From the IMG/VR virus record IMGVR_UViG_3300031911_000001, positions 37,881 through 101,880 of that record: DNA of 64,000 bases; one strand, 5' to 3'. Position numbers and translations under genes: made by a program. This stretch comes from a virus. Its lineage: Duplodnaviria > Heunggongvirae > Uroviricota > Caudoviricetes. Numbering within the stretch: position 1 is the first letter of the stretch; each line of letters starts with the position of its first letter. The notes under the pieces are model-generated. The model did not search any database. It had not been told where the DNA came from and worked only from the letters and a program-made list of their open reading frames with translations. This document shows, in pieces, positions 1-64,000 of this stretch.

Positions 1-71
1 AACTCAAAGAAGCTCTCGTTGCCGTTGCGGACCCCGAAGTGGAGGTCACCGATGATTGCGATCTTGGTCAT
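1..71 (-). CDS. gp47-like Mre11/SbcD recombination nuclease subunit, N-terminal fragment; gene continues beyond window start
   Basis: Reverse-strand translation from ATG at 71-69 gives MTKIAIIGDLHFGVRNGNESFFE, matching the T4 gp47 N-terminal metallophosphoesterase motif (MKILNLGDWHLG). Open to the window edge. T4 order 47...55 is conserved. Confidence 0.6.
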   Translation of the reverse strand, partial: MTKIAIIGDLHFGVRNGNESFFE

Positions 72-205
72 TATCTTGTTGGCTTGACGAACCATGCGAT
101 ACAGGCAACGCCCACACCGACCTTCCAGCCGTATTGATAGCCAAGGGCTACAGAGCCCCCGACCAATGTGAGCAAATTCAATGCTGCTTCAAAAATCCAT
201 GTCAT
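71..205 (-). CDS. small hydrophobic protein (44 aa)
   Basis: Reverse ORF MTWIFEAALNLLTLVGGSVALGYQYGWKVGVGVACIAWFVKPTR. ATGA overlap with the gp55 stop and TAATG overlap with the gp47 start, typical phage translational coupling. Confidence 0.4.
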   Translation of the reverse strand: MTWIFEAALNLLTLVGGSVALGYQYGWKVGVGVACIAWFVKPTR

Positions 206-888
206 TCCAAAAACTCCAGTAGTCCACCCGGTTCCTGAACAGGCTCGTCGGTGGTTTTCTTTTTACGACCCTTCGACTTCTTCAGATGCTTGGCCTCATA
301 GGTCGAGACCTTTGAATTGAAGTCGTTGTACATCTCCTGAATCGAGGCGTTGCCCGACTCTTGAAGATCGCTCAAGTCCTCGTCACCGAGCATATCTGAC
401 ATGCTGCCCAGTAGCTCAAAAGCCTTGTATTTGTAGTATTGTTGTCGTGCTTCACGTTCAATGCACTTCGTAAAAGTGTTATGACACGTCAACGAGATGT
501 ACCAGAATGGATTTGGCTCCCCTGATCTGGTCGGTGCATCTGGATTGAAGTTGTGCAGGTACGTCAGTGCATTGATGCAAGCATCACCGACCATGTCATC
601 CTTGAAGGAATAGCCACGGAAGTTGAACTTATTGGACATGTTCTTGGCAATGTCCAAAATGCATTTGCCGATGTACTCACTCACACGAGGAGGCTCAGTA
701 CCGTTGGCCTCTGCCTCGGCGATCTGAGCCTTCCAATCTCGAAGAGCCTGTGTGAGCTGCTTCTTGTCGATGTAGTAGCGTTCCTTTTTGGTGACCGCCT
801 CGACAGTTGATTCTTCTGGTTCTGGGGGTGTCCCCGGGAAAGTCAGGGTATCGATCTGACTTTCTGAAATGACTTCTCGACTGTGCAT
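202..888 (-). CDS. late transcription sigma factor (T4 gp55 homolog)
   Basis: 228 aa. KQLTQALRDWK...FNFRGYSF...LHNF...CHNTFTKCIEREARQQYYKYKAF aligns with T4 gp55 (KELLQAIIDWK...RFNFSGYT...GLHNFD...ACFNAFVQRIKKERK). RBS GAGGA 7 nt upstream. Confidence 0.8.
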   Translation of the reverse strand: MHSREVISESQIDTLTFPGTPPEPEESTVEAVTKKERYYIDKKQLTQALRDWKAQIAEAEANGTEPPRVSEYIGKCILDIAKNMSNKFNFRGYSFKDDMVGDACINALTYLHNFNPDAPTRSGEPNPFWYISLTCHNTFTKCIEREARQQYYKYKAFELLGSMSDMLGDEDLSDLQESGNASIQEMYNDFNSKVSTYEAKHLKKSKGRKKKTTDEPVQEPGGLLEFLE

Positions 889-1445
889 CTAAATTCCTCG
901 TCCGAAATGAATCGGATATCTGCTGTTGAGGAACTCTTACTCCAATCGACCTGACGACAGCCCCTATCGGCCCACTCGTCTGCGATCTCATTTCCACGGA
1001 CACCTGAGTGTCCCTTTACCCATTCAATAGTTGAATTTCCATGGGCATCCCACAATGTATAAAGCGGTTCCAGTAAATCTCGGTTTTTTATACCGTTGAA
1101 CGCATATTTTACATGCTTGTGACGCCACTCATTAATTGATTTAATGACATATTGGGCGTCAGAAATGAACTTCAATTGAAGGTTCGGATTCTGGTAGAAA
1201 AGAGCCAGTGCATATAGCACCCCTCCAATCTCTCCCCTTCCGTTTGTCGAGGTAGGCTTGAAGTGCCCGTACCTCACAAATAGCTTCTCAGGACTCATGT
1301 GGACCATTGCCCACCCTGCGTATCCATCGGGTTTGCCGTTCTTCTGGACAGACCCGTCGGTGTAGATTTCAAACATTGAATATTTCCACTTCATCGAACC
1401 TGTAGCGGGTGTAATTGGCACAGACCGGATAGACGTGGTTGTCAA
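843..1445 (-). CDS. rnhA: ribonuclease HI
   Basis: MFEIYTDGS...EWVKGHSGVRGNEIADEWA matches the RNase HI catalytic core. True start may be an internal Met (MKWKYSMFEIY). Overlaps gp55 by 46 nt. Confidence 0.75.
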   Translation of the reverse strand: MTTTSIRSVPITPATGSMKWKYSMFEIYTDGSVQKNGKPDGYAGWAMVHMSPEKLFVRYGHFKPTSTNGRGEIGGVLYALALFYQNPNLQLKFISDAQYVIKSINEWRHKHVKYAFNGIKNRDLLEPLYTLWDAHGNSTIEWVKGHSGVRGNEIADEWADRGCRQVDWSKSSSTADIRFISDEEFRCTVEKSFQKVRSIP

Positions 1446-1492
1446 TCCTATTGAGCCTGAACACTTGCCCGGTCGCCTTGATTCTGACCAGC

Positions 1493-1759
1493 TTACACAT
1501 TGAGCGGCACCCCATTCTGAATGAGACGTCGACCCAATGCAAAGGTCAGTTCACGGAGCTGCTCGTTCTTTTCCTTGACGAACTGACGGAGGCCTTCGAG
1601 CTCACGGGTCGTCGAAACCGGAAGCTCATGCTTCATTAGGAACTCGTCAAATGCGGCATCCACCAACGGGCAAGTCTCTCCGACCTGCTTGAAGGAATAC
1701 TTAACTGCTTGGTACTCGGTATCTGTCATGGAACGGACTTTACCGTTCCAATCTATCAC
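1493..1759 (-). CDS. hypothetical protein (88 aa)
   Basis: ORF with start overlapping upstream gene stop. Confidence 0.5.
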   Translation of the reverse strand: MIDWNGKVRSMTDTEYQAVKYSFKQVGETCPLVDAAFDEFLMKHELPVSTTRELEGLRQFVKEKNEQLRELTFALGRRLIQNGVPLNV

Positions 1760-2532
1760 AGCTTCTTGAATATGCTCAGATCAACGTTGTCGATGATGAT
1801 TTGACCATTGCCTGGCAAGACGGCGGCACCATGCGATGCAGACTTGAGGCGGATCGTGAAGACATGCTTGCTATCGACGACGGCATGTACGACCTCCAGA
1901 GACGGCTGGGTGTCAGGGGCCGGCCCAAGCAAGTAGACCGCACTTTGAGCCGAGTATTCTGAATCGTAAACCCCTGAGCTTACCCCGGCAACGGCAAGCG
2001 CAAACGGGATCGTAGCAAAGGAGAGGAAGCCACCGACGTCGCAGGTGTATTCGATGCGTCCAGACAATGACGAGCCCATGGCGAAACTGGCCGACACTGG
2101 GATCACTGCCTCAAGGATGTTCTTTGGGCCGGCAGCAATGTCTGACTCAGTGAACTTGACCACCAGACGGTTCAGAGGATTGGGCAGACGATCATTGAGA
2201 TCGAACAGGTCCGCATAGTCCACCTTGACCATGCCGAGGTTCGTCTTCTGGTAGATGCCGATGTTGTCTGTATTGGAGTCGTAGAGGACACGGCCAAGTT
2301 GACCTTCTTCCAAGTCGGCAGACGCACCATCCAACAGGGCACTGAGCGTCGGGTAGTCAACCACGTGAACCGTGTAGTTGAGTTCCTCAAGCTGCTTGAT
2401 CAGCCCCGCCATCGTCTTGAGCGGGCCGCTGGTGGTCTGGATCAGGGTTCCTTCGCTGCCGTTGACGAAGGCGTCCACCTTGGCAACAAGGGCTGCTAGT
2501 TTTTCGGTTGATTCTGTGATTGTCGGTGTCAT
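1756..2532 (-). CDS. hypothetical protein (258 aa), possibly structural
   Basis: Long ORF with AGAGGA RBS. Upstream CTTAAATA (candidate T4-type late promoter variant). Confidence 0.6.
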   Translation of the reverse strand: MTPTITESTEKLAALVAKVDAFVNGSEGTLIQTTSGPLKTMAGLIKQLEELNYTVHVVDYPTLSALLDGASADLEEGQLGRVLYDSNTDNIGIYQKTNLGMVKVDYADLFDLNDRLPNPLNRLVVKFTESDIAAGPKNILEAVIPVSASFAMGSSLSGRIEYTCDVGGFLSFATIPFALAVAGVSSGVYDSEYSAQSAVYLLGPAPDTQPSLEVVHAVVDSKHVFTIRLKSASHGAAVLPGNGQIIIDNVDLSIFKKL

Positions 2533-2580
2533 GGGTTGTCCTCTGTGTGGTATTTAAGTATATGAAGTAGAGGACTCACC

Positions 2581-3330
2581 ATGTCAACAGTACCGACAAA
2601 ATACCGCTCATCATACACCGGACAACAGATTGACCGACTGCTCGGCTCGATCTCAAGCAAGCTCGATGCGACGGCCATCAAGAACGACTTCCTTGGAGGT
2701 GAAGGTCAAGTCGCATCGGCTGAGCTTGCAAAGATTCTCAACGATCAGTTCCAACAGTTCCTGGACCCGAACTTCTTCCGAGACCTGATCCAGAACATCC
2801 CCGACAACAACCTGTTCACGGACGAGGACAAGGCCAAGCTCGATGCGGTTGACAACACGACATATAAGGGCGTGTTCCTGAACTCGGCTGACCGATCTGC
2901 AAACCTCTCCACCTCTGGCTTCACCGGCAAGGAAATCACCTTCCTGCTCGATGACGGTGAGGGCCTTCAGGCTTGGGACTACTGGGACACATCGACTTCA
3001 TCGTGGGAGAAAGCCAAGCTGGTCACTGCCGATGAACTGGCTAACCTGACCTTCCCTACGGTCGGCACCGGTGTCCTCGCAACCTTCGACAAGACAGAGC
3101 GTCGGGTCGGCAAGTTCGTCGTCTACGGCACCAAGGTGCTTGACTTCCAGAGCTTTGAGTTCCTCGTCGGTACGAATGGCACAGACACTTTCATCTCGGC
3201 CTTCGGTGAGGTCGGCAATGCTCAACTCTTCGACGTAGACGCTCAGGTGTCTGGTGACACGATCAACGTCCGGGTGACTACCCTCACCTCTGGGGTTACG
3301 GTCTCAGGTCGTCGTCTGACTAACTTCTAA
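2581..3330 (+). CDS. hypothetical protein (249 aa)
   Basis: ORF with GAGGA RBS, divergent from 1756..2532. Confidence 0.6.
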   Translation: MSTVPTKYRSSYTGQQIDRLLGSISSKLDATAIKNDFLGGEGQVASAELAKILNDQFQQFLDPNFFRDLIQNIPDNNLFTDEDKAKLDAVDNTTYKGVFLNSADRSANLSTSGFTGKEITFLLDDGEGLQAWDYWDTSTSSWEKAKLVTADELANLTFPTVGTGVLATFDKTERRVGKFVVYGTKVLDFQSFEFLVGTNGTDTFISAFGEVGNAQLFDVDAQVSGDTINVRVTTLTSGVTVSGRRLTNF

Positions 3331-3381
3331 CCTTTAAAAATCCTTCAAAAATCGACATGTCTACCTGATGTGTCGATTCCA

Positions 3382-3546
3382 TCAACAGGCATTCGGGTGA
3401 ATGCCTTTCGCCATACAGAATCCATGCCACATCCACTCCACGTGCTCCTCTAAGTAGTAGCCGTTCGTAGACTTGCTTACGCTGTACTTCTTCATCGCGA
3501 TGGCTTCAAACTGTTCTCTTGGCGTCATCTTCTTCCTTTTGTTCAT
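3382..3546 (-). CDS. small hypothetical protein (54 aa)
   Basis: Reverse ORF MNKRKKMTPREQFEAIAMKKYSVSKSTNGYYLEEHVEWMWHGFCMAKGIHPNAC. Weak RBS. Confidence 0.3.
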   Translation of the reverse strand: MNKRKKMTPREQFEAIAMKKYSVSKSTNGYYLEEHVEWMWHGFCMAKGIHPNAC

Positions 3547-3908
3547 GATCTTCTTACTTTCCCAATCCTTGGGTAGAAGATTTTAACAATCAACTACTTT
3601 AAGGACCATCCGCAGGTCGGATGCTCACTGGTACTCGTTTCACTCAAGGCTACTGTGCTCCGTCACACCGCCTACAGACCTCAGGACGTTGCCTGGACAT
3701 ACGGTCTTCCCATCGTCGACACCTCTTTAGGGACTGTTCGACACCTTCACGAGCCACCTGATGTCTGCTCGTGTTGGCCTTGCTGGTCCATCCAATATGT
3801 ATAGTCCACCCCTGAAGGTGCCCTTAGTCGCGGCTTCGCAAATCGGAGCAAGCTCACCGCACGTTCCACTACTATAACACGGGTTGAGAGTCATGTCAAA
3901 CTTGAGTT

Positions 3909-3935
3909 GAATTCATTGATGTGTTATAATCCACG
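3909..3935 (+). promoter_or_regulatory. sigma70-like promoter (TTGAGT-N17-TATAAT) abutting the topoisomerase start codon
   Basis: Read in sequence: cttgagttgaattcattgatgtgttataatccacgtATG. -10 lies only about 6 nt before ATG 3937, so the mRNA may be leaderless. Confidence 0.35.
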
Positions 3936-3936
3936 T

Positions 3937-5808
3937 ATGCCCATTGATCTTTCAAAGTACAAAAAACTTAACGAGATTGACCACGTCCTTCTGCGGCCCG
4001 GTCGATACCTCGGAACAGTAGCACCCCAAAGTCAGCACACATATGTCTTCCGGGACAGCAAGGTGGTCTGGCGAGACGTGGTGTACTCACCGGCCTTCCT
4101 CAAGCTGTTCGATGAAATCATCAGTAACTCGGTGGACTTCTCGAAGAAGCCAGAAGGCAAACACCTTAACAGGATCGAGATCACTGCGTCAATGTTGACC
4201 GGTGAAATCAGCATCTATGACAACGGGGGAATCCCGGTCGTGATGCACCCTGAGCACAATCAGTGGTTGCCGGACATGCTGCTTGGCGAACTGCGCTCAG
4301 GGTCGAACTTCAATGACGATGAGGCCAATGAGACGACTGGGCAGAACGGTGAGGGCGCATCCCTTGCAGGTATCTTCTCGACGAGCTTCCATGTACAGAC
4401 GGCCGACCGGAAGCAGTCGTTCGATCGCAAGTACCTGAGCAACTTCAAGGAACGCACCAACATCACCGTCAAGCCGAGCAAGGAAGGGTTCACGCGCATT
4501 ACCTACATGCCTGACTATGACCGGCTCGGCATCACGATGGACCAGGACCACTTCGACATGATCGAACGTCGGGCCTATGAGGTGGCGGCCTGTAACCCTC
4601 ACCTCAAGGTGTTCTTCAACAGCCACCGGATCAACCTGAACAACTTCAAGGATTTTGCCCTGCTGTTCGATCCCGATGTGATCTACACCGAGAGCGACAA
4701 GTGGCAGATTGCCGTCGGCTTGAGCCAAGACGGTTTCAAGCAGGTTAGCTTCGTGAACAGCACCCTGACTAGCAGTGGCGGCACTCACATTGACTACATC
4801 AACGACAAGATCGTAGCGGGCATCCGGGAGAAGATTCAAAAGAAGACGAAGCAGCAGGTGCGGCCGTCAGACATCAACAGTCACTTCTTCCTGTTCGTTA
4901 ATGCTCGGATCGACAAACCCCGTTACTCAAGCCAGACCAAGGAAGACCTCAAGTCGGATTGGAAGACTTGGGGCAGCGTACCCGACATTGACGACAAGTT
5001 CCTGAAGAAGATTCTGAGCAGCAAGATCGTCGAAGAGGTCATCGAGTGGGCCCTTCGGAAGAAGGCCATGGAGGATGCCAAGGCCGTCAAGGACAAGACG
5101 ACCAAGAAGAAGTCCTTCAATGATATTCTCAAATACGAGCCGGCTGGCGAGAAGGTTGATCGGTCCAAGTGCATACTGATTGTGTGTGAGGGGGATTCTG
5201 CCTCGGGACCATTGCTCGAAGCACGTAACCCGAACCTGCATGGGGTCTACCCACTGCGAGGCAAATCGATGAACGTGCGGGATACCGACATTGCCACTGT
5301 CAAGAAGAATGATGAGCTCATTAACCTGATGCGGATCATCGGGTTGGAGATTGGTAAGGTGCCTGTGCGTAGTGAGCTACGATATCATCACTTGCTGGTC
5401 GCCACTGACCAAGACTGGGACGGCCACCACATCCGGGGCCTCGTCATCAATCTGTTCCAAACCTTCTGGCCGTCATTGCTGTCAGAAGGCTTCGTACTGG
5501 GTCTGCAGACGCCGATCGTCCGAGTCGAGCAGAGCAAGAAGATGCTTGAGTTCTTCACCGAGGATGACTACCTTGCTTGGCAGGCCTCACAATCGAAGCC
5601 GTTCACCAGCACCTACCTGAAGGGTCTGGGTGGCAACACAGCGGAGCACTTCAAGAAGTTTTTGGCTTCTGACGAATTCTTCGTACAATACACTTTTGAT
5701 GGACCAGAGGACTTTGCCGCCATGGACATTGCATATCAACACGGTAGCGGAAGCGCCGATCAACGGAAGGTTTGGCTGTATGGCGATCAAGAAGATTCCG
5801 GCTCGTGA
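3937..5808 (+). CDS. DNA topoisomerase II large subunit (T4 gp39+gp60 fused; GyrB-like ATPase + Toprim)
   Basis: ORF track 3907..5808. Likely start MPIDLSKYKKLNEIDHVLLRPGRYLG (T4 gp39 begins similarly). GHKL ATPase motifs (ISIYDNGGIPV), Toprim EGDSASG. 624-633 aa covers both gp39 and gp60. Confidence 0.85.
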   Translation: MPIDLSKYKKLNEIDHVLLRPGRYLGTVAPQSQHTYVFRDSKVVWRDVVYSPAFLKLFDEIISNSVDFSKKPEGKHLNRIEITASMLTGEISIYDNGGIPVVMHPEHNQWLPDMLLGELRSGSNFNDDEANETTGQNGEGASLAGIFSTSFHVQTADRKQSFDRKYLSNFKERTNITVKPSKEGFTRITYMPDYDRLGITMDQDHFDMIERRAYEVAACNPHLKVFFNSHRINLNNFKDFALLFDPDVIYTESDKWQIAVGLSQDGFKQVSFVNSTLTSSGGTHIDYINDKIVAGIREKIQKKTKQQVRPSDINSHFFLFVNARIDKPRYSSQTKEDLKSDWKTWGSVPDIDDKFLKKILSSKIVEEVIEWALRKKAMEDAKAVKDKTTKKKSFNDILKYEPAGEKVDRSKCILIVCEGDSASGPLLEARNPNLHGVYPLRGKSMNVRDTDIATVKKNDELINLMRIIGLEIGKVPVRSELRYHHLLVATDQDWDGHHIRGLVINLFQTFWPSLLSEGFVLGLQTPIVRVEQSKKMLEFFTEDDYLAWQASQSKPFTSTYLKGLGGNTAEHFKKFLASDEFFVQYTFDGPEDFAAMDIAYQHGSGSADQRKVWLYGDQEDSGS

Positions 5809-7132
5809 ATTTGTTGCCCGTGAGCTAAGAGGAGCCGGGGACTACTTCAACCGACGTTCCCTCCCCCACTTGATGGACGGCCTCAAGACTGGTCAACGCA
5901 AGGTGATCAGTGCGGCCTTGGACATGTCTGCCGCCGACAAGATCAAGGTGAGCAGCCTCGGGGCACGTGCCGTAGAGACGAAGGCATACCACCACGGTGA
6001 CGCCTCATTGCAGGACACCATTGTCAGATTGGCACAACAGTTTCCGGGCAGCAACAACGTGAGCCTGCTGGAGCCGCTGGGTAGCTTCGGCACCGCCAAG
6101 AACAAGCAGGGTAGTGCTCCACGGTACATCTCGACCCGGTTGAGCAAGGCGTTCTGGCAATACTTTGACAAGCGTGACCAGAAGATCGTGACGCCCCTGT
6201 ACGACGACGGTGAAGAGATTGAGCCGGCCTTCTTCATCCCCATGTTGCCGATGATCTTGATCAACGGTGCATCAGGCCCCGGTACGGGCTACTCTTCCAA
6301 CATCCTCCAGTATCAGCCCAAGGAACTGAAGCGCGCGATCCTCGAACTGTGCAAGGACGGCGCAATAGGAAAGCCCCTGACGCCTTGGCTGAACGGGTGG
6401 AAGGGTAAGGTAGTAAAGGACCAGACGACCGGGCAGGTGGCGTTCTATGGGGTCGTGGAGGTACAGACAAAGACCAAGCTCGTCGTTACAGAGATTCCAC
6501 ACAGCATGGACCTGATCAAGTACAAGACACACTTGAACAAGCTCATCGAGAAGGAAATCATCAAGGACTACACGAACGCGTCTGGCACCGGTGAGTGGAG
6601 GATCGAGATTCAGGTCGCCAGAGACTTCACCGAGAAGAACAGCCCTGAGAAAATCCTTGACATCCTTGGCTTGATCCATCGGACGACCGAGACAATCGTC
6701 TGTTGGGGGGTTGACAGCACGAAGCCTCGGGTGTTTAATACGGCCGAGGAACTTCTGGTAGAGTGGTTCACCGAGCGGATCAAGCTGTCTGGTGTAGCCC
6801 TCAACAACCTCATCGAGGAAGAAGAAGACGCCCTGATCTGGTTGCGCATCAAACGTGCATTCCTGGCATGGTGGGCAGACAACAACGATGAGGTGGTCAA
6901 GCTCTCGAAGAAAGAAATTCAAGAAAAAATCGTGCAAGAGATCGTTTTGCTAAACGAACACCCTAAGTATCTCACACGATTGATGGATATCAAAGTTTTT
7001 AACCTAGCCTCAGACGAGATAGAAATGCTCAACCACCAGATTATTGCTAAAGAGAATGACGTCGCCAAGCTGCGCGGCTTCTCACCGGCATCGTGGTATC
7101 AGACCAACCTCGAAGGAGTAGGGCTGGCCTAA
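5780..7132 (+). CDS. DNA topoisomerase II medium subunit (T4 gp52, GyrA-like)
   Basis: Start taken at MAIKKIPAREF (overlaps gp39 end by 29 nt). GyrA-like breakage-reunion domain. 451 aa versus T4 gp52 442 aa. Confidence 0.8.
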   Translation: MAIKKIPAREFVARELRGAGDYFNRRSLPHLMDGLKTGQRKVISAALDMSAADKIKVSSLGARAVETKAYHHGDASLQDTIVRLAQQFPGSNNVSLLEPLGSFGTAKNKQGSAPRYISTRLSKAFWQYFDKRDQKIVTPLYDDGEEIEPAFFIPMLPMILINGASGPGTGYSSNILQYQPKELKRAILELCKDGAIGKPLTPWLNGWKGKVVKDQTTGQVAFYGVVEVQTKTKLVVTEIPHSMDLIKYKTHLNKLIEKEIIKDYTNASGTGEWRIEIQVARDFTEKNSPEKILDILGLIHRTTETIVCWGVDSTKPRVFNTAEELLVEWFTERIKLSGVALNNLIEEEEDALIWLRIKRAFLAWWADNNDEVVKLSKKEIQEKIVQEIVLLNEHPKYLTRLMDIKVFNLASDEIEMLNHQIIAKENDVAKLRGFSPASWYQTNLEGVGLA

Positions 7133-7160
7133 GGAACAGGAACGATCTACGTTCATCCTC

Positions 7161-7197
7161 AAGGCCACCCTTAAACCGGTGGCCTTCGTTGTTTTTG
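7161..7197 (+). terminator. rho-independent terminator after topoisomerase genes
   Basis: aaggccacc-cttaaac-cggtggcctt followed by cgttgtttttgt. Confidence 0.6.
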
Positions 7198-7544
7198 TAT
7201 GCCTCGTGACATTGAATGTCATACTAAAGTCAAGGGTCATACAAAAACATTGAATTTGAAGTGTTATACTTTGGACATGATGCAAAACAACGTAACCCGT
7301 TAGTTTTGCCGCCAAGGGAAACTGGAAGGCAGGTGATCGAACCTACTTCCCTAGATGTTCATTAACAAACTAGAAACAAAACGGATGGTCCGGTGGAACA
7401 CACAGGTGGCGATAACGTCTACCTGCCACCGGAACCATTTCTAAGCCTCTGTCAGGTGACGTGCGCTGGCAGGCGGAAAGCATATCGAAAGATCACTGCA
7501 ACCCATAGCTACCCGGAAACACAGGCCGGGTCTAGTGACAGATG

Positions 7545-7627
7545 CTTAGAAATGGGGTGTGTTGGGTGCTGGAATACCCAAGGGATTGTAAATCCCCCGT
7601 CTCTGACATGTTGGTTCGAGTCCAACC
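7545..7627 (+). tRNA. tRNA-Tyr (GTA), type II
   Basis: Acceptor gggtgtg/cataccc+A+CCA, anticodon loop ttGTAaa, 12-nt variable arm, T-arm gttgg-ttcgagt-ccaac. Confidence 0.7.
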
Positions 7628-7680
7628 ATACCCACCAAGTATATTGCGTGTCGCTTTTCGATGTAGAAGCGACACGGAAG

Positions 7681-7756
7681 GCGCCTCTAGCTCAGTGAAT
7701 AGAGCAACGGACTTCTACCCCGTGGGTCGGGGGTTTGAATCCCTCGAGGCGCACCA
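7681..7756 (+). tRNA. tRNA-Arg (TCT)
   Basis: Acceptor gcgcctc/gaggcgc+A+CCA, D-arm tagctcagtgaatagagc, anticodon loop ctTCTac. Confidence 0.75.
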
Positions 7757-7766
7757 AGTTTAATGT

Positions 7767-7844
7767 CCGTTCGTAGCTCAGTCTGGTCAGAGTTCTCGCC
7801 CTGGAAGCGAGGGGTCCGTGGTTCGAATCCACGCGGGCGGACCA
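7767..7844 (+). tRNA. tRNA-Pro (TGG)
   Basis: Acceptor ccgttcg/cgggcgg+A+CCA, anticodon stem ctcgc/gcgag with loop ccTGGaa, T-loop ggttcgaatcc. Confidence 0.8.
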
Positions 7845-7852
7845 ATTTTTGT

Positions 7853-7934
7853 GGGTTAGTTGATATGTTGGGAAGTGATCGCCTCTCACCTATGAGAGGG
7901 GAAATCGGGAGTTCGAGTCTCCTCTGATCCACCA
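7853..7934 (+). tRNA. atypical tRNA (full cloverleaf but 8-nt or 6-nt anticodon loop cacctatg; anticodon unassignable, possibly CTA-containing)
   Basis: Acceptor gggttag/ctgatcc all paired, +A+CCA. T-arm gggag-ttcgagt-ctcct. Anticodon stem cctct/agagg encloses 8 nt. Confidence 0.4.
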
Positions 7935-8242
7935 AAAGATTCCATGAGCCTAGCCAGCATCGCCTGTGTCCATTGAAGCTCCGATGAGGGGTGGAGGACA
8001 TTCTCAACGGGCCAGGAAGCGTGAGGAAGATGGCTGCTCCCTCTTCTCCTTACACGGGAGTGACAACCGATACCATCGTGTAGTGTCTAGATGGTTAGAG
8101 TCCAAGTGGTGCACCGCTGAAGACCGACTCGGATTGCTGGGGTGTACACCACGTGACAACCTACGTTAGTGGATTGGGCCAGTCGATGGTGGCCTCGTGA
8201 TTTGAAGCTTTCGATCAGTACACGACCTCTGCTGATCACCCT

Positions 8243-8318
8243 GCTCGGGTAACTCAGTTGGTAGAGTAATCGCTTGATAAGCGATAAGTCGCTGGTTCGA
8301 ACCCAGCTCTGAGCACCA
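8243..8318 (+). tRNA. tRNA-Ile (GAT)
   Basis: Acceptor gctcggg/tctgagc+A+CCA, anticodon stem atcgc/gcgat with loop ttGATaa, T-arm gctgg-ttcgaac-ccagc. Confidence 0.8.
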
Positions 8319-8393
8319 AGATTTTGACTGACTGGGTACAAGGCCCAGCTAGGATTCGGTATCCTAGAGCCTCAAGAGGAAGCTACAGTCTTT

Positions 8394-8470
8394 GCCCCGG
8401 TGGTGGAATCGGTAGACACACCCGCCTCAGAAGCGGTTCGCTGAGAGTTCGAGTCTCTCCTAGGGCACCA
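8394..8470 (+). tRNA. tRNA with Leu anticodon CAG but short (5-nt) variable arm (class-I-like tRNA-Leu)
   Basis: Acceptor gccccgg/ctagggc, discriminator A, CCA. Leu-like D-arm ggtggtggaatcggtagacac. Anticodon loop ctCAGaa. Variable tcgct. T-arm gagag-ttcgagt-ctctc. 77 nt. Confidence 0.55.
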
Positions 8471-8520
8471 AGTTTTGATGAAGATCGTGGTTCAAAGCCA
8501 CGGCAATGACCATATCGAAA

Positions 8521-8708
8521 GTGCTGGTAGCTAGCTCAACTGGTAAGAGCGTCGTCGAATTAATGAGCCGATCCTCACCGGCAATAGCGATGGAGTAATG
8601 TCCGGCTGCAGAATGAGGAAGATTGAAGCAGGCGAGTGGAACGGATACATAACCATCTTGGTCTCATAAGCCAAGGATACCGGGTTCGACTCCCGGGCAC
8701 TGCAACCA
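8521..8708 (+). other. composite tRNA-like element: tRNA-like D-arm 5' part and canonical T-arm/CCA 3' part separated by about 110 nt; no consistent acceptor pairing
   Basis: 5' tagctcaactggtaagagc; 3' ccggg-ttcgact-cccgg...acca. Acceptor strands not complementary. Possibly a degenerate or interrupted tRNA. Confidence 0.3.
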
Positions 8709-8783
8709 AACAAGCCCCGGCGGCTTATCGTCCGGCGGGGCGGTCCCAGATTGGGTAGGTCTGGGTTATCAAAAGACCCCTGT

Positions 8784-8860
8784 GCCCTTGTAGTTTAACT
8801 GGTTTAGAACAGTGGACTTTCACTCCACCGATTCGGGTTCGATCCCCGATGAGGGCACCA
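8784..8860 (+). tRNA. tRNA-Glu (TTC)
   Basis: Acceptor gcccttg/tgagggc+A+CCA, anticodon stem gtgga/tccac with loop ctTTCac, T-arm tcggg-ttcgatc-cccga. Confidence 0.8.
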
Positions 8861-8928
8861 AGTTTTTAGAGGTTTTCCGGAAATGGGTAGCTCCCACTCC
8901 GGGATTGGGCTAGTACGCGACTGGCCTT

Positions 8929-9018
8929 GGACGAAGTGATGGAAATGGTAGACATAGGCCCTTTACCGGGCCGGAGGATGCAAAGCACCTCGTGTGGGTT
9001 CGAGCCCCACCTTCAATG
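8929..9018 (+). other. tRNA-like (type II-like) element with T-arm gtggg-ttcgagc-cccac but no encoded CCA and a 6-nt candidate anticodon loop
   Basis: ggccc-tttacc-gggcc hairpin and a long variable-like segment. Acceptor pairing not found. Confidence 0.25.
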
Positions 9019-9182
9019 TCCAGCAAGATTCTTGCAAGAAGAAAGCGCATAGACCCTGCAAATCGCCGCACACCGGCAGGGGTATTGACTATGCGGGGTA
9101 TGAGCCCCAAGAGTGCGGCTACAATTCCAAGGGCGGAACGTCATCAGACCGTCTAAAAAATTCGATGACCTTTGATAATTAT

Positions 9183-9258
9183 TCCCCGGAAGCAAACTAG
9201 GTGTGGGCAACGGACTGTTAATCCGCGAAGCGAGGTTCGAATCCTCGGCGGGGAGCCA
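9183..9258 (+). tRNA. tRNA-Asn (GTT), degenerate D-arm
   Basis: Acceptor tccccgg/gcgggga+G+CCA, anticodon arm cgga-ctGTTaa-tccg (as in E. coli tRNA-Asn), T-arm cgagg-ttcgaat-cctcg. D-stem not complementary. Confidence 0.6.
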
Positions 9259-9273
9259 TTATCAAAGAATTGT

Positions 9274-9349
9274 GTGTCGGTGGCTGAATGGTTTAGGCGG
9301 TGGATTGCAAATCCATCTCATGTAGGTTCGAGTCCTATCCGGCATTCCA
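9274..9349 (+). tRNA. tRNA-Cys (GCA)
   Basis: Acceptor gtgtcgg/ccggcat+T+CCA, anticodon stem gtgga/tccat with loop ttGCAaa, T-arm gtagg-ttcgagt-cctat. Confidence 0.7.
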
Positions 9350-9478
9350 AGTTTCTGTCAGTTGTCAAAAGGTGCCCTTGATCAGGGTGGCTGAGTAGGC
9401 AGCAAGGGTAGATTGATCATCTACTGATATACCGGATACGTCATCTGGGTAGTGGCGAATTATTTCAACGATTTATGT

Positions 9479-9555
9479 GCGTGTGTAGTTCCAATTGGTA
9501 GAACGCTATCCTTCCAAGTTAGATGTTGCAGGTTCGAATCCTGTCGCCCGCACCA
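9479..9555 (+). tRNA. tRNA-Gly (TCC)
   Basis: Acceptor gcgtgtg/cgcccgc+A+CCA, D-arm gttc-caattggta-gaac, anticodon loop ctTCCaa, T-arm gcagg-ttcgaat-cctgt. Confidence 0.75.
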
Positions 9556-9659
9556 GTTTTTATCAGCAGTCATCTGTCCGTGCTCTGGATGAGACGTCGA
9601 ATTCCTCTTGGTTCTCAACGAGAGGTTAGTAGTGCCAGAGCACGGGGTCAAATGATTGT

Positions 9660-9736
9660 TGGGGAGTCGCCTAGTTGGCCTAAGGCACGTGACTTTGACT
9701 CATGCATCGCTGGTTCGAATCCAGCCTCCTCTGCCA
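9660..9736 (+). tRNA. tRNA-Gln (TTG)
   Basis: Acceptor tggggag/ctcctct (U1 mismatch as in E. coli tRNA-Gln)+G+CCA, anticodon stem cgtga/tcatg with loop ctTTGac, T-arm gctgg-ttcgaat-ccagc. Confidence 0.75.
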
Positions 9737-9833
9737 GTTTATGTCAAGGTAGTTCAAACAGCAAGAACACCGGCTCGTCAATACCAGCCGGAAATGTGGT
9801 CGACTGGCAGCACACCCTTGACACCAGATATAT

Positions 9834-9914
9834 CCCGCGGTAGCTCAGTCGGTAGAGCGGTCCATGATGTACAGCATGGATGCGTCGGTGGTTCAATTCC
9901 ATCCCAAGGGGCCA
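9834..9914 (+). tRNA. atypical tRNA (canonical D- and T-arms; anticodon stem ccatg/catgg enclosing 8-nt loop atgtacag; GTA/TAC-containing)
   Basis: D-arm tagctcagtcggtagagc, T-arm ggtgg-ttcaatt-ccatc, acceptor 3' ccaaggg+G+CCA with 5/7 pairing. Confidence 0.45.
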
Positions 9915-10074
9915 GATTAAGTGTGTTTGTTCAATGTGTCCCAAAACCTTATCAGAGCGAAATTGCCGTCCCCTGCAAAGGGCGCGCTGACTGTACCTAC
10001 CTTCTTAGGTTCTTTAGGAGCCCTATCGCTGGCCCAGATAGGCAAACATAGAAGGACATTGAACAAACACTCGT

Positions 10075-10545
10075 ATCAGTGACTTGATCACTGTGAAAAG
10101 CGAAGTGGATAGATGGAACACGGGGGTTCAACTCCCCCCACCTCCACCAAAAGAGCCCTCTGCCCGAGCGGTTAGGTCGAAAGACTATAGCGTCGGATCG
10201 GCAGAGACAATAACCCGGCAAAGGCTGCTAAGCGGGTTCTTTTGATGGGGGTGACCCGGCTATCGACTCCGTCATTGAAACAGAGCTTACGAGTAGAGGA
10301 AAGCATATCACAGCCTCTTAAAAATCGGTATGCAAAAGAGTAAGTGCAAACGACGCTCAAATGCGTATTGCGGCCTAAAAACCTGCAACGCTGAGGGGTA
10401 AAGCCCTTATCACCAAAACCAATCCTTGAGCCCGGCAATTGCAGGGTGACTTTGAGAACCATCAGAAATGATGGGGGTCAGGGACTGGGCCGTATAAAGT
10501 AGCGGTCCACCAATTTAAGTAGAGCACAGGCAAAACACTGCTCTA
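10075..10545 (+). ncRNA. ssrA: tmRNA (ssrA), apparently circularly permuted two-piece form: acceptor piece about 10075-10148 (T-arm gggg-ttcaact-cccc, 3' cacctcc-A-CCA) precedes coding piece 10246 to about 10545 (5' GGGGGUGACCCGGCUAUCGACUCCG, tag ORF 10346-10378)
   Basis: 3' acceptor cacctcc (10138-10144) pairs perfectly with downstream gggggtg (10246-10252). Coding piece carries GCAAACGACGCUCAAAUGCGUAUUGCGGCCUAA, giving the tag peptide ANDAQMRIAA-stop followed by CCUGC as in E. coli ssrA. Terminal hairpin agtagagca...tgctctact at about 10510-10540. No T-arm or matching acceptor downstream of the tag, arguing against a one-piece gene. Confidence 0.7.
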
Positions 10546-10571
10546 CTAAGTAACCATGAAGGAACAAAATC

Positions 10572-11015
10572 ATGGTTACCATAGAAGAATACATCGAGAA
10601 ACCAATCGCTGAACGTCAGTCCCATCTGAGGTTGGATGAACCCTGTATGGAGCGTAGCTCGTCTGGTAAGAGCACCTCGACGTTCTGCAAGGGTTTGCTG
10701 GCTCACATTTTTGATACGACTATCCCAAAGGGTATGTCAATTCATGTTTGCCATGCTTGCAACAATGAAATCTGTTCAAATCCGGATCATCTCTATTGGG
10801 GTACGGCAAAAGAAAACAGGCTGGATCAGGTCAAAGACCGCAGCATTTGGGAACGTAATGTTCATAAAAACGGACTCGAGACTGCGATAGAAGTTCAACG
10901 TGCTGCATCAAGTAAAGGCGGTAGAGCCAATGCAGGCAAACCGAAGTCTCCTGAGCATCGGGCCAAACTGGCTCTAGCAATGATGGGGAAACGGAACAGA
11001 TCAAAGGGTATCTAG
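10572..11015 (+). CDS. HNH homing endonuclease
   Basis: 147 aa with HVCHACNNEICSNPDHLYWGTAKEN (HNH motif). AAGGA RBS. 3' end overlaps tRNA-Trp by 10 nt. Nucleotides about 10634-10660 inside the ORF resemble a tRNA D-arm (gtagctcgtctggtaagagcacc). Confidence 0.7.
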   Translation: MVTIEEYIEKPIAERQSHLRLDEPCMERSSSGKSTSTFCKGLLAHIFDTTIPKGMSIHVCHACNNEICSNPDHLYWGTAKENRLDQVKDRSIWERNVHKNGLETAIEVQRAASSKGGRANAGKPKSPEHRAKLALAMMGKRNRSKGI

Positions 11016-11081
11016 CTCAACTGGCAGAGCAGGCGCCTCCAAAGCGTCAGGTTGTAGGTTCAACTCCTACGGTGCCCGCCA
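11006..11081 (+). tRNA. tRNA-Trp (CCA)
   Basis: Acceptor gggtatc/ggtgccc+G+CCA, D-arm gctc-aactggca-gagc, anticodon stem ggcgc/gcgtc with loop ctCCAaa, T-arm gtagg-ttcaact-cctac. Confidence 0.8.
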
Positions 11082-11239
11082 AAATACAGGTCAGAGCCAA
11101 TATCAACCAGATACATGCTCTGACCAATAAAGTGAATAAACTCACTTTTAAGCCGGTTAATCACCAGTTTATTAACTGAATTCGTTGATGTTTGAGGCTT
11201 TACAATAGTGACGTCAAACAAACATAAACGGAGTTCATT

Positions 11240-11776
11240 ATGACAGACAAGGTAAGCGGAATCCTCCACGTGCGGCCGATCAACATCACAGAAGGCGCGT
11301 ACTCGAACTATGGCGGCATTTCGCTGGCCTACTCGGTGAAGGAAAGTGGTGATGTGAAGGTAAGTCTCGCGATCTGCTCGCACCAAGATCGGTTCAACCG
11401 TAAGCGCGGACGTCAGATCGCTCTGGGACGCCTGAACAGCGAACGTGCTCAAGAGCTCGTGTCGACGTTCGATTCTTCGGCCCTCGAATTCATGGCAGCT
11501 GAATACTTCGGCGTCAAGATGAAGATCGAACCGAAGGTGGGTAGCACCGGTGAGTTCTACGTGGAACGTGAGAAGTTCCCACTGAGCGCAGTGCTCCTGT
11601 TGATGGTGCGCCCGATGGTCCTGGACCTGCTCCATCGTGAAGCAGCTGACCACGCTGTTCAGTTCCTGGAAGAATACACGATCGAGGACGTTGCGATCGT
11701 CAGCTACCGGAATGGTCTGGGTTGGCACTTCGGTGCTAAGACCAATGAAGTCGGAATCGGCGTCCGCGTGGTCTAA
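11240..11776 (+). CDS. hypothetical protein (178 aa) within tRNA island
   Basis: ORF with RBS aaacggag. The antisense 361-aa ORF is judged spurious. Confidence 0.6.
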   Translation: MTDKVSGILHVRPINITEGAYSNYGGISLAYSVKESGDVKVSLAICSHQDRFNRKRGRQIALGRLNSERAQELVSTFDSSALEFMAAEYFGVKMKIEPKVGSTGEFYVEREKFPLSAVLLLMVRPMVLDLLHREAADHAVQFLEEYTIEDVAIVSYRNGLGWHFGAKTNEVGIGVRVV

Positions 11777-11876
11777 AGGTTTTGCCAGTTTATCAAAACT
11801 GGCTGGTGGAAGTTGAATCGAGTAAAACCGGTTCAGCCCTAGTTTTCTCCCAAGGTTTTCACAAAACGTTGGATCT

Positions 11877-11954
11877 GCCCCTGTAGCTCTTAACTGGTAG
11901 AGCGACTGCCTTGTAAGCAGAGGGTTGGCGGTTCGAGTCCGTCCGGGGGCACCA
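11877..11954 (+). tRNA. tRNA-Thr (TGT)
   Basis: Acceptor gcccctg/cgggggc+A+CCA, D-arm tagctcttaactggtagagc, anticodon loop ctTGTaa, T-arm ggcgg-ttcgagt-ccgtc. Confidence 0.8.
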
Positions 11955-11977
11955 GATTTTTGATAAAGGAAAAGAAG

Positions 11978-12118
11978 ATGGTTGCAAAGCGTTTTGAGGT
12001 TCGTCACAACAATGACATCTATCACGTGTTTGACACACGTCTCTACATCGTGATTGATGCATACCGTGACAAGCAATCGGCTGACGAGCATGTCGATCAG
12101 CTGAACGGCAAGAAGTAA
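11978..12118 (+). CDS. small hypothetical protein (46 aa)
   Basis: MVAKRFEVRHNNDIYHVFDTRLYIVIDAYRDKQSADEHVDQLNGKK. RBS aaaggaaaag. Confidence 0.45.
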   Translation: MVAKRFEVRHNNDIYHVFDTRLYIVIDAYRDKQSADEHVDQLNGKK

Positions 12119-12249
12119 GAAGGCGGAGGCTTCAATGCCTCCCATTAGGCCAGGATGTTTGTAAGGCGTTATTGTGGGTGCCTCCCACTAGCTGTCGGTG
12201 GAAAGGGACACGGCAACCCGGTTCCCCTGATTAAGCATCCTGGCCTAAT

Positions 12250-12342
12250 GGGCATCTTAGCCGAGCTGGCCTAGCGGCAACGGTCTTGAAAACCGAAGGC
12301 TCCGAAAGGGGTGTGTGAGTTCGAGTCTCACGGTGCCCGCCA
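12250..12342 (+). tRNA. tRNA-Ser (TGA), type II
   Basis: Acceptor gggcatc/ggtgccc+G+CCA, anticodon stem cggt/accg with loop ctTGAaa, long variable arm, T-arm gtgag-ttcgagt-ctcac. 93 nt. Confidence 0.8.
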
Positions 12343-12529
12343 AATTTGTGTGAGATTGAAATGTGAAGGAAAACGGTTAAGTCTGCAGGCGCTTGCCGTT
12401 AGTAGGTCACAAAGTAGTTGCTCAGGCTACCTGCACTTTTGATGTTGTCGCGAGTACGCCAACGGGTCAATGCAAACAGTACCGAACTCAAAAGATGCCG
12501 CCGGCGTCGGAACCGGCCACAAACCACAT

Positions 12530-12609
12530 CTCTCGTTAACTCAGTGGAATAAAAGAGTACTGCGCTACGAACGCAGGAGTCGGAGGTTCGAATCCTTCAC
12601 GAGGGACCA
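12530..12609 (+). tRNA. tRNA-Arg (ACG)
   Basis: Acceptor ctctcgt/acgaggg+A+CCA, anticodon stem ctgcg/cgcag with loop ctACGaa, T-arm ggagg-ttcgaat-ccttc. Confidence 0.75.
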
Positions 12610-12675
12610 TTATTTCTGCCTTGGGTTCGAATCCCACGGCGCGAGGGCTGAAGTGGACAGCAGGCAGAAATAATG

Positions 12676-12751
12676 GCCTAGATAGCTCAGACGGTAGAGC
12701 GGCAGCTTGAAAAGCTGTGCGTCACTGGTTCGATCCCAGTTCCGGGCACCA
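12676..12751 (+). tRNA. tRNA-Phe (GAA)
   Basis: Acceptor gcctaga/tccgggc+A+CCA, D-arm tagctcagacggtagagc, anticodon loop ttGAAaa, T-arm actgg-ttcgatc-ccagt. Confidence 0.8.
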
Positions 12752-12939
12752 AGATTGTTCATTGACGACTGGGTAATGTCGTGGATGTTCATGTGAAAGT
12801 CGTGTCCAGGAGGCTCTTGAGAAGATGGCACCGCCCTCCAGCAATGGAGTCCACCGGGAGTGGATGTAAAGAGATTAGAGTCGTGCGGTTGGTGGTTCGC
12901 CATCAACTGTCAAGGATCGGTGGTGACATCGGTCCACCC

Positions 12940-13015
12940 GGGCTCGTAGCTCAGCCGGGAGAGCAACTGCTTTGCAAGCAGAAGGTTGCAGGTTCGATTC
13001 CTGTCGGGTCCACCA
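12940..13015 (+). tRNA. tRNA-Ala (TGC)
   Basis: Acceptor gggctcg/cgggtcc+A+CCA, D-arm tagctcagccgggagagc, anticodon loop ttTGCaa, T-arm gcagg-ttcgattc-ctgt. Confidence 0.75.
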
Positions 13016-13537
13016 GTTTTGTTGATCGTCATGGGCAAGTCGTGACACGTGGGGAACGTAGACCATACACCGATGATCAACGCATTTTATTCGCCGAAGC
13101 TGTAGGTTCAGAGCCGTGATGCAGTACTCCACTCTAATGAGGGAGCGTTTGTGAGGTCAATACTCACCGGCAAATGGTTTGGAGAGTAGTTAGGATGTCG
13201 GGGTGAAATCCCATCATTTAAAGAGTCGTATGGCATTACCCTGATCCCCCACTGCAAGGATCGGAATGTTGTGCCCGGGGAAAGAACAAGCACAGTTCAT
13301 GTGGTTATCGACTATTCGTGCTCTAGAGCTCAGGGCATGAGGTTGAACGTTCAAGGGCGAAGCCTTGGACTAAATCGGCGGGTGTAATGACGGAAAGACC
13401 CAAAGAGATGCCACGTTGAGACCCGTAGATCGTTTGGCTGTCGAAAGCACACTACCTACTCCCAATTCAACATTAGACCCGCCCACGTTATGGGTAGAAG
13501 ATCGGTCGTTTATTAGGGCCTACATGGATCGTCCTCC

Positions 13538-13609
13538 GGACCGCATGCACCGGAGTAAGGCCTCTTTCGAGAGGCCGATGGGTGGGTTCGATTCCCATCA
13601 GGTCCACCA
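13538..13609 (+). other. tRNA-like element with canonical T-arm and CCA end (gtggg-ttcgatt-cccat, caggtcc-A-CCA) but 6-nt anticodon-like loop and degenerate D-arm
   Basis: ggcctc-tttcga-gaggcc hairpin. Acceptor pairing 5/7. Confidence 0.3.
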
Positions 13610-13617
13610 GTTTCAAT

Positions 13618-13693
13618 GCGTGCTTAGCTCAGTTGGTAGAGCAGTTGAGTGCCACTCAACAGGTCGCAGGTTCGAACCCTGTAGCCCGCACCA
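13618..13693 (+). tRNA. tRNA-Gly (GCC)
   Basis: Acceptor gcgtgct/agcccgc+A+CCA, D-arm tagctcagttggtagagc, anticodon stem gttga/tcaac with loop gtGCCac, T-arm gcagg-ttcgaac-cctgt. Confidence 0.8.
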
Positions 13694-13743
13694 GTTTCAA
13701 TGATTGATGACTCAATGCAGTGTATAATGACTGCTTTTGGGAC

Positions 13744-13998
13744 ATGAACATGAAACCTATTCGCCTCATCTTCAACATCTACCGGACGCTTCGGAAGAAG
13801 CCAATCGTCCAGTCGGTTGAAATCTACATGAAGTCCGGCAACGTGATTGTCATCGACAATGTGATCGGAGATATCACTTACACGTATCAGGGCAACCAGA
13901 TCACCTATCTGAAGGTCAAGCAGGCCCCGGGACACAATGTAGCGATTGAATCCATCGACTTGAGCCAGATCGAGGGCTTCAAGAGCAAAGCATACTAG
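13744..13998 (+). CDS. small hypothetical protein (84 aa)
   Basis: ORF track 13720..13998 begins at GTG. ATG at 13744 follows a TATAAT box at 13723-13728. Confidence 0.45.
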   Translation: MNMKPIRLIFNIYRTLRKKPIVQSVEIYMKSGNVIVIDNVIGDITYTYQGNQITYLKVKQAPGHNVAIESIDLSQIEGFKSKAY

Positions 13999-14008
13999 AA
14001 AGAGCATT

Positions 14009-14344
14009 ATGATCGACGACAACTTCCGCAAAGCATTCCTGACCGGCACCGATGACACCGGGCGTCACATCGTGACTTCGGCTCGCACAGGTCGTACCTA
14101 CTTCGTAGAGGCGATCATCACCGAGAAGACCCCTTCGTGGGGTTCGGTGGACCCGGCAACCGGGAACCTGATGCACAAGAAGGGCGACGGGAAACATCTG
14201 GGTGGCGTGAAGCCGGCTCAGTCCATGATCACTCTCGAGAACGGTTTCGATAAGGTCCATGAACTGGGCCACGGAACGTCACCGTATGCGAAGATCGAAG
14301 AACTCGACGCTCAGTACCCCGACAAGGAAGCTGTAGCGGCGTAA
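14009..14344 (+). CDS. hypothetical protein (111 aa)
   Basis: ORF in tRNA island with plausible RBS. Confidence 0.5.
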   Translation: MIDDNFRKAFLTGTDDTGRHIVTSARTGRTYFVEAIITEKTPSWGSVDPATGNLMHKKGDGKHLGGVKPAQSMITLENGFDKVHELGHGTSPYAKIEELDAQYPDKEAVAA

Positions 14345-14439
14345 GGAATTGAAGTATCGTCGGGGTTGTTCCGGCTTCCGCTTCGATGGGCAGTTTTCAT
14401 CCGGTTCTGCGCCTTGTAAAAACCGGCTCCTATTCTGTG

Positions 14440-14516
14440 TGGACCGTCGCCAAGCTGGTTAAGGCCGGGGATTGTGATTCCCCTATGCGTGGGTTCGAAT
14501 CCCATCGGTCCAACCA
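14440..14516 (+). tRNA. tRNA-His (GTG)
   Basis: Acceptor tggaccg/cggtcca (perfect)+A+CCA, preceded by G(-1). Anticodon stem gggga/tcccc with loop ttGTGat. T-arm gtggg-ttcgaat-cccat (close to E. coli tRNA-His). Confidence 0.8.
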
Positions 14517-14526
14517 CACAATTTCG

Positions 14527-14604
14527 GGGTCGCTAGCTCAATCGGTTTAGAGCACCGGGCTTTTAACCCGGGGGTTCTGAGTTCGAGTCTCAGGCGGCCC
14601 ACCA
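14527..14604 (+). tRNA. tRNA-Lys (TTT)
   Basis: Acceptor gggtcgc/gcggccc+A+CCA, anticodon stem ccggg/cccgg with loop ctTTTaa, T-arm ctgag-ttcgagt-ctcag. Confidence 0.8.
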
Positions 14605-14612
14605 AGGTTTTC

Positions 14613-14690
14613 GGATTGCTAACTCAACTGGTTTAGAGTACCCGCCTCTTAAGCGGGAGGTTCTGTGTTCGACTCACAGGCAATCCACCA
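14613..14690 (+). tRNA. tRNA-Lys (CTT)
   Basis: Acceptor ggattgc/gcaatcc (perfect)+A+CCA, anticodon stem cccgc/gcggg with loop ctCTTaa, T-arm gtgtg-ttcgact-cacag. Confidence 0.8.
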
Positions 14691-14702
14691 CTACAGGAGA
14701 AG

Positions 14703-14861
14703 ATGATGAGCAGAACAGTCAAAGGCGGTAAGGGACCGGGATTTGAATACTGGGGCAAGCGTCCCTTCTCGGGTGTCAGTCCCAGCAAAGAGAACAAGCA
14801 GATCACCCACAAGATCGAACGCCAGCGCAACAAGAAGCTGGACAAAGCCGAGAAAGACTAA
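14703..14861 (+). CDS. small basic protein (52 aa)
   Basis: MMSRTVKGGKGPGFEYWGKRPFSGVSPSKENKQITHKIERQRNKKLDKAEKD. Strong RBS caggagaag. Confidence 0.5.
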   Translation: MMSRTVKGGKGPGFEYWGKRPFSGVSPSKENKQITHKIERQRNKKLDKAEKD

Positions 14862-14959
14862 GTAGATACGTTACGCAGGTATTGCTCGACTGAGGGTGAA
14901 AACCCCTCCCGGGACTGCGCCCGCTATAACCGGAGATGAGTACCGGTTTACAACATTTT

Positions 14960-15035
14960 GGGACGTTAGCTCAGCTGGTAGAGCAGCGGATTGTCTATCC
15001 GCATGTCAGGGGTTCGAATCCCCTACGTCCCGCCA
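14960..15035 (+). tRNA. tRNA-Asp (GTC)
   Basis: Acceptor gggacgt/acgtccc (perfect)+G+CCA, anticodon stem gcgga/tccgc with loop ttGTCta, T-arm cagggg-ttcgaat-cccct. Confidence 0.85.
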
Positions 15036-15089
15036 GTTTTTATTGACCACATGGGGCTAGAGTTTTGAAAGCCGAAGTGTCGTCAATAC

Positions 15090-15164
15090 AGCCGATTAGC
15101 TCAGAGGCAGAGCGGCTCCCTTACAAGGAGAAGGTCGACGTTTCAAAATCGTCATTGGCTACCA
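15090..15164 (+). tRNA. tRNA-Val (TAC), unusual T-loop
   Basis: Acceptor agccgat/attggct+A+CCA, D-arm tagctcagaggcagagc, anticodon loop ctTACaa, T-arm gacg-tttcaaaat-cgtc (non-canonical). Confidence 0.65.
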
Positions 15165-15170
15165 TACAGA

Positions 15171-15237
15171 GGTGCTGTAGCTCAGTTGGTTAGAGCGCAG
15201 GATTCATAACCCTGAGGCCGGTGGATCATTCCCACCT
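15171..15237 (+). tRNA. tRNA-Met/Ile2 (CAT), elongator-type, unusual T-loop
   Basis: Acceptor ggtgctg/tagcacc+A+CCA, D-arm tagctcagttggttagagc, anticodon loop ttCATaa, T-arm ggtgg-atcattc-ccacc. Confidence 0.65.
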
Positions 15238-15251
15238 AGCACCACCAGAAC

Positions 15252-15277
15252 AAGACCCTTCGGGGTCTTTTCTTTTG
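15252..15277 (+). terminator. rho-independent terminator closing the tRNA array
   Basis: aagaccc-ttcg-gggtctt followed by ttcttttg. Confidence 0.7.
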
Positions 15278-15297
15278 CCCTTTCTTTCATCGAAGTG

Positions 15298-15356
15298 TTG
15301 ACGGTCGTCATGAACCTCCCTACAATAGGACATCAACAACCACTTGGAGAAGTGAA
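15298..15356 (+). promoter_or_regulatory. conserved early promoter + leader, copy 1 (TTGACG-N17-TACAAT, leader CATCAACAACCACTTGGAGAAGTGAAATG)
   Basis: Seen in sequence. Shares the core CCACTTGGAGAAGTGAAATG with 8 other sites. Confidence 0.7.
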
Positions 15357-15563
15357 ATGCGCAAATTCAAAATGACTATCCTCTGTTCTGTCCAGGTCGA
15401 GGTTCTTGCAGAACTGACCGAAGACGGCACCTTCGTCAGACATGTGGTTGGCGTCAAACATCCGACTGCCGAAGAGGTCATGGCGGCACTAGAAACCCAT
15501 CCCGGTGTCGGTGGCTTAGAAGAGCTCGACTCCCACTACGCCAACGCAAAGGATTTCCAATGA
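15357..15563 (+). CDS. small early protein (68 aa)
   Basis: ATG directly follows the conserved leader. Confidence 0.65.
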   Translation: MRKFKMTILCSVQVEVLAELTEDGTFVRHVVGVKHPTAEEVMAALETHPGVGGLEELDSHYANAKDFQ

Positions 15564-15760
15564 AAACCATGTACTTGGTCCTTGACGGCCTGACCCCGGA
15601 AGACTTCATCCTTCAGCACGTCATACAGACATACGAATTGGATGAGGATCAGGCCAAGGCCATCATCCAAGGACTGAAGGACAACGGGAGTTACCAAGAC
15701 CTTTACAATAGGGCGGTCGAGGTAATCGACGGATTTAAAAAGATGATGGAGGTAAAGTGA
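15560..15760 (+). CDS. small early protein (66 aa)
   Basis: ATGA overlap with previous gene. Confidence 0.6.
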   Translation: MKTMYLVLDGLTPEDFILQHVIQTYELDEDQAKAIIQGLKDNGSYQDLYNRAVEVIDGFKKMMEVK

Positions 15761-15969
15761 TGAGCAAGACCAAACTTCGCCGAGGAATCGGCCACATGGG
15801 CCGTGTCTTCCAATACGGCACCGCAGTCGGCCCGAATGGTGCATCTCTTAGCATCCGGGCTTCTGTAAAGATGCAGGAGGATAACGCCCGAAAGCTGAAC
15901 AAGCTGCCAGAGTTCAAACGTGCTGCAAAGAAGCGCCAACGTCGTGATGACTTCCGGATGGCATCATGA
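15757..15969 (+). CDS. small basic early protein (70 aa)
   Basis: GTGATG overlap with previous gene. Lys/Arg-rich C-terminus. Confidence 0.6.
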   Translation: MMSKTKLRRGIGHMGRVFQYGTAVGPNGASLSIRASVKMQEDNARKLNKLPEFKRAAKKRQRRDDFRMAS

Positions 15970-16442
15970 ACTCCTGTGAAGAACTAGTCCGTGGCATGGA
16001 AGCCGTGGCTGGACCGGGTAATGTGCCCATCTCGTATCGCATCATGGCCCAGTACGGCCGTGAGTACAAGATCAAGACCAACCACCTGACCGGCAAAGGC
16101 CGCAAGCAGGAATGCTACCGGAACTCCGAGAACCTCGTGACGTTCCAGAGCCTCGATGACCGATACGTCTACGTCGAAGGCTACGCCATGAAGCCGGGGT
16201 TGATTCCCTTGTCCCATGCGTGGGTCGTAGACCTGAACGATGGCAAGGCAATCGATCCTACGTGGCCTGAGGGCGATGGCATCTACTTCGGGGTGCCATT
16301 CGACAACGAGTTCGTCAACGACTTCTCGATCAGTGTCGGCTGCTACGGAATCTTCGAGAACCTCTACAAGTTGCACCGTGCTCGCAACATCAAGCGGCTC
16401 GAAGACGTCATCAAATACCTCGAGTCAGGTATCGTCAAGTAA
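15966..16442 (+). CDS. hypothetical protein (158 aa)
   Basis: ATGA overlap with previous gene. Confidence 0.65.
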   Translation: MNSCEELVRGMEAVAGPGNVPISYRIMAQYGREYKIKTNHLTGKGRKQECYRNSENLVTFQSLDDRYVYVEGYAMKPGLIPLSHAWVVDLNDGKAIDPTWPEGDGIYFGVPFDNEFVNDFSISVGCYGIFENLYKLHRARNIKRLEDVIKYLESGIVK

Positions 16443-16489
16443 GTAAACCACGGGTCATTGAAGGCCCGTCATTTACCATACAGGTTCAA

Positions 16490-16579
16490 GGGCGGTTGGC
16501 AGAGAGGCCGATTGCAGGGGGTTGCTAACCCCTAGGCTCCGCAAGGGGTCCACAGGTTCAAATCCTGTACCGCCCGCCA
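16490..16579 (+). tRNA. tRNA-Ser (GCT), type II
   Basis: Acceptor gggcggt/accgccc (perfect)+G+CCA, anticodon stem ggggg/cccct with loop ttGCTaa, long variable arm, T-arm cacagg-ttcaaat-cctgt. 90 nt. Lies outside the main array. Confidence 0.8.
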
Positions 16580-16595
16580 ACTCTACGGAACCTGT

Positions 16596-17018
16596 ATGTC
16601 AGCACTCTACAATCACATCCGAGCCGAATGGGTCGCTGCCCGACAAGGCAGAATCGAGCTCAAGGCGACTGCTCTCGGCACCATCATTTCTGATCTGGAC
16701 CGCATTGCCAAGGACGAGCAACGTGAGGTCCGAGACTCAGACGTCTTCAATCTGGCACTGAAGTACATCAAGGGCATCAACGAGACCTTGGATGCTCTGC
16801 TGAAGAACGCACCGTCGGACGTGCGCATCCCCCGAATTCAGTTCGAGAAGACGATCTACCAAGAGCTCCTGCCGTCTCAATTGACGCCAGACGAGATCAA
16901 GAAGATCATCCAGCAAAACCACCTGACCGGTGTCAAGGACATCATGACGTACTTCAAGCACCACTACGTTGGCCGGTACGATGGAAAGGTACTCTCAGAA
17001 ATCGCCAGGACAGCATGA
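16596..17018 (+). CDS. hypothetical protein (140 aa)
   Basis: ORF. Confidence 0.6.
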   Translation: MSALYNHIRAEWVAARQGRIELKATALGTIISDLDRIAKDEQREVRDSDVFNLALKYIKGINETLDALLKNAPSDVRIPRIQFEKTIYQELLPSQLTPDEIKKIIQQNHLTGVKDIMTYFKHHYVGRYDGKVLSEIARTA

Positions 17019-17326
17019 AATCAGCCATTATCTACACGCAGGCCGGAGACCGTACCTACCGGTTCATCTGGTACGAAGACCTGCTTAAACGGGCGCAAAT
17101 CGGCTTCCGTGTAGTAGAGCTCCCACGTCTCGAGAACCAGTGTCAGGGGTGCATCCTGAAGTGGGACTTCTCGGTCAGAGGCAACCACATGGATGACTAC
17201 GGTAATCGCATGGGTTGCACCGCTGACCAGTACCGAGACTTGACATACGTCATTGGATGGGATCACAGCTGCGGAACAACTGAAATCAGATCAGAGAAGC
17301 AACTCAAAGAATGGATCGAATCATGA
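17015..17326 (+). CDS. hypothetical protein (103 aa)
   Basis: ATGA overlap with previous gene. Confidence 0.6.
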   Translation: MKSAIIYTQAGDRTYRFIWYEDLLKRAQIGFRVVELPRLENQCQGCILKWDFSVRGNHMDDYGNRMGCTADQYRDLTYVIGWDHSCGTTEIRSEKQLKEWIES

Positions 17327-17793
17327 AGCAAATCTACGTCGCAGGCTTCGCCTTCAATGGTGATCGTGTCCTGCTCATCGAGAAGACGAAGCCTGAATGG
17401 CAGGCAGGGAAGCTCAACGGTATTGGTGGCAAGGTCGAGAAGTACGACCACGACGAATACGCCGCCCAATGCCGTGAGTTCTGGGAAGAGACTGGCATCA
17501 GCACCAATGCCCTCAATTGGACCAAGTTCGACGTCGAACGATTCGATCATGCCGAAGTCCATTGGTTCTTCAACCCGGTTGTCAACATTGACTCATTCAT
17601 CAAGACTACCGAGGAGCAACCGGTGATTGTTCGAGTCAGTGACGTCATCGGTGAAGGATTCAATCCATACGACGATGGCAAGATGTGTCTCTATAACTTG
17701 CCCTATCTGCTACTAAAAGCATGGACTTTCGTCTTCAATGGTGGTCCTCACCATCAGATTCCCAATCTTAAGGCCTCATACTACACTGCGTAG
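17311..17793 (+). CDS. Nudix hydrolase (T4 NudE-like)
   Basis: Nudix box GGKVEKYDHDEYAAQCREFWEETGI. Confidence 0.75.
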   Translation: MDRIMKQIYVAGFAFNGDRVLLIEKTKPEWQAGKLNGIGGKVEKYDHDEYAAQCREFWEETGISTNALNWTKFDVERFDHAEVHWFFNPVVNIDSFIKTTEEQPVIVRVSDVIGEGFNPYDDGKMCLYNLPYLLLKAWTFVFNGGPHHQIPNLKASYYTA

Positions 17794-17829
17794 CAATTGT
17801 AAAGTGTAAGTAAGCAGGGAGATACCAAT

Positions 17830-18465
17830 ATGAAACTAATCAACAAACTGGTGTTCGCTGCTATTATGCTTGTCACTTGCACTGCCGTGACTACACAGCA
17901 ACTGCAGCAGACCGAGAAGATCATTGAGACGGAGCAGTCTACGATTGCTGTCGTTCGTGACAAGATTGACAAGTCCATCACCGGTGACAAGCTGGTGTTC
18001 GGCAGTGTGGTTCACCTGAAGAAGCAGGTCGGCGTAGACAACATCCGGATCATCCAGCGCAAGGGTGCGTACAACTGTGCCCGGGGTGAGTTCATCATCA
18101 AGGAAGTTACCGCCTTTGACAAGTCCGGTAACGAGGTCAAGGATGAAAACATCAAGACCGATGTGATCATGACGCCGAACATCGACACCGTCAAGCGAGA
18201 GTTCAAGTTCATGTGTGCCGATCCTACACCGGCTCCTGTAGTAGAACCACCTGCACCGCCGCCTCAGATCATCACGGTTCCGATCCCTGTGATCATTGAA
18301 GCCGTCGAGGAAGCACCGAAGAAGGCCCGTCCGAAGCCAGCAGTGAAGAAGCCTGAACCGGCACCGAAGCCAATCGCCAAAGCCCCTGAGGCACCCAAGG
18401 TCAAGGCTCCTGTTGTTCAAAAACAACCACTCAACGCCGGACAACGTACTGATCTGGTAGACTAA
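17830..18465 (+). CDS. secreted/membrane protein with Pro/Ala/Lys-rich repetitive C-terminus
   Basis: N-terminal hydrophobic segment. C-terminal PTPAPVVEPPAPPP...KKPEPAPKPIAKAPEAPKVKAP low-complexity repeats. Confidence 0.6.
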   Translation: MKLINKLVFAAIMLVTCTAVTTQQLQQTEKIIETEQSTIAVVRDKIDKSITGDKLVFGSVVHLKKQVGVDNIRIIQRKGAYNCARGEFIIKEVTAFDKSGNEVKDENIKTDVIMTPNIDTVKREFKFMCADPTPAPVVEPPAPPPQIITVPIPVIIEAVEEAPKKARPKPAVKKPEPAPKPIAKAPEAPKVKAPVVQKQPLNAGQRTDLVD

Positions 18466-18472
18466 TGCACAT

Positions 18473-18553
18473 GGGGGAGTGACGGGAATCCTTGGTATAC
18501 CTCGGGGCCTCAAAAGCTCTGGTCTGTGGGTTCAAGTCCCACCTCCCCTACCA
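18473..18553 (+). tRNA. tRNA with Leu anticodon CAA, Leu-like D-arm, discriminator A, but short (5-nt) variable arm (second class-I-like tRNA-Leu)
   Basis: Acceptor gggggag/ctcccct+A+CCA, anticodon stem ggggc/gctct with loop ctCAAaa, variable ggtct, T-arm gtggg-ttcaagt-cccac. Confidence 0.5.
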
Positions 18554-18560
18554 AGATATG

Positions 18561-18588
18561 AAATAGACGCTCCGGCGTCTATTTCGTT
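18561..18588 (+). terminator. rho-independent terminator
   Basis: aaatagacgc-tccg-gcgtctattt followed by cgtt. Confidence 0.55.
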
Positions 18589-18613
18589 GATGAATCGGTG
18601 TTAAAGTCTGCTC

Positions 18614-19162
18614 ATGCCACTGACAAAAGTACCCGCCAAGATTCGCAAGAAGGTTGAGGCTCGTATCCAATGGACCCTCGATTCGCTGGCCTTCCTGGCT
18701 CCTCGGAGCATCCCCCGCTACAAGATCACCGCCACCTATGACATAGAAGGTACGGCCGCAGGCTATGCCATCGACAAGACCGGTGTCGTCGAGCTCAACC
18801 CGATCCTGCTCATAGAGAATGTCGATGAGTTCATCAAGCAGATCGTTCCGCACGAGGTCGTCCATATCATCGTCGGTAGGCTGTGGAAGGATGCCGCCTT
18901 TCATGGTCCCCAGTTCACGCGACTCATGCAGATTCTGGGTCTGCCAGTCTCATGCTTCCATACCTTTGATACCGACCGCTGTAAGCAGGCCGACCCCGAC
19001 GTCTTCGTCTACCGTTGCATGTGTCAGCACACCACCAGACACGAGGTGACCGAGCGTACTCACAATATGAGGCAAAAGAGGCCCATCACTTGTAAACTCT
19101 GTCAACATCCACTACAATACAGCCACACACGTCAACTGAGGAAAAATCATGGAACTATTTGA
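18614..19162 (+). CDS. SprT-like zinc metallopeptidase domain protein
   Basis: HEVVHIIV (HExxH) plus C-terminal CxxC...CxxC zinc ribbon. Confidence 0.6.
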   Translation: MPLTKVPAKIRKKVEARIQWTLDSLAFLAPRSIPRYKITATYDIEGTAAGYAIDKTGVVELNPILLIENVDEFIKQIVPHEVVHIIVGRLWKDAAFHGPQFTRLMQILGLPVSCFHTFDTDRCKQADPDVFVYRCMCQHTTRHEVTERTHNMRQKRPITCKLCQHPLQYSHTRQLRKNHGTI

Positions 19163-20522
19163 GATCATCAAAACTCTGCAGGAAACCAAGGGCACCAACG
19201 CCAAGATCGATGTGTTCAAGACACACGAGAAGAACCTGCTCCTCGTCGAATTCCTCAAGGCCACCTACGAGCCACGGATCAACTACTTCCTGCGGCCTGA
19301 CTTTCTGGCCAAGATGGATGCCGACTGGTATGCACAGGCCACGGCCCCTGCCGCCCAGAAGTTTGATATGTTCTTGATCGACACGATTCAAGACCTGCTC
19401 TGCAATCGTCGACTGACCGGCAATGCGGCCCGTGAGTACATCATGAACATCTACCTCGGCCTCAGTCCAGAAGAGCGTCCCCTGCTGATCATCATGTTGG
19501 CTGGTGATCTCCGTGCCGGCGTCAGTACCACGGCGATCAACAAGGTCTGGCCGAACCTGATCAGCACAACCCCGTACATGCGTTGCGGCCTTCCCAAGCA
19601 TACCGACCTTGAGGAATGGTTCAAGAGCGGAGAAGTGATCTACGCCCAGACCAAGGCCGACGGCACCTTCACCAACTTCGAGGTCAGCCTCGGGGCCTAC
19701 TCGGTCTACTCCCGTCAGGGCAAGGTGTACCCGAACGTCTTCGATGACATCTTCAACCAGCTGAAGCAACACATCAACGGACCGACCGTCTTCCTCGGCG
19801 AGTTCCTGGTCAACAAGGATGGGGTGATCCTTCCTCGTCAAGAAGGCAACGGCCTCCTGAACAGCTTGGCACAGGGCGAAGACCTCCCGAAAGGCCACAC
19901 GGTCGAGTACCACGTCTGGGACGCAGTGCCCAAGATCTACTTCAAGAAGAAGGGCGAATACGACTGCCCGTACAAGGACCGTCTGGAGTACGTCCGTCAA
20001 TGTGTCGGTCCTGCTGGCACTGGTCCGGTCTTTGTCTCCGACACCGAGATCATCAAGTCATGGGCAGAGGCAAAGGCCCACTTCAAGAAGATGCTCAAGG
20101 CAGGCCAAGAAGGCAGCATCATCAAGCTCGGTTCGATGAAGTGGGAAGACGGCGACTCTGTCGGGCAGATCAAGCTGAAGCAGGAAACGGTCGTCGAGCT
20201 CAAGGTCGTCGGCTTCCGTGAAGGCCGTGGGAAGAATGCCTCCCTGTTCGGATCGATCATCGGCCAGACCGAGGACGGATTGCTGGAAGTCGGCGTCTCT
20301 GGCATCAAGGACGCGCTCCGCAAACACATCAGCGAGAACCGTGAGCTGTACCTCGGCAAGATCATGGCGGTCAAGGGCAACGGGGTGATGTCCCCGCAAC
20401 CGGACACCGACGGCAAGTACTCCATGTACCTGCCCCGCCTTGTCGAGTTCCGTGACGACAAGATGGTGGCCGACACCCTGCAACAGGTGATCGACCAGTT
20501 CGAAGCAGCGATGGAGGACTGA
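19149..20522 (+). CDS. ATP-dependent DNA ligase (T4 gp30-like)
   Basis: Motif I active-site lysine in YAQTKADGTF. 457 aa. Confidence 0.8.
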   Translation: MELFEIIKTLQETKGTNAKIDVFKTHEKNLLLVEFLKATYEPRINYFLRPDFLAKMDADWYAQATAPAAQKFDMFLIDTIQDLLCNRRLTGNAAREYIMNIYLGLSPEERPLLIIMLAGDLRAGVSTTAINKVWPNLISTTPYMRCGLPKHTDLEEWFKSGEVIYAQTKADGTFTNFEVSLGAYSVYSRQGKVYPNVFDDIFNQLKQHINGPTVFLGEFLVNKDGVILPRQEGNGLLNSLAQGEDLPKGHTVEYHVWDAVPKIYFKKKGEYDCPYKDRLEYVRQCVGPAGTGPVFVSDTEIIKSWAEAKAHFKKMLKAGQEGSIIKLGSMKWEDGDSVGQIKLKQETVVELKVVGFREGRGKNASLFGSIIGQTEDGLLEVGVSGIKDALRKHISENRELYLGKIMAVKGNGVMSPQPDTDGKYSMYLPRLVEFRDDKMVADTLQQVIDQFEAAMED

Positions 20523-20525
20523 TCC

Positions 20526-20699
20526 ATGATGGACCAATTTGTGGTCGGGGAACAGGTAGTTCACGGGCGCCGGGCGCTCTACGTGAGGCGGTTTCGCTAT
20601 ATGAGCAGTGATGGCCGTGTCACTCTCGAATTCGCTATTCAACCACCGGCATCGGCTGGGTTCACATCAACATGGCTCAAATGGGTGAAATACATATGA
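20526..20699 (+). CDS. small hypothetical protein (57 aa)
   Basis: MMDQFVVGEQVVHGRRALYVRRFRYMSSDGRVTLEFAIQPPASAGFTSTWLKWVKYI. Start 3 nt after the ligase stop. Confidence 0.35.
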   Translation: MMDQFVVGEQVVHGRRALYVRRFRYMSSDGRVTLEFAIQPPASAGFTSTWLKWVKYI

Positions 20700-20821
20700 A
20701 TCGCAAACTGATGAAGGTCCTCATCCTCGTGACCATCCCGATTTGGGTTGTCCCTGCTGGCGTGATTCTTCTTGGCAGGATGGCATGGGAAGACATCAGT
20801 GAATGGGTCGATTCTTTCTAA
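20696..20821 (+). CDS. small membrane peptide (41 aa)
   Basis: MNRKLMKVLILVTIPIWVVPAGVILLGRMAWEDISEWVDSF. ATGA overlap. Confidence 0.3.
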   Translation: MNRKLMKVLILVTIPIWVVPAGVILLGRMAWEDISEWVDSF

Positions 20822-20828
20822 GAAACAC

Positions 20829-20887
20829 TTGACGGTGCCTTTCAATTCGTTATAATTGAGGCACCATAAACCACTTGGAGAAGTGAA
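20829..20887 (+). promoter_or_regulatory. conserved early promoter + leader, copy 2 (TTGACG-N16-TATAAT...CCACTTGGAGAAGTGAAATG)
   Basis: Seen in sequence. Confidence 0.7.
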
Positions 20888-21028
20888 ATGAAAGTCATCT
20901 ACACACTCAAGCGCCCCGGCGCACCTGTCTCCAAAGTCTTCCGTAGCACGTGCCGCTTCGAGACTTTTCTGTTCACGGCACTTGGCTACACGGTTCGCAA
21001 GACCGAAGTCCTTCACAAGGAGTTTTGA
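20888..21028 (+). CDS. small early protein (46 aa)
   Basis: MKVIYTLKRPGAPVSKVFRSTCRFETFLFTALGYTVRKTEVLHKEF. Directly after the conserved leader. Confidence 0.55.
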   Translation: MKVIYTLKRPGAPVSKVFRSTCRFETFLFTALGYTVRKTEVLHKEF

Positions 21029-21029
21029 C

Positions 21030-21251
21030 ATGGTCCATTTCATGCCGCAACTGGCCATGTCTCACGGCTTTGACGAACATGCTTTCGTCGAGTGGGCAGA
21101 ACGTGAAGGTCAACGCCACGGCGCCTTCCTCGATACCGTCACCCTGCAAACTGCGGTGACCACGTGGAACGTCGACGAGCTCATCCTTGCCGCCCGTGAG
21201 GCCGGCTTCTTCCGCATCAACAACCCGATGGCAACACCTGTAGGAGTCTGA
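21030..21251 (+). CDS. hypothetical protein (73 aa)
   Basis: ATG 21030 one nt after previous stop. Track ORF 20982..21251. Confidence 0.5.
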   Translation: MVHFMPQLAMSHGFDEHAFVEWAEREGQRHGAFLDTVTLQTAVTTWNVDELILAAREAGFFRINNPMATPVGV

Positions 21252-21252
21252 C

Positions 21253-21474
21253 ATGGCAAACCATTTCATCTTTCGCGTCAGTGGCCGTGGCGAGTTCCCT
21301 GTGGACATGCTGCGCCGTGACGAGTGCTACCCCTACCGTACCGAAGACGCCATGATCATCCTTGGCGGCGCAACTGCCCCCAAGCGTGTCGGGGTTTTCG
21401 TCTCCCCACGTCCTCCCCTGATCGACCGATGGGACAGCTTCGGTTGGAACGTCGAACAGGTCATCACCGTATGA
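21253..21474 (+). CDS. hypothetical protein (73 aa)
   Basis: ORF. Confidence 0.5.
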   Translation: MANHFIFRVSGRGEFPVDMLRRDECYPYRTEDAMIILGGATAPKRVGVFVSPRPPLIDRWDSFGWNVEQVITV

Positions 21475-21761
21475 AAAAACTCCTCGTTCTGCTGCTGGCC
21501 TCGTTGGCCGTCGTCTCTCATGCTGCTACGCATATCGTCTATCAACCGGTTGCGATACCGATGGACAAACCGTGCTTCGTGTCTCTGAGTCCTACCTTCG
21601 TCCTCAACGCATCGATGGTGATCCGGATTGAGTATGGTGAGTTCAACGACTTCGGGAAAGAGCCTGTTACCATCTTCTGGCACCCTGCCAGTCGCAGGGC
21701 CATGAAGGGCGACCATGTCAAGACATTCCTTGACGGCGCAAAACAGTGCAAAGGAAACTGA
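21471..21761 (+). CDS. secreted protein with signal peptide (96 aa)
   Basis: MKKLLVLLLASLAVVSHAATH signal peptide. ATGA overlap. Confidence 0.55.
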   Translation: MKKLLVLLLASLAVVSHAATHIVYQPVAIPMDKPCFVSLSPTFVLNASMVIRIEYGEFNDFGKEPVTIFWHPASRRAMKGDHVKTFLDGAKQCKGN

Positions 21762-21762
21762 C

Positions 21763-22143
21763 ATGACGAAAGTCTGGAAAATCACCACACCGAGCCGCAG
21801 CCGCTCTTGGTTCACCAAGGACCGAGCAGAGGTTGATCGGTTCTCCGATCAGGGCCATGAGATCGAACTGTTCCTCAAGAAGGAAGAGGCTCCTCTGAGC
21901 ATCCATGAACAGAAGGCTGTGCTGGCCGACCTGCAGGGCATAGACTGCCTGATCAACTACCACGATTGCAAAGAAGTCGAGGCCGACGCCATCGAACCGG
22001 GATGGGGCGCCGCCAACGGCAAACGCTCTCTGGAGCTCCTGGCGCTTGGTCGAGAGATCATCGCTCGTGATCCTGAAATCTGGACCGAGAGCCAGAAGAA
22101 GCCCTTTGAGCTCCGCTACAGCGAGAAGGTGGCAAAGAAATGA
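21763..22143 (+). CDS. hypothetical protein (126 aa)
   Basis: Start MTKVWKI with RBS aaggaaa. Track ORF 21715..22143. Confidence 0.55.
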   Translation: MTKVWKITTPSRSRSWFTKDRAEVDRFSDQGHEIELFLKKEEAPLSIHEQKAVLADLQGIDCLINYHDCKEVEADAIEPGWGAANGKRSLELLALGREIIARDPEIWTESQKKPFELRYSEKVAKK

Positions 22144-22385
22144 AGCTGGACACCCTCATCCCCATCGGAGCCCTGCTCTCGATTATCGGCGTTGCCGGCA
22201 TTGTGTACCTCGAGAAGGAACACCCGATCCAATGCCTCGACATGGCAAAGGTCAAGAGCATCAACCGGGTCATCCATCGGTCAGCTGAGATCGAGTTCAC
22301 TGATGGCAGAATCGTGACGCTCCAACAGCCGTCCATTCGTCCGGGTGACAACTACTGCGTCAAACATGCAAGGCGGTGGGATTGA
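22140..22385 (+). CDS. small membrane protein (81 aa)
   Basis: ATGA overlap. Hydrophobic N-terminus. Confidence 0.55.
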   Translation: MKLDTLIPIGALLSIIGVAGIVYLEKEHPIQCLDMAKVKSINRVIHRSAEIEFTDGRIVTLQQPSIRPGDNYCVKHARRWD

Positions 22386-22858
22386 TGACTACGAAGATCG
22401 AATCATTCTCAGGTGAGTACGCTTTCCTCTCGAACTTCTGGGACGTTCGGGTGGAGTACGATGGCGGGTGGTTCAGTAGCGTAGAACATGCCTATCAGGC
22501 AGCGAAATACCCGAAAGAGGCCCGTTCCGTGTTCCGGAATGGTATTACCCCGGGACAGGCGAAACGCCTTGGTGGTGCCGCAGAGTTGCCGTGGGATTGG
22601 GAACACAAGAAGATCGAGATCATGACCCGGTTGGTCCTACAGAAGTTCAGGAACAACAACCCGCTCAAATTCTTGCTTTTGTCTACCGGCGATGCCACCC
22701 TCATCGAGGGCAACCACTGGGGAGACCGGTTCTGGGGCCAGTGTGGCGGAACCGGTAAGAACCATCTTGGTCGCATCCTGATGTACGTCAGGACGGTGCT
22801 CCGAAACGAAGAGACCCTCAGCTACTTCTTTACTGAGGAATCCCCCGTTGAAGACTAG
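22376..22858 (+). CDS. NADAR-domain protein (YbiA-like N-glycosidase / ADP-ribose-processing family)
   Basis: GEYAFLSNFW...VEHAYQAAK...GQAKRLG...WGD...GKNHLGRILMYVR matches the YbiA/NADAR signature. Confidence 0.7.
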   Translation: MGLMTTKIESFSGEYAFLSNFWDVRVEYDGGWFSSVEHAYQAAKYPKEARSVFRNGITPGQAKRLGGAAELPWDWEHKKIEIMTRLVLQKFRNNNPLKFLLLSTGDATLIEGNHWGDRFWGQCGGTGKNHLGRILMYVRTVLRNEETLSYFFTEESPVED

Positions 22859-23081
22859 CCTGATTGCGTTTGGCTTCTTGGTCTTTGCGCATTAGTTGCA
22901 ATTCAACGTCAAGGGTCCATGGCAACATCGCATTGAATTCTGTAATGCTGATGTTGCCACTTTTCTTGAGTAGGTGCTGGAGCTCGAAATATTCCATCAA
23001 GCTCCTACCTTCAAACATCAGCCGAAAAAATCGGTAAGCTCCGTGAATTGAAGCTTGTGCTTCGTTCCACAGCTCTTGCAC
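22830..23081 (-). CDS. questionable small ORF (83 aa)
   Basis: Fills a 160-nt gap but overlaps the ends of both neighbours. Confidence 0.25.
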   Translation of the reverse strand: MQELWNEAQASIHGAYRFFRLMFEGRSLMEYFELQHLLKKSGNISITEFNAMLPWTLDVELQLMRKDQEAKRNQASLQRGIPQ

Positions 23082-23749
23082 GTGAGCTCCTGCTCATGGA
23101 AGATATGCGGTGCCGACAACAAGAAGACCTTGTGGATTTTGACCTTCTCTTTCATGTCGAGGTTCTTATACCACTTGATCAAGTCTTCCGGCTTCTGGTC
23201 CTTGGCATAGTGGATGTCGTCGCCATCGAAGATGAAGTCGATGCACGAGACAATCGTATCCACCTCGGTCATCCCTTCTTCCATGTTCATGAGCATGTCG
23301 AAGTCCGGGTACTTGAACTTGATTCCGATGGTGTCGGTGATCATGACCTTTGTCTCGTGGCCGTCGATTTCACGCATGTCCACTTTGCGCAGATCGATTG
23401 AGACGTCAATTGGAGTGTTGCACTCCTTCGTCTCGCCGGCCTCACCCTCGACCTTGTGCTTGCAGATGTAATTGAATTCCATCATTTCACCGACCGATTT
23501 TTCACGGAGGCGAATGAAGATCAATTCAAGCACAAATACAGGAATTGAATCGACGTCGTAATTCGGAGTCGTAATACACTCCTTAATGATCTGACGGATC
23601 GCGTTGACCTGTTCCTTTTTCTCTTTGGTGTCCTGCACGGCGAGGAGAACACTCTCCTGACCGACTGTGAACGGGACGTAGTCAAATGGTCCGGCAGGAA
23701 GGAATTTGCTCTTAAAACGACTGACGTTTTTAGGGATGACTGGAAGCAT
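23018..23749 (-). CDS. hypothetical protein (243 aa) with C-terminal CxxC zinc-ribbon
   Basis: Long ORF, only minus-strand gene in this plus-strand block. CKSCGTKHKL motif. Confidence 0.6.
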   Translation of the reverse strand: MLPVIPKNVSRFKSKFLPAGPFDYVPFTVGQESVLLAVQDTKEKKEQVNAIRQIIKECITTPNYDVDSIPVFVLELIFIRLREKSVGEMMEFNYICKHKVEGEAGETKECNTPIDVSIDLRKVDMREIDGHETKVMITDTIGIKFKYPDFDMLMNMEEGMTEVDTIVSCIDFIFDGDDIHYAKDQKPEDLIKWYKNLDMKEKVKIHKVFLLSAPHIFHEQELTCKSCGTKHKLQFTELTDFFG

Positions 23750-23842
23750 TGATGAACCTCATTGATGTATCTTCCATTACACTTAGTTGATCAGAAACAT
23801 TCGTTATTGCAGTCGTTCTGGGTAAGTATCACCTAAACGAAT

Positions 23843-25699
23843 TTGAAATTTGGCTACCCGGAAGAAAGAAAGATGCTCGACTGCACCATTAAACTCAAAC
23901 CAGACAATGACAAGCTATTCGACGACCATGGACTAACCCGGCTCAAGACCGGCTACATGCGAGAAGATGAACAATCACCTCAACAACGATTCGCTTACGT
24001 CGCCCGATCCTTTGGATCAAACCCAGAACATGCTCAACGAATCTACGGATACGCCAGTGACTTCTGGCTCAGCTTCTCGACCCCGCTAGCCGCATTCGGC
24101 AAGCACAAGAAGGGTCTACCTGTCAGCTGTTTCCTTTCACCCATCCATGATACGACGGACTCACTGATCGAGACGTCAACCGAAACCCGCCGCATGACAG
24201 TCGGTGGCGGTGGTGTCGGTCTCTACATGGGGATGCGCGAGAAGGACGACAAGTCAACTGGTATCTTGGCCCACGCCAAGACCTACAACGCTGACACCCG
24301 TGCCTATAAGCAAGCAAAGACCCGCCGTGGTGCGTATGCGATGTATGTCGATGACAGTCACCCCGAGATCATGGAAGTGCTCGACGCCCGGAACCCGACC
24401 GGTGGCGATGCCAACCAGAAGGTCCTGGACATGCACGTCGGCGTCAACTACAGTGACGACTTCATGAAGCGTGTGCTGGAGCTCTCGACCAACCCGAACC
24501 TGACCAAGGCCGAACAGGACGCACTGGACAATTGGCCCTTGATCTCCCCGAAGGAACGACGTATCGTCGGTCATGAGTCGGTGAAGAAAATCTGGATGAA
24601 GCACATCGAGAACCGTGTGTCTATCGGTGGTGAGCCGTACATGCACTTCATCGATACGACGAATCGCTTCCTGCCTGAGTACCAGAAGGCTCTCGGCCTC
24701 CGTGCCTATCAATCGAACCTGTGTACCGAGATCACCCTGCCCGTAGGCAAGGACATCTTGGGCGGTGACCGTGCTGCCATCTGCTGCCTGAGCTCGCTCA
24801 ATCTGAGCAAGTGGAATGAGTGGAAGGATCACCCGACCTTCATCGCAGACGTCGTTGAGTTCCTCGACAACGTGATTCAGTATTTCATCGACGAAGCCAG
24901 CAAGCAAAAGGGCTACGAGCGTGCTGTCTACTCTGCTACCCGTGAGCGTGCTATTGGTATCGGTGGCCTCGGCTGGCATGATCTGCTTCAACAGATGAAC
25001 CTGCCGTTCGCATCCCCGATGGCTGTCGGTCTGAACATGCAGATTTGGAAGCACATCAAGGAACAGGCGATGGCGGCCAATATCCGTCTCGCTGAGGAAC
25101 GCGGACCGTGCCCGGATAGTAAGGGTAGTGCAACCCCCGTCCGTTGCTCCCACCTGCTTGCCATTGCTCCGAATGCATCGTCATCGATCATCTTGGGCAC
25201 ATCGCCGAGCATCGAGCCGTTCAACGCCAATGCCTACGGTGAAAAGGGTCTCAACGGTTACTTCGTCGCCAAGAACCACAACCTCGAGAAGCTGCTTGAG
25301 ACCAAGGGTTTCAACGACGAAAAGACGTGGAAGTCCATCGTCGCCAATGACGGATCAGTACAGCACCTCGATTGCCTCGACGACTGGGAGAAGGACGTCT
25401 ACAAGACCTTCCTGGAGATTGACCAACGTTGGGTCGTGCAACAAGCGGCAGATCGTCAAGTCCACATCTGTCAAGCACAATCGGTGAATCTGGCATTCCG
25501 TCCGACTGCCCGCATTGAAGAGATTTCAATGATTCACTTGATGGCATGGAGACTGGGCCTCAAGAGCCTGTACTATGCCCGTTCCGCTTCTGGTTCCAAA
25601 GCCAAGGTAGGTAAGAAGACTGAGAGAGCAGAAATGATTGACTTGGAAGCATTGAAGAATGCCATCCAGGAAGACAGCGTCTGCGTTGCGTGCGAATAA
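23843..25699 (+). CDS. nrdA: ribonucleoside-diphosphate reductase large subunit (class I NrdA), no ATP-cone
   Basis: NLCTEITLP, CLSSLNL and C-terminal CVACE motifs. 618 aa. No intron or intein apparent. Confidence 0.85.
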   Translation: MKFGYPEERKMLDCTIKLKPDNDKLFDDHGLTRLKTGYMREDEQSPQQRFAYVARSFGSNPEHAQRIYGYASDFWLSFSTPLAAFGKHKKGLPVSCFLSPIHDTTDSLIETSTETRRMTVGGGGVGLYMGMREKDDKSTGILAHAKTYNADTRAYKQAKTRRGAYAMYVDDSHPEIMEVLDARNPTGGDANQKVLDMHVGVNYSDDFMKRVLELSTNPNLTKAEQDALDNWPLISPKERRIVGHESVKKIWMKHIENRVSIGGEPYMHFIDTTNRFLPEYQKALGLRAYQSNLCTEITLPVGKDILGGDRAAICCLSSLNLSKWNEWKDHPTFIADVVEFLDNVIQYFIDEASKQKGYERAVYSATRERAIGIGGLGWHDLLQQMNLPFASPMAVGLNMQIWKHIKEQAMAANIRLAEERGPCPDSKGSATPVRCSHLLAIAPNASSSIILGTSPSIEPFNANAYGEKGLNGYFVAKNHNLEKLLETKGFNDEKTWKSIVANDGSVQHLDCLDDWEKDVYKTFLEIDQRWVVQQAADRQVHICQAQSVNLAFRPTARIEEISMIHLMAWRLGLKSLYYARSASGSKAKVGKKTERAEMIDLEALKNAIQEDSVCVACE

Positions 25700-25712
25700 G
25701 GAATTAGAGAGA

Positions 25713-26726
25713 ATGGCAACCAAGAAAGCAAAGCTAGACATTTTCGGAACCCGGGACGGGTACAGACCGTTCCACTTCCCGAAATACTTCGAGATGTACA
25801 AGGCCCACCGGGCCGCAGACTGGACCCCAGAGGAAGCCCCTCTGAATGACGACATCTATCAATGGCAGAAGGTCCTGGACGAGGGCGAAAAGAACTTCCT
25901 GACCCATATCTTCCGGTTCTTCACACAGGCCGACGTCGATGTGGCTGGTGCGTACGCAACCCACTACCTCCCACGGTTCAAGCACCCTGAAATCCGCATG
26001 ATGATGCTGGACTTCGCTGCCCGTGAGGCTGTCCACATCGATGCCTACTCGGGCCTTGTGGATCAACTGGGGATGCCGGAGACCACCTATCAAGCCTTCC
26101 TCGAATACGAGGCGATGGCGGAGAAACACGACTACATCTCGAAGTTTGGTGGCGACACCATCGAGGACTTGATCAAGCAGATGTTCGTCTTCTCGGTGTT
26201 CACCGAAGGGATGGCCCTGTTCAGCTCCTTTGTGATGCTGCTCAACTTCCAACGTTTCGGCAAGATGCCAGGCATGTGCACCCGAGTCGAGTGGTCCATC
26301 CGTGACGAGAACCTACACTTCAACGGCATGGTCGAACTCTTCAAGGACGTCGTCCGCCAGAACAAGGAAGTCTGGACCGACGAACTGAAGGCCGAGCTCT
26401 ACGATATTGCCGAGAAGATGATCGAACTTGAAGACAAGTTCATTGATCTGGCCTTTGAGCTTGGTCCACGTGAAGGACTGACCGTTGATGAAATGAAGCA
26501 GTACATTAGATACATCGGCAATAGTCGACTTCACATGGCTGGCCTCAAGAACGTTCTCAAGTGGAACGGTAAGGTCGTCAGGGAGAACCCGATGCCATGG
26601 GTCGAAGAAATGCTGAACCTTCCTATCCACACTAACTTCTTTGAAGCCCGTGTGACGGAATACTCTAAGGGAACCCTGACCGGTTCGTGGGACAACTTTT
26701 GGGCTAAGCCCGTGGAAAGCAACTGA
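25713..26726 (+). CDS. nrdB: ribonucleoside-diphosphate reductase small subunit (NrdB)
   Basis: Start MATKKAKLDIFG with RBS agagaga (track ORF 25659..26726). Di-iron ligand pattern EAVH...ENLHF. Uninterrupted. Confidence 0.85.
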   Translation: MATKKAKLDIFGTRDGYRPFHFPKYFEMYKAHRAADWTPEEAPLNDDIYQWQKVLDEGEKNFLTHIFRFFTQADVDVAGAYATHYLPRFKHPEIRMMMLDFAAREAVHIDAYSGLVDQLGMPETTYQAFLEYEAMAEKHDYISKFGGDTIEDLIKQMFVFSVFTEGMALFSSFVMLLNFQRFGKMPGMCTRVEWSIRDENLHFNGMVELFKDVVRQNKEVWTDELKAELYDIAEKMIELEDKFIDLAFELGPREGLTVDEMKQYIRYIGNSRLHMAGLKNVLKWNGKVVRENPMPWVEEMLNLPIHTNFFEARVTEYSKGTLTGSWDNFWAKPVESN

Positions 26727-27244
26727 TGGCAAAATTGAAGACAGCAGAGAAGGCAATCGTTCTGGGCGGCATTCTCGAGAAGTTCGACTACAAGGTCGAC
26801 ATCAAACACGATGCCGAGAAGATCAAATACTTCGTCGAATGCCCGGACTTTGTGTTCATGCTCGGCATCCACGGTCAACAAGACGGCTACGCTGTCCATG
26901 TGATGGCCGATGCAGCCATTGCCATCTATGTGATGGAGACCGTCAACCGTTCGGTCCCGGGTCTGGTTGGCTACGGCCCATTTGCCCGTGATCCCGATGC
27001 CGGTGGCCGCTTTGCTCAGGGTGAACGTGCTCTGGAGATCAAGGAGTCGCTGATCATGTACGTGGCGAATCAGATCATCCAGAAGCGCCTTCAGGCCGAG
27101 AAGAACAAGGATGCAATCGAAGGCGAAGTGAAGACGGTTGCTACCGAGCCTATCCCGGTCGGGATCGTGGGTGCCGACGGCAATGTGATCCGTGACAAGG
27201 CAGTAACCGCCGACGAACGTGGTTCGATCATCATCGCAGCCTGA
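26726..27244 (+). CDS. hypothetical protein (172 aa)
   Basis: ORF. Confidence 0.55.
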   Translation: MAKLKTAEKAIVLGGILEKFDYKVDIKHDAEKIKYFVECPDFVFMLGIHGQQDGYAVHVMADAAIAIYVMETVNRSVPGLVGYGPFARDPDAGGRFAQGERALEIKESLIMYVANQIIQKRLQAEKNKDAIEGEVKTVATEPIPVGIVGADGNVIRDKAVTADERGSIIIAA

Positions 27245-27246
27245 CC

Positions 27247-27714
27247 ATGAACATCAAGTCAATCATCGCTGACTTGGTCGCCGATCTTATTTTTCGGCGC
27301 ACCGTCCGCATCATCAACGGATCAAACCGCAACAGCGGGGACATTGCATGGTTGAGTGACCACTGCACCATGTGGCTGAACGCCGGTCGTAGTGCAGGTC
27401 ATACGACTGCTGTCTATGAATTGTTCAACAAGGAACAGGACATTGCGATCGTCGGCAACAGCATGTGGAAGCGTGAGTATGAGTCCAATCAGATTCCTGC
27501 AGAACGTGTCTTCGACAAGACTTTCAACGGAGCATTGGGAGCACGTCAGAAGGCCCTACTCTCAAGGGATTCGATTGTCTGGGTCGATGCCGCCAGCTGG
27601 TGGTGCAAGCCCAAGGAACTCGAAGACCTCTACTTTGCCATCATCGGTGAAGTCGGCTACCGTCATGCAGAAGATCGGTGGGACCACTACCCCGTCATCG
27701 TCCTCTTGGGCTAA
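27247..27714 (+). CDS. hypothetical protein (155 aa)
   Basis: ORF. Confidence 0.55.
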   Translation: MNIKSIIADLVADLIFRRTVRIINGSNRNSGDIAWLSDHCTMWLNAGRSAGHTTAVYELFNKEQDIAIVGNSMWKREYESNQIPAERVFDKTFNGALGARQKALLSRDSIVWVDAASWWCKPKELEDLYFAIIGEVGYRHAEDRWDHYPVIVLLG

Positions 27715-27723
27715 GGAGCTCGT

Positions 27724-27993
27724 ATGTTCCCAATCTATGTCGTCAGTGCCTACAAATACGGCAAGAACGATGACCATTCGTACTTGGTCGGTCTTACTTC
27801 AGACCCGGTGCAGGCCATCCGGTTTGCTGACGTCGAGGAAGATCGACGTGGCAACAAGTACGAATGTGAGATCGTCTGTTTCGATACTCCGACGACCTAC
27901 AGCGTGATCAGAGCCCTGAAACGAGAGGGCAACTACCCGACGCCCGGTAGGCAGAGCAGCTTCTCCGCTGACGTCGATCACGCACTGGTCTAA
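27724..27993 (+). CDS. hypothetical protein (89 aa)
   Basis: ORF. Confidence 0.5.
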   Translation: MFPIYVVSAYKYGKNDDHSYLVGLTSDPVQAIRFADVEEDRRGNKYECEIVCFDTPTTYSVIRALKREGNYPTPGRQSSFSADVDHALV

Positions 27994-28053
27994 GTAGACA
28001 CCTGAAATTGAGCCTGTTAACTATCCCGTATATCAAACACGGGATAGTTAGAC

Positions 28054-28233
28054 ATGACAACAAAATCTCTCCTGAGACACGACCTAACGTGTTTCAACTG
28101 CCAAGAAAACTACATCGTCCTCCTCAGCGTTGACTCCGAGGCCGAACCGACCAATTGCCCGATCTGTGGAAGCACTGAGATCGGAGCATATGGCTCGGAA
28201 CGCCCGGTTGATCCAGACGAGGAAATTGGATGA
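28054..28233 (+). CDS. small zinc-ribbon protein (59 aa)
   Basis: MTTKSLLRHDLTCFNCQENYIVLLSVDSEAEPTNCPICGSTEIG... (CxxC x2). Preceded by hairpin ctatcccgt...acgggatag. Confidence 0.5.
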   Translation: MTTKSLLRHDLTCFNCQENYIVLLSVDSEAEPTNCPICGSTEIGAYGSERPVDPDEEIG

Positions 28234-28805
28234 TCTTCGCAGGCATCGACTATTCCTACACGTCACCGGGCATTTGCATCTATGACGATGTGCTGGACCC
28301 GACGTTCGACAACCTCCTGTTCTTCAATCTGATGGAAGATGCCAACCGCAATTCCATCAAGAAGGCAGGCGTCTATGGCAACATCAGGATCGACCTTCGC
28401 AAGAAGTGGACCTGTGCAGAGGAACGCTACTTTTACAACGCCGAGTGGACGTGCAAGATTCTTGCCGATCACAAGGTAGAACAGGTTGCGATTGAAGGCT
28501 ATGCCATGGGTGCCCGTGCTGGTCTGGTCTTCAACATTGCCGAGAACACGTCGCTTGTCAAGCAGTATATGTTCCACAATGGAATCGCCTTTGAGACGCC
28601 TGCGCCTACCTCGGTCAAGAAGTCCTTCACCGGGAAGGGCAATGCCAAGAAGGAACAGATGGTAGATCGATTCCATGAAATCTTCCCTCATATACAGTTG
28701 GATAAGGTATTGGGTACGAAGGAATATGCGAAACCAATCGATGACCTCGTAGACGGCTTTGCCAACATGACGACACACAGTAAGCTAGAGAGGAAATTTG
28801 CATGA
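28230..28805 (+). CDS. RuvC-like Holliday junction resolvase (putative)
   Basis: N-terminal GIDYSYTSPGICIYDD and VAIEGYAMGARAG resemble the RuvC/phage resolvase catalytic motifs. Confidence 0.45.
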   Translation: MIFAGIDYSYTSPGICIYDDVLDPTFDNLLFFNLMEDANRNSIKKAGVYGNIRIDLRKKWTCAEERYFYNAEWTCKILADHKVEQVAIEGYAMGARAGLVFNIAENTSLVKQYMFHNGIAFETPAPTSVKKSFTGKGNAKKEQMVDRFHEIFPHIQLDKVLGTKEYAKPIDDLVDGFANMTTHSKLERKFA

Positions 28806-29038
28806 CCGACCTTATGTTGATCAACATCATCGCTGCCATCGGCACAGCCGCAGGGTTCATCCATCTCTGCACCGATTTGACCAACCGCTTGATGTGGACG
28901 CTGGCGATGGCAGGAAACAAGATGGGTGACGACCAAGCCGAAGCCGAAGAGTCTGGCTACCCGCTGGTCCTCGTCAGGGACTATTGGTGGTTCGCCCTCA
29001 GCCTCGGATACGTGATTTACGCTGGAGTTTTTAAGTGA
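28802..29038 (+). CDS. small membrane protein (78 aa)
   Basis: ATGA overlap. Two hydrophobic segments. Confidence 0.5.
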   Translation: MTDLMLINIIAAIGTAAGFIHLCTDLTNRLMWTLAMAGNKMGDDQAEAEESGYPLVLVRDYWWFALSLGYVIYAGVFK

Positions 29039-29499
29039 TCAATGAAGTAGACAAAAAATTCAACCGGTTGACGACGCTCGTAGAGCTACTCGACTATGCT
29101 GCCGTCCCCGATCTGATCGAGGAACGGGTGGTCCGTCTCAAGGAGATTGCGGAGGTGTTCCCCACCTTCAAGACCTTCCTGAAGATGGCCCACAGCCAAC
29201 TGAACGGCCTGGAGTACCTTACCCCTTACTACCAGAACAAGCCCGTTACGAAGACCGCAAACCGCCAAGAGATTGGCTTCGAAGAGTTCTTCAAGCGCCA
29301 CCTGAGCCACCTGTTGCCTTCGGCAGGAGGCACCCCGGACATTCGTAGGTCCAAGTTCGCGAGGATTGCCGACTTCCTGGAACCACGGGACTTTGAGCTG
29401 ATTGCCCCTGCGCTGCAAGGTCAGTTCGCATACAATAACCCCAAGATCAACGCACTGGCGCTGAAGCTGGCCTTCCCGAATCTCTTCCCAAACGCATAA
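29035..29499 (+). CDS. hypothetical protein (154 aa)
   Basis: ORF. Confidence 0.55.
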   Translation: MINEVDKKFNRLTTLVELLDYAAVPDLIEERVVRLKEIAEVFPTFKTFLKMAHSQLNGLEYLTPYYQNKPVTKTANRQEIGFEEFFKRHLSHLLPSAGGTPDIRRSKFARIADFLEPRDFELIAPALQGQFAYNNPKINALALKLAFPNLFPNA

Positions 29500-29563
29500 A
29501 GCTGCACCTGACCTTGAGAATCAGGGAAGCTATGTGGAACCGCTCTTGGAAGATGCTTCTATA

Positions 29564-29596
29564 ATGCCCCTGAGCTCAACCGGGGCATTTTCATTT
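29564..29596 (+). terminator. rho-independent terminator
   Basis: atgcccc-tgagctcaac-cggggcat followed by tttcattt. Confidence 0.6.
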
Positions 29597-29601
29597 AGAT
29601 G

Positions 29602-29629
29602 TTGACAGACCTTCAAACCTCTATACACT
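29602..29629 (+). promoter_or_regulatory. sigma70-like promoter TTGACA-N16-TACACT
   Basis: gttgacagaccttcaaacctctatacact, upstream of 29676 gene with AAGGAG RBS. Confidence 0.55.
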
Positions 29630-29675
29630 ACGGACTTGTTACTTGAACTTGTTTTAATTTTTAAGGAGTTTGAAA

Positions 29676-30368
29676 ATGTCCAATGTCATTCTGAGTCTCG
29701 TGTCTCCCGAAGGTACTGTGCGCGTCGATTTCATCGAGGGTGAAAACTCCGGTGACATGCTGCAGAAGGTCGAACAGGCCCTGACCGAACATCCCCTGAT
29801 CCCCAAGCTGGGTCGTGGATCGGTCAAGGACATGATCTACGGTCGCAAGACCACGGTCAGCGGCTGGCACGTCGAGAAGGACGGCAAGAACCTCGCAGAC
29901 GGCAGCAAGTCGGTGCCCAATTCGATCCCGGTGACGGTGATCGGTGCGGTTGCTGATGGTACGGTGGCAACGACCCCCGATGCAGGCAAGGAAGCAACGA
30001 AGCCGGCCGACACGCTGCCTTCGAGCCCCGAGGCCTCCACCGTGAAGCACGCTGCCAAGAAGACCCGCAAGCCGCGTACCGCCAAGACGACTGCTGCTCC
30101 GGCCGCTGTCAAGACGGGTCGCCGCGAGAAGGTCTACAAGCTCGGTCCCAAGGTGGCCGAAATGACCAGCCGTGGAATGATCGCCAAGATCGTCGAACTG
30201 GTCAAGCAGGGCAAGAACACGAAGTCGCAGATCATCGCGGCCCTGCCCGGCATGAACAAGTCGACCATCCAACACGAAATCTGCATGGCTGGTCCGGCTT
30301 TCCGCAACTACATCGCCATCGACGAAGAAGCGACGGCGAAGGCGGCCCAAGAAAGCCAGACCGTCTGA
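29676..30368 (+). CDS. hypothetical protein (230 aa) with Lys/Ala-rich central region
   Basis: ATG 29676 after AAGGAG RBS (track ORF begins at TTG 29670). Confidence 0.6.
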   Translation: MSNVILSLVSPEGTVRVDFIEGENSGDMLQKVEQALTEHPLIPKLGRGSVKDMIYGRKTTVSGWHVEKDGKNLADGSKSVPNSIPVTVIGAVADGTVATTPDAGKEATKPADTLPSSPEASTVKHAAKKTRKPRTAKTTAAPAAVKTGRREKVYKLGPKVAEMTSRGMIAKIVELVKQGKNTKSQIIAALPGMNKSTIQHEICMAGPAFRNYIAIDEEATAKAAQESQTV

Positions 30369-30394
30369 TCCCGGGGTAACCCGGTGTTAGAAGC

Positions 30395-30422
30395 AGGGGA
30401 CGATTAAGTCCCCTTCTTTTTG
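30395..30422 (+). terminator. rho-independent terminator
   Basis: aggggac-gattaa-gtcccct followed by tcttttt. Confidence 0.65.
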
Positions 30423-30468
30423 CCCTGAGTTGTAAAGTAACAACAATCTTACTGAATGTTTAAAATTG

Positions 30469-30497
30469 TTGTTGCGGACTCAAAAAGATCATACAAT
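30469..30497 (+). promoter_or_regulatory. sigma70-like promoter TTGTTG-N17-TACAAT
   Basis: ttgttgcggactcaaaaagatcatacaat. Leader contains caacaaacc...ggagg, reminiscent of the conserved leader. Confidence 0.5.
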
Positions 30498-30547
30498 AGT
30501 GACACCACAAACCATGTGGCAATCAACAAACCCTGGAGGTATTCATC

Positions 30548-31384
30548 ATGAAGCGTAATCTTTCTTTCCTCGTGGCAGTGGCCACACTGGCAATCTCGTC
30601 TGCAGCCTTTGCCACTCCCGGCAACAACGGCAATGGCGGTGGTGGTTGCGGCAACGGCCAAACGACAAACGGTTGCCCAGGCAATCAGCCCGGCCCTCAA
30701 GGCCCGCAGGGTCCACAAGGTCCAGTCGGTCCACAAGGTCCAGTCGGTCCACAAGGTCCGCAGGGTCCGGTAGGTGCAACTGGTCCCCAAGGCCCGCAAG
30801 GAGCAACGGGAGCAACTGGCGCCACCGGCGCTACGGGTGCCCAAGGCGTTGCTGGTCGTGACGGAACCAACGGTACGAACGGCCGTGATGGTGTCAATGG
30901 AACCAATGGCGTCAACGGTACGAACGGGACCAATGGTCGAGACGGTGCGGCCGGACGTGATGGAGCCGATGGTGTTGCTGGTGCCACTGGCGCTACCGGT
31001 GCTCAGGGCGTCCAAGGCGAACGCGGCCTGCAGGGTGAAAACGCCCCGGATGCTGTGACCGTCCAACAGATGACCAGCACGGTGGCAGCGGCTCAAGCCC
31101 AAACCCAGATGCAGATCAACGGGCTCCGTGACGAAATCCAAGGCGTTGCCAAGGCTGCCTATTCGGGTGTTGCCGCAGCGATGGCCCTGCAGATGCCTTC
31201 GATCAATCCGAACAAGCCGGATGCACTGGTGATGCGCATGGGCGTGGGCACCTACAAGGGCCAGTCGGCGGTGGGCATCAGCTTCCGTCGAAGCAACAAG
31301 GCCGGTGACTGGTCGGTGACGGGTGGCGTGTCCCATACTTCCCACGGTACGGCGGCTGCTCTGGGCATTGAACACTCCTTCTAA
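30548..31384 (+). CDS. secreted collagen-like (Gly-X-Y) protein with YadA-like C-terminal beta-barrel anchor (trimeric-autotransporter-like)
   Basis: Signal peptide [22 protein letters not shown]. About 40 GXY triplets ([19 protein letters not shown]...[10 protein letters not shown]). C-terminal [15 protein letters not shown]...[47 protein letters not shown] ending in Phe, like YadA/TAA membrane anchors. Confidence 0.65.
30655..31045 (+). repeat. tandem Gly-X-Y coding repeats (collagen-like triplets)
   Basis: Repeated ggtccacaaggtccagtcggtcca... units within the CDS. Confidence 0.8.
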
Positions 31385-31404
31385 ACCAGATCGTTGATCC
31401 TAGA

Positions 31405-31427
31405 GGGTCACTACAATGTGACCTTTT
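31405..31427 (+). terminator. rho-independent terminator
   Basis: gggtcac-tacaat-gtgacc followed by tttt. Confidence 0.55.
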
Positions 31428-31441
31428 AGGAGTCAAACAAA

Positions 31442-31618
31442 ATGGTTCGTCAGGTAGTTTTGTTCATTCTGTTGTGGGCCCTGCTTTGGGCGGGACTCTC
31501 AACGTGGCGCAAGTGGAAGGTCAAGTCGGCCTTCAACTGGTCCAAAACACTGGGTCTTAGCGGGTTGGCCGCCGTCTTGACCTTCATTCTTCTGGCTGTG
31601 TTCGTACAAGTATTCTAA
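31442..31618 (+). CDS. small membrane protein (58 aa)
   Basis: MVRQVVLFILLWALLWAGLSTWRKWKVKSAFNWSKTLGLSGLAAVLTFILLAVFVQVF. RBS ttaggag. Confidence 0.5.
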   Translation: MVRQVVLFILLWALLWAGLSTWRKWKVKSAFNWSKTLGLSGLAAVLTFILLAVFVQVF

Positions 31619-31628
31619 GGAACTTCCA

Positions 31629-32423
31629 ATGAAACGTCTCTCGATCCTCTTCGCAGCCCTCGTGCTGATGGTCCTCTCGGCATGTACCCGAATCGAAACC
31701 GGTGAAGTCGGCGTCCGTACCGATTTTCGCAAACAGGTTGTGATGGAAGAGTTGCCCGCTGGCTCCATGAACCAGACCATCATCGGCGACGTTCACACGT
31801 TCCCGGTGCGTGACCTGTCCCTGCATCGCAAGATCAACCCCCAAGCCGGTGACAACAGCACCCTCAAGAACTTCGAGTACACCGTCGTCTACAGCATCAG
31901 TGCTGGCGCAGCGGCCGAACTCTGGGCCAACAAGTCCCGTCAATTCCATGGCCGTGAGCAAGACGGTGACGTGCTGCTGATGTGGAACTACGTGCAGAAC
32001 ATTGCCGACAACTCTGCCCAGAAGGCTGTTCGCAAGCATCGCTCCCTCGTCCTCAACGACAACCGTGCGCAGATCGAGCAGGACATCAAGACCTTCATGA
32101 CCGAGAAGCTGGTTGAAGAAAAGCTCCAGAACTCGATCATCATTTCGCAGGTTCAGATGAACGCCGCTCTGGCAGCCGATGACATCGTCGAGTCCGCCAA
32201 CCGTGCGATCCGAGCCGAGAACGACCTGAAGACCAAGATGACCGAGGTCCAGACGGCCGAGCAGGAAGCCAAGCGCATTGCCATGCTCAACAGCAACGCC
32301 AAGGCGATCGAGTACATGAATGCTCAGTCGATGATGACCATTGCCGAGGCAGTGAAGGCCGGCAAGGTGAGCACCATCGTCATCCCCTACGACTTCAAGG
32401 GCATGGTCAACATCACCAAGTAA
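31629..32423 (+). CDS. lipoprotein with SPFH/band-7-like domain
   Basis: Lipobox LSAC after signal peptide. Coiled-coil/SPFH-like region. Confidence 0.5.
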   Translation: MKRLSILFAALVLMVLSACTRIETGEVGVRTDFRKQVVMEELPAGSMNQTIIGDVHTFPVRDLSLHRKINPQAGDNSTLKNFEYTVVYSISAGAAAELWANKSRQFHGREQDGDVLLMWNYVQNIADNSAQKAVRKHRSLVLNDNRAQIEQDIKTFMTEKLVEEKLQNSIIISQVQMNAALAADDIVESANRAIRAENDLKTKMTEVQTAEQEAKRIAMLNSNAKAIEYMNAQSMMTIAEAVKAGKVSTIVIPYDFKGMVNITK

Positions 32424-32432
32424 GAGGCCACC

Positions 32433-32774
32433 ATGGAACACCCGATTCAACACCCTCTGTGCCTCGAAATCCTGAAGACCGGCCTTACCTTCGAAGCCTA
32501 CAGTGACAGCATCGGGATTCACGGGTTCAGTAAGGCTGGCCAAGCGAGGCTCTACCTTGATCCTGCAGACCCAAGTCGCCTCGTAGCCCATACCCGCTAC
32601 GGGGAGACAGAGCTGATCTACACGGTCAGGGACCTCGTGGAGTTGTCGTTGAAGTGGTGGAGGAGGTATGCAGATTGGGGATATGAATGCCCTCCAAACT
32701 TCAAACCGCTGTTCGTAAGTCTGGGGTTGGTCAAGATCGAGACGATAACGACAGAGAAGACGGTCTTCATTTAA
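32433..32774 (+). CDS. hypothetical protein (113 aa)
   Basis: ORF. Confidence 0.5.
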   Translation: MEHPIQHPLCLEILKTGLTFEAYSDSIGIHGFSKAGQARLYLDPADPSRLVAHTRYGETELIYTVRDLVELSLKWWRRYADWGYECPPNFKPLFVSLGLVKIETITTEKTVFI

Positions 32775-32794
32775 TCGTCAACTTTACAAAAGAA

Positions 32795-32820
32795 AAGCCA
32801 CCTTCGGGTGGTTTCTTGTT
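32795..32820 (+). terminator. rho-independent terminator
   Basis: aaagccacc-ttcg-ggtggtttc followed by ttgtt. Confidence 0.65.
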
Positions 32821-32879
32821 GCGTGCCGTTATCAATGAACATATAATTGTGACATCGAAACCCACTTGGAGAAGTGAAG
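32819..32879 (+). promoter_or_regulatory. conserved early promoter + leader, copy 3 (TTGCGT-N18-TATAAT...CCACTTGGAGAAGTGAAGATG)
   Basis: Seen in sequence. Confidence 0.6.
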
Positions 32880-33086
32880 ATGATTACCCTTAACGCACAA
32901 AACAGGTTCAACAACCACACGGTCACCGGTGCTACCGAACTTGAATGTATCAAGGCGATGGGTGATCTCATGGACCTTGCTTTTTCTCATCGTAAGGTCT
33001 GGTCTTCTTACAACAAGATTTTCACCAGTGTTCGCCGATTCCACAATTGGATGACCAAGGCAAACTGGACCGTCACCTGGAGTTAA
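32880..33086 (+). CDS. small early protein (68 aa)
   Basis: ATG 32880 after the leader (track starts at GTG 32874). Confidence 0.55.
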   Translation: MITLNAQNRFNNHTVTGATELECIKAMGDLMDLAFSHRKVWSSYNKIFTSVRRFHNWMTKANWTVTWS

Positions 33087-33089
33087 ATC

Positions 33090-33389
33090 ATGGCAACCAG
33101 AAACCAACAAAGCCAAGAGCTAGCAAAGGCTCTGAAGGCGATAGAGGCCGTCGATGTACTGCCCCCATACGTTACCCCTCCCACGGAGCCGGAGGCTGCT
33201 GTAGCACCGTTTACCGAGGCGCAGGAAACCCGTATAAAGGAGCTGTTCGAAGAGGTTCTGCGCGAGAAGCTCAGCATCTACCTCGAGACCCGCCGCGGCT
33301 CGTGGGGTGACAGCCCAAGTGTCTCGGTTTCCCTCAAGTTCGACGATCAGGAGTTTAGCTCCTCCAAAGACTCCATCATCACCGACTGA
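33090..33389 (+). CDS. hypothetical acidic protein (99 aa)
   Basis: ORF. Confidence 0.55.
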   Translation: MATRNQQSQELAKALKAIEAVDVLPPYVTPPTEPEAAVAPFTEAQETRIKELFEEVLREKLSIYLETRRGSWGDSPSVSVSLKFDDQEFSSSKDSIITD

Positions 33390-33400
33390 AAGGAAAGACC

Positions 33401-33634
33401 ATGACCGAAGAGCAAGAAATCAAGATGTACGGCAGCACCGTCGTCGACATGCAAAACTCAGTCGAGAACTCCCTGTCGGTCAAGATCGATGGGGCTGGCG
33501 GCTACCCAATGGTCGTTGCATCTATGATGTCTGACGCACAGGAGCTCATTGCCATGGGCCAAAGCGAAGAAGCCCGCCAGATGCTCAATTGCGCCAAGTG
33601 GGTGCTGTTCACCTACATCATGAAGAGGCGCTGA
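33401..33634 (+). CDS. hypothetical protein (77 aa)
   Basis: ORF with RBS aaggaaag. Confidence 0.5.
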   Translation: MTEEQEIKMYGSTVVDMQNSVENSLSVKIDGAGGYPMVVASMMSDAQELIAMGQSEEARQMLNCAKWVLFTYIMKRR

Positions 33635-33635
33635 G

Positions 33636-33911
33636 ATGGGATACGTCAACGATCTCTCTGCCGCCGACTTCAAGTCTTTGCTTGCAGGCATGGTGGAATC
33701 CAACGACCGGCATCACAGACCGACGGCATCGGCAATCCATCTGAGCAAGTACCTCCAACTCCTGGATGGGAAGCTGACGCTAGAGGACTTCAAGGCAAAG
33801 GCGAACCTCTACTCTATCGTCGACCTTCGCCGGTTGAAGAAGGATGGTCTTTTCATCGACGTTTACCTGCGCATGGTCAAAGAATTGAAGAAAGTTGTTG
33901 ACGACCGTTGA
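33636..33911 (+). CDS. hypothetical protein (91 aa)
   Basis: ORF, TGATG overlap. Confidence 0.5.
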   Translation: MGYVNDLSAADFKSLLAGMVESNDRHHRPTASAIHLSKYLQLLDGKLTLEDFKAKANLYSIVDLRRLKKDGLFIDVYLRMVKELKKVVDDR

Positions 33912-33956
33912 TATCGTCAATACAATAAGACATCAACAACCACTTGGAGAAGTGTA
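33898..33956 (+). promoter_or_regulatory. conserved early promoter + leader, copy 4 (TTGACG-N17-TACAAT...CATCAACAACCACTTGGAGAAGTGTAATG)
   Basis: Seen in sequence. Overlaps the 3' end of the previous gene. Confidence 0.7.
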
Positions 33957-34442
33957 ATGTCAATGACTTTCGCGGCGGCGTACGCAATGGTGATGGGCAC
34001 GGCCTCAATTTCTACGGCCCAGATCGACACCCAGCAACATCACTGCCTTGCTGAGGCAATCTACTTCGAAGCCGGCAATCAAAGCTACTTCGGGAAGATT
34101 GCAGTGGCAAACGTGATCATGAACCGGGCCAAGTCCTCGGGAAAGACGGTCTGTGAGGTCATCAAGCGGCCCAAGCAGTTCAGCTACCGTCAGATGACGG
34201 CCTTCAAGAAGCAGAACATCAAGGTCGATCAGCCCAAGGTGAAGATTGCGGTGGTAAATTCTATCACGGTAGCAAAGGCAGCGCTGAAGAAAAACCTGCC
34301 AGACCTGACCCGTGGGGCACGGTTCTATTTGAACCCGGCCGCAGCGACTGACTTCTCATGGTCTTCCAAGTTCACGAAGACTGTAGTGATCGGTGATCAT
34401 CACTTCTACATTGATCCCAAGGCAAAGAACGGCAACGCATGA
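33957..34442 (+). CDS. SleB/CwlJ-family cell-wall hydrolase with N-terminal signal/anchor
   Basis: CLAEAIYFEAGNQSYFGKIAVANVIMNR...QFS matches the Hydrolase_2 (SleB) signature. N-terminal hydrophobic segment. Confidence 0.65.
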   Translation: MSMTFAAAYAMVMGTASISTAQIDTQQHHCLAEAIYFEAGNQSYFGKIAVANVIMNRAKSSGKTVCEVIKRPKQFSYRQMTAFKKQNIKVDQPKVKIAVVNSITVAKAALKKNLPDLTRGARFYLNPAAATDFSWSSKFTKTVVIGDHHFYIDPKAKNGNA

Positions 34443-34639
34443 ATTCCTTCATTCTCGGACTCATCACCTGTTTCAACGTGATCTGTCTGATTCTATACGT
34501 GCCGATCCTCTGTAAGGAGGTCTACGACTGGGCATGGTGCTGGTACACCAAGAGCACATGGCCTCTGATCTCTCCGGTGGCGGGCTCGGCGTTGATTGTT
34601 TTCACCAATACGCTCTGCCTGTTGATTCCGTCCAAATAA
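34439..34639 (+). CDS. small two-TM membrane protein (holin-like) downstream of hydrolase
   Basis: MNSFILGLITCFNVICLILYVPIL...PLISPVAGSALIVFTNTLCLLIP. ATGA overlap. Confidence 0.5.
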   Translation: MNSFILGLITCFNVICLILYVPILCKEVYDWAWCWYTKSTWPLISPVAGSALIVFTNTLCLLIPSK

Positions 34640-34652
34640 TTGAAAAGAGTTG

Positions 34653-34713
34653 TTGACTCCTCCGGTGGTTGTCCCTACAATAGGAACATCAACAACCACT
34701 TGGAGAAGTGAAC
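34653..34713 (+). promoter_or_regulatory. conserved early promoter + leader, copy 5 (TTGACT-N17-TACAAT...CATCAACAACCACTTGGAGAAGTGAACATG)
   Basis: Seen in sequence. Confidence 0.7.
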
Positions 34714-35073
34714 ATGGCCCACTACAGCAAACTAGTTTTCGTCTACGGCAACTGGACCTCGACCGACAAGCAAAGCGCCGAGATGGACGTGCTGGCTGCC
34801 AAATACAACGGCAAGCACACGGGTGGGATGCGTGGATGCTACGGCACAATCGATTTCAAGACCAAGAAAGAGGCAGAAGATGCGGTTCACGCAATCAACA
34901 ATGGTCGCAAGTTCACTGCCATTGGTGCCTTTGACCGCTCGGTGAAGATGCACCAAGAAATGTACGACGGCATGGTTGCACGTAATGGTGCTGACTACGC
35001 CAACGAAAAGATGGACATGTTCGCAAAGAGCACCTACCCGGGCGTCGGTGCCCTGATCAAGCGGGTCAAGTGA
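34714..35073 (+). CDS. hypothetical protein (119 aa)
   Basis: ATG 34714 after the leader (track starts at GTG 34708). Confidence 0.6.
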   Translation: MAHYSKLVFVYGNWTSTDKQSAEMDVLAAKYNGKHTGGMRGCYGTIDFKTKKEAEDAVHAINNGRKFTAIGAFDRSVKMHQEMYDGMVARNGADYANEKMDMFAKSTYPGVGALIKRVK

Positions 35074-35147
35074 GCTAACCCATTTCAACAATTGATTGAG
35101 GTGCTTGTCACCTAGAATTGGAGCCTTATTAACAAGGGCTCCAATTC

Positions 35148-36104
35148 ATGGCAGGCTTTAAAACCCGAACAATCAAGGCCATCCTCCGGGGGAAGGTCAA
35201 CGCATGGCTCAATACGATTGACAACGAGGAAGTTGTCAAGGCACTCCGCAAGGACGTACTGATCACCGGGGGCAGCATCGCCTCCATGCTCATCGGCGAG
35301 AGCGTCAAGGACTTTGACATCTATCTCCGCACCAAGGAGACGGCAAAGCTCGTTGCCAACTACTACCTCAAGATTTTCAGTGACGAGTACTCAAAGGCTC
35401 ATGCCGGTGAGCAATTGCATGCCGTCGTCGCCGAGGTCTACCGGATGAATCTGAAGGGTGAGGGCGAGATGGTCGTCACCATCAAGAACGAAGGCCGCAA
35501 CCGCAATGCCGTACAGATGCGGGGCGTCGCCGACACCACACAGAGTCCGGATGACATGGCCGAGGAAATGGTCGAAGAGCTCAACGATGAGGCACTCCAA
35601 GACTCCTTCGAGAAGCGCACCTCCAAGCGCTATCACCCGGTGTTCATCAGTGACAATGCGATCACCCTGTCGAACAAGATTCAGATCGTCATGCGGTTCG
35701 TCGGTGAGCCCGAGGTCATCCACGAGAACTACGACTTCGCTCACTGTAAGAACTACTACGACTTTGCCAAGGATGATCTGGTCCTCAATCAACTGGCACT
35801 CGAATGCCTGATGAGCAAGACCCTGCGCTACACCGGCTCCCTGTATCCGCTGTGCTCTGTCTTCCGTGCCAAGAAGTTCATCGAACGTGGTTGGCGCATC
35901 TCGGCTGGTGAGCTGCTCAAAATCTGCTATCAGGTCTCGAAGATCGACTTCGGCGACATGGAAATGTTGCGTGAACAACTGGTCGGCGTCGATGCCCTCT
36001 ACTTCTTCAACCTGATGTCGAAGATCAAGGACCACGTCGATTCCGGCAAGACCCTTGACAACGACTCGCTCGTCAACCTGATCGATGAGGTGTTCAACGC
36101 ATGA
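35148..36104 (+). CDS. hypothetical protein (318 aa), possible nucleotidyltransferase fold
   Basis: ITGGSIASMLIGESVKDFDIY resembles the GS...DxD pol-beta-type motif (weak). Confidence 0.5.
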   Translation: MAGFKTRTIKAILRGKVNAWLNTIDNEEVVKALRKDVLITGGSIASMLIGESVKDFDIYLRTKETAKLVANYYLKIFSDEYSKAHAGEQLHAVVAEVYRMNLKGEGEMVVTIKNEGRNRNAVQMRGVADTTQSPDDMAEEMVEELNDEALQDSFEKRTSKRYHPVFISDNAITLSNKIQIVMRFVGEPEVIHENYDFAHCKNYYDFAKDDLVLNQLALECLMSKTLRYTGSLYPLCSVFRAKKFIERGWRISAGELLKICYQVSKIDFGDMEMLREQLVGVDALYFFNLMSKIKDHVDSGKTLDNDSLVNLIDEVFNA

Positions 36105-36346
36105 CCGTCGAAGAACTCGTCCAATACTGTGAGGCCAACGGCATCAGCCTCAAGACTCCGATTGCCCTGCGCGCAAAGGATGACTACCTCCTTGTCGAGG
36201 AAAACATTGAGACCGGAGATCACCCTTACTTCGGCAACTGCGACAATGGTGGAGACTGGCTCAGGGAGAACGCACCGAAGACGCCAGACGGTGATATCGA
36301 CTTCGACAATCTGCCTTTGTTCCTCATCCTCGACACGGGACGATAA
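36101..36346 (+). CDS. hypothetical protein (81 aa)
   Basis: ATGA overlap. Confidence 0.5.
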   Translation: MTVEELVQYCEANGISLKTPIALRAKDDYLLVEENIETGDHPYFGNCDNGGDWLRENAPKTPDGDIDFDNLPLFLILDTGR

Positions 36347-36348
36347 CC

Positions 36349-36669
36349 ATGAAATTCCTCAAAGACGTTCTCTTCACTGCGTTGACTGACATGGGTGACA
36401 GCGATCATCCCGACGTCGACAAGATCAACACCGTCGTCGACCGGCAGATCGGTAAGCGCCGCTGGGTGGCCGTCAACGAGTGGATCTTCGAGTTCGAGGG
36501 CAAGTTCTACCGGACGACCTACGAAAGCGGCCTGACCGAGAAACAGGACACTGAGCCATTCGAGTACGCACCAGCCGAGATCGAATGCGATGAGGTCTTC
36601 CCGGTGGAAGTCAAGGTCATCAAGTACATGAACGAAGCAGAGAAAGTGAAGCATGAAGCGACTGTTTGA
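36349..36669 (+). CDS. hypothetical protein (106 aa)
   Basis: ORF. Confidence 0.5.
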   Translation: MKFLKDVLFTALTDMGDSDHPDVDKINTVVDRQIGKRRWVAVNEWIFEFEGKFYRTTYESGLTEKQDTEPFEYAPAEIECDEVFPVEVKVIKYMNEAEKVKHEATV

Positions 36670-36895
36670 CATCATCGAGAAGGTGGCCCTGATCGCCACC
36701 GCTGGGCCCAATTCACTGACTCCGGAGGAAAGGAAGTCACTGGGTCAGGACATCTTGAAGAGACTAAATGTCCTTGAAACACGCCCGATTTACCTCAGGC
36801 ACAAAGACAACAACGTCATTCTCTACGCATCAGAATCCGAGATTGCGTTCGAGGATGAGATTTACGAGAAACTCGTCAAAGATGCCAACCTATAG
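36653..36895 (+). CDS. hypothetical protein (80 aa)
   Basis: ORF. Confidence 0.45.
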   Translation: MKRLFDIIEKVALIATAGPNSLTPEERKSLGQDILKRLNVLETRPIYLRHKDNNVILYASESEIAFEDEIYEKLVKDANL

Positions 36896-37139
36896 CTTCA
36901 AATGTTCAAATTGTTCAGAGACCTTTGATGTCATGAACAATATCATTAACCGTGATGCACCAGTTACCGAACCATGTCCAGCATGTGGCAAAGAAGGTGG
37001 TGTGTCAAGGAAACTTGATGCGCCGATGACAACATCGGGTACGCCGGATCATATTGGATCAAAGGTGCCTGCGGGCTTCCGTGATCGACTCAAACAGATC
37101 AAGAAGTCATCAGGCAAACATTGCACAATTGACGTTTAA
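36882..37139 (+). CDS. FmdB-family zinc-ribbon protein (85 aa)
   Basis: MPTYSFKCSNCSETFDV...PCPACG motif. Track ORF 36768..37139 with start moved to Met39. Confidence 0.5.
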   Translation: MPTYSFKCSNCSETFDVMNNIINRDAPVTEPCPACGKEGGVSRKLDAPMTTSGTPDHIGSKVPAGFRDRLKQIKKSSGKHCTIDV

Positions 37140-37144
37140 CCAAT

Positions 37145-37378
37145 ATGGCCAAAATCTACACAGCCGAATCATTCTCGATTGAGGTCGAGCAGGAATATCT
37201 CAAGGCGGGTGGCAAGTACACCTATCTTGAAATCGCTTCGGAATTGATGACCGCAAATGGCATCGATCCCGAAGACGGTGGAACCCTGATCTCGTCGACT
37301 CTCAAGGAAAAAATCAGGGCCGAAAGCCGTGATAGAAACTTGCTGAAAGAGCGCTCTACGACCCGCAAATTGGTCTGA
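37145..37378 (+). CDS. hypothetical protein (77 aa)
   Basis: ORF. Confidence 0.5.
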   Translation: MAKIYTAESFSIEVEQEYLKAGGKYTYLEIASELMTANGIDPEDGGTLISSTLKEKIRAESRDRNLLKERSTTRKLV

Positions 37379-37468
37379 GCCTACTAAATACGAAGTCGGA
37401 GGAATGTTCTGAGCCTACCGCCAAATTCGTTAATAGACAGACACACACTTTACTGAAAGATAAGCAAA

Positions 37469-38539
37469 ATGGTTGATTTCGCAGCACTACGTCAACGCAA
37501 GGGTACAAACTTCGATGCCCTGCAAAAGTCACTGGAAAAATCGAGCTCCGGTGGTGGCTTCAAGAAAGATGAACGCATCTGGAAGCCAAAGGAAAACAAG
37601 GACGGCAAGTCGTCCAGCATCATTCGATTCCTCCCCATCCCCGCAGTTGACTTCGATCTGGTCGCACAGGGCAAGTTCCCCGAGACTGACCTGACGCCCC
37701 TGATCAAGGTGGTCCGTCACCAGTTCCAAGGCCCGAACGGCTGGTACGTTGAGAACTCACTGCAGACCTTCGGTGAAGCCTGCCCGGTCCGTGAACACGA
37801 TGGCCCGATCTGGGGTGACGCCAAGAAGCGCAACGACAAGCCTCTGCAGGAAGTGCTCAAGAAGCGTCTCCCGAAGCAGGACGAGTACGTCGGCATCTAC
37901 GTCATCAAGGACGGCACCAGCCCCGAGAACAACGGTGGCGTGTTCCTGTACCAAGTACCGGCAACGATCAAGAAGATGATCGACCTTGCGAACAAGCCAG
38001 AGTTCGAGAACCAAGTCGCATTCGACCCGTTCGATATCTGGGAAGGCAAGGACCTGATCCTGAACATCACCTACGAAACGAAGGCGATCAACGGCAAGGA
38101 CGCTCGCGTACCGAACTGGACCAACGTGGCGTGGGCACCGGCTCCGAGCGCTTTCCTGAACGGCAACGAAAAGGAAATCGAAGCCGTGTGGCGCAAGCAA
38201 TACTCGCTGCTTGAGTTCCATGATCGCAGCCCGGAAGCCAAGAAGTTCAAGACCTACGACGAGCTCAAGGAAAAGTTCTGCAAGGTGATGAACCTTGACG
38301 AGAACTACAATCCCCTGAAGGGTTCTGCGGCTCGTGCTGGTACTACAGCTGGTGACTTCGTCGGTGGGCAAGAGTCTGCTCCTGCAGCAAGCGCACCTGC
38401 GGCCCCTGCACCGGCCCCGAGCGCACCTCCTGCGGCTACCCCTAGTGCTGCACCTTCAGCAGCCCCTGCGGCCGCTCCTGTAGCTTCGGCGGATGACTCA
38501 ATGGCTGAGTTTGAACGTCTGTTGAACGGCGGCAACTAA
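37469..38539 (+). CDS. single-stranded DNA-binding protein (T4 gp32 homolog) with Ala/Pro-rich C-terminus
   Basis: SIIRFLPIP, CPV...H zinc site and IYVIKDGTSPENNGGVFLYQ align to T4 gp32 ([29 protein letters not shown]). Confidence 0.8.
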   Translation: MVDFAALRQRKGTNFDALQKSLEKSSSGGGFKKDERIWKPKENKDGKSSSIIRFLPIPAVDFDLVAQGKFPETDLTPLIKVVRHQFQGPNGWYVENSLQTFGEACPVREHDGPIWGDAKKRNDKPLQEVLKKRLPKQDEYVGIYVIKDGTSPENNGGVFLYQVPATIKKMIDLANKPEFENQVAFDPFDIWEGKDLILNITYETKAINGKDARVPNWTNVAWAPAPSAFLNGNEKEIEAVWRKQYSLLEFHDRSPEAKKFKTYDELKEKFCKVMNLDENYNPLKGSAARAGTTAGDFVGGQESAPAASAPAAPAPAPSAPPAATPSAAPSAAPAAAPVASADDSMAEFERLLNGGN

Positions 38540-38580
38540 AATAGTTGCATACGAGGGGGCTTCGGCCCCCTCACTAACTT

Positions 38581-39273
38581 TTGGGAAATCAAATGATTGC
38601 TGAAATTCGTAAGAAGACAATCGCCATCGACGTTGATCTGACGGTCGTCGATACCCTGACCCCGTGGCTCAACTGGATCGAACAAACGCAGGGTGAGAAG
38701 TTCCCCTTGCAAGACTTCGCCGGTCACCGGGCCTACTCGAACAAGTACGTGCCGCCGTGGATCGAGCACTATGGCAACATGCCCGGCTTCATGAAGCAAG
38801 GGATGCTTCCACTGGAGGTCGACGAGATCACGTTCATGGCCTACTGGAGTCAACCGACTCTCTACCAGAACCTCAAGCCTCTTGATGGTGTCGTGGAACA
38901 GATCAAGCGACTGTCTGGCAAGTACAACATCGTCTTCGTGAGCCATTGCATTGCTCCGCACCGTGAGTCGAAGAAGAAATTCCTGGAGTATCACTTCAAG
39001 GACGTCCCGTTTCAGTTCCTCGACGTCGCTGGGAAGCAAAAGCACATGGTGCGATACGATTGGCTCATCGATGACACCGTCTCGGTGATTTCGGATGCAG
39101 CAAAGGCCAACCCGAGGAGTGAGCACATCCTGTTCGCCGGGGTCTTCGAGAGCATCGTGCTGGCTCCCTATGACATCGTGGCCAAGGACGTCCTCCGCAA
39201 GTTCTTGCCAGAGGGTGTCAAGGTCAGTAGCGATTGGGTCTCCATCACCAATCACATCTTGGAACAGGCATGA
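38581..39273 (+). CDS. HAD-superfamily 5'(3')-deoxyribonucleotidase-like phosphatase
   Basis: N-terminal IAIDVDLTVVD (DxDxT motif). Confidence 0.55.
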   Translation: MGNQMIAEIRKKTIAIDVDLTVVDTLTPWLNWIEQTQGEKFPLQDFAGHRAYSNKYVPPWIEHYGNMPGFMKQGMLPLEVDEITFMAYWSQPTLYQNLKPLDGVVEQIKRLSGKYNIVFVSHCIAPHRESKKKFLEYHFKDVPFQFLDVAGKQKHMVRYDWLIDDTVSVISDAAKANPRSEHILFAGVFESIVLAPYDIVAKDVLRKFLPEGVKVSSDWVSITNHILEQA

Positions 39274-39455
39274 ACCAAGTCAATCCTGATGCTTACTACG
39301 TCGCCGAGTACATCGGAGTGACTGACGAATATGTCATCAAGAAAGAGTTTGCCTCCTTCGAGGGTGCCATGCAGCACGCCAAGACATTGGACTTGAATCA
39401 GCGGAACATCCTCACCGGTGCCCGTCTCATCGAAATGGGTGTCACTGAGTACTGA
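39270..39455 (+). CDS. small hypothetical protein (61 aa)
   Basis: Start MNQVNPDAY after ggaacagg RBS. Track ORF 39234..39455. Confidence 0.45.
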   Translation: MNQVNPDAYYVAEYIGVTDEYVIKKEFASFEGAMQHAKTLDLNQRNILTGARLIEMGVTEY

Positions 39456-39512
39456 CACTAAGTTCGCTGCTTAAATATCCTCGTAGGCGCATTGTCTACG
39501 AGGATTTCTTAC

Positions 39513-40490
39513 ATGGCAACTACTGAAGAACAATATGCCCGTCTAAACGGGGAGACCGATTCAAGATCGACACAGTTGATCTATCCAATTGATTTGGTCA
39601 ATGACGAGACCTACGTCCCGCACGTGGTTGTCTTTGAGCCGAACATCATTTCGGGACATGCAGTCGATTACACCGACAAGCTGATCAAAGCAGACAACCA
39701 GATCACCGGAGTCTACGGATCAGAAGTCGCCATCAACACGGAGGTCGGCGGAAATGGATCTTTGCGTCGTAAGAAGGGCATCGCTGATTTCAAGGATGGG
39801 AAGACAAACGCTACGTATGTCAAGAGTGATGAGAAGATCGTTCTTCCGATGCCAAACGTCCTGAACTTCAATTACTCGGCACAGTGGCAATCGTCTGACA
39901 TCGGGGCATTGGGTCGGGGTATCGACTTCGTCAATTCCATGAAGGACCACAATTGGGGCCTGATGATGGACCAAGCGGGTGAGGCCACGAAGCGCTCATT
40001 GGCTGGTGCTGTCCAATCACTGGGTATCGCCAATGTGAAGGATTACATGGAATTGACCAGCGGTGTGTCGGTCAACAATTACACTGAGGTGCTGTTCAAG
40101 GGCATGGGCAATCGAATGATCCCGTTCTCGTACACCTTTACACCAAGAAATCTCAAGGAAGCCGAAGTAATTCGTGCAATCATCCATCGATTCAAATACC
40201 ACCAAGCACCGGAGTTCAAGTTCGATGGCGGGAACAATTCGTACATGCTGCACCCTTCGACCTTCGACATCAGCTTCCTGGACCTCCGCAAGGGCAATGG
40301 GAAGCAGAACTCTTGGCTCTACCGGGTATCGACCTGTGCTCTGACCAACATCTCGATCAACGGCACACCGAACGGTGAGTACAGCGTCCTGACCGATGGT
40401 GCCCTGACGGCCATCACCGTGGACTTGATCTTTACCGAAATGGTCACCCTGAGCAAGGAAATGATGCGCAACCCAGAGGAGAGCTTCTAA
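39513..40490 (+). CDS. putative tail/baseplate structural protein (gp48/gp54 tube-family-like?)
   Basis: 325 aa beta-rich protein. Start MATTEEQ. Upstream CTTAAATA at 39463-39470. Position relative to 180/409/697-aa genes resembles the T4 baseplate hub/tape-measure cluster. Confidence 0.4.
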   Translation: MATTEEQYARLNGETDSRSTQLIYPIDLVNDETYVPHVVVFEPNIISGHAVDYTDKLIKADNQITGVYGSEVAINTEVGGNGSLRRKKGIADFKDGKTNATYVKSDEKIVLPMPNVLNFNYSAQWQSSDIGALGRGIDFVNSMKDHNWGLMMDQAGEATKRSLAGAVQSLGIANVKDYMELTSGVSVNNYTEVLFKGMGNRMIPFSYTFTPRNLKEAEVIRAIIHRFKYHQAPEFKFDGGNNSYMLHPSTFDISFLDLRKGNGKQNSWLYRVSTCALTNISINGTPNGEYSVLTDGALTAITVDLIFTEMVTLSKEMMRNPEESF

Positions 40491-41032
40491 TGAGCTACTT
40501 CAAAAACTTCGGCTCGGTCTGGTATCAGATCGAAGAGGGCAACTTTGTCCTCCTGAACGACATTACGAAGTTCGCAGGCTTCACCTCACGTTATCGTGAT
40601 CAGCCCGGGTTCTTCCTCGTCTACAAAATTCGTGAGGGTGAACGCCCTGAGCAGATCAGTCAACGACTCTACGGGGATGGACGCTTTGCGTGGACCATCA
40701 TCCTGTTCAACGGCCTGTGCGACTACGACAACCAATGGCCACTGACACAGGACAACCTCGAGAAGCTCATTGCTGCCAAGTATCCGGGCCAGGACTATGC
40801 CGACGTCCATCACTATGTAGATGAGAACGGAGACATTGCCGATCCACGTGCCTTGCGCATCCTCAATGGCCTGAAGACTGACGCCGATGCCATCGGTACT
40901 TTCAAGCTCTCACCGGTGACGATTGGTGACTACGAGAACGCGGTCAATGAATCCAAACGCAGTATCAAACTGATCAACGCAAACCAGATTGCCAAGGTCG
41001 AGAAAGACCTGAAAGACTTGTTCAATGGCTGA
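40490..41032 (+). CDS. hypothetical structural protein (180 aa; size like T4 gp28)
   Basis: ATGA overlap with previous gene. Confidence 0.5.
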   Translation: MSYFKNFGSVWYQIEEGNFVLLNDITKFAGFTSRYRDQPGFFLVYKIREGERPEQISQRLYGDGRFAWTIILFNGLCDYDNQWPLTQDNLEKLIAAKYPGQDYADVHHYVDENGDIADPRALRILNGLKTDADAIGTFKLSPVTIGDYENAVNESKRSIKLINANQIAKVEKDLKDLFNG

Positions 41033-42254
41033 TGCTTCTAAGACTCAACGCTACTCTCGTGAGCACCAGTATGAACTGCTGGAGCTCACCTTCTACCGAC
41101 TGACGGATAGCGGCGACGTGCCCGACAAGACCAAGTGGATTGACATGGCCTCGATGATGGAGGAACTCGATATCTACGAGGACATCATGTCCAACTCCGT
41201 CACCGGGCAGATGCTGGTCGTAGACGGATTCAACATGCCTGACCGCCTCCCTATCGTCGGTGGAGAGCGTCTGAAGGTCCGCTTCCGTACTGCCTCCTTT
41301 GAGAAAGAGATCAACCAGACGATGGTGATCTACAAGGTCGGCGAGCGCATGTTCTCGAACAACCCGGACAAGGCCCAGATGTACTGGCTGTTCCTGTGTA
41401 CCGAGGACGCATGGAACAATGCCCAACTGGACGTGAGCTTCTCGAGCCGTGGCACCTACGACTCCCTCATCAAGAAGTCTCTCGAGAAGTTGAACTCGAA
41501 GAAGACCCAAGACCTGCAAGCGACCAACGGCATCGCCAGCTTCATTGCCCCTTACTGGAGCCCTCTGAAGATTTGCTCCTATGCAGCAACCCGCTCCGTC
41601 ACGGATGATGGTGGGCCGATGTTCTTCTGGGAGACGACTGACGCCTACATGCTCAAGTCATTGGACACGATGTTCAAGCAGGCCCCACAGAAGAAAATCT
41701 TCATTGAGGACCGTAAGGGCAACTCTATCCTTGAGCACGCTGACAAGCTGTTCAACACGGTCATGAGCTGGAACTATGCCGCCTCTGATGACAAGCTCAC
41801 TCAGAACCGCAACGGCGACTTCGGTACCGACGTCTACATCATGGACACCGTCAACTGGAACATCAGTCGTCAGGAAGTGACGAAGGACTCCATCGACATC
41901 ATCCGTATCGACAAATTCCCTATCACCGATAGCAAGTGGAGTGGCCGCTCCAAGACTGAGTCCGTCCTGAGCAAGCCAGATGGATCGGAACAGTCGGAAG
42001 TCCGCAAGCGCCTGATTCTGGACAAGATAGATAATAAGAGGATCGTAGTTGAATTGCCCGGGGATTCATCAGTCCATGCAGGTCAACTCATTGATCTGGA
42101 TGTGCCCAGTATGACCGGACAACTTGCCTACGCCACCGAAAAGGTCGCAAGTGGAAACTTCCTGGCCGCTTCCGTGAGACACATCCTCGTCCGTGATCGA
42201 TACAAGATGAACATTGAGCTCCTCAAGAACGCGACAGAAAAGCAAGTGGTGTAA
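41025..42254 (+). CDS. hypothetical structural protein (409 aa; size like T4 gp27 baseplate hub)
   Basis: Overlapping start. Assignment by size/synteny only. Confidence 0.5.
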   Translation: MADASKTQRYSREHQYELLELTFYRLTDSGDVPDKTKWIDMASMMEELDIYEDIMSNSVTGQMLVVDGFNMPDRLPIVGGERLKVRFRTASFEKEINQTMVIYKVGERMFSNNPDKAQMYWLFLCTEDAWNNAQLDVSFSSRGTYDSLIKKSLEKLNSKKTQDLQATNGIASFIAPYWSPLKICSYAATRSVTDDGGPMFFWETTDAYMLKSLDTMFKQAPQKKIFIEDRKGNSILEHADKLFNTVMSWNYAASDDKLTQNRNGDFGTDVYIMDTVNWNISRQEVTKDSIDIIRIDKFPITDSKWSGRSKTESVLSKPDGSEQSEVRKRLILDKIDNKRIVVELPGDSSVHAGQLIDLDVPSMTGQLAYATEKVASGNFLAASVRHILVRDRYKMNIELLKNATEKQVV

Positions 42255-42257
42255 TAA

Positions 42258-44351
42258 ATGGCAGACGAAAATAACAAGCCGCAAGGCTCACCGACACGTA
42301 AGACGATTGCGCCTCAACCTCATTCCAATGAGCGGAAGACGCCTACCGAGTCTACACTTGAATTGATCTCGAAGCGAATCAAGGAACAGAACGAGCACAG
42401 CAACGGAGACACGAAGGAACTGGTCGATACGATCAAGAAGTCCCTGTCGACGATCATTGTCGATCTCAAGTCAGAGAACAAGCTGGTCCGCCGCCAGAAC
42501 CTCTTTGCCTTGAAGGAGACCCGTGCTCAGATCATGACGCTGGAAGAAGGCATCTTCACTGACAAGCAAGTCGTGATTGATGGGATCGATGCTGTTGTGC
42601 AAGCGGCAGAACATAACACGACTTCTCTCACAGCACTGACCGAGAAGCTGGACAAGAGCCTGTTCAAGAATTTGATGAAGAGCCTGCCGACGGCCAAGGG
42701 CTTCGTCAACGCATTCATCAAGAACTCGAACCCACTGCTTCAGGTAGCAGTCAACATCGTCGATGACGTCGCCAATCTGGTGTCTGCCTCCAAGAAGGAA
42801 GCCGAGGACGCCCGCAAGAAGGACATTGACGCAAAGGCCAAGCAACTCGACTCCATCAAGGCCGTGGCTGCTGCCTCCAAGAAGACTGCCGACCAGACGA
42901 CAGAGCTCGTCAAAACCGAAGTCAAGGAACGTAAGAAGTACACACGCAAGGGTGAAGGCCCGGTGGTGTCCCGTCTCGAGAAGCTGAAGGGCTCTACCGA
43001 CATCCAAACCCGCCTGCTTCAAGCCATCTACGAAGACCTGAGCGGCAAGAAGTTCGACGTCGAGGAACTGATCCGTCAGGACTCGGAGATGCTCAAGGAG
43101 TTCGTCGAAGGTGTCAAGGAAGGCATTGCTCAGGAAGGCAAGGCCAAGGGTGCAGACCCAGAGCTGGTCCGTGGGTTGATCGAAGGCGTCCACGAGGAAG
43201 CTGCCCCACTGGTCAAAGCCATGCAGGACCAGGAAGCAGAGCTCAAGAAGGTCAACACCAACCTGAAGGCCCAGACAGAACTGCAGAAGAAGGCAGACGC
43301 CGACCGCCGTGACAACGAGTTCAAGGAGAAGACTCCTGAGCCGGTACAGTCAGGCCAGACCAAAGCGGGCTCGATGTTCAAGAAGGAAAAGAGCTTCCTG
43401 GAAAACATGATCGGTGGCATCGCAGGTGCCGTCGGAAGTCTGTTCGCATCCGTAGGCAAGATGTTCACTGGAGCCTTCGGGACCGTGGGTCGCTCTGTCC
43501 TCGGGATCGTGACAAAGGCTGGTGCGTTCCTCAAGCTCATCGGTAAGGCAAGCGGTATCTTCACCATCATCTTGGCGGTGTTCGACTTCCTGAGCGGATT
43601 CAATAACGCAGACAAAATACTTGGCAAGGCCGAGGGTGCGCTCACGCTGTGGGACAAGGTCAGTGCCGGCCTCGGCATGGTCGTAGAAGGGTTTGCGAGC
43701 CTGTTCGACTTCCTCGGCGGTTTCGTCGGGATCAACCGTGGATGGTCCAAGGGCATTGCCGAGAAGGTAGGCAAGTTCCTATCAAACATCGGTGAGACCG
43801 TGACCGCCCTGTTCAATGACGTGTGGAGCTCTATCCAAACCGGTTGGGATACTGTCCGCTCTACGATCAGCGAGATCATCGATCCGAAGTTCTGGAAGCA
43901 AAAAGCGGAGAACGCTCTTAGCTTTGTAAGCGATATCAGCGACGTGATCCTAGACTTCGTCAAGGGCATCATCCGCTTCCACCTGAAGTTCCTCCCGAGC
44001 TCGGTCGTACCTGACTGGTTGGAGAAGGCATTGGAGCCCACCAGCAAGGGGGCGAAAGCGCCTACAGGTGGCTCTTCTCTAGAACCTGCACCTACGGGTG
44101 CAAAAGAGACTCTGTCGCCTTCAGGCGAGGCTCAGCCACCTACAGAAAAGCGTGGCTTTGCCGAGCAATATGAAAAGGCAGATCAGGAGATTGAGATGCT
44201 CAGGAAGAAGTCAGAGGCAGCGAAAGTGCCTTCGATGAACCAGCAATCGAACAATACGGTCAACGCCAACACGACGAACTACTACCCTTCACCGTTGAAG
44301 ACACGCAACGATGATGACAGTATCAGAGGTGTCAATTTCAACTGGGGATAG
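42258..44351 (+). CDS. putative tail tape-measure / baseplate hub protein (gp29-like)
   Basis: 697 aa. N-terminal coiled-coil-rich region, central glycine-rich hydrophobic segment GGIAGAVGSLFASVGKMFTGAFGTVGRSVLGIV..., C-terminal extension. Confidence 0.45.
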   Translation: MADENNKPQGSPTRKTIAPQPHSNERKTPTESTLELISKRIKEQNEHSNGDTKELVDTIKKSLSTIIVDLKSENKLVRRQNLFALKETRAQIMTLEEGIFTDKQVVIDGIDAVVQAAEHNTTSLTALTEKLDKSLFKNLMKSLPTAKGFVNAFIKNSNPLLQVAVNIVDDVANLVSASKKEAEDARKKDIDAKAKQLDSIKAVAAASKKTADQTTELVKTEVKERKKYTRKGEGPVVSRLEKLKGSTDIQTRLLQAIYEDLSGKKFDVEELIRQDSEMLKEFVEGVKEGIAQEGKAKGADPELVRGLIEGVHEEAAPLVKAMQDQEAELKKVNTNLKAQTELQKKADADRRDNEFKEKTPEPVQSGQTKAGSMFKKEKSFLENMIGGIAGAVGSLFASVGKMFTGAFGTVGRSVLGIVTKAGAFLKLIGKASGIFTIILAVFDFLSGFNNADKILGKAEGALTLWDKVSAGLGMVVEGFASLFDFLGGFVGINRGWSKGIAEKVGKFLSNIGETVTALFNDVWSSIQTGWDTVRSTISEIIDPKFWKQKAENALSFVSDISDVILDFVKGIIRFHLKFLPSSVVPDWLEKALEPTSKGAKAPTGGSSLEPAPTGAKETLSPSGEAQPPTEKRGFAEQYEKADQEIEMLRKKSEAAKVPSMNQQSNNTVNANTTNYYPSPLKTRNDDDSIRGVNFNWG

Positions 44352-44353
44352 CA

Positions 44354-44608
44354 TCACTTGCTGTCCTCAAGGTCGTCCCAAACTGAGGGCGGCTCACGGT
44401 GAGCGACGACCCTCGGGACGTTATCTGCAAGAGCGCCGCTGACGATCAAAACGTCGCGGCCGTTCTTTTGCCAGCCCTTCTGCTGTGCTGAATGAACACG
44501 ACTCCCAAAGAGCGCACGCTCAAGCAGAACCTGAAAGACTCCGGGGCGCTTGGGCTTACCGGGCTTCCAATCGGGTTGAAGTGGTTTGTGCTCCACTGGA
44601 TCCAACAT
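44354..44608 (-). CDS. hypothetical protein (84 aa)
   Basis: ORF convergent with 42258..44351. Confidence 0.45.
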   Translation of the reverse strand: MLDPVEHKPLQPDWKPGKPKRPGVFQVLLERALFGSRVHSAQQKGWQKNGRDVLIVSGALADNVPRVVAHREPPSVWDDLEDSK

Positions 44609-44641
44609 GATTGCACCAAAACGGTAGTTGATTTACGATTC

Positions 44642-45298
44642 TTATGGTAACGAATCCGAAGTAATTACGCAAACAGTTTGTAGTAATTTCGTAAACATCT
44701 CCCGTGTAAGACTTCCTACATCCTCACCGTAAGGAAGGAAGATGCTCGTCCTCGTAGAATACTTCGCTAGTGACATTGATGCCTTGTCACCCTGAACGCA
44801 AGCAATGAACTCGAATGGCATGATGCCCAGCCACTGCTCAAGGTGAGCCGGATCATTGCCCAGAACCGAGAGGGCTTGGAGCCCGTACCAATGAAGACGG
44901 CTGGCATCGAAGATTCCCTCGCAAAGGAACACCGGCTTGGTCCGGTCGACAAGGGTTTCTAAGCCCCACACGGCAAGTTCTTTGGTTGCCCCGTACTTGG
45001 ACACATGCGTGTAGTAACGCATTTCCTTCGGGTTCTCCTTGCGTTCCTTACCCCTTAGCGGTGAGTACTGCTGATACCCGACCATCTTCCCCGACAGATT
45101 CCACAGGGGAACCGTCAGGATGAAGTCCTTCTCATTCAGTGTTACCGAAGGGTAGATCGCGGGGTTGAAGAACCGGCTCAGTAGATGGTTCAGAAGGGTC
45201 ATCGTGTGACCAGCCGCAACCGTCACATGACCAACCGGAGACCCAGCGAGTTCCGACGATGGTGGCAAAGGGGTGCATTGCAATGTCGCATTCTTCAC
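44642..45298 (-). CDS. hypothetical protein (218 aa), possible Toprim-like domain
   Basis: VFLCEGIFDASRL resembles the primase Toprim E-G-x-x-D motif (weak). Confidence 0.5.
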   Translation of the reverse strand: MKNATLQCTPLPPSSELAGSPVGHVTVAAGHTMTLLNHLLSRFFNPAIYPSVTLNEKDFILTVPLWNLSGKMVGYQQYSPLRGKERKENPKEMRYYTHVSKYGATKELAVWGLETLVDRTKPVFLCEGIFDASRLHWYGLQALSVLGNDPAHLEQWLGIMPFEFIACVQGDKASMSLAKYSTRTSIFLPYGEDVGSLTREMFTKLLQTVCVITSDSLP

Positions 45299-45313
45299 AG
45301 ATAGGTCTTTCAG

Positions 45314-45703
45314 TCATGAGTTATCCACGAAATTGAAGTGCTTGAAGGCCATGCGCTCTTGAGCCGTTGGTTTGAAGCCCTTGCCGACGTAGATGTTGTG
45401 ATGTGAGACACTGCTGAGCCAGAAGCCCATGTGCTCGTTGACGTATCCCTCGTCAATCCCGTCGTAGTCCTTGCCCTTGCGCAGCAGGTAAATCCACGTG
45501 GCGGTGATCTCGTGATAGCACTTGATCTCCAGCAAAGTTTCGGTCGGACGGTCGTAGAGCCAGTGCGAGTCGGCAATGATTTCCCGGGCCAAGGGTGTGC
45601 CCAGCTTGTGGCCCTTTTGCCAGCCGAGGTACTCGACCAGCTGCATCTTCTTGAATCCGTCGGGGAATTGATCGACCCAAGGGTCTGGCCAGTTTGTGCT
45701 CAT
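45314..45703 (-). CDS. hypothetical protein (129 aa)
   Basis: Start MSTNWPDPWV with RBS aagggga. Track ORF 45314..45742. Confidence 0.55.
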   Translation of the reverse strand: MSTNWPDPWVDQFPDGFKKMQLVEYLGWQKGHKLGTPLAREIIADSHWLYDRPTETLLEIKCYHEITATWIYLLRKGKDYDGIDEGYVNEHMGFWLSSVSHHNIYVGKGFKPTAQERMAFKHFNFVDNS

Positions 45704-45714
45704 TTCGTTTCCCC

Positions 45715-45933
45715 TTACCAGTAGCGGCCCTTGGCGATGCATTTATCGAGCTTGTCCTTGTAATTCCGCATGTGGACAAGGTCGTCCTCCGTGATTCCTT
45801 CCTTGGCGCCACCGGCAATGGTCACAGCCAGAGCGTTACTGCTGTAGACAAAGTTGAACTTTGCATTGACTTTGGAGGCGCCTTCTTCGAGGGCAATCTT
45901 TTCGGCTTCTTTTGCGGTAAGGGTTTTGGGCAT
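45715..45933 (-). CDS. small early protein (72 aa)
   Basis: MPKTLTAKEAEKIALEEG... ATG follows the conserved leader. Track ORF extended by read-through of the leader. Confidence 0.6.
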   Translation of the reverse strand: MPKTLTAKEAEKIALEEGASKVNAKFNFVYSSNALAVTIAGGAKEGITEDDLVHMRNYKDKLDKCIAKGRYW

Positions 45934-45992
45934 TTCACTTCTCCAAGTGGGTTTCGTTGTCCCAATTATACATGCGGGGGTGAGGCCGTCAA
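45931..45992 (-). promoter_or_regulatory. conserved early promoter + leader, copy 6 (TTGACG-N16-TATAAT...CCACTTGGAGAAGTGAAATG)
   Basis: Reverse-complement of 45931-45992. Confidence 0.7.
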
Positions 45993-46004
45993 CATAAATA
46001 TGAT

Positions 46005-46508
46005 ATGGCCTCAAGATATCTTCAAGGGAAGTACAATCCCTCGTACCCAAACAAATACCGTGGCGATCTCAAAGACATTGTCTTCCGGTCGTCGTGGGAA
46101 CTCGTTGCGTTCAAGTTCTGTGATTTTGCACCGGACGTAATCGCATGGTCATCTGAAGGTGTTGTCATTCCCTACCGGGGAGTCGATGGCCGCATGCACC
46201 GCTACTTCGTTGATCTCTGGATCATGTGTAGGCAGGGCGATGGTACGACCAAGAAGTTCCTCGTCGAGATCAAGCCAGCCTCAAAGAAGCTGCCACCTCG
46301 TAAGGGGATCACCAAGCGGGATGACGTCTTCCTACGTGAAGTCATTGAGTATCAGACCAACCAGCTGAAGTGGGAGGCCGCAGAGGCCTACTGCAAGAAG
46401 AATGATTGGGGCTGGATCATCTGGACCGAGGAACAGTTGCTGCCCCCGCTGCAGAAGTTCAAGGCGTCCAGACCAAAGAAGCTGGCGCCTCGTAGGGTCA
46501 AACGTTGA
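46005..46508 (+). CDS. hypothetical protein (167 aa)
   Basis: Plus-strand ORF divergent from the 45933 gene. Confidence 0.55.
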   Translation: MASRYLQGKYNPSYPNKYRGDLKDIVFRSSWELVAFKFCDFAPDVIAWSSEGVVIPYRGVDGRMHRYFVDLWIMCRQGDGTTKKFLVEIKPASKKLPPRKGITKRDDVFLREVIEYQTNQLKWEAAEAYCKKNDWGWIIWTEEQLLPPLQKFKASRPKKLAPRRVKR

Positions 46509-46989
46509 CCTTGATGATCTCTGTACGGAAGATCGCGTCCTTCTTGAGCAACACCTCATTGGCTGCCCTGAAGTAAGCCTTCTTCTCGTCGGTCAGGTCT
46601 GGGAAGTTCTTCTCGGCCCCACGGCTGTCGAACATGACCTGTGAGCCATCACACATGATCTTGTAGACGAAACCGACTTTGCGGCCACCGGCATAGCCTT
46701 CGGCAACCGCTCGGTCAAGGCTCGTATGGATGCAGATCGGGGCATCCTGTGGACGCTCAAACTTTACTGGGCATGGTTGCCCGAGTCGTATGTCCTCGTC
46801 AGGCAGATTGTCAAGTGACAGACCCCGGAAGAGCACATAAGGACCACTCTTTGCTGTCGCACGAAGGAACGACATGGTGGCACGATCAGGTTGAACACCC
46901 AGTCGAGAGCTTTGCGTGATGTTGTCAAGAAACTGGATAGCTTTTTCATAGGCATCCTGAAATTGTTCAGAAAAGAGGTGCATGTTCAC
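46498..46989 (-). CDS. hypothetical protein (163 aa)
   Basis: ORF. Confidence 0.55.
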   Translation of the reverse strand: MNMHLFSEQFQDAYEKAIQFLDNITQSSRLGVQPDRATMSFLRATAKSGPYVLFRGLSLDNLPDEDIRLGQPCPVKFERPQDAPICIHTSLDRAVAEGYAGGRKVGFVYKIMCDGSQVMFDSRGAEKNFPDLTDEKKAYFRAANEVLLKKDAIFRTEIIKVNV

Positions 46990-47276
46990 TTTTTGTTCCG
47001 CTGACGTTCTTTTTCTACCAGTTCGTTATAGAACTCGTTCCACCCCTTGACTTTAACACCACACAGGATCAACTCTTGATTGTTGGCGGTGCCGGCCCTC
47101 AGGGCGTCAGTCTTTGTTGCCTTTAGCGGGTCGCCCGGAATCTGCTCCGGTTCCTTGCACTCCACTGTCAAGTTTGCAGGCGCCGTCGGCAATTGGTTCA
47201 CCCCGGGCGGACGCATTGAAAAGGCACACCCACTCAGCGCCAATAGGACTGTCAGCGTCAGGATTAGTTTTTTCAT
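46986..47276 (-). CDS. o-spanin (outer-membrane lipoprotein, Rz1-like), overlapping the i-spanin 3' end in another frame
   Basis: MKKLILTLTVLLALSGCAF lipobox. 96 aa. Its 5' 170 nt lie inside the 47107..47544 gene. Confidence 0.6.
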   Translation of the reverse strand: MKKLILTLTVLLALSGCAFSMRPPGVNQLPTAPANLTVECKEPEQIPGDPLKATKTDALRAGTANNQELILCGVKVKGWNEFYNELVEKERQRNKK

Positions 47277-47544
47277 ATTGACCTACTTGTCTATCAATCT
47301 TCTTGAACGTTTGTCGGACTTCTTCCTGTTTGGCCTCGACCTTTTTACCGGTGCTGTCCGCTACACCTTGATTCTCATCCTTGCTCTCGACCTCTTCGAC
47401 GATGGCCTCGACGACCTTCTTGGCCTCTTGCCCATCACGGTATTGGTAGCCGGTGTAGACACCGCTTGCAAAGACGACTGCTGCGATGCCTGCATACATG
47501 AGGAGCTTACGCCACCCGTTTACGATCCAATCAATGATTCCCAT
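47107..47544 (-). CDS. i-spanin (Rz-like; N-terminal TM + charged coiled-coil periplasmic domain)
   Basis: MGIIDWIVNGWRKLLMYAGIAAVVFASGVYTGY TM followed by E/K-rich helix. Confidence 0.6.
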   Translation of the reverse strand: MGIIDWIVNGWRKLLMYAGIAAVVFASGVYTGYQYRDGQEAKKVVEAIVEEVESKDENQGVADSTGKKVEAKQEEVRQTFKKIDRQVGQYEKTNPDADSPIGAEWVCLFNASARGEPIADGACKLDSGVQGTGADSGRPAKGNKD

Positions 47545-47545
47545 A

Positions 47546-48475
47546 TCAACTCCTGTTCAACGTATTGAGGATGTCATCGACATAGCCGGTAAGGGCACCA
47601 TGCTCGAATGACGAGAACGTTTCAATGGTATCTAGTTGCCTCAAGACGCCACGGAACAAGACCTCTGCCGCCCGTGGGCTCATGCCCTGCTGTACCTGTT
47701 CCTTAATGGCCTCGATGTTTCTGAAAGCATCGACGGCACCAACCGACATACCGGATGTGTCCGGGAACAGGGGCAGGGTCAGTGTGAACTCACCGAGCGG
47801 CTGGAGTGGAATCCCGTTGAAGCTGTAGGAGTCGACTCGCTGGCTTCTAATTAGACCAAACTCGTCTTCAAGTCTCTTCGGTTTGGTGAAGTGAAAGGAG
47901 GCCGCAAAGGTCTGGTATTGATTGACGACACTGCGGTCCAGAGTCAGGGGATTGACTGCAGACGGGTAGGCCTCAATCAGCTTGTAGGTGTAGACGACTT
48001 GATCGGCCTCATTGAGAACCTCTACCAGAATGTCTACGACGTAGTCATCGAAGTACGCAACCGTGTGGTCCTTGTTGAAGATGGCCCCGATCCATGCATC
48101 GAATACCTTACGCTCGATCATGTTGCCAGACGACATGAAGGTGCATTCAAAGTCGCTGTAGGACTTGTCAAACGGCATTTTGCGGGTGCTATTCTGGTGC
48201 ACCATGTCTTGGGTGTTGACTGTCGTTCCGGGCAGCGTAACGGCCTGTGCCATGATCGAGAGGGCATAGCTCCCGACCGATGGACTGAACAGTTTGTTCG
48301 CAGTCTCATTGAAACCCTGACGGACGACCATCGAGTCAAGACCCAGTGCCGTTCCGAGCTCTTGGCTCATACGGTCGATGACGACACTTGGCAGATTCAT
48401 CGTCAGGCGGAAACGATTCAGCCTGGCAATGCCGTTGCCCTTGACAAATGCGATGAACTCGTAGACGGATGACAT
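47546..48475 (-). CDS. hypothetical protein (309 aa)
   Basis: Track ORF 47546..48733. Start moved to Met87 (48475) to avoid a 224-nt overlap with the divergent 48510 gene. Confidence 0.5.
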   Translation of the reverse strand: MSSVYEFIAFVKGNGIARLNRFRLTMNLPSVVIDRMSQELGTALGLDSMVVRQGFNETANKLFSPSVGSYALSIMAQAVTLPGTTVNTQDMVHQNSTRKMPFDKSYSDFECTFMSSGNMIERKVFDAWIGAIFNKDHTVAYFDDYVVDILVEVLNEADQVVYTYKLIEAYPSAVNPLTLDRSVVNQYQTFAASFHFTKPKRLEDEFGLIRSQRVDSYSFNGIPLQPLGEFTLTLPLFPDTSGMSVGAVDAFRNIEAIKEQVQQGMSPRAAEVLFRGVLRQLDTIETFSSFEHGALTGYVDDILNTLNRS

Positions 48476-48509
48476 GTGTTTAAGTACCTGAGTAGACCCT
48501 CTATTTACC

Positions 48510-49256
48510 ATGGCAACGACCCCTCCATCAAAGAAACCCAAAGTCCCGGTGAAGAAGCCGACCGACTTCAATGACGAAACATTCGTCAGTCCTGCTGTCG
48601 TCCAGCGTTTCAAGGAGAAGTTCTGGAAGGTGTACCCGCGGGATGCAGACCGTCTCTCGGAAGAATCCTTGAACTGGTTCCGTACTCGGGTCGTCAAGGA
48701 CATCAAGGTCAAACAGTCATCCATCCTGGACACGAACCTGTACGGGAAGAAGTCGGGGACCGAGAAGAATCAGCTGGTCGGGAAGCTCTACTTCTACGAG
48801 TATGCGGCCGAGATGGCCGGTGACTCTGAGCACGGCATCTATGACCGTTACCCGCTCTGCTTCTTCTTCAATGCAGGTAAGAGCAAGTCCGGGAAGACGA
48901 TGCTCTGGGGCCTGAATCTCCACTACTTGGCCCCCAAGGAGCGGATGATCCTGTTGATGAATCTGCTCCAACTGAGAAGCTCCAAGGCAACCCGCCCCGG
49001 GATGCGTCTGAAGCTCTCGTGGGACATGATCAAGGCGGTGTCAAAGCACAACCTGTACGACAAGGCTGTGCATAGCTACCGGGTTGATCGTATTCAATCT
49101 CGACTGATCGAGATTCCCGCCGTTGACTGGTCGGTCGTCGTGTTCCTGCAACTGCAGAAGTGGACTGCTATCGATCCGAACAATCAACTGTACCCAAGTG
49201 ACTACCGCAACATCACCCGTAAACGCACACGGGATCACATGAGGAAGAACAAATGA
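48510..49256 (+). CDS. hypothetical protein (248 aa)
   Basis: Plus-strand ORF immediately followed (ATGA) by the endolysin. Confidence 0.55.
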   Translation: MATTPPSKKPKVPVKKPTDFNDETFVSPAVVQRFKEKFWKVYPRDADRLSEESLNWFRTRVVKDIKVKQSSILDTNLYGKKSGTEKNQLVGKLYFYEYAAEMAGDSEHGIYDRYPLCFFFNAGKSKSGKTMLWGLNLHYLAPKERMILLMNLLQLRSSKATRPGMRLKLSWDMIKAVSKHNLYDKAVHSYRVDRIQSRLIEIPAVDWSVVVFLQLQKWTAIDPNNQLYPSDYRNITRKRTRDHMRKNK

Positions 49257-49864
49257 ACATCACTGCTGAACAACTAGCAAAGATCATGGGGTCCAGCGTG
49301 GCCGCCATGTCCCAATGGGTCGGGCCTCTGAATCAGGCTCTGCCCCTTTTCAAGATCGACACCAAGGAGCGTCTCGCGATGTTCTTGGCTCAGGTCGGAC
49401 ACGAGTCTGCACACATGACCGTGACGAAGGAAAACCTGAACTATGGCGTCGATGGTCTGCTCAAGACGTTCCCGAAGTATTTCAAGGGTGCTGCAGTCGC
49501 TGCTCAGTATGCCCGCAAGCCACAGGCAATTGCCTCACGCGTCTATGCCAACCGCATGGACAATGGGGACGAGGCGTCTGGTGACGGTTGGAAGTACCGT
49601 GGTCGTGGGCTGATTCAGGTCACCGGCAAGCGGAACTACACTGCCTGCGGTGAGGCTCTGGGGCTAGACCTCGTCAATCAGCCCGAGCTGCTGGAGTCAT
49701 GCTTCAACGCTGTACTGTCCGCAGGATGGTACTGGGACACGAATGGACTGAACGCCCTCGCTGACGCAAGAGACGTTCAAGGTGCTACCCGCCGTATCAA
49801 CGGGGGGCTGCATGGTCTGGCTGAACGGCAAGCACTCTACGCAAAAGCGCTTGCCGTTCTTTGA
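49253..49864 (+). CDS. endolysin, glycoside hydrolase family 19 (chitinase-like lysozyme)
   Basis: FLAQVGHES...YRGRGLIQVTGKRNY matches GH19 catalytic motifs. Confidence 0.8.
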   Translation: MNITAEQLAKIMGSSVAAMSQWVGPLNQALPLFKIDTKERLAMFLAQVGHESAHMTVTKENLNYGVDGLLKTFPKYFKGAAVAAQYARKPQAIASRVYANRMDNGDEASGDGWKYRGRGLIQVTGKRNYTACGEALGLDLVNQPELLESCFNAVLSAGWYWDTNGLNALADARDVQGATRRINGGLHGLAERQALYAKALAVL

Positions 49865-50048
49865 GGACCTTTTTCGATTCCAGCCAATGGTGGACGGTGA
49901 TCTCGATGTTTGCGTAGAGGAATAGCAGGATCGAGCCTGCACCAATGAACGTCAGGACGAGACCACCGAAGTGAGGAAAGCCAATCATCATGCCCACGAG
50001 CGTGATGAGGCCAATCAGGATAGCCACAGACAGGATTCTGGTTTTCAT
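49797..50048 (-). CDS. small membrane protein (holin candidate)
   Basis: Two hydrophobic helices (ILSVAILIGLITLVGMMIGF...LTFIGAGSILLFLYA). C-terminal codons overlap the endolysin 3' end on the opposite strand. Confidence 0.4.
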   Translation of the reverse strand: MKTRILSVAILIGLITLVGMMIGFPHFGGLVLTFIGAGSILLFLYANIEITVHHWLESKKVLKERQALLRRVLAVQPDHAAPR

Positions 50049-50278
50049 TTCGGTTCCTTCACGAAGACCGTGTATTGACCGGGGCGGTCAAAAGAGAACT
50101 CCTGTCCTCCGACACTCACCGTCTTCATGTTGGTGATTATAGTGTAGGAAGTGCCACCCTGTGACGTCTCTGAAGAGATTATCTTGAGGGTAGGCAACAC
50201 CGTAATGCCGACGCCGAAGGTTGCGGCCTGTGCTCCCATGGCTGAAGCAAGGAGCAGGGAAACAAGAAGGTGTTTCAT
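50045..50278 (-). CDS. small secreted protein with signal peptide
   Basis: Start MKHLLVSLLLASAMGAQAA. Track ORF 50045..50308. Confidence 0.5.
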   Translation of the reverse strand: MKHLLVSLLLASAMGAQAATFGVGITVLPTLKIISSETSQGGTSYTIITNMKTVSVGGQEFSFDRPGQYTVFVKEPK

Positions 50279-50643
50279 GGGATTGGATCGGTGTGACGTT
50301 GGCCGCACTTACGGCACATGGGAATCAGCCCTTCTTCAGTCAGAGGCTTGAAGTTTATGTAGCCACAGGGTCGAAGGTTCAGCTCTTGCTGTACCGGCTG
50401 AGAGGGGACTTCCGGATACGCAGTCTGGAACACCCGGGCACAGTCGATCACGCTCTCGACCGGGTAGGACCGTCCATCAGGAGCAATCAGCAACCACTTC
50501 TGCGGGAGCTTTTCCTTGAGCTCTTCGCTGGCCTTGTTGATCGTGGCGAGCAAGTCTTCCAGCGTGATTGATTGACCTCCGGGGTACGAGGTGTATCCGG
50601 TATGCGGACCGAACACGATAGAGCCTAAAGGCATGGATGTCAT
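50275..50643 (-). CDS. hypothetical protein (122 aa)
   Basis: Start moved to Met27. Track ORF 50275..50721. Confidence 0.45.
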   Translation of the reverse strand: MTSMPLGSIVFGPHTGYTSYPGGQSITLEDLLATINKASEELKEKLPQKWLLIAPDGRSYPVESVIDCARVFQTAYPEVPSQPVQQELNLRPCGYINFKPLTEEGLIPMCRKCGQRHTDPIP

Positions 50644-50885
50644 TTGTTCTCCGGAAATTGCATGATGTTGGGATCGAACATCAGGTAAGGAAAGCTGGCA
50701 AGAATGCTGCCGCAATCCCAATCGTGATCAACGAAACCACCATCAAGAGCAATAGTGCCACGGGCTCGTTGTCGTTCTGTTCCATCCTTGTACTCCTTGA
50801 AATAGAGTTCCTTAATCAGGAAGACTGATGTTGGGCGAGACCTTTTGTCTTTCCATATTTGTCCGGTCTTGAATTCTGGGGTCAA
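50640..50885 (-). CDS. hypothetical protein (81 aa)
   Basis: ORF. Overlaps neighbours. Confidence 0.4.
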   Translation of the reverse strand: MTPEFKTGQIWKDKRSRPTSVFLIKELYFKEYKDGTERQRARGTIALDGGFVDHDWDCGSILASFPYLMFDPNIMQFPENK

Positions 50886-51507
50886 CGTAGCCTCTGAATG
50901 TAAGCGAGATTCTCGGTCCGCAGTTGTGCTTGCTGGACTTCGGAATTCGGTGTTGGTGGGTGTCCTGCATCCCCGGTTGCATCAGACACAGACTCCCGTG
51001 ACCAAGGGTCAGCTTGGTCACCTCCACTGACTGCCTGGCAAGCTCTTCGTGTTGCTTTTCATCAAAGAACTCGGCTTGCTTGGCAATGAGCTCGACGTAC
51101 TCTTTTCGAGACCTGAACCAGATTTCACGCTCTTCGCCAAGCGTGACGATAGCGATGGGCCGGTCATCGTCCATTTCGGGGCTGTCATCGGAGTGCCAGC
51201 CGAGTTGGTCTTTTCCGTCCACGTAGCCGTTGAGGAAACATACTTCGAACCGCTCATTGGTGATCTCCTCAAGCAATACCCTGATGCCACGGATGATGAG
51301 AGTCATCGGCTGAGGCCAATACACATGAGCATCTGGCCCCTTGTCGTATACATAGGGTGCCTTGACGTCGTTGCAGTAGTACTCACGACGAGGCTTCCCG
51401 GTCTTCACCCAGTCGAGTTTGTCCCAAAGCTCTTTGAAAGCAATGTCGGCATCCTCCTGGCCAAGCCAGTTAGGGATGTAGTTGATCGGTGGGTAGAATG
51501 GGTTCAT
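50812..51507 (-). CDS. alkB: AlkB-family Fe(II)/2-oxoglutarate dioxygenase (alkylation repair)
   Basis: HSDD...IAIVTLGEEREIWF...HRIP...RISLTFR motifs. Confidence 0.7.
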   Translation of the reverse strand: MNPFYPPINYIPNWLGQEDADIAFKELWDKLDWVKTGKPRREYYCNDVKAPYVYDKGPDAHVYWPQPMTLIIRGIRVLLEEITNERFEVCFLNGYVDGKDQLGWHSDDSPEMDDDRPIAIVTLGEEREIWFRSRKEYVELIAKQAEFFDEKQHEELARQSVEVTKLTLGHGSLCLMQPGMQDTHQHRIPKSSKHNCGPRISLTFRGYVDPRIQDRTNMERQKVSPNISLPD

Positions 51508-51901
51508 GGTCGGTCGGTTCTCCGTTATCCCCGTTGCGGTACAGTGTACCAGAGTTCATGTCGAGTCCTTGGTGTTTTGCCCCATGGCAGAGACCGACAC
51601 AGACATGGTCGTGTGAGTGGCATCCCCAGTTGCGGTTCTTGAGGATTTTCATTTGCATGATCTCTCCTGCGCTGGGCAAGCAACCATAGTCCTGAGCCTT
51701 TGCTGCATGCTCGTTCAGGGGCTCATTGAAGGGGCAGGTTTCGCATGTGCCCTTCAGGCCGCCGTGTACAGGATCGGTAGGCACCAGAAACACCGTATCC
51801 GTCCACGAAAGGGGCTTTCTAGGCAGGTTCGTGACGAGGTGGATGGGGTACTGCTTCGCAAGCTCCCGCACGGTCTGGTAGAGTTCTTCGTCGAGGAGCA
51901 T
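51470..51901 (-). CDS. Cys/His-rich hypothetical protein (143 aa)
   Basis: Start MLLDEELYQ (Met71 of track ORF 51470..52111). CETCPF...CHSHDHVCVGLCHG. Confidence 0.45.
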   Translation of the reverse strand: MLLDEELYQTVRELAKQYPIHLVTNLPRKPLSWTDTVFLVPTDPVHGGLKGTCETCPFNEPLNEHAAKAQDYGCLPSAGEIMQMKILKNRNWGCHSHDHVCVGLCHGAKHQGLDMNSGTLYRNGDNGEPTDHEPILPTDQLHP

Positions 51902-51902
51902 T

Positions 51903-53105
51903 TCATTCCTTGGCTGCGATCTTGCAGCGAGTGACGTAGGTCTGATTATGGTCGCGACCAGCACGGTCAGTCCACGTCTTGTGGAACTTGACTGTACCAG
52001 AAAGGAGAACCTCGTCTCCGGCTTCAAGGTTGAACTTGCCGCCGGTAGACCAGACGAACTCGTGGTTCGCTCCGTCCCTGAAGGTGTAGAGATATTGGCT
52101 ACCGTAGGCACCGTCGAAGGCAGCGACGCGCAGGAACTTCACCGGTACGAGCTTCAGTCGATCCTTCGGCTCACCATAGAACTCCGAGGGCACGAACTCC
52201 TTGACTTCCTTGGTGTCTCTGATCCACATGTTCACGGCCGCACAGAGGATGCCCAGTTTGCGGGGCCGTACACCGATACCGGCAGAAATCGTCTGCTTGA
52301 CGTTGTAGATGAAGTCGCTGGCGTTCTCGTCCTTCTTCTCGAAGTAGGCAAAGAACTCATCGATCTGCTTCTTGTCCTCGTCGGTCACCTCGAGGTGTTT
52401 GCCCCGTGGGGAGTGACTGGCGTACAGTACGTCAGACACCTTGCTGGAAGTGGTGTCGTAGTATTCGAGCTCACCGTTGCTCTCTTCGACCTTCTTGCGG
52501 CTGATGAAGCCCTTGTTCCTGATCTGATCGATGATTGCCTTGAAGGACTCGTCGAAGTAGAAAAGGAAGGTCGGTCGCGGTCCCTTCTCGAATTCGTCCT
52601 CGTCCTTGGTGAAGACGACGATGCCGCTGACCATCTCAAACCATGCGGCCAGCGTCTCGGGGTTCTTGTGGCCGAGGAAGTCCTTGACGCACGAGGAGCC
52701 GACTTGTTTGAGACCGCCTTGCGTCTCGTGCTGGACGAAAAAGTAGCGGTTGCGCTTGCGACTGTGGCCGCAGTGATCGCAGATGTCACGGGTGCGGTAT
52801 TCGGGAGGAAGATCAAACCCGGGGACCGAGCGAATCTCGTCGCCGTCTTCCTGGATGTCCCGCTTGGCTTTGAAGTGCCAGTCGGCCAGCTTGGGAGTGA
52901 CGCCCTCGATGATGAAGTGATGGTAGACCTCAATCCAGCGATAAATCTCGCCATCTTCGAGTTGCCTCGACTTCTCTTCTTGGGTGATCTCCCAGAGGTT
53001 GAAGGTGGGAGCCGGGAGGTCGAGTCGCTTGCAGACCTTGGCAAGCTGCGCAAGGTGGGCCTCGAGGGACGGCACATTGCGCTCGGGAATCTTGAACATG
53101 GGCAT
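51903..53105 (-). CDS. hypothetical early protein (400 aa)
   Basis: ATG 53105 directly follows the conserved leader. Internal CDHCGH motif. Confidence 0.65.
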   Translation of the reverse strand: MPMFKIPERNVPSLEAHLAQLAKVCKRLDLPAPTFNLWEITQEEKSRQLEDGEIYRWIEVYHHFIIEGVTPKLADWHFKAKRDIQEDGDEIRSVPGFDLPPEYRTRDICDHCGHSRKRNRYFFVQHETQGGLKQVGSSCVKDFLGHKNPETLAAWFEMVSGIVVFTKDEDEFEKGPRPTFLFYFDESFKAIIDQIRNKGFISRKKVEESNGELEYYDTTSSKVSDVLYASHSPRGKHLEVTDEDKKQIDEFFAYFEKKDENASDFIYNVKQTISAGIGVRPRKLGILCAAVNMWIRDTKEVKEFVPSEFYGEPKDRLKLVPVKFLRVAAFDGAYGSQYLYTFRDGANHEFVWSTGGKFNLEAGDEVLLSGTVKFHKTWTDRAGRDHNQTYVTRCKIAAKE

Positions 53106-53165
53106 GTCACTTCTCCAAGTGGTTGTTGACAGGGCCAGTATATGACCTTGTCAACAGGGTGTCAA
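53103..53165 (-). promoter_or_regulatory. conserved early promoter + leader, copy 7 (TTGACA-N17-TATACT...TCAACAACCACTTGGAGAAGTGACATG)
   Basis: Reverse-complement read. Confidence 0.7.
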
Positions 53166-53169
53166 CGAC

Positions 53170-53694
53170 TCATTTGATGCCGTGGTGTTGCTCGATTGCT
53201 TCGGCGAACCCCTTGGCGACGAGGAAGATTGGAGTCCCCCGCTTTGCACCGGTGGCTTGCTCGATCTGCCAATCATCCATCGGCGTAGACAGGAGTTTGA
53301 AGTTTCCCATCAATCGTTCGATGGCCACGCCGGCCTGATATTTTGCCAGTGAATCCGGCCAGCCTTTGATGATTGACTGCAGCAGGTCAAGGTCGTCTTT
53401 GCTGTTGAGCATCGTCGCGCCCAGATGCTGATTACCGAGAACCCTCAACTTCAGCCTTTGCATTGCTGCCAGTGCTTCATGCGGTGAGTCCGAGGCCTGT
53501 GCGTAGGCGCGAACGATGTTCCCGATCCACTGGAGGTCAGCATCGACCATGCTCTGCTGCATGTCGGCTTCGATGGCCTGACGCAATTGTTGAGCACACT
53601 GACGCAGGAATCCTGCTTGGTAGCCCATGTCTCCGATGTAGGATGCGTTCTCCCAATCATGGAGCAAGATGTCCATCTTCGATTCTGTTTTCAT
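53170..53694 (-). CDS. hypothetical protein (174 aa)
   Basis: ORF. Confidence 0.55.
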   Translation of the reverse strand: MKTESKMDILLHDWENASYIGDMGYQAGFLRQCAQQLRQAIEADMQQSMVDADLQWIGNIVRAYAQASDSPHEALAAMQRLKLRVLGNQHLGATMLNSKDDLDLLQSIIKGWPDSLAKYQAGVAIERLMGNFKLLSTPMDDWQIEQATGAKRGTPIFLVAKGFAEAIEQHHGIK

Positions 53695-53975
53695 TTCAGC
53701 ACCTTTTTCTTTCCGTCATACCACTCAATCGGGCGGTGGATTTTGCCCATACGGTGAACCTTCCGGCAACGTGGGCAGGTGCCGTACAGGGTAGCATGCT
53801 CGCGGCCGATGCCATCGATCGGCCCGACACTGATCGTCATGTACTCGCCACCGGTAAAGACCTTCTCATTGGTCTTGTGCCCGAAGATCGAACAGAACAA
53901 TTTCTTGAACCAGACGGTGTCCATGACGAAGATCAGTGTGACCAGGAAGGCCAGAATAACCATGATGAAAATCAT
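53691..53975 (-). CDS. small membrane protein (94 aa)
   Basis: Hydrophobic N-terminus. ATGA overlap. Confidence 0.5.
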   Translation of the reverse strand: MIFIMVILAFLVTLIFVMDTVWFKKLFCSIFGHKTNEKVFTGGEYMTISVGPIDGIGREHATLYGTCPRCRKVHRMGKIHRPIEWYDGKKKVLK

Positions 53976-53976
53976 T

Positions 53977-54759
53977 TCAGTTTCCGATCAGGATTGGCTT
54001 GGTGCCGGTGGGGGCGTTGACGCCACGAACATTGATGTCGACGTTGCGGCCGTCTTCTTGGCCTGCAGCATAGGCTTCTGCATTGCGGTGCGGGGTCGAC
54101 TTCTTCTTGGGATAGTCGAACTTGCCGTACTTCACGGTGATCGCGTTCTGCTTCACGACCATCAGGCTCGTACCGGTGGGCGACGCTGCCTTGGCTGCTT
54201 CCTGCTCGGCCAGCTTCTCCTGCACCTTCTCTTCGAGCACAGAGGTAATACCAAGGGCGCAACCCCGACGATACGACGCGACGGCGCCATCCTTAGTGGC
54301 CTTGGCGGTGTGGGCCTTGGCGAACTGCTTGGTCAGTTGGCGCACCTGAGTCAGCAGGTAGTCGAACATCCAGCCGGCGACCATGACGTCTTGCTTCATG
54401 CCGTAGAAGCGAATCCGCATTCCGTACTTGGGAACCTCGGTCATCCGGCAGCCGACGTCCATTAGGGCCGCAACCTGTGCGCCGATCCAACGGCACCAGA
54501 CCGGGATGGTCTTAGCCTTGTGGTCTTCGGAGACGCCCTCGGTGTGCGTGTATGCCTTGTGGTCGGAAGTGCAGAGATTGTCGCCAGCCTTCAGCGAGTT
54601 GACCAGAATGTCCTGATGGTCAAGCTGGTACTTCCGCATGATCTTTTCGGCCATCGCAGCGGCCGATGTTGCTTCATTGATGTCGCCGCGTCCGTCTTGG
54701 GCCATTGCCAAGAGCTTCTGCACACGACGCATTACACCTTCAAGATCATCAATTGCCAT
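53977..54759 (-). CDS. hypothetical early protein (260 aa)
   Basis: ATG 54759 follows the conserved leader (CCACTTGGAGAAGTAAAATG) but lacks a clear -35. Probably co-transcribed with 54790..55032. Confidence 0.6.
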   Translation of the reverse strand: MAIDDLEGVMRRVQKLLAMAQDGRGDINEATSAAAMAEKIMRKYQLDHQDILVNSLKAGDNLCTSDHKAYTHTEGVSEDHKAKTIPVWCRWIGAQVAALMDVGCRMTEVPKYGMRIRFYGMKQDVMVAGWMFDYLLTQVRQLTKQFAKAHTAKATKDGAVASYRRGCALGITSVLEEKVQEKLAEQEAAKAASPTGTSLMVVKQNAITVKYGKFDYPKKKSTPHRNAEAYAAGQEDGRNVDINVRGVNAPTGTKPILIGN

Positions 54760-54789
54760 TTTACTTCTCCAAGTGGTTGATGGTTTAGT

Positions 54790-55032
54790 TTAACCGAAAT
54801 AGAACGTGTCGCATTGCTTTTTGACACAGATTCTGATGGGGTCGATTTCGGCCTTGGTGCGATCACGAAGCATGTTGATCAGCTCTTGGGCTGCTTCAAT
54901 GACGTTCAGGGAGTCAATTCCGACTGCCGAGTTCACCGGGCACTCCAACACTTCCTTGGAGAGTACCGAGAGCCACTGTTCTGCTGTCTGGAGGCCGAGG
55001 TCTTCTTCGAGCCATGCTGCAAGGGTTGTCAT
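54790..55032 (-). CDS. small early protein (80 aa)
   Basis: Start MTTLAAW immediately after the conserved leader. Track ORF extended through the leader. Confidence 0.6.
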   Translation of the reverse strand: MTTLAAWLEEDLGLQTAEQWLSVLSKEVLECPVNSAVGIDSLNVIEAAQELINMLRDRTKAEIDPIRICVKKQCDTFYFG

Positions 55033-55092
55033 TTCACTTCTCCAAGTGGTTGTTGATGTACGTATTTTATTGATGCTTGTTTGCCTTGTCAA
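55030..55092 (-). promoter_or_regulatory. conserved early promoter + leader, copy 9 (TTGACA-N17-TAAAAT...CATCAACAACCACTTGGAGAAGTGAAATG)
   Basis: Reverse-complement read. Identical leader to copy 1. Confidence 0.7.
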
Positions 55093-55372
55093 CCTTTTCT
55101 TTCAGTTTATCGAGCAACGCAAGTTTGATGAACTGAACGAGGTCATGGACGTCTTCCGGATCGGTGAGCCACGTCGTGAACTTCAGGTTGTCGTTGATGT
55201 GGGTCGTGTAGCAATCTAGGTTCATGGCGCCACCGGGGTCCTGGAACCGCTCGATGACTTCCTTGCAGTCCTTCTCGGTCAGGCCAGCATTGTTGAACTC
55301 CTCCAAGGAGAGGAAGACTTCTGTGCGGACGTAGTATTGAAGTGGTGCGTGGATCAAGTGCTTGTAACTCAT
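55067..55372 (-). CDS. hypothetical protein (101 aa)
   Basis: ORF. Confidence 0.5.
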   Translation of the reverse strand: MSYKHLIHAPLQYYVRTEVFLSLEEFNNAGLTEKDCKEVIERFQDPGGAMNLDCYTTHINDNLKFTTWLTDPEDVHDLVQFIKLALLDKLKEKVDKANKHQ

Positions 55373-55599
55373 GATGAAGAAAGTTGTTCAAGAGCATAGT
55401 CAGAGACTATGCTCTTAGCAATGTTCATGGTTTCCACAAAGGGGTAGCCCTCTTGAGAAAGAAGCAGCCTGAACCCGCCAACCGCAGGAATGTGCATGGG
55501 CCAGAGGCCGGTCCTGTTAAGACAGACCATCTCCTTGGCTGCCTGCTTCCAGAGCTCTTCGGTGAAATACTCTGCCGCCAGTTCCTTGACCTGCCTCAT
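55369..55599 (-). CDS. hypothetical protein (76 aa)
   Basis: Start MRQVKELAAE. ATGA overlap with the upstream gene stop. Confidence 0.45.
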   Translation of the reverse strand: MRQVKELAAEYFTEELWKQAAKEMVCLNRTGLWPMHIPAVGGFRLLLSQEGYPFVETMNIAKSIVSDYALEQLSSS

Positions 55600-56198
55600 G
55601 CGAAGTAGACACGCCAACGATGCGGTGCGCCCTCCGGGTTGGCACGGTCGGCAAGTTCGAGTTCCTGTTTCGGATTCGGCATACTGAACGGGTTGATTTC
55701 GGTAATGGCAAGCCAACCGACACGGCTGCCCTTTTTGTCGACGACGCCCCATGCACTGGGCACGATATCGATCTTCCGATCATTGATGATCTCGACTTCC
55801 AGTTGGTCAGGCAGAGTCTGTTCGAGGTTGGACATGTGCTCGACGACCTTCAGGGCGAATTCTTCCCGGGCAGGGTCGAGCGAAGAGTCCTTGATGTCCT
55901 TGCGCATTTTGTCTGCATGGAATTTGATCAGGCGTTCGTGTTGATCCTCGGTGATGTAGATCATCTTGGTCAACTCGGTCACGAGGGGGATGTCGTCCTC
56001 GAACGTAATTGTAGCAAGTTCTGCTTCGGTGTCGATATCAATCTTCGTGATGACGAGCCAGCCACCCTCCTTGTTGCTCTTCGAGAAGGCCCGCTCGCTC
56101 TGCATGTACTCGGGGCGCTGTGCCCATGTCCCGATCGGAATCATCCGATTGCCAGTCATCGGGTCTGGGTCTTGCATAAGGGTGACGATGTATTCCAT
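55596..56198 (-). CDS. hypothetical protein (200 aa)
   Basis: ORF. Confidence 0.55.
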   Translation of the reverse strand: MEYIVTLMQDPDPMTGNRMIPIGTWAQRPEYMQSERAFSKSNKEGGWLVITKIDIDTEAELATITFEDDIPLVTELTKMIYITEDQHERLIKFHADKMRKDIKDSSLDPAREEFALKVVEHMSNLEQTLPDQLEVEIINDRKIDIVPSAWGVVDKKGSRVGWLAITEINPFSMPNPKQELELADRANPEGAPHRWRVYFA

Positions 56199-56201
56199 TG
56201 G

Positions 56202-56381
56202 CTATTCCGTTCTGGTTTGGGTTGTGCGTTGATCCTCTCGGATGCCAGCGATGCGGAAGACATCTAGCATGGACTGGGCCATGTCGCAAAGTTCGGTAGC
56301 CACCTTTGTCCCATCGGGAGTGTCGTAGGTAGCCGTCGCATCGTTGTATGTGACCCAGCTGCTCTCTGTCTTCCTGCTCAT
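56202..56381 (-). CDS. small hypothetical protein (59 aa)
   Basis: MSRKTESSWVTYNDATATYDTPDGTKVATELCDMAQSMLDVFRIAGIREDQRTTQTRTE. RBS aaagga. Confidence 0.45.
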   Translation of the reverse strand: MSRKTESSWVTYNDATATYDTPDGTKVATELCDMAQSMLDVFRIAGIREDQRTTQTRTE

Positions 56382-56384
56382 TGT

Positions 56385-57050
56385 TTATCCTTTTGGCCAG
56401 ACCCGGGTGATGGCTCTGACCTTGTAGTCCTTGCCGCCGATTTCCTGGACCTCGTAGGCCGTTTGGAAATTGTAACCTACATCAATGTGACGTTGGTTGA
56501 GATTCGCATAGGGACTTTCGACCCCGGGAGCCATGTGGATGCGACCCTTCATCTGGGTCGGCACCATGACCTGACAGCTGATGGTCGAAGAGCTCAGGTC
56601 TCGTAGGGACACCCGGCCGATCTGGTACTGGGTGTCTACCTGTACGAGCTTCTCCGCCTGCCCACTTTTGTAGACGGCCTCGAGCTTGCGGTACATCCAG
56701 CGCTCGTTGTCCTTGCGGGTGTACTCGGGGGAGTCGTTTGCCACGTTCAGAGGCTCGACTTTGTCCATGATCTTGTCTCGGAGCAGTGCTTGCACCTTGG
56801 GGACGCTCATGATGCCGATGCACCGATTGGCCGCAGCATCTGCCTGCTCCTTGGTCACCTGCTCGTGGGCACCGGGGTAAGCATGCCTTACGACGTCAGA
56901 GTCGATCCCGACTTCCTTTGCCAGTCTGGCACGCAGGGGGTCCATCGACTTGATGATCCCGGTGACGTCTTCGACCAGCGGGTTATTCTGTTGCGCTGAC
57001 ACTGCCCCCGCGAGCAGCATGGCGCTTACAAGCACCGCAATCTTCTTCAT
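56385..57050 (-). CDS. secreted/periplasmic protein with signal peptide
   Basis: MKKIAVLVSAMLLAGAVSAQQ. Track ORF 56385..57065. Confidence 0.55.
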   Translation of the reverse strand: MKKIAVLVSAMLLAGAVSAQQNNPLVEDVTGIIKSMDPLRARLAKEVGIDSDVVRHAYPGAHEQVTKEQADAAANRCIGIMSVPKVQALLRDKIMDKVEPLNVANDSPEYTRKDNERWMYRKLEAVYKSGQAEKLVQVDTQYQIGRVSLRDLSSSTISCQVMVPTQMKGRIHMAPGVESPYANLNQRHIDVGYNFQTAYEVQEIGGKDYKVRAITRVWPKG

Positions 57051-57118
57051 GACATATATCTCCAAAAAGTGTTGAAACTGTTTGGGAATATATGCCCTTA
57101 GAATTCAAATGTCAACAA

Positions 57119-58672
57119 TTAAATGAAGTTTGTTACGGTATTCGGTTTGACGATCTTTTCACCCTCGATCTTCAGCGTGTATTCCTTTACGGGGTGCTGC
57201 TCTGCATCGTAATAGCCCTTGCGGACCTCAGCATGTTGCAGCGTCGTATTTTCTTTCCCACGGGTCGAGAAGTCGTCGAAGATGTCATAGATATTGGCTA
57301 CGTCCTTACTCTTGTGCAGACGGAGCATACGGCCAATCGATTGGAGCACCCGGATGATCGACTTCACCGGGTGACAGAACACCAGATTGTGGAGGTGCTT
57401 GATCGACACGCCTGTAGACATGGTGCCGTACGAACCGAGAATAATGATGTCTCCCTCGGCCTCTGTGATCTTTTGGATGGTCACACGGTCGTCACCGCTT
57501 ACGTCGCCATTGATGACGAACACCTTCTTGTCACCCAGCCCCTCTTCCAGCATCTGGGCCAGGATCATCAATTGGTGCTTGTCTTTACGGTCGAACAGGA
57601 ATAGTGAATTCCCTTTCAGCGTCTTGGCGAGAGTCTTGATCACCCGGTTTCTTGCAGGGTGACCAATGATGTATTCCAGCTCCTGTTGGTAGGTCATCTT
57701 GTAGACGGCCTCACGTTGGTCGGACGGATATTCCAGTCGCATGCGAATGACCTGCGTCTTGGCAGCACGACCGGCATCTTGCAACTGTTTGGTTGTCACC
57801 ACACGTTGGACAGGACCGAAATTGCCCTGCACCATCAGTGGGTGCAGCTCGTTGTTCTGCAGCGTACCGGTGAGGCCGACCTTTTGGTATGCATTGATAG
57901 AACATTCGCAGATCATCTTGATGCACTTCGCCTTGGCAAGGTGGCACTCGTCGACAAGGATTTGTCCAAACTGTTCGTAGTAATCAGGCTCCATATCTTG
58001 GATAGACTGCCACGTAGCAATGTAGACGGACCTCTTGGATACCTTTACCGCACCTTCTGAAATAACGTGGCAATTTGCGTGTACGTCCCATCCGTTCTTC
58101 TGGCTGTATGCCTTGAAGTCGTTGAACATCTGGTGGGTCAGGTGGATCGACGGCACGAGCAATAGCGTCTTGTGAACAGATTCACCGGCCTGACGGAGCA
58201 TGTCGTAATAGCGAATCAGGATGTATTGGATCAATGACTTACCGGCAGACGTGGCGGCCAGCAGGGTCATGCGGTTGTATTTGATGGCGAGATAGACGGC
58301 CTCAAGCTGATAGTCGTAGGGGATCAGTGGGTCACCGTGTTCATCGGTGCATTCCAGCGTGTCGATCCACTTCGCCAATTCCTCTTTGGTGATCTTGGTG
58401 ATGTCGTTCTTGAAACGCTTGTCCATCTCAAATGTGTATCCACGCATTTTGCAGAACTGGAGGACGATCTGGAGCAGGCCATACGGGAGCTTGCCCGTAG
58501 CCTTGTTGAACATGCGCACTTCACCGTCCCAAGTAGATTTGGAATAACGGTTCTTCTGAAAGGTCGGTTCCTTGAATCTGAAGAACTGATACAGGTCTTC
58601 CGAAACTCCAAGGTCGTCGGTCAGGAGGCGAATGTAGCTCGCGTTGAATCTGTCAATGTAAATGTCCGCCAT
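57119..58672 (-). CDS. uvsW: UvsW-like SF2 DNA/RNA helicase
   Basis: Walker A ATSAGKS. DEAH box ILVDECH. 517 aa (T4 UvsW 503 aa). Confidence 0.8.
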   Translation of the reverse strand: MADIYIDRFNASYIRLLTDDLGVSEDLYQFFRFKEPTFQKNRYSKSTWDGEVRMFNKATGKLPYGLLQIVLQFCKMRGYTFEMDKRFKNDITKITKEELAKWIDTLECTDEHGDPLIPYDYQLEAVYLAIKYNRMTLLAATSAGKSLIQYILIRYYDMLRQAGESVHKTLLLVPSIHLTHQMFNDFKAYSQKNGWDVHANCHVISEGAVKVSKRSVYIATWQSIQDMEPDYYEQFGQILVDECHLAKAKCIKMICECSINAYQKVGLTGTLQNNELHPLMVQGNFGPVQRVVTTKQLQDAGRAAKTQVIRMRLEYPSDQREAVYKMTYQQELEYIIGHPARNRVIKTLAKTLKGNSLFLFDRKDKHQLMILAQMLEEGLGDKKVFVINGDVSGDDRVTIQKITEAEGDIIILGSYGTMSTGVSIKHLHNLVFCHPVKSIIRVLQSIGRMLRLHKSKDVANIYDIFDDFSTRGKENTTLQHAEVRKGYYDAEQHPVKEYTLKIEGEKIVKPNTVTNFI

Positions 58673-58711
58673 GTCGTACTTCCTTCGAGGTACTTACCTG
58701 CGGACATTACA

Positions 58712-59398
58712 TCAATTCTTCTTGTGTTTCCTGACCAAGTCCAGGACCTTTGGCATCCACTTTGCCCGGTCCTGAATGAAGACTGAGGCCTTTTGCTCAC
58801 CGTCCGTGCCAATGACGACGACCAATTGCTCTGCCTTGATGCCGGTGCGCTCCTGCAACATCATTGAGTAAATACAGGTTTGAAGGAAATATCCTTCAAT
58901 GTACTCAAGACGCTTGAGCTTTCTGGAGGACTTCCAATCGATGATCGAGAGCTTCCCCTTCCACTCTGCCAAGAGGTCGGCAGTCCCAGCAAGATTCATG
59001 TAGTTGGAGTAGAGGGCGAACTCCTGACCATGGATCTTCCCAAGGCACATATCGGCCACCCGCTTCAGCTGAGGAAAGAGTGAAATCTTCTTGTTCCTCT
59101 CCTGCCACCCCGGGGAGTCTGTCAGGTAGTCCTCCATCGACTTGTGGAGGGCACTGCCTCTGATGCTGGCTTCGTTCTTGATCCTCTCGGCCTCTTCATG
59201 ACCGACCTCGTCGTACCAGCGCTCCAGAGCAGCCTTGTCACCGACCTGACCGAGGAATGTCGTGACCGACGTCATAATGACCCCGTCAGGGCTGACATAG
59301 TGCCTGCCGTTGACGGGGTGATTGACCTGTACGGGTTCTACGAGGTCTTTGAGGCTATCGGTCCATTCAAATGAACGTTGTTGAGGTTTGAGTATCAC
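58712..59398 (-). CDS. PD-(D/E)XK nuclease (YqaJ/lambda-exonuclease-like)
   Basis: GTADLLAEWKGKLSIIDWKSS catalytic D...E-x-K pattern. Confidence 0.55.
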   Translation of the reverse strand: MILKPQQRSFEWTDSLKDLVEPVQVNHPVNGRHYVSPDGVIMTSVTTFLGQVGDKAALERWYDEVGHEEAERIKNEASIRGSALHKSMEDYLTDSPGWQERNKKISLFPQLKRVADMCLGKIHGQEFALYSNYMNLAGTADLLAEWKGKLSIIDWKSSRKLKRLEYIEGYFLQTCIYSMMLQERTGIKAEQLVVVIGTDGEQKASVFIQDRAKWMPKVLDLVRKHKKN

Positions 59399-59405
59399 CT
59401 ACGAT

Positions 59406-59744
59406 TTAGGTTGCAGCCCGGACCTGAAGATCGCGAGCGGCACGCCATTCATCGAGGACCGCATCGGCTTCACCCAAAACCTTTGTCCGATCTTCCGATT
59501 GGGTGCTCACCGCGTTGTGCAGGTTCTGGAACTGGACCCGCAGATCGAAAGGAGCATCGGCAATGTTGAACTTCTGGTCCTTCGAGAAGATGGTCTCGGC
59601 AGTCCGTAGGGCTCGTGGCACGGTGCAACGTCCTTGGAGGGCATCGATCAGCCGACGATATGCCGGTATGAACTGACGCAGCATCCACTCTTGGTAGGCC
59701 GGGTCATCACGTTGACCAAAGATTTTCTTGATAAGGCGAATCAT
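59406..59744 (-). CDS. hypothetical protein (112 aa)
   Basis: ORF. Confidence 0.5.
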   Translation of the reverse strand: MIRLIKKIFGQRDDPAYQEWMLRQFIPAYRRLIDALQGRCTVPRALRTAETIFSKDQKFNIADAPFDLRVQFQNLHNAVSTQSEDRTKVLGEADAVLDEWRAARDLQVRAAT

Positions 59745-60193
59745 GGTTGTTCCTTCTTGCTTTTGAGCAATTTCACTGCTAATTCTACATGGCCATATTG
59801 GCTCAACGTGTTGACCATAACATTGATTTCATGATGTGTCAACAAGGCATCGATCTTGAAGGCCACGAGCTTTGGCTCAAGAGATCGGTTGTACTCTACC
59901 AGATGGGTGCCGTATTGACTCGGGCCGACGTATTCGATTTTGAGCTTGTGCTTTTTGGCCAGATCGATGATCGACTTGGTGAAGTTGTACGAGCCATTGT
60001 GAGTCTTCAAGTCAAGTGGGAACTTGGCGTTGAACCACGAGTCCTCCAGATCATGACCAAAGGATGTCAAGACGAATCGTTCGCCTTGATTCAGCCGTTC
60101 GATATGGCGGTTGTATTGGGTGACAATGTCATCGATGCCTTCGATGAATTTGTATTTCTCTGGTGCCACCATAAAGCCTTTGGGATCACGCAT
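59741..60193 (-). CDS. hypothetical protein (150 aa)
   Basis: ORF. Confidence 0.5.
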   Translation of the reverse strand: MRDPKGFMVAPEKYKFIEGIDDIVTQYNRHIERLNQGERFVLTSFGHDLEDSWFNAKFPLDLKTHNGSYNFTKSIIDLAKKHKLKIEYVGPSQYGTHLVEYNRSLEPKLVAFKIDALLTHHEINVMVNTLSQYGHVELAVKLLKSKKEQP

Positions 60194-60194
60194 A

Positions 60195-60599
60195 TCATCT
60201 TCTCCTTAACAGACCGTTCCTCAAATCCTCGAGGTCCTGGTCGGTGGCTAGTTGTAGTCCACCCTTGTTGTAGAGTGGTATCGCACGCGATGAAAGTATC
60301 CGTTTCGCCTCGGAAAGATCGGGGTCGAAGGGAATCGTGCCTCCTTTGCCCATCGGAACTGATCTTCCGACTCTGGCGACTTCTCGCCGGGACGGAAGGG
60401 TCGGTGATGGTCCCACCATCCCTGAAAGCTCAGCCTTGACAGGGGGTTGACGATGATTCTTGTTCCTGGACGAAAACTTCGGTAGCGACGCATATTTGTT
60501 TTGCAGTTCATCCCATGACTTCTGGAGTTCACGGGCTTTTTGCACCTTGTTCAATTTGGTTGGCCTCAAGAAAGATTTTGCGATACTTGGAAATGGCAC
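60195..60599 (-). CDS. hypothetical basic protein (134 aa)
   Basis: ORF. Confidence 0.5.
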   Translation of the reverse strand: MPFPSIAKSFLRPTKLNKVQKARELQKSWDELQNKYASLPKFSSRNKNHRQPPVKAELSGMVGPSPTLPSRREVARVGRSVPMGKGGTIPFDPDLSEAKRILSSRAIPLYNKGGLQLATDQDLEDLRNGLLRRR

Positions 60600-60717
60600 C
60601 GATCATGTTCTTGTGGGGAGGCGGAGGAGCATCCCGGTCGGCACCCTTGAGAGGGTCTTCGGTCCTCAGCTTCTCTTCGAAGCGAGCCCACATTTCCGCT
60701 GGGGTCGGCATCACCAT
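60529..60717 (-). CDS. questionable small ORF (62 aa)
   Basis: Overlaps the downstream gene by 70 nt. Confidence 0.25.
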   Translation of the reverse strand: MVMPTPAEMWARFEEKLRTEDPLKGADRDAPPPPHKNMIGAISKYRKIFLEANQIEQGAKSP

Positions 60718-60838
60718 TCACCCATGTAGATCATTGCGAAACCACATGCCAGAACGGGAACCCAGAAGGGTGCGGTAGCAAAGAACAGGGTCATTTGTTT
60801 CTCCAAACAGTTTCGATGTCCAAGTATAACCGAGAAAC

Positions 60839-61378
60839 TCAAACCTGCAAGGATGTCGTCGCAATCAATTCATCGCTGTAGACTCGCTTGACCAGCTTGT
60901 ACTTTGGTAAGAGAATGATCTCTCTGAAAATCTGCTCAGAATACCAGCGGCAGATGATCTTCGTGTCGAGGTCGACATGATAGAAGTTGCAACCCTGTTG
61001 GACGTACTTCAGCATGTGGTCCATGAGCCTGTACTCACGGAGGTAGAAGACGTCACGGACGCCTGCGTTGAACAGGTCATCCATGCAGTCCGGGCAGGGG
61101 CTGTCGGTGACGAACAGGACAGCTTCCTTAGCGGTCTCACGACTGCCCCAGAGCTTGTTTAAGGCATTAATCTCGGCATGACGTACACCGGGCTTCGTGT
61201 TGCCGTTTTCGTCCTCACAGCAGTTGCATTCCCCCGGGCGGGTGCCGTTGTAGCCGATGGCGATCGGGGTTCCACCCTTCACCAGCAGAGCACCGACCTT
61301 GCGGCGAACACAGCTGCTCAGTTGAGCATAGACCTTGGCTGCCTCAAGGTGTGCAAAGACAAATTTTCTTTTGATCAT
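60839..61378 (-). CDS. dCMP deaminase (T4 cd-like)
   Basis: HAEINAL...SPCPDC zinc-binding deaminase motifs. Confidence 0.8.
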   Translation of the reverse strand: MIKRKFVFAHLEAAKVYAQLSSCVRRKVGALLVKGGTPIAIGYNGTRPGECNCCEDENGNTKPGVRHAEINALNKLWGSRETAKEAVLFVTDSPCPDCMDDLFNAGVRDVFYLREYRLMDHMLKYVQQGCNFYHVDLDTKIICRWYSEQIFREIILLPKYKLVKRVYSDELIATTSLQV

Positions 61379-61593
61379 TGTGCTCTTCGTTATTCAGTGG
61401 AGGCGGCCGTTTGACCTCCGGGTTAGCATATTCCGGCTCTTATCAAGGAGGTGGGGCCAGACATCGAAACTTCCTCCCACAGTCTGGCGGAATGCCCGTT
61501 GGCATTCCTCGTCACCCTACGCATATGCAAGACGTCATGAATTGTGGGCAGTACCCGCACCCTAGCCTTTCGGCTGAGATTCGTTGTTGGGCA

Positions 61594-61881
61594 TCAAGCC
61601 TTGACGTCCAGAGGACTCACGGTCGTCGGTGCGCGCTTGGATTTGATTTGACGGGTATCACCATCACGAATCCATTGCTGGATCATCGGGCTCACACCGC
61701 CATAACCGGCATTGCGAGCGTCATGGAGGACACGACGACGGACCTGATGCAGGTTCAGGTCTACACCCTCGGCCTTTGCCAGATTCACAAGGAACTGGGC
61801 CAGGACGGTGGTGTTGTTGTTGCGGACGATACCGTCCTTCTTCACATTGGCGATCTTAGTCATTTTGACTTTACCTTTCAT
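61594..61881 (-). CDS. hypothetical protein (95 aa)
   Basis: ORF. Confidence 0.5.
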   Translation of the reverse strand: MKGKVKMTKIANVKKDGIVRNNNTTVLAQFLVNLAKAEGVDLNLHQVRRRVLHDARNAGYGGVSPMIQQWIRDGDTRQIKSKRAPTTVSPLDVKA

Positions 61882-62078
61882 TAAACACGGGTTGCGTTGC
61901 GGAGGTTCTCGTAGACGTCAGATGCTCGGTAGCGCTCTGGACCAACATCGCATTCGGCGAAGTAGGCATGGGCTGCCTGCTCTGCGGCTCGAATCTTGGT
62001 GTCACGATCCTGCTTGAGAATCTTGATCTTTTCAGTCTGGCTCAACGGTTCAGACGATGTTACTACGGCCATTTTCAA
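61881..62078 (-). CDS. hypothetical protein (65 aa)
   Basis: ORF, overlapping start/stop. Confidence 0.45.
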   Translation of the reverse strand: MKMAVVTSSEPLSQTEKIKILKQDRDTKIRAAEQAAHAYFAECDVGPERYRASDVYENLRNATRV

Positions 62079-62083
62079 TTCCT

Positions 62084-62482
62084 TCAGACGAGTTTGCCAC
62101 CATGCTTGTGGGAGCGGGTTGAGTTGTACTTCAGCTTTGCCACGACGGCTTCTGCCAGACGGAGGTCTTCCTTCTCGGCGTAGTCCATGCTTCGGATCAC
62201 GACGTCGGCCAGTTCTTCCTCTTCACAGGTGAATTCAGGAATCTTCTCTGATGGCTTCATCGGCTTGCGACAGGCCTCGGTCATCTCTGCGACTTCCGAG
62301 ACGATGAGCATCTGCTTGCTCAGCTTCTTGTCGACGCTCGACGGTCCACGATCTTGGCTTTCATGCCAGCCCTTGGAGGTGTTGACATTGAATACCTCCA
62401 GTTGCTTGCGCTTGAAGCCAAAGATAAAGGAGGCGTCAATCTCTCGTTGGACTGACGGCGGCATGATGTTTTCGATGCTCAC
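62084..62482 (-). CDS. MazG-like nucleotide pyrophosphohydrolase
   Basis: EVAEMTEA...EEELADVVI (EExxE/D motifs). Confidence 0.6.
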   Translation of the reverse strand: MSIENIMPPSVQREIDASFIFGFKRKQLEVFNVNTSKGWHESQDRGPSSVDKKLSKQMLIVSEVAEMTEACRKPMKPSEKIPEFTCEEEELADVVIRSMDYAEKEDLRLAEAVVAKLKYNSTRSHKHGGKLV

Positions 62483-63273
62483 TTGAAATCTCCGGTGAAA
62501 ATGGTCATGTTGGCGTAGGCGTCAATGAGGTCGCACATCATGCGTTCCTCAAAGTCTGGGTTCGGAATGGTCTTGTAGCCTCGCATCAGGTCCATGCTGT
62601 ACTCGTTGAGTGGGCTCAGTGGGCTCACCCCGACGTAGTCTTCGTAGATGTCGAAGTTGCGCAGGATCAGGGCTCGCTTGACGCACTGGAGGCACTTGCC
62701 ACAGGGTTGGCCGTGATTGTGCCAGCAACTGGTCGTCGCCTTGAGTTCTTCACGAGTGACGAGGTTGTTGTCGAGGCAGTACCGCACGGCGTCAAACTTG
62801 GTCCAACCCAGACGGGAGAAGGGGAAGACGACTTCGACGTTGTCAACGAATGGGCTCAAGACGTAGTTGAGGGTGTCACTCATCTTCGACCGGAACATCT
62901 CGTTCTTGTCGGTCGCACGATCATTGTCCTCATCGAAGAGAACACCGAGCCAGATTTCGTTCGGCAGGTAATAGCTGGCGGCCATGGCAGCAAACACCAT
63001 GTTGCGACCGGGGATGTAGATCGGGCCTGCAAGGGGCATCGACTTCTTGGCAACCGGTTTGATCTCGTCACCGAGCCAATCGATCTTCTTGATCTTGATG
63101 TCGGCGGGCAGCCCGCTCATCTCTTGCTCAAGGGCTTCTTGACCATGATCGATGAACATGGTGATGACCTCGGCCTGCGGGTATGCGTGTTTCGCAAACC
63201 GCTGCATGAGCAGGGAGTCAAGTCCCCCGCTGTACAGGATAACGATTCGGTTCGTTGGGTTTGGTGTGTTCAT
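62479..63273 (-). CDS. queC: 7-cyano-7-deazaguanine synthase QueC
   Basis: PP-loop ILYSGGLDS. C-terminal CGKCLQC zinc motif. 264 aa. Confidence 0.75.
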   Translation of the reverse strand: MNTPNPTNRIVILYSGGLDSLLMQRFAKHAYPQAEVITMFIDHGQEALEQEMSGLPADIKIKKIDWLGDEIKPVAKKSMPLAGPIYIPGRNMVFAAMAASYYLPNEIWLGVLFDEDNDRATDKNEMFRSKMSDTLNYVLSPFVDNVEVVFPFSRLGWTKFDAVRYCLDNNLVTREELKATTSCWHNHGQPCGKCLQCVKRALILRNFDIYEDYVGVSPLSPLNEYSMDLMRGYKTIPNPDFEERMMCDLIDAYANMTIFTGDFK

Positions 63274-63297
63274 GTGTCTATTCTAAGGGGTCAATCT

Positions 63298-64000
63298 TCA
63301 ATCAAAGAACGCAGACAGTGACGTCTCTGGTCCCTTGATGGTGTGCTGTTTGCCGGTCGTTGACAGGAACGTTCCGGCCTTCAACTGTTGGCGCTTGTAG
63401 TGGGTCTTGGCCTTGTGGGCACCATGGACGTCTTCAATCGACGGCTTGCGTCCAAGACCCTCCATGTAAGAACCGTATAGGAAGTCGTCATTCGCAGTGA
63501 ACAGGGTCTTGGTAGGGGTATGAGGGTGATCCTCCGAAAGCAGCTCCAACCATGCTTTCCGTGCGCGCTGGTCGTACTCCTGTCCCTCTTTCAGTTGTCC
63601 GAATCCTTCTACCGGTTGCTCGTGGATGAACTTGGCGTATTTGGCCCGGTTTTCCTTCGTCGTCTTGATGAGAGCGAAGCCCTCGGACTCAAAGTTCTTG
63701 TGCCAGTAGCAATCACCGTCTACGATGACCGGACACTGGGCCATACCCTCAAGGCAAGAGAAGCTGAAGTTCTCGTGACGTGATGGATGGTAGACCAGCT
63801 TGGCCGAGGAAATGAAGTCAACCTTCTCCTGACCGAAGATGCCTGACTTGATCTCGTAGTCCGTGATCCCTGCTTCCTTGAAAGCCTTCTCGAACTTGGC
63901 GACACCACGGGGGCCGGTCATGACCTTTGCGGGGAGGCCAGACTCCTTGATCAGTGCGACGAATTCCTCTGGGCGCTTGCGTGGTTCCCAACGGCCATTG
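63298..64000 (-). CDS. GT1-family glycosyltransferase, C-terminal part (N-terminus beyond window)
   Basis: ENFSFSCLEGMAQCPVIV matches the GT-B C-terminal E-x7-E/nucleotide-sugar motif. Reading frame stays open to the window edge upstream of Met 63921. Confidence 0.5.
   Translation of the reverse strand, partial: NGRWEPRKRPEEFVALIKESGLPAKVMTGPRGVAKFEKAFKEAGITDYEIKSGIFGQEKVDFISSAKLVYHPSRHENFSFSCLEGMAQCPVIVDGDCYWHKNFESEGFALIKTTKENRAKYAKFIHEQPVEGFGQLKEGQEYDQRARKAWLELLSEDHPHTPTKTLFTANDDFLYGSYMEGLGRKPSIEDVHGAHKAKTHYKRQQLKAGTFLSTTGKQHTIKGPETSLSAFFD

Follow-up and report, generated by a model that had tools for sequence, protein, structure and literature searches.

At the end of the window, the stretch of 64,000 nucleotides that was analyzed, a QueC-family gene lies next to a glycosyltransferase gene. 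This raises the question of whether the phage replaces guanine in its DNA by a 7-deazaguanine base and, if so, in which form. Of the eight 7-deazaguanine derivatives described so far from viral DNA, none to our knowledge carries a cyclitol or a sugar. The guanine of this phage's DNA is most likely replaced by a 7-deazaguanine base, while genes for a myo-inositol-phosphate synthase (MIPS) and a phosphatase, found beyond the window edge, suggest together with the glycosyltransferase a decorated, so far undescribed form of that base. On balance, this T4-like phage of ~168 kb probably carries a split island for 7-deazaguanine DNA modification with an undescribed inositol/sugar tailoring module, and the segment would be its downstream end.

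Genes at the window end

A sequence-only reading had placed genes for dCMP deaminase, a MazG-like protein, QueC and a glycosyltransferase in this segment. All four were confirmed on the minus strand at the coordinates below, by Pfam and PHROG matches and, for the glycosyltransferase, by the open frame. No match to window positions 58000-64000 was obtained among GenBank phages by megablast.

60839-61378, minus strand: dCMP deaminase, 179 aa (PF00383, PHROG_174)
61379-61593, no strand: 215-nt intergenic spacer, no credible gene
61594-61881, minus strand: small ORF, 95 aa, no match in Pfam, PHROGs, NCBIfam or PADLOC
61881-62078, minus strand: small ORF, 63-65 aa, no match in Pfam, PHROGs, NCBIfam or PADLOC
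62084-62482, minus strand: MazG-like NTP pyrophosphohydrolase, 132 aa (PHROG only)
62479-63273, minus strand: QueC-family PP-loop ATPase, 264 aa (PF06508, PHROG_1550)
63298-64000 and on to 64653, minus strand: GT-B (GT4-like, EX7E) glycosyltransferase, C-terminal 233 codons in the window, frame open to the edge

The dCMP deaminase was borne out by its score of 55.5 bits against PF00383 (cutoff 25), by PHROG_174 (E=1e-41) and by the zinc motifs HAEINAL (HAE) and PCPDC (PCxxC) in its translation. The MazG assignment stands in part: the protein matched PHROG_5658 (E=6e-23) and PHROG_3301 (E=8e-22), both labelled 'pyrophosphatase', and the motifs EVAEMTEA and EEELADVV are visible by eye, but no Pfam, NCBIfam or PDB sequence match was obtained. 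The GTG start of this gene overlaps the QueC stop (GTGA), and homologs with 54-59% identity were found at the same position in loci L003 and L092 only. Neither the deaminase nor the MazG-like gene recurs beyond the phage's close relatives. The proposal that both take part in the modification pathway found no tie beyond that synteny, and the single module once drawn around all four genes holds only in part. ThyX is encoded elsewhere on the contig; the deaminase with ThyX looks like ordinary T4-type nucleotide metabolism for general pyrimidine supply.

The spacer preceding the deaminase gene had been described as ORF-free and highly structured. It is indeed free of any credible gene, but the RNA folding z-scores were +0.15 for the sense strand and -1.09 for its complement, and no Rfam match was found at E<=1, on which grounds a structured RNA or riboswitch was rejected. 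Only ~55 nt of it, proximal to the deaminase start (61396-61450), are conserved, with 77% identity to the analogous spacer of the relative L003. As a GGAGG...CCTCC hairpin and an AATAT box lie within it, this stretch is, judging by sequence, probably a promoter or 5'-UTR element.

Membership of the QueC family was upheld by 56.3 bits against PF06508 (cutoff 22), together with PHROG_1550 (E=2e-28) and profile matches to the PDB QueC structures 2pg3 and 3bl5, though it fell well short of two NCBIfam equivalog cutoffs, that for QueC (47.9 versus 150.3) and that for a second equivalog (19.5 versus 378). The PP-loop SGGLDS is invariant in 32 QueC homologs; the zinc-site cysteines C183/C191/C194/C197 are invariant as well, with a first spacer of 7 residues versus 8 in the canonical C(x)8CxxCxxC. 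In E. coli QueC, Y35, R99, Y131 (aromatic) and Y189 are essential (PMC13329287). The phage protein keeps R99 (in IPGRN) and has H for Y35, A for Y131 (YPDC becoming ATDK) and W for Y189; H43, ATDK and W184 form the signature of a clade of QueCs linked to MIPS, described below. However, Y35 and YPDC are also absent from many phage QueCs in standard clusters. Since other phage QueCs in ordinary clusters deviate too, the departure from the catalytic signature is by itself no proof of a new reaction, and neofunctionalization argued from the E. coli signature was dropped as decisive.

Core pathway and proposed tailoring genes beyond the edge

The source contig, ENA ERZ27248661 k141_721879, is 167,881 bp long; it encodes 26 tRNAs as well as anti-defence functions, among them a Gad2-like gene. 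Genes past the window end are given in window-equivalent coordinates.

65044-64640, minus strand: minimal HAD phosphatase, motifs DxDGV, ITGRS and EDD conserved
between the HAD phosphatase and MIPS genes, minus strand: 61-aa ORF
66580-65273, minus strand: myo-inositol-phosphate synthase (MIPS), 1gr0 match
73302-72037, minus strand: DpdA2-type transglycosylase, 421 aa, locus-derived HMM 337 bits
73967-73299, minus strand: FolE (GTP cyclohydrolase I), locus-derived HMM 262 bits, Pfam GTP_cyclohydroI
74677-74012, minus strand: QueD-like PTPS, locus-derived HMM 78-81 bits, Pfam PTPS

Further Que genes had been expected directly outside the window. The immediate neighbours encode the HAD phosphatase and MIPS instead, while the FolE, QueD-like and DpdA2-type genes follow at 8-10.7 kb beyond the window edge, on the same strand as QueC. 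Record positions 22,508-126,189, the 62% of the contig that was inspected for further que genes, yielded no QueE-like gene. The core genes are divided from the tailoring genes by a ~5.5-kb stretch of small genes and unrelated ones, among them genes for a PKD protein, a lipoprotein GDSL hydrolase and YAcAr. A full Q pathway has been reported in hosts of DpdA2-encoding phages (PMC6884629).

The 421-aa protein contains the motifs DSGGLQ, FDEIP, HFLGIGS and SYDSTS and is 27% identical to KVP40.0122, which is of the DpdA2 type (E=4e-40). Its family profile matched canonical phage DpdA at 96% in hhalign and also TGT in the PDB. One profile search of the contig missed this protein although it is present, so the negatives of that search are not trustworthy. 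FolE is translationally adjacent to the transglycosylase gene, and the QueD-like PTPS keeps the QueD cysteine (CxxxHGY), not the LxxxHRH of DpdL. With these three genes on the same contig and strand, the core claim of 7-deazaguanine DNA modification was sustained. [quoted passage not shown] The preQ0 or archaeosine end product that had been proposed is not indicated, as QueF, Gat and ArcS-type genes were not seen.

Over residues 3-366 the MIPS protein matched 1gr0, which is Ino1 of M. tuberculosis, with E=2.7e-91, and the five-membered cyclitol-phosphate synthase 6k96 more weakly (E=4e-48), which renders carbocyclic (Ari2-like) chemistry less likely than true MIPS activity. In a survey of 71 distinct viral QueC loci, MIPS was present in 26; among these, HAD was found in 21 and a DpdA2-like gene in 17, versus 0 and 3 of the other 45, and in most of the MIPS-bearing loci the HAD gene abuts the QueC gene. 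The MIPS-linked QueCs, the phage gene included, form one monophyletic clade in a neighbor-joining tree with a single exception, a pattern that could reflect co-inheritance of a single cassette rather than coupled function. No second QueC was found in the MIPS-bearing loci, so the MIPS-linked QueC itself fills the pathway position after CDG. In locus L023, the genes run as a single operon in the order QueE-FolE-DpdA2-GT-MIPS-HAD-QueC. Furthermore, linkage of the MIPS-HAD-QueC triad persists in unrelated backbones, namely Menderavirus, this phage and T4-like cyanophage-type contigs, and MIPS, HAD and QueC are 56%, 48% and 51% identical to those of Stenotrophomonas phage Yut2, respectively.

The full glycosyltransferase is 451 aa long (locus L002, 6726-8081). 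It scored 23.3 bits against Pfam Glycos_transf_1, below the threshold of 26.4, while PF00534 is present in several homologs. The AlphaFold2 model (pLDDT 88.4, pTM 0.89) adopts a GT-B fold of two Rossmann domains, and the top Foldseek matches were sucrose-phosphate synthase, BshA, MshA and PimA (probability 1.00, TM up to 0.70). The EX7E glutamates E294/E302 are invariant in 38 homologs, and the GRWE.RK loop is conserved too. The claim of a glycosyltransferase running off the window was thus upheld by its open frame and GT4-like structural matches, with a sub-threshold Pfam GT1 score. Its family has 468 relatives in IMG/VR; gene context was counted in the best 80 of these 468 loci, where QueE occurred in 73, FolE and QueD in 61 each, an NDP-sugar epimerase in 66, a second glycosyltransferase in 50 and a DpdA2-like gene in 41, with the glycosyltransferase gene often between FolE and DpdA2. 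MIPS or QueC was found in none of the 80. Cultured carriers are Synechococcus phage BUCT-ZZ01, the one cultured cyanophage, and Xanthomonas phages X1 and BUDD. Because this family is so characteristic of deazaguanine clusters in viruses, the earlier suggestion that the base is possibly further glycosylated gains support. Since it mostly occurs without MIPS or QueC, the glycosyltransferase and the MIPS/QueC additions may act independently, and an inositol acceptor is not implied.

Proposed chemistry and alternative readings

A pathway can be proposed in which FolE and QueD, together with a QueE encoded outside the inspected part of the genome or supplied by the host, would generate CDG, whose carboxylate would then be adenylated with ATP by the QueC-clade enzyme, as by QueC. 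MIPS and the HAD phosphatase would convert glucose-6-phosphate to myo-inositol(-phosphate), the GT4-like enzyme would add a sugar from an NDP-sugar, and these three enzymes together would tailor the deazaguanine. The DpdA2-type enzyme would finally exchange guanine in phage DNA for the tailored base after replication, giving protection from host nucleases. Rather than plain preQ0, the end product is most likely a 7-deazaguanine that bears inositol, a glycosyl group or both; the final base chemistry, including the attachment of inositol or a sugar, we infer from gene linkage alone. In a more specific proposal, put forward tentatively and with considerable doubt, the MIPS-linked QueC clade would attach myo-inositol or glycosyl-inositol via CDG-adenylate, no longer stopping at the ammonia-derived amide or nitrile, and DpdA2 would insert the resulting base, with a parallel glycosylated-CDG class in hundreds of QueC-less glycosyltransferase clusters.

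If true, an inositol- and/or sugar-bearing 7-deazaguanine would constitute a new class of hypermodified guanine, and 26 distinct MIPS-linked QueC loci as well as a glycosyltransferase family with 468 IMG/VR relatives point to such undescribed derivatives. New bulky guanine modifications affect evasion of restriction and CRISPR and the defence systems that sense modified DNA, and in phage genomics they can give rise to sequencing artefacts. Each variant is present in phages under cultivation, the triad in the Menderavirus phages and the glycosyltransferase in BUCT-ZZ01, X1 and BUDD, so that the prediction is directly testable.

A simpler system of the plain preQ0 or ADG type, in which QueC would simply make preQ0 (or ADG) and the MIPS, HAD and glycosyltransferase genes would be hitch-hiking auxiliary genes serving host metabolism or envelope (inositol, glycoconjugates), seems unlikely but deserves weight. 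QueC retains the PP-loop, the zinc site and the arginine of IPGRN, and its departures from the bacterial signature are similar to what other phage QueCs from standard clusters show; genes for a PKD protein and a secreted GDSL hydrolase lie nearby, and the authors of the Ps15 study treated MIPS as a bacteria-derived gene (PMC9025141). This reading is opposed by the 0 of 45 other viral QueC types that have MIPS and HAD beside them, by the abutment of HAD on QueC in most loci, by the occurrence of the glycosyltransferase within deazaguanine operons, often between FolE and DpdA2, in 73 of the best 80 of 468 loci, and by a linkage that holds across unrelated phage backbones.

Two other destinations for the products appear very improbable. 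The GT4-like enzyme might act with FolE and the PTPS-like protein to yield a glycosylated pterin, much like the tetrahydrobiopterin glucosyltransferase of cyanobacteria; that enzyme appeared at Foldseek ranks 31 and 40, the sole cultured cyanophage with the glycosyltransferase infects Synechococcus, and QueE was missing from the inspected 62% of the contig. Yet the gene translationally adjacent to FolE encodes a DpdA2-type transglycosylase, pterin synthesis has no step for an enzyme of the QueC family, and QueE accompanies the glycosyltransferase in 73 of the best 80 of 468 loci. Equally improbable is a target in protein or tRNA, with the QueC-family enzyme deazaguanylating protein as a Cap9/QatC-type counter-defence or the system modifying the phage's own tRNAs. 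Deazaguanylation of proteins by QueC-family enzymes is known (PMC13329287), and the 26 tRNA genes and the anti-defence genes, e.g. the Gad2-like one, would fit. However, the phage protein reached 18 bits against a QatC model with a cutoff of 280 and 17 bits with PADLOC QatC, no qatA, qatB, qatD or CD-NTase neighbours and no Cap10/QatB-like partner were seen at the QueC locus, and the transglycosylase linked to QueC belongs to the DpdA2 type, for which action on DNA has been demonstrated (PMC10516641). The UvsW of the phage is 46-53% similar to those of RSP15 and PhiW-14; a thymidine hypermodification of the PhiW-14 type was rejected, as the synteny differs, ThyX is present and no hmdU-pathway genes were seen.

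Comparison with known systems

The tailored 7-deazaguanine proposed here can be set against several described systems. The early steps of mycothiol synthesis (Ino1, MshA, MshA2) use the same enzyme types that stand in a row here, MIPS, a phosphatase and GT4, and the small-molecule GT4 enzymes MshA, BshA and PimA are among the best structural matches of the phage glycosyltransferase. In contrast to mycothiol synthesis, equivalents of MshB, MshC and MshD are absent in this phage, and a mycothiol-like pseudo-disaccharide pathway is unsupported, the glycosyltransferase family being usually without MIPS.

[quoted passage not shown] QueC-less FolE/QueD/QueE/DpdA2 clusters are the usual home of the GT4-like family, and ACP17 likewise has a DpdA of this type; the published QueC-less DpdL clusters were described without glycosyltransferases, whereas this phage has QueC and the QueD-type CxxxHGY cysteine.

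With the DpdA2-type clusters of Vibrio phages nt-1, VH7D and KVP40 (Hutinet 2019, Cui 2023), the phage has in common FolE, QueD, a QueC-family gene and a DpdA2-like gene on one strand. FolE is directly upstream of DpdA2 in KVP40 as in this phage, and cd is next to the que genes in KVP40 as the dCMP deaminase is near QueC here. Unlike those clusters, this phage adds MIPS, the HAD phosphatase and the GT4-like enzyme, with QueF, Gat and ArcS not seen and QueE not found in 62% of the contig, and its QueC falls in a different clade and is only 22% identical to KVP40 ExsB.

Among cultured phages, the nearest carriers of MIPS-HAD-QueC are the Stenotrophomonas Menderavirus phages Ps15, Moby, Mendera, IME-SM1 and Yut2, on whose DNA base no report was found in the literature searched. 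They differ from this phage in being without a GT4-like or MazG-like gene, in a contiguous cluster that adjoins DnaB and in a backbone unrelated except for one baseplate protein. Their cluster, named 'queuosine', contains FolE, a DpdA2-like gene and QueE alongside the triad (PMC9025141).

Genes and spacer at the window end

The end of the window is best read, from sequence, as part of an island that would encode a 7-deazaguanine DNA-modification system of the DpdA2 type, supplemented by two modules. One is a triad of myo-inositol-phosphate synthase (MIPS), a small HAD-type phosphatase (HAD) and a QueC of a particular clade; the other is a GT4-like glycosyltransferase (GT). Seven minus-strand genes or features occupy positions 60839-64000, including:

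60839-61378 (-), predicted dCMP deaminase (PF00383, 55.5 bits; PHROG_174, E=1e-41; HAE and PCxxC motifs)
61379-61593, 215-nt spacer
62084-62482 (-), putative MazG-like protein, 132 aa (PHROG 'pyrophosphatase' families only, E=6e-23)
62479-63273 (-), QueC-family PP-loop ATPase, 264 aa (PF06508, 56.3 bits; SGGLDS; four invariant Cys)
63298-64000 (-), GT, last in the window, its frame open up to the window edge

The predicted dCMP deaminase is a solid assignment, and the MazG-like label is plausible but weakly supported because PHROG families were its sole matches; searches of Pfam, NCBIfam and PDB gave none. Pathway membership of either gene, proposed in the sequence-only reading, was found unsupported; ThyX is present on the source contig, and the deaminase therefore fits ordinary dTMP supply. 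The QueC-family protein scores far under the NCBIfam QueC equivalog cutoff.

The spacer had been described as highly structured, which was not borne out: its folding z-scores were +0.15 and -1.09, it had no Rfam match, and no credible gene was found in it. Conservation with the close relative L003 is limited to about 55 nt adjoining the deaminase start (61396-61450), containing an AATAT box and a GGAGG...CCTCC hairpin. This stretch is 77% conserved at the analogous intergenic position of L003, where it precedes a different gene (Acb2/Tad1-like), and is probably a promoter or 5'-UTR element.

Elsewhere in the window, 26 tRNA genes form an island at 7555-18553 (+), which also contains a tmRNA of the permuted, two-piece kind at ~10057-10469 (tag ANDAQMRIAA; 61.9 bits to Rfam RF04321). 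ARAGORN additionally reports a peculiar 'tRNA' at 8930-9018 whose anticodon has only 2 nt. A 318-aa protein at 35148-36104 (+) has a precomputed Pfam match to the anti-Gabija family Gad2, which suggests an anti-defence gene. An AlkB-like 2OG-Fe(II) oxygenase (PF13532) lies at 50812-51507 (-), and nucleotide-related NADAR, NUDIX and NT5C genes are also present.

The source contig beyond the window

The source contig, ENA ERZ27248661 k141_721879 (167,881 bp), is identical to the window where they overlap; subtracting 32,288 from a record position gives the window position. The full-length GT is 451 aa; directly upstream are a 134-aa HAD, a 61-aa ORF and a 435-aa MIPS (Pfam Inos-1-P_synth), which matches M. 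tuberculosis Ino1 at E=2.7e-91. The enzymes of inositol and sugar chemistry, which are what make the island interesting, sat just outside the window. Unrelated genes follow MIPS for about 5.5 kb; between the tailoring and core genes, L002, a piece of this genome, encodes a GDSL/SGNH hydrolase, a PKD-domain protein and a YAcAr/SLOG protein (2080-4659; window-equivalent 66720-69299). The hydrolase N-terminus, its translation judged by eye, resembles a lipoprotein signal peptide (LTAC, then a Gly run).

The core idea of a probable 7-deazaguanine DNA modification is judged right, and so is the expectation of pathway genes nearby: FolE, a QueD-like PTPS and a 421-aa DpdA2-type transglycosylase lie 8-10.7 kb beyond the window end. 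No QueE-like gene was found in record 22,508-126,189, the 62% of the contig covered. The transglycosylase has TGT/DpdA motifs and 27% identity (E=4e-40) to KVP40.0122, which is of the nt-1/VH7D DpdA2 type (PMC6884629, PMC10516641).

Directly upstream of the QueD-like gene, piece L182 (4863-8801; record ~107.5-111.4 kb) carries genes for a 984-aa protein with an ADP-ribosyltransferase-toxin domain and, in divergent orientation, an ADP-ribosylglycohydrolase. Piece L183 (9546-11553), also beyond the window, encodes an AAA_33 kinase (Pfam) and, after it, two proteins of 326 aa (with a KVNG motif) and 191 aa, read by eye as RNA-ligase-like and metallophosphatase respectively, neither with a Pfam match; the three genes look like a tRNA-repair module. 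ThyX, RegA and a clamp loader lie just upstream.

The glycosyltransferase family

The AlphaFold2 model of the GT is confident (pLDDT 88.4), with small-molecule GT4 enzymes (sucrose-phosphate synthase, BshA, MshA, PimA) as top structural matches, and its EX7E motif is invariant. IMG/VR holds 468 relatives. Among the best 80 of these 468 loci, QueE was found in 73, FolE in 61, QueD in 61, DpdA2-like in 41, an NDP-sugar epimerase in 66 and a second GT in 50; QueC and MIPS were each found in none. The cultured Synechococcus phage BUCT-ZZ01 (L173) has the order QueE-PRT-QueD-FolE-GT-DpdA2.

A QueC-less cluster of QueE, FolE, GT, DpdA2-like, a 126-aa protein, second GT, NDP-sugar epimerase/dehydratase and QueD is widespread in viruses (IMG/VR loci L093-L172, L090, L173), which implies a glycosylated CDG-type (7-carboxy-7-deazaguanine) base in many T4-like phages. 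GT and triad occur together only in the lineage of the studied phage (L003-5, L092) and in IMG/VR contigs L023 and L024; in L023 all lie within one operon.

MIPS, HAD and QueC across viral loci

Six-frame translations of 92 loci were searched with locus-derived HMMs, and MIPS was found near 26 of 71 distinct viral QueC sequences. HAD accompanied 21 of the 26 MIPS-linked loci versus 0 of the 45 others, and DpdA2-like 17/26 versus 3/45; canonical DpdA was distributed oppositely (2/26 versus 33/45). MIPS-linked loci had no second QueC. A neighbor-joining tree places the MIPS-linked QueCs in a single clade, apart from one exception. The signature of this clade consists of H and W at E. coli positions 35 and 189, respectively, with [AG]TDK replacing YPDC, although departure from the E. 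coli signature is also common to ordinary phage QueCs.

In close relatives L003 (7560-8303, -) and L092 (6247-6972, -), MIPS and HAD are separated by an inserted homing endonuclease of the GIY-YIG/NUMOD3 type; in L092 QueC and GT are swapped in order. Viral deazaguanine clusters, whether or not they carry MIPS, repeatedly include a 164-aa phosphoribosyltransferase (PF00156; several of L012-L037), which hints at a nucleotide-level step for a deazapurine base.

Judged by gene linkage, both add-on modules would tailor a CDG-derived base. In the literature searched, neither association, of triad or GT with deazaguanine clusters, was found described, and a recent QueC-family survey mentions neither inositol nor glycosyltransferases. 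The nearest cultured QueC homologs (51% identity) are in Stenotrophomonas Menderavirus phages, in which MIPS (56%) and HAD (48%) likewise flank QueC and the triad is embedded in a FolE/DpdA2-like/QueE cluster (also PMC9025141).
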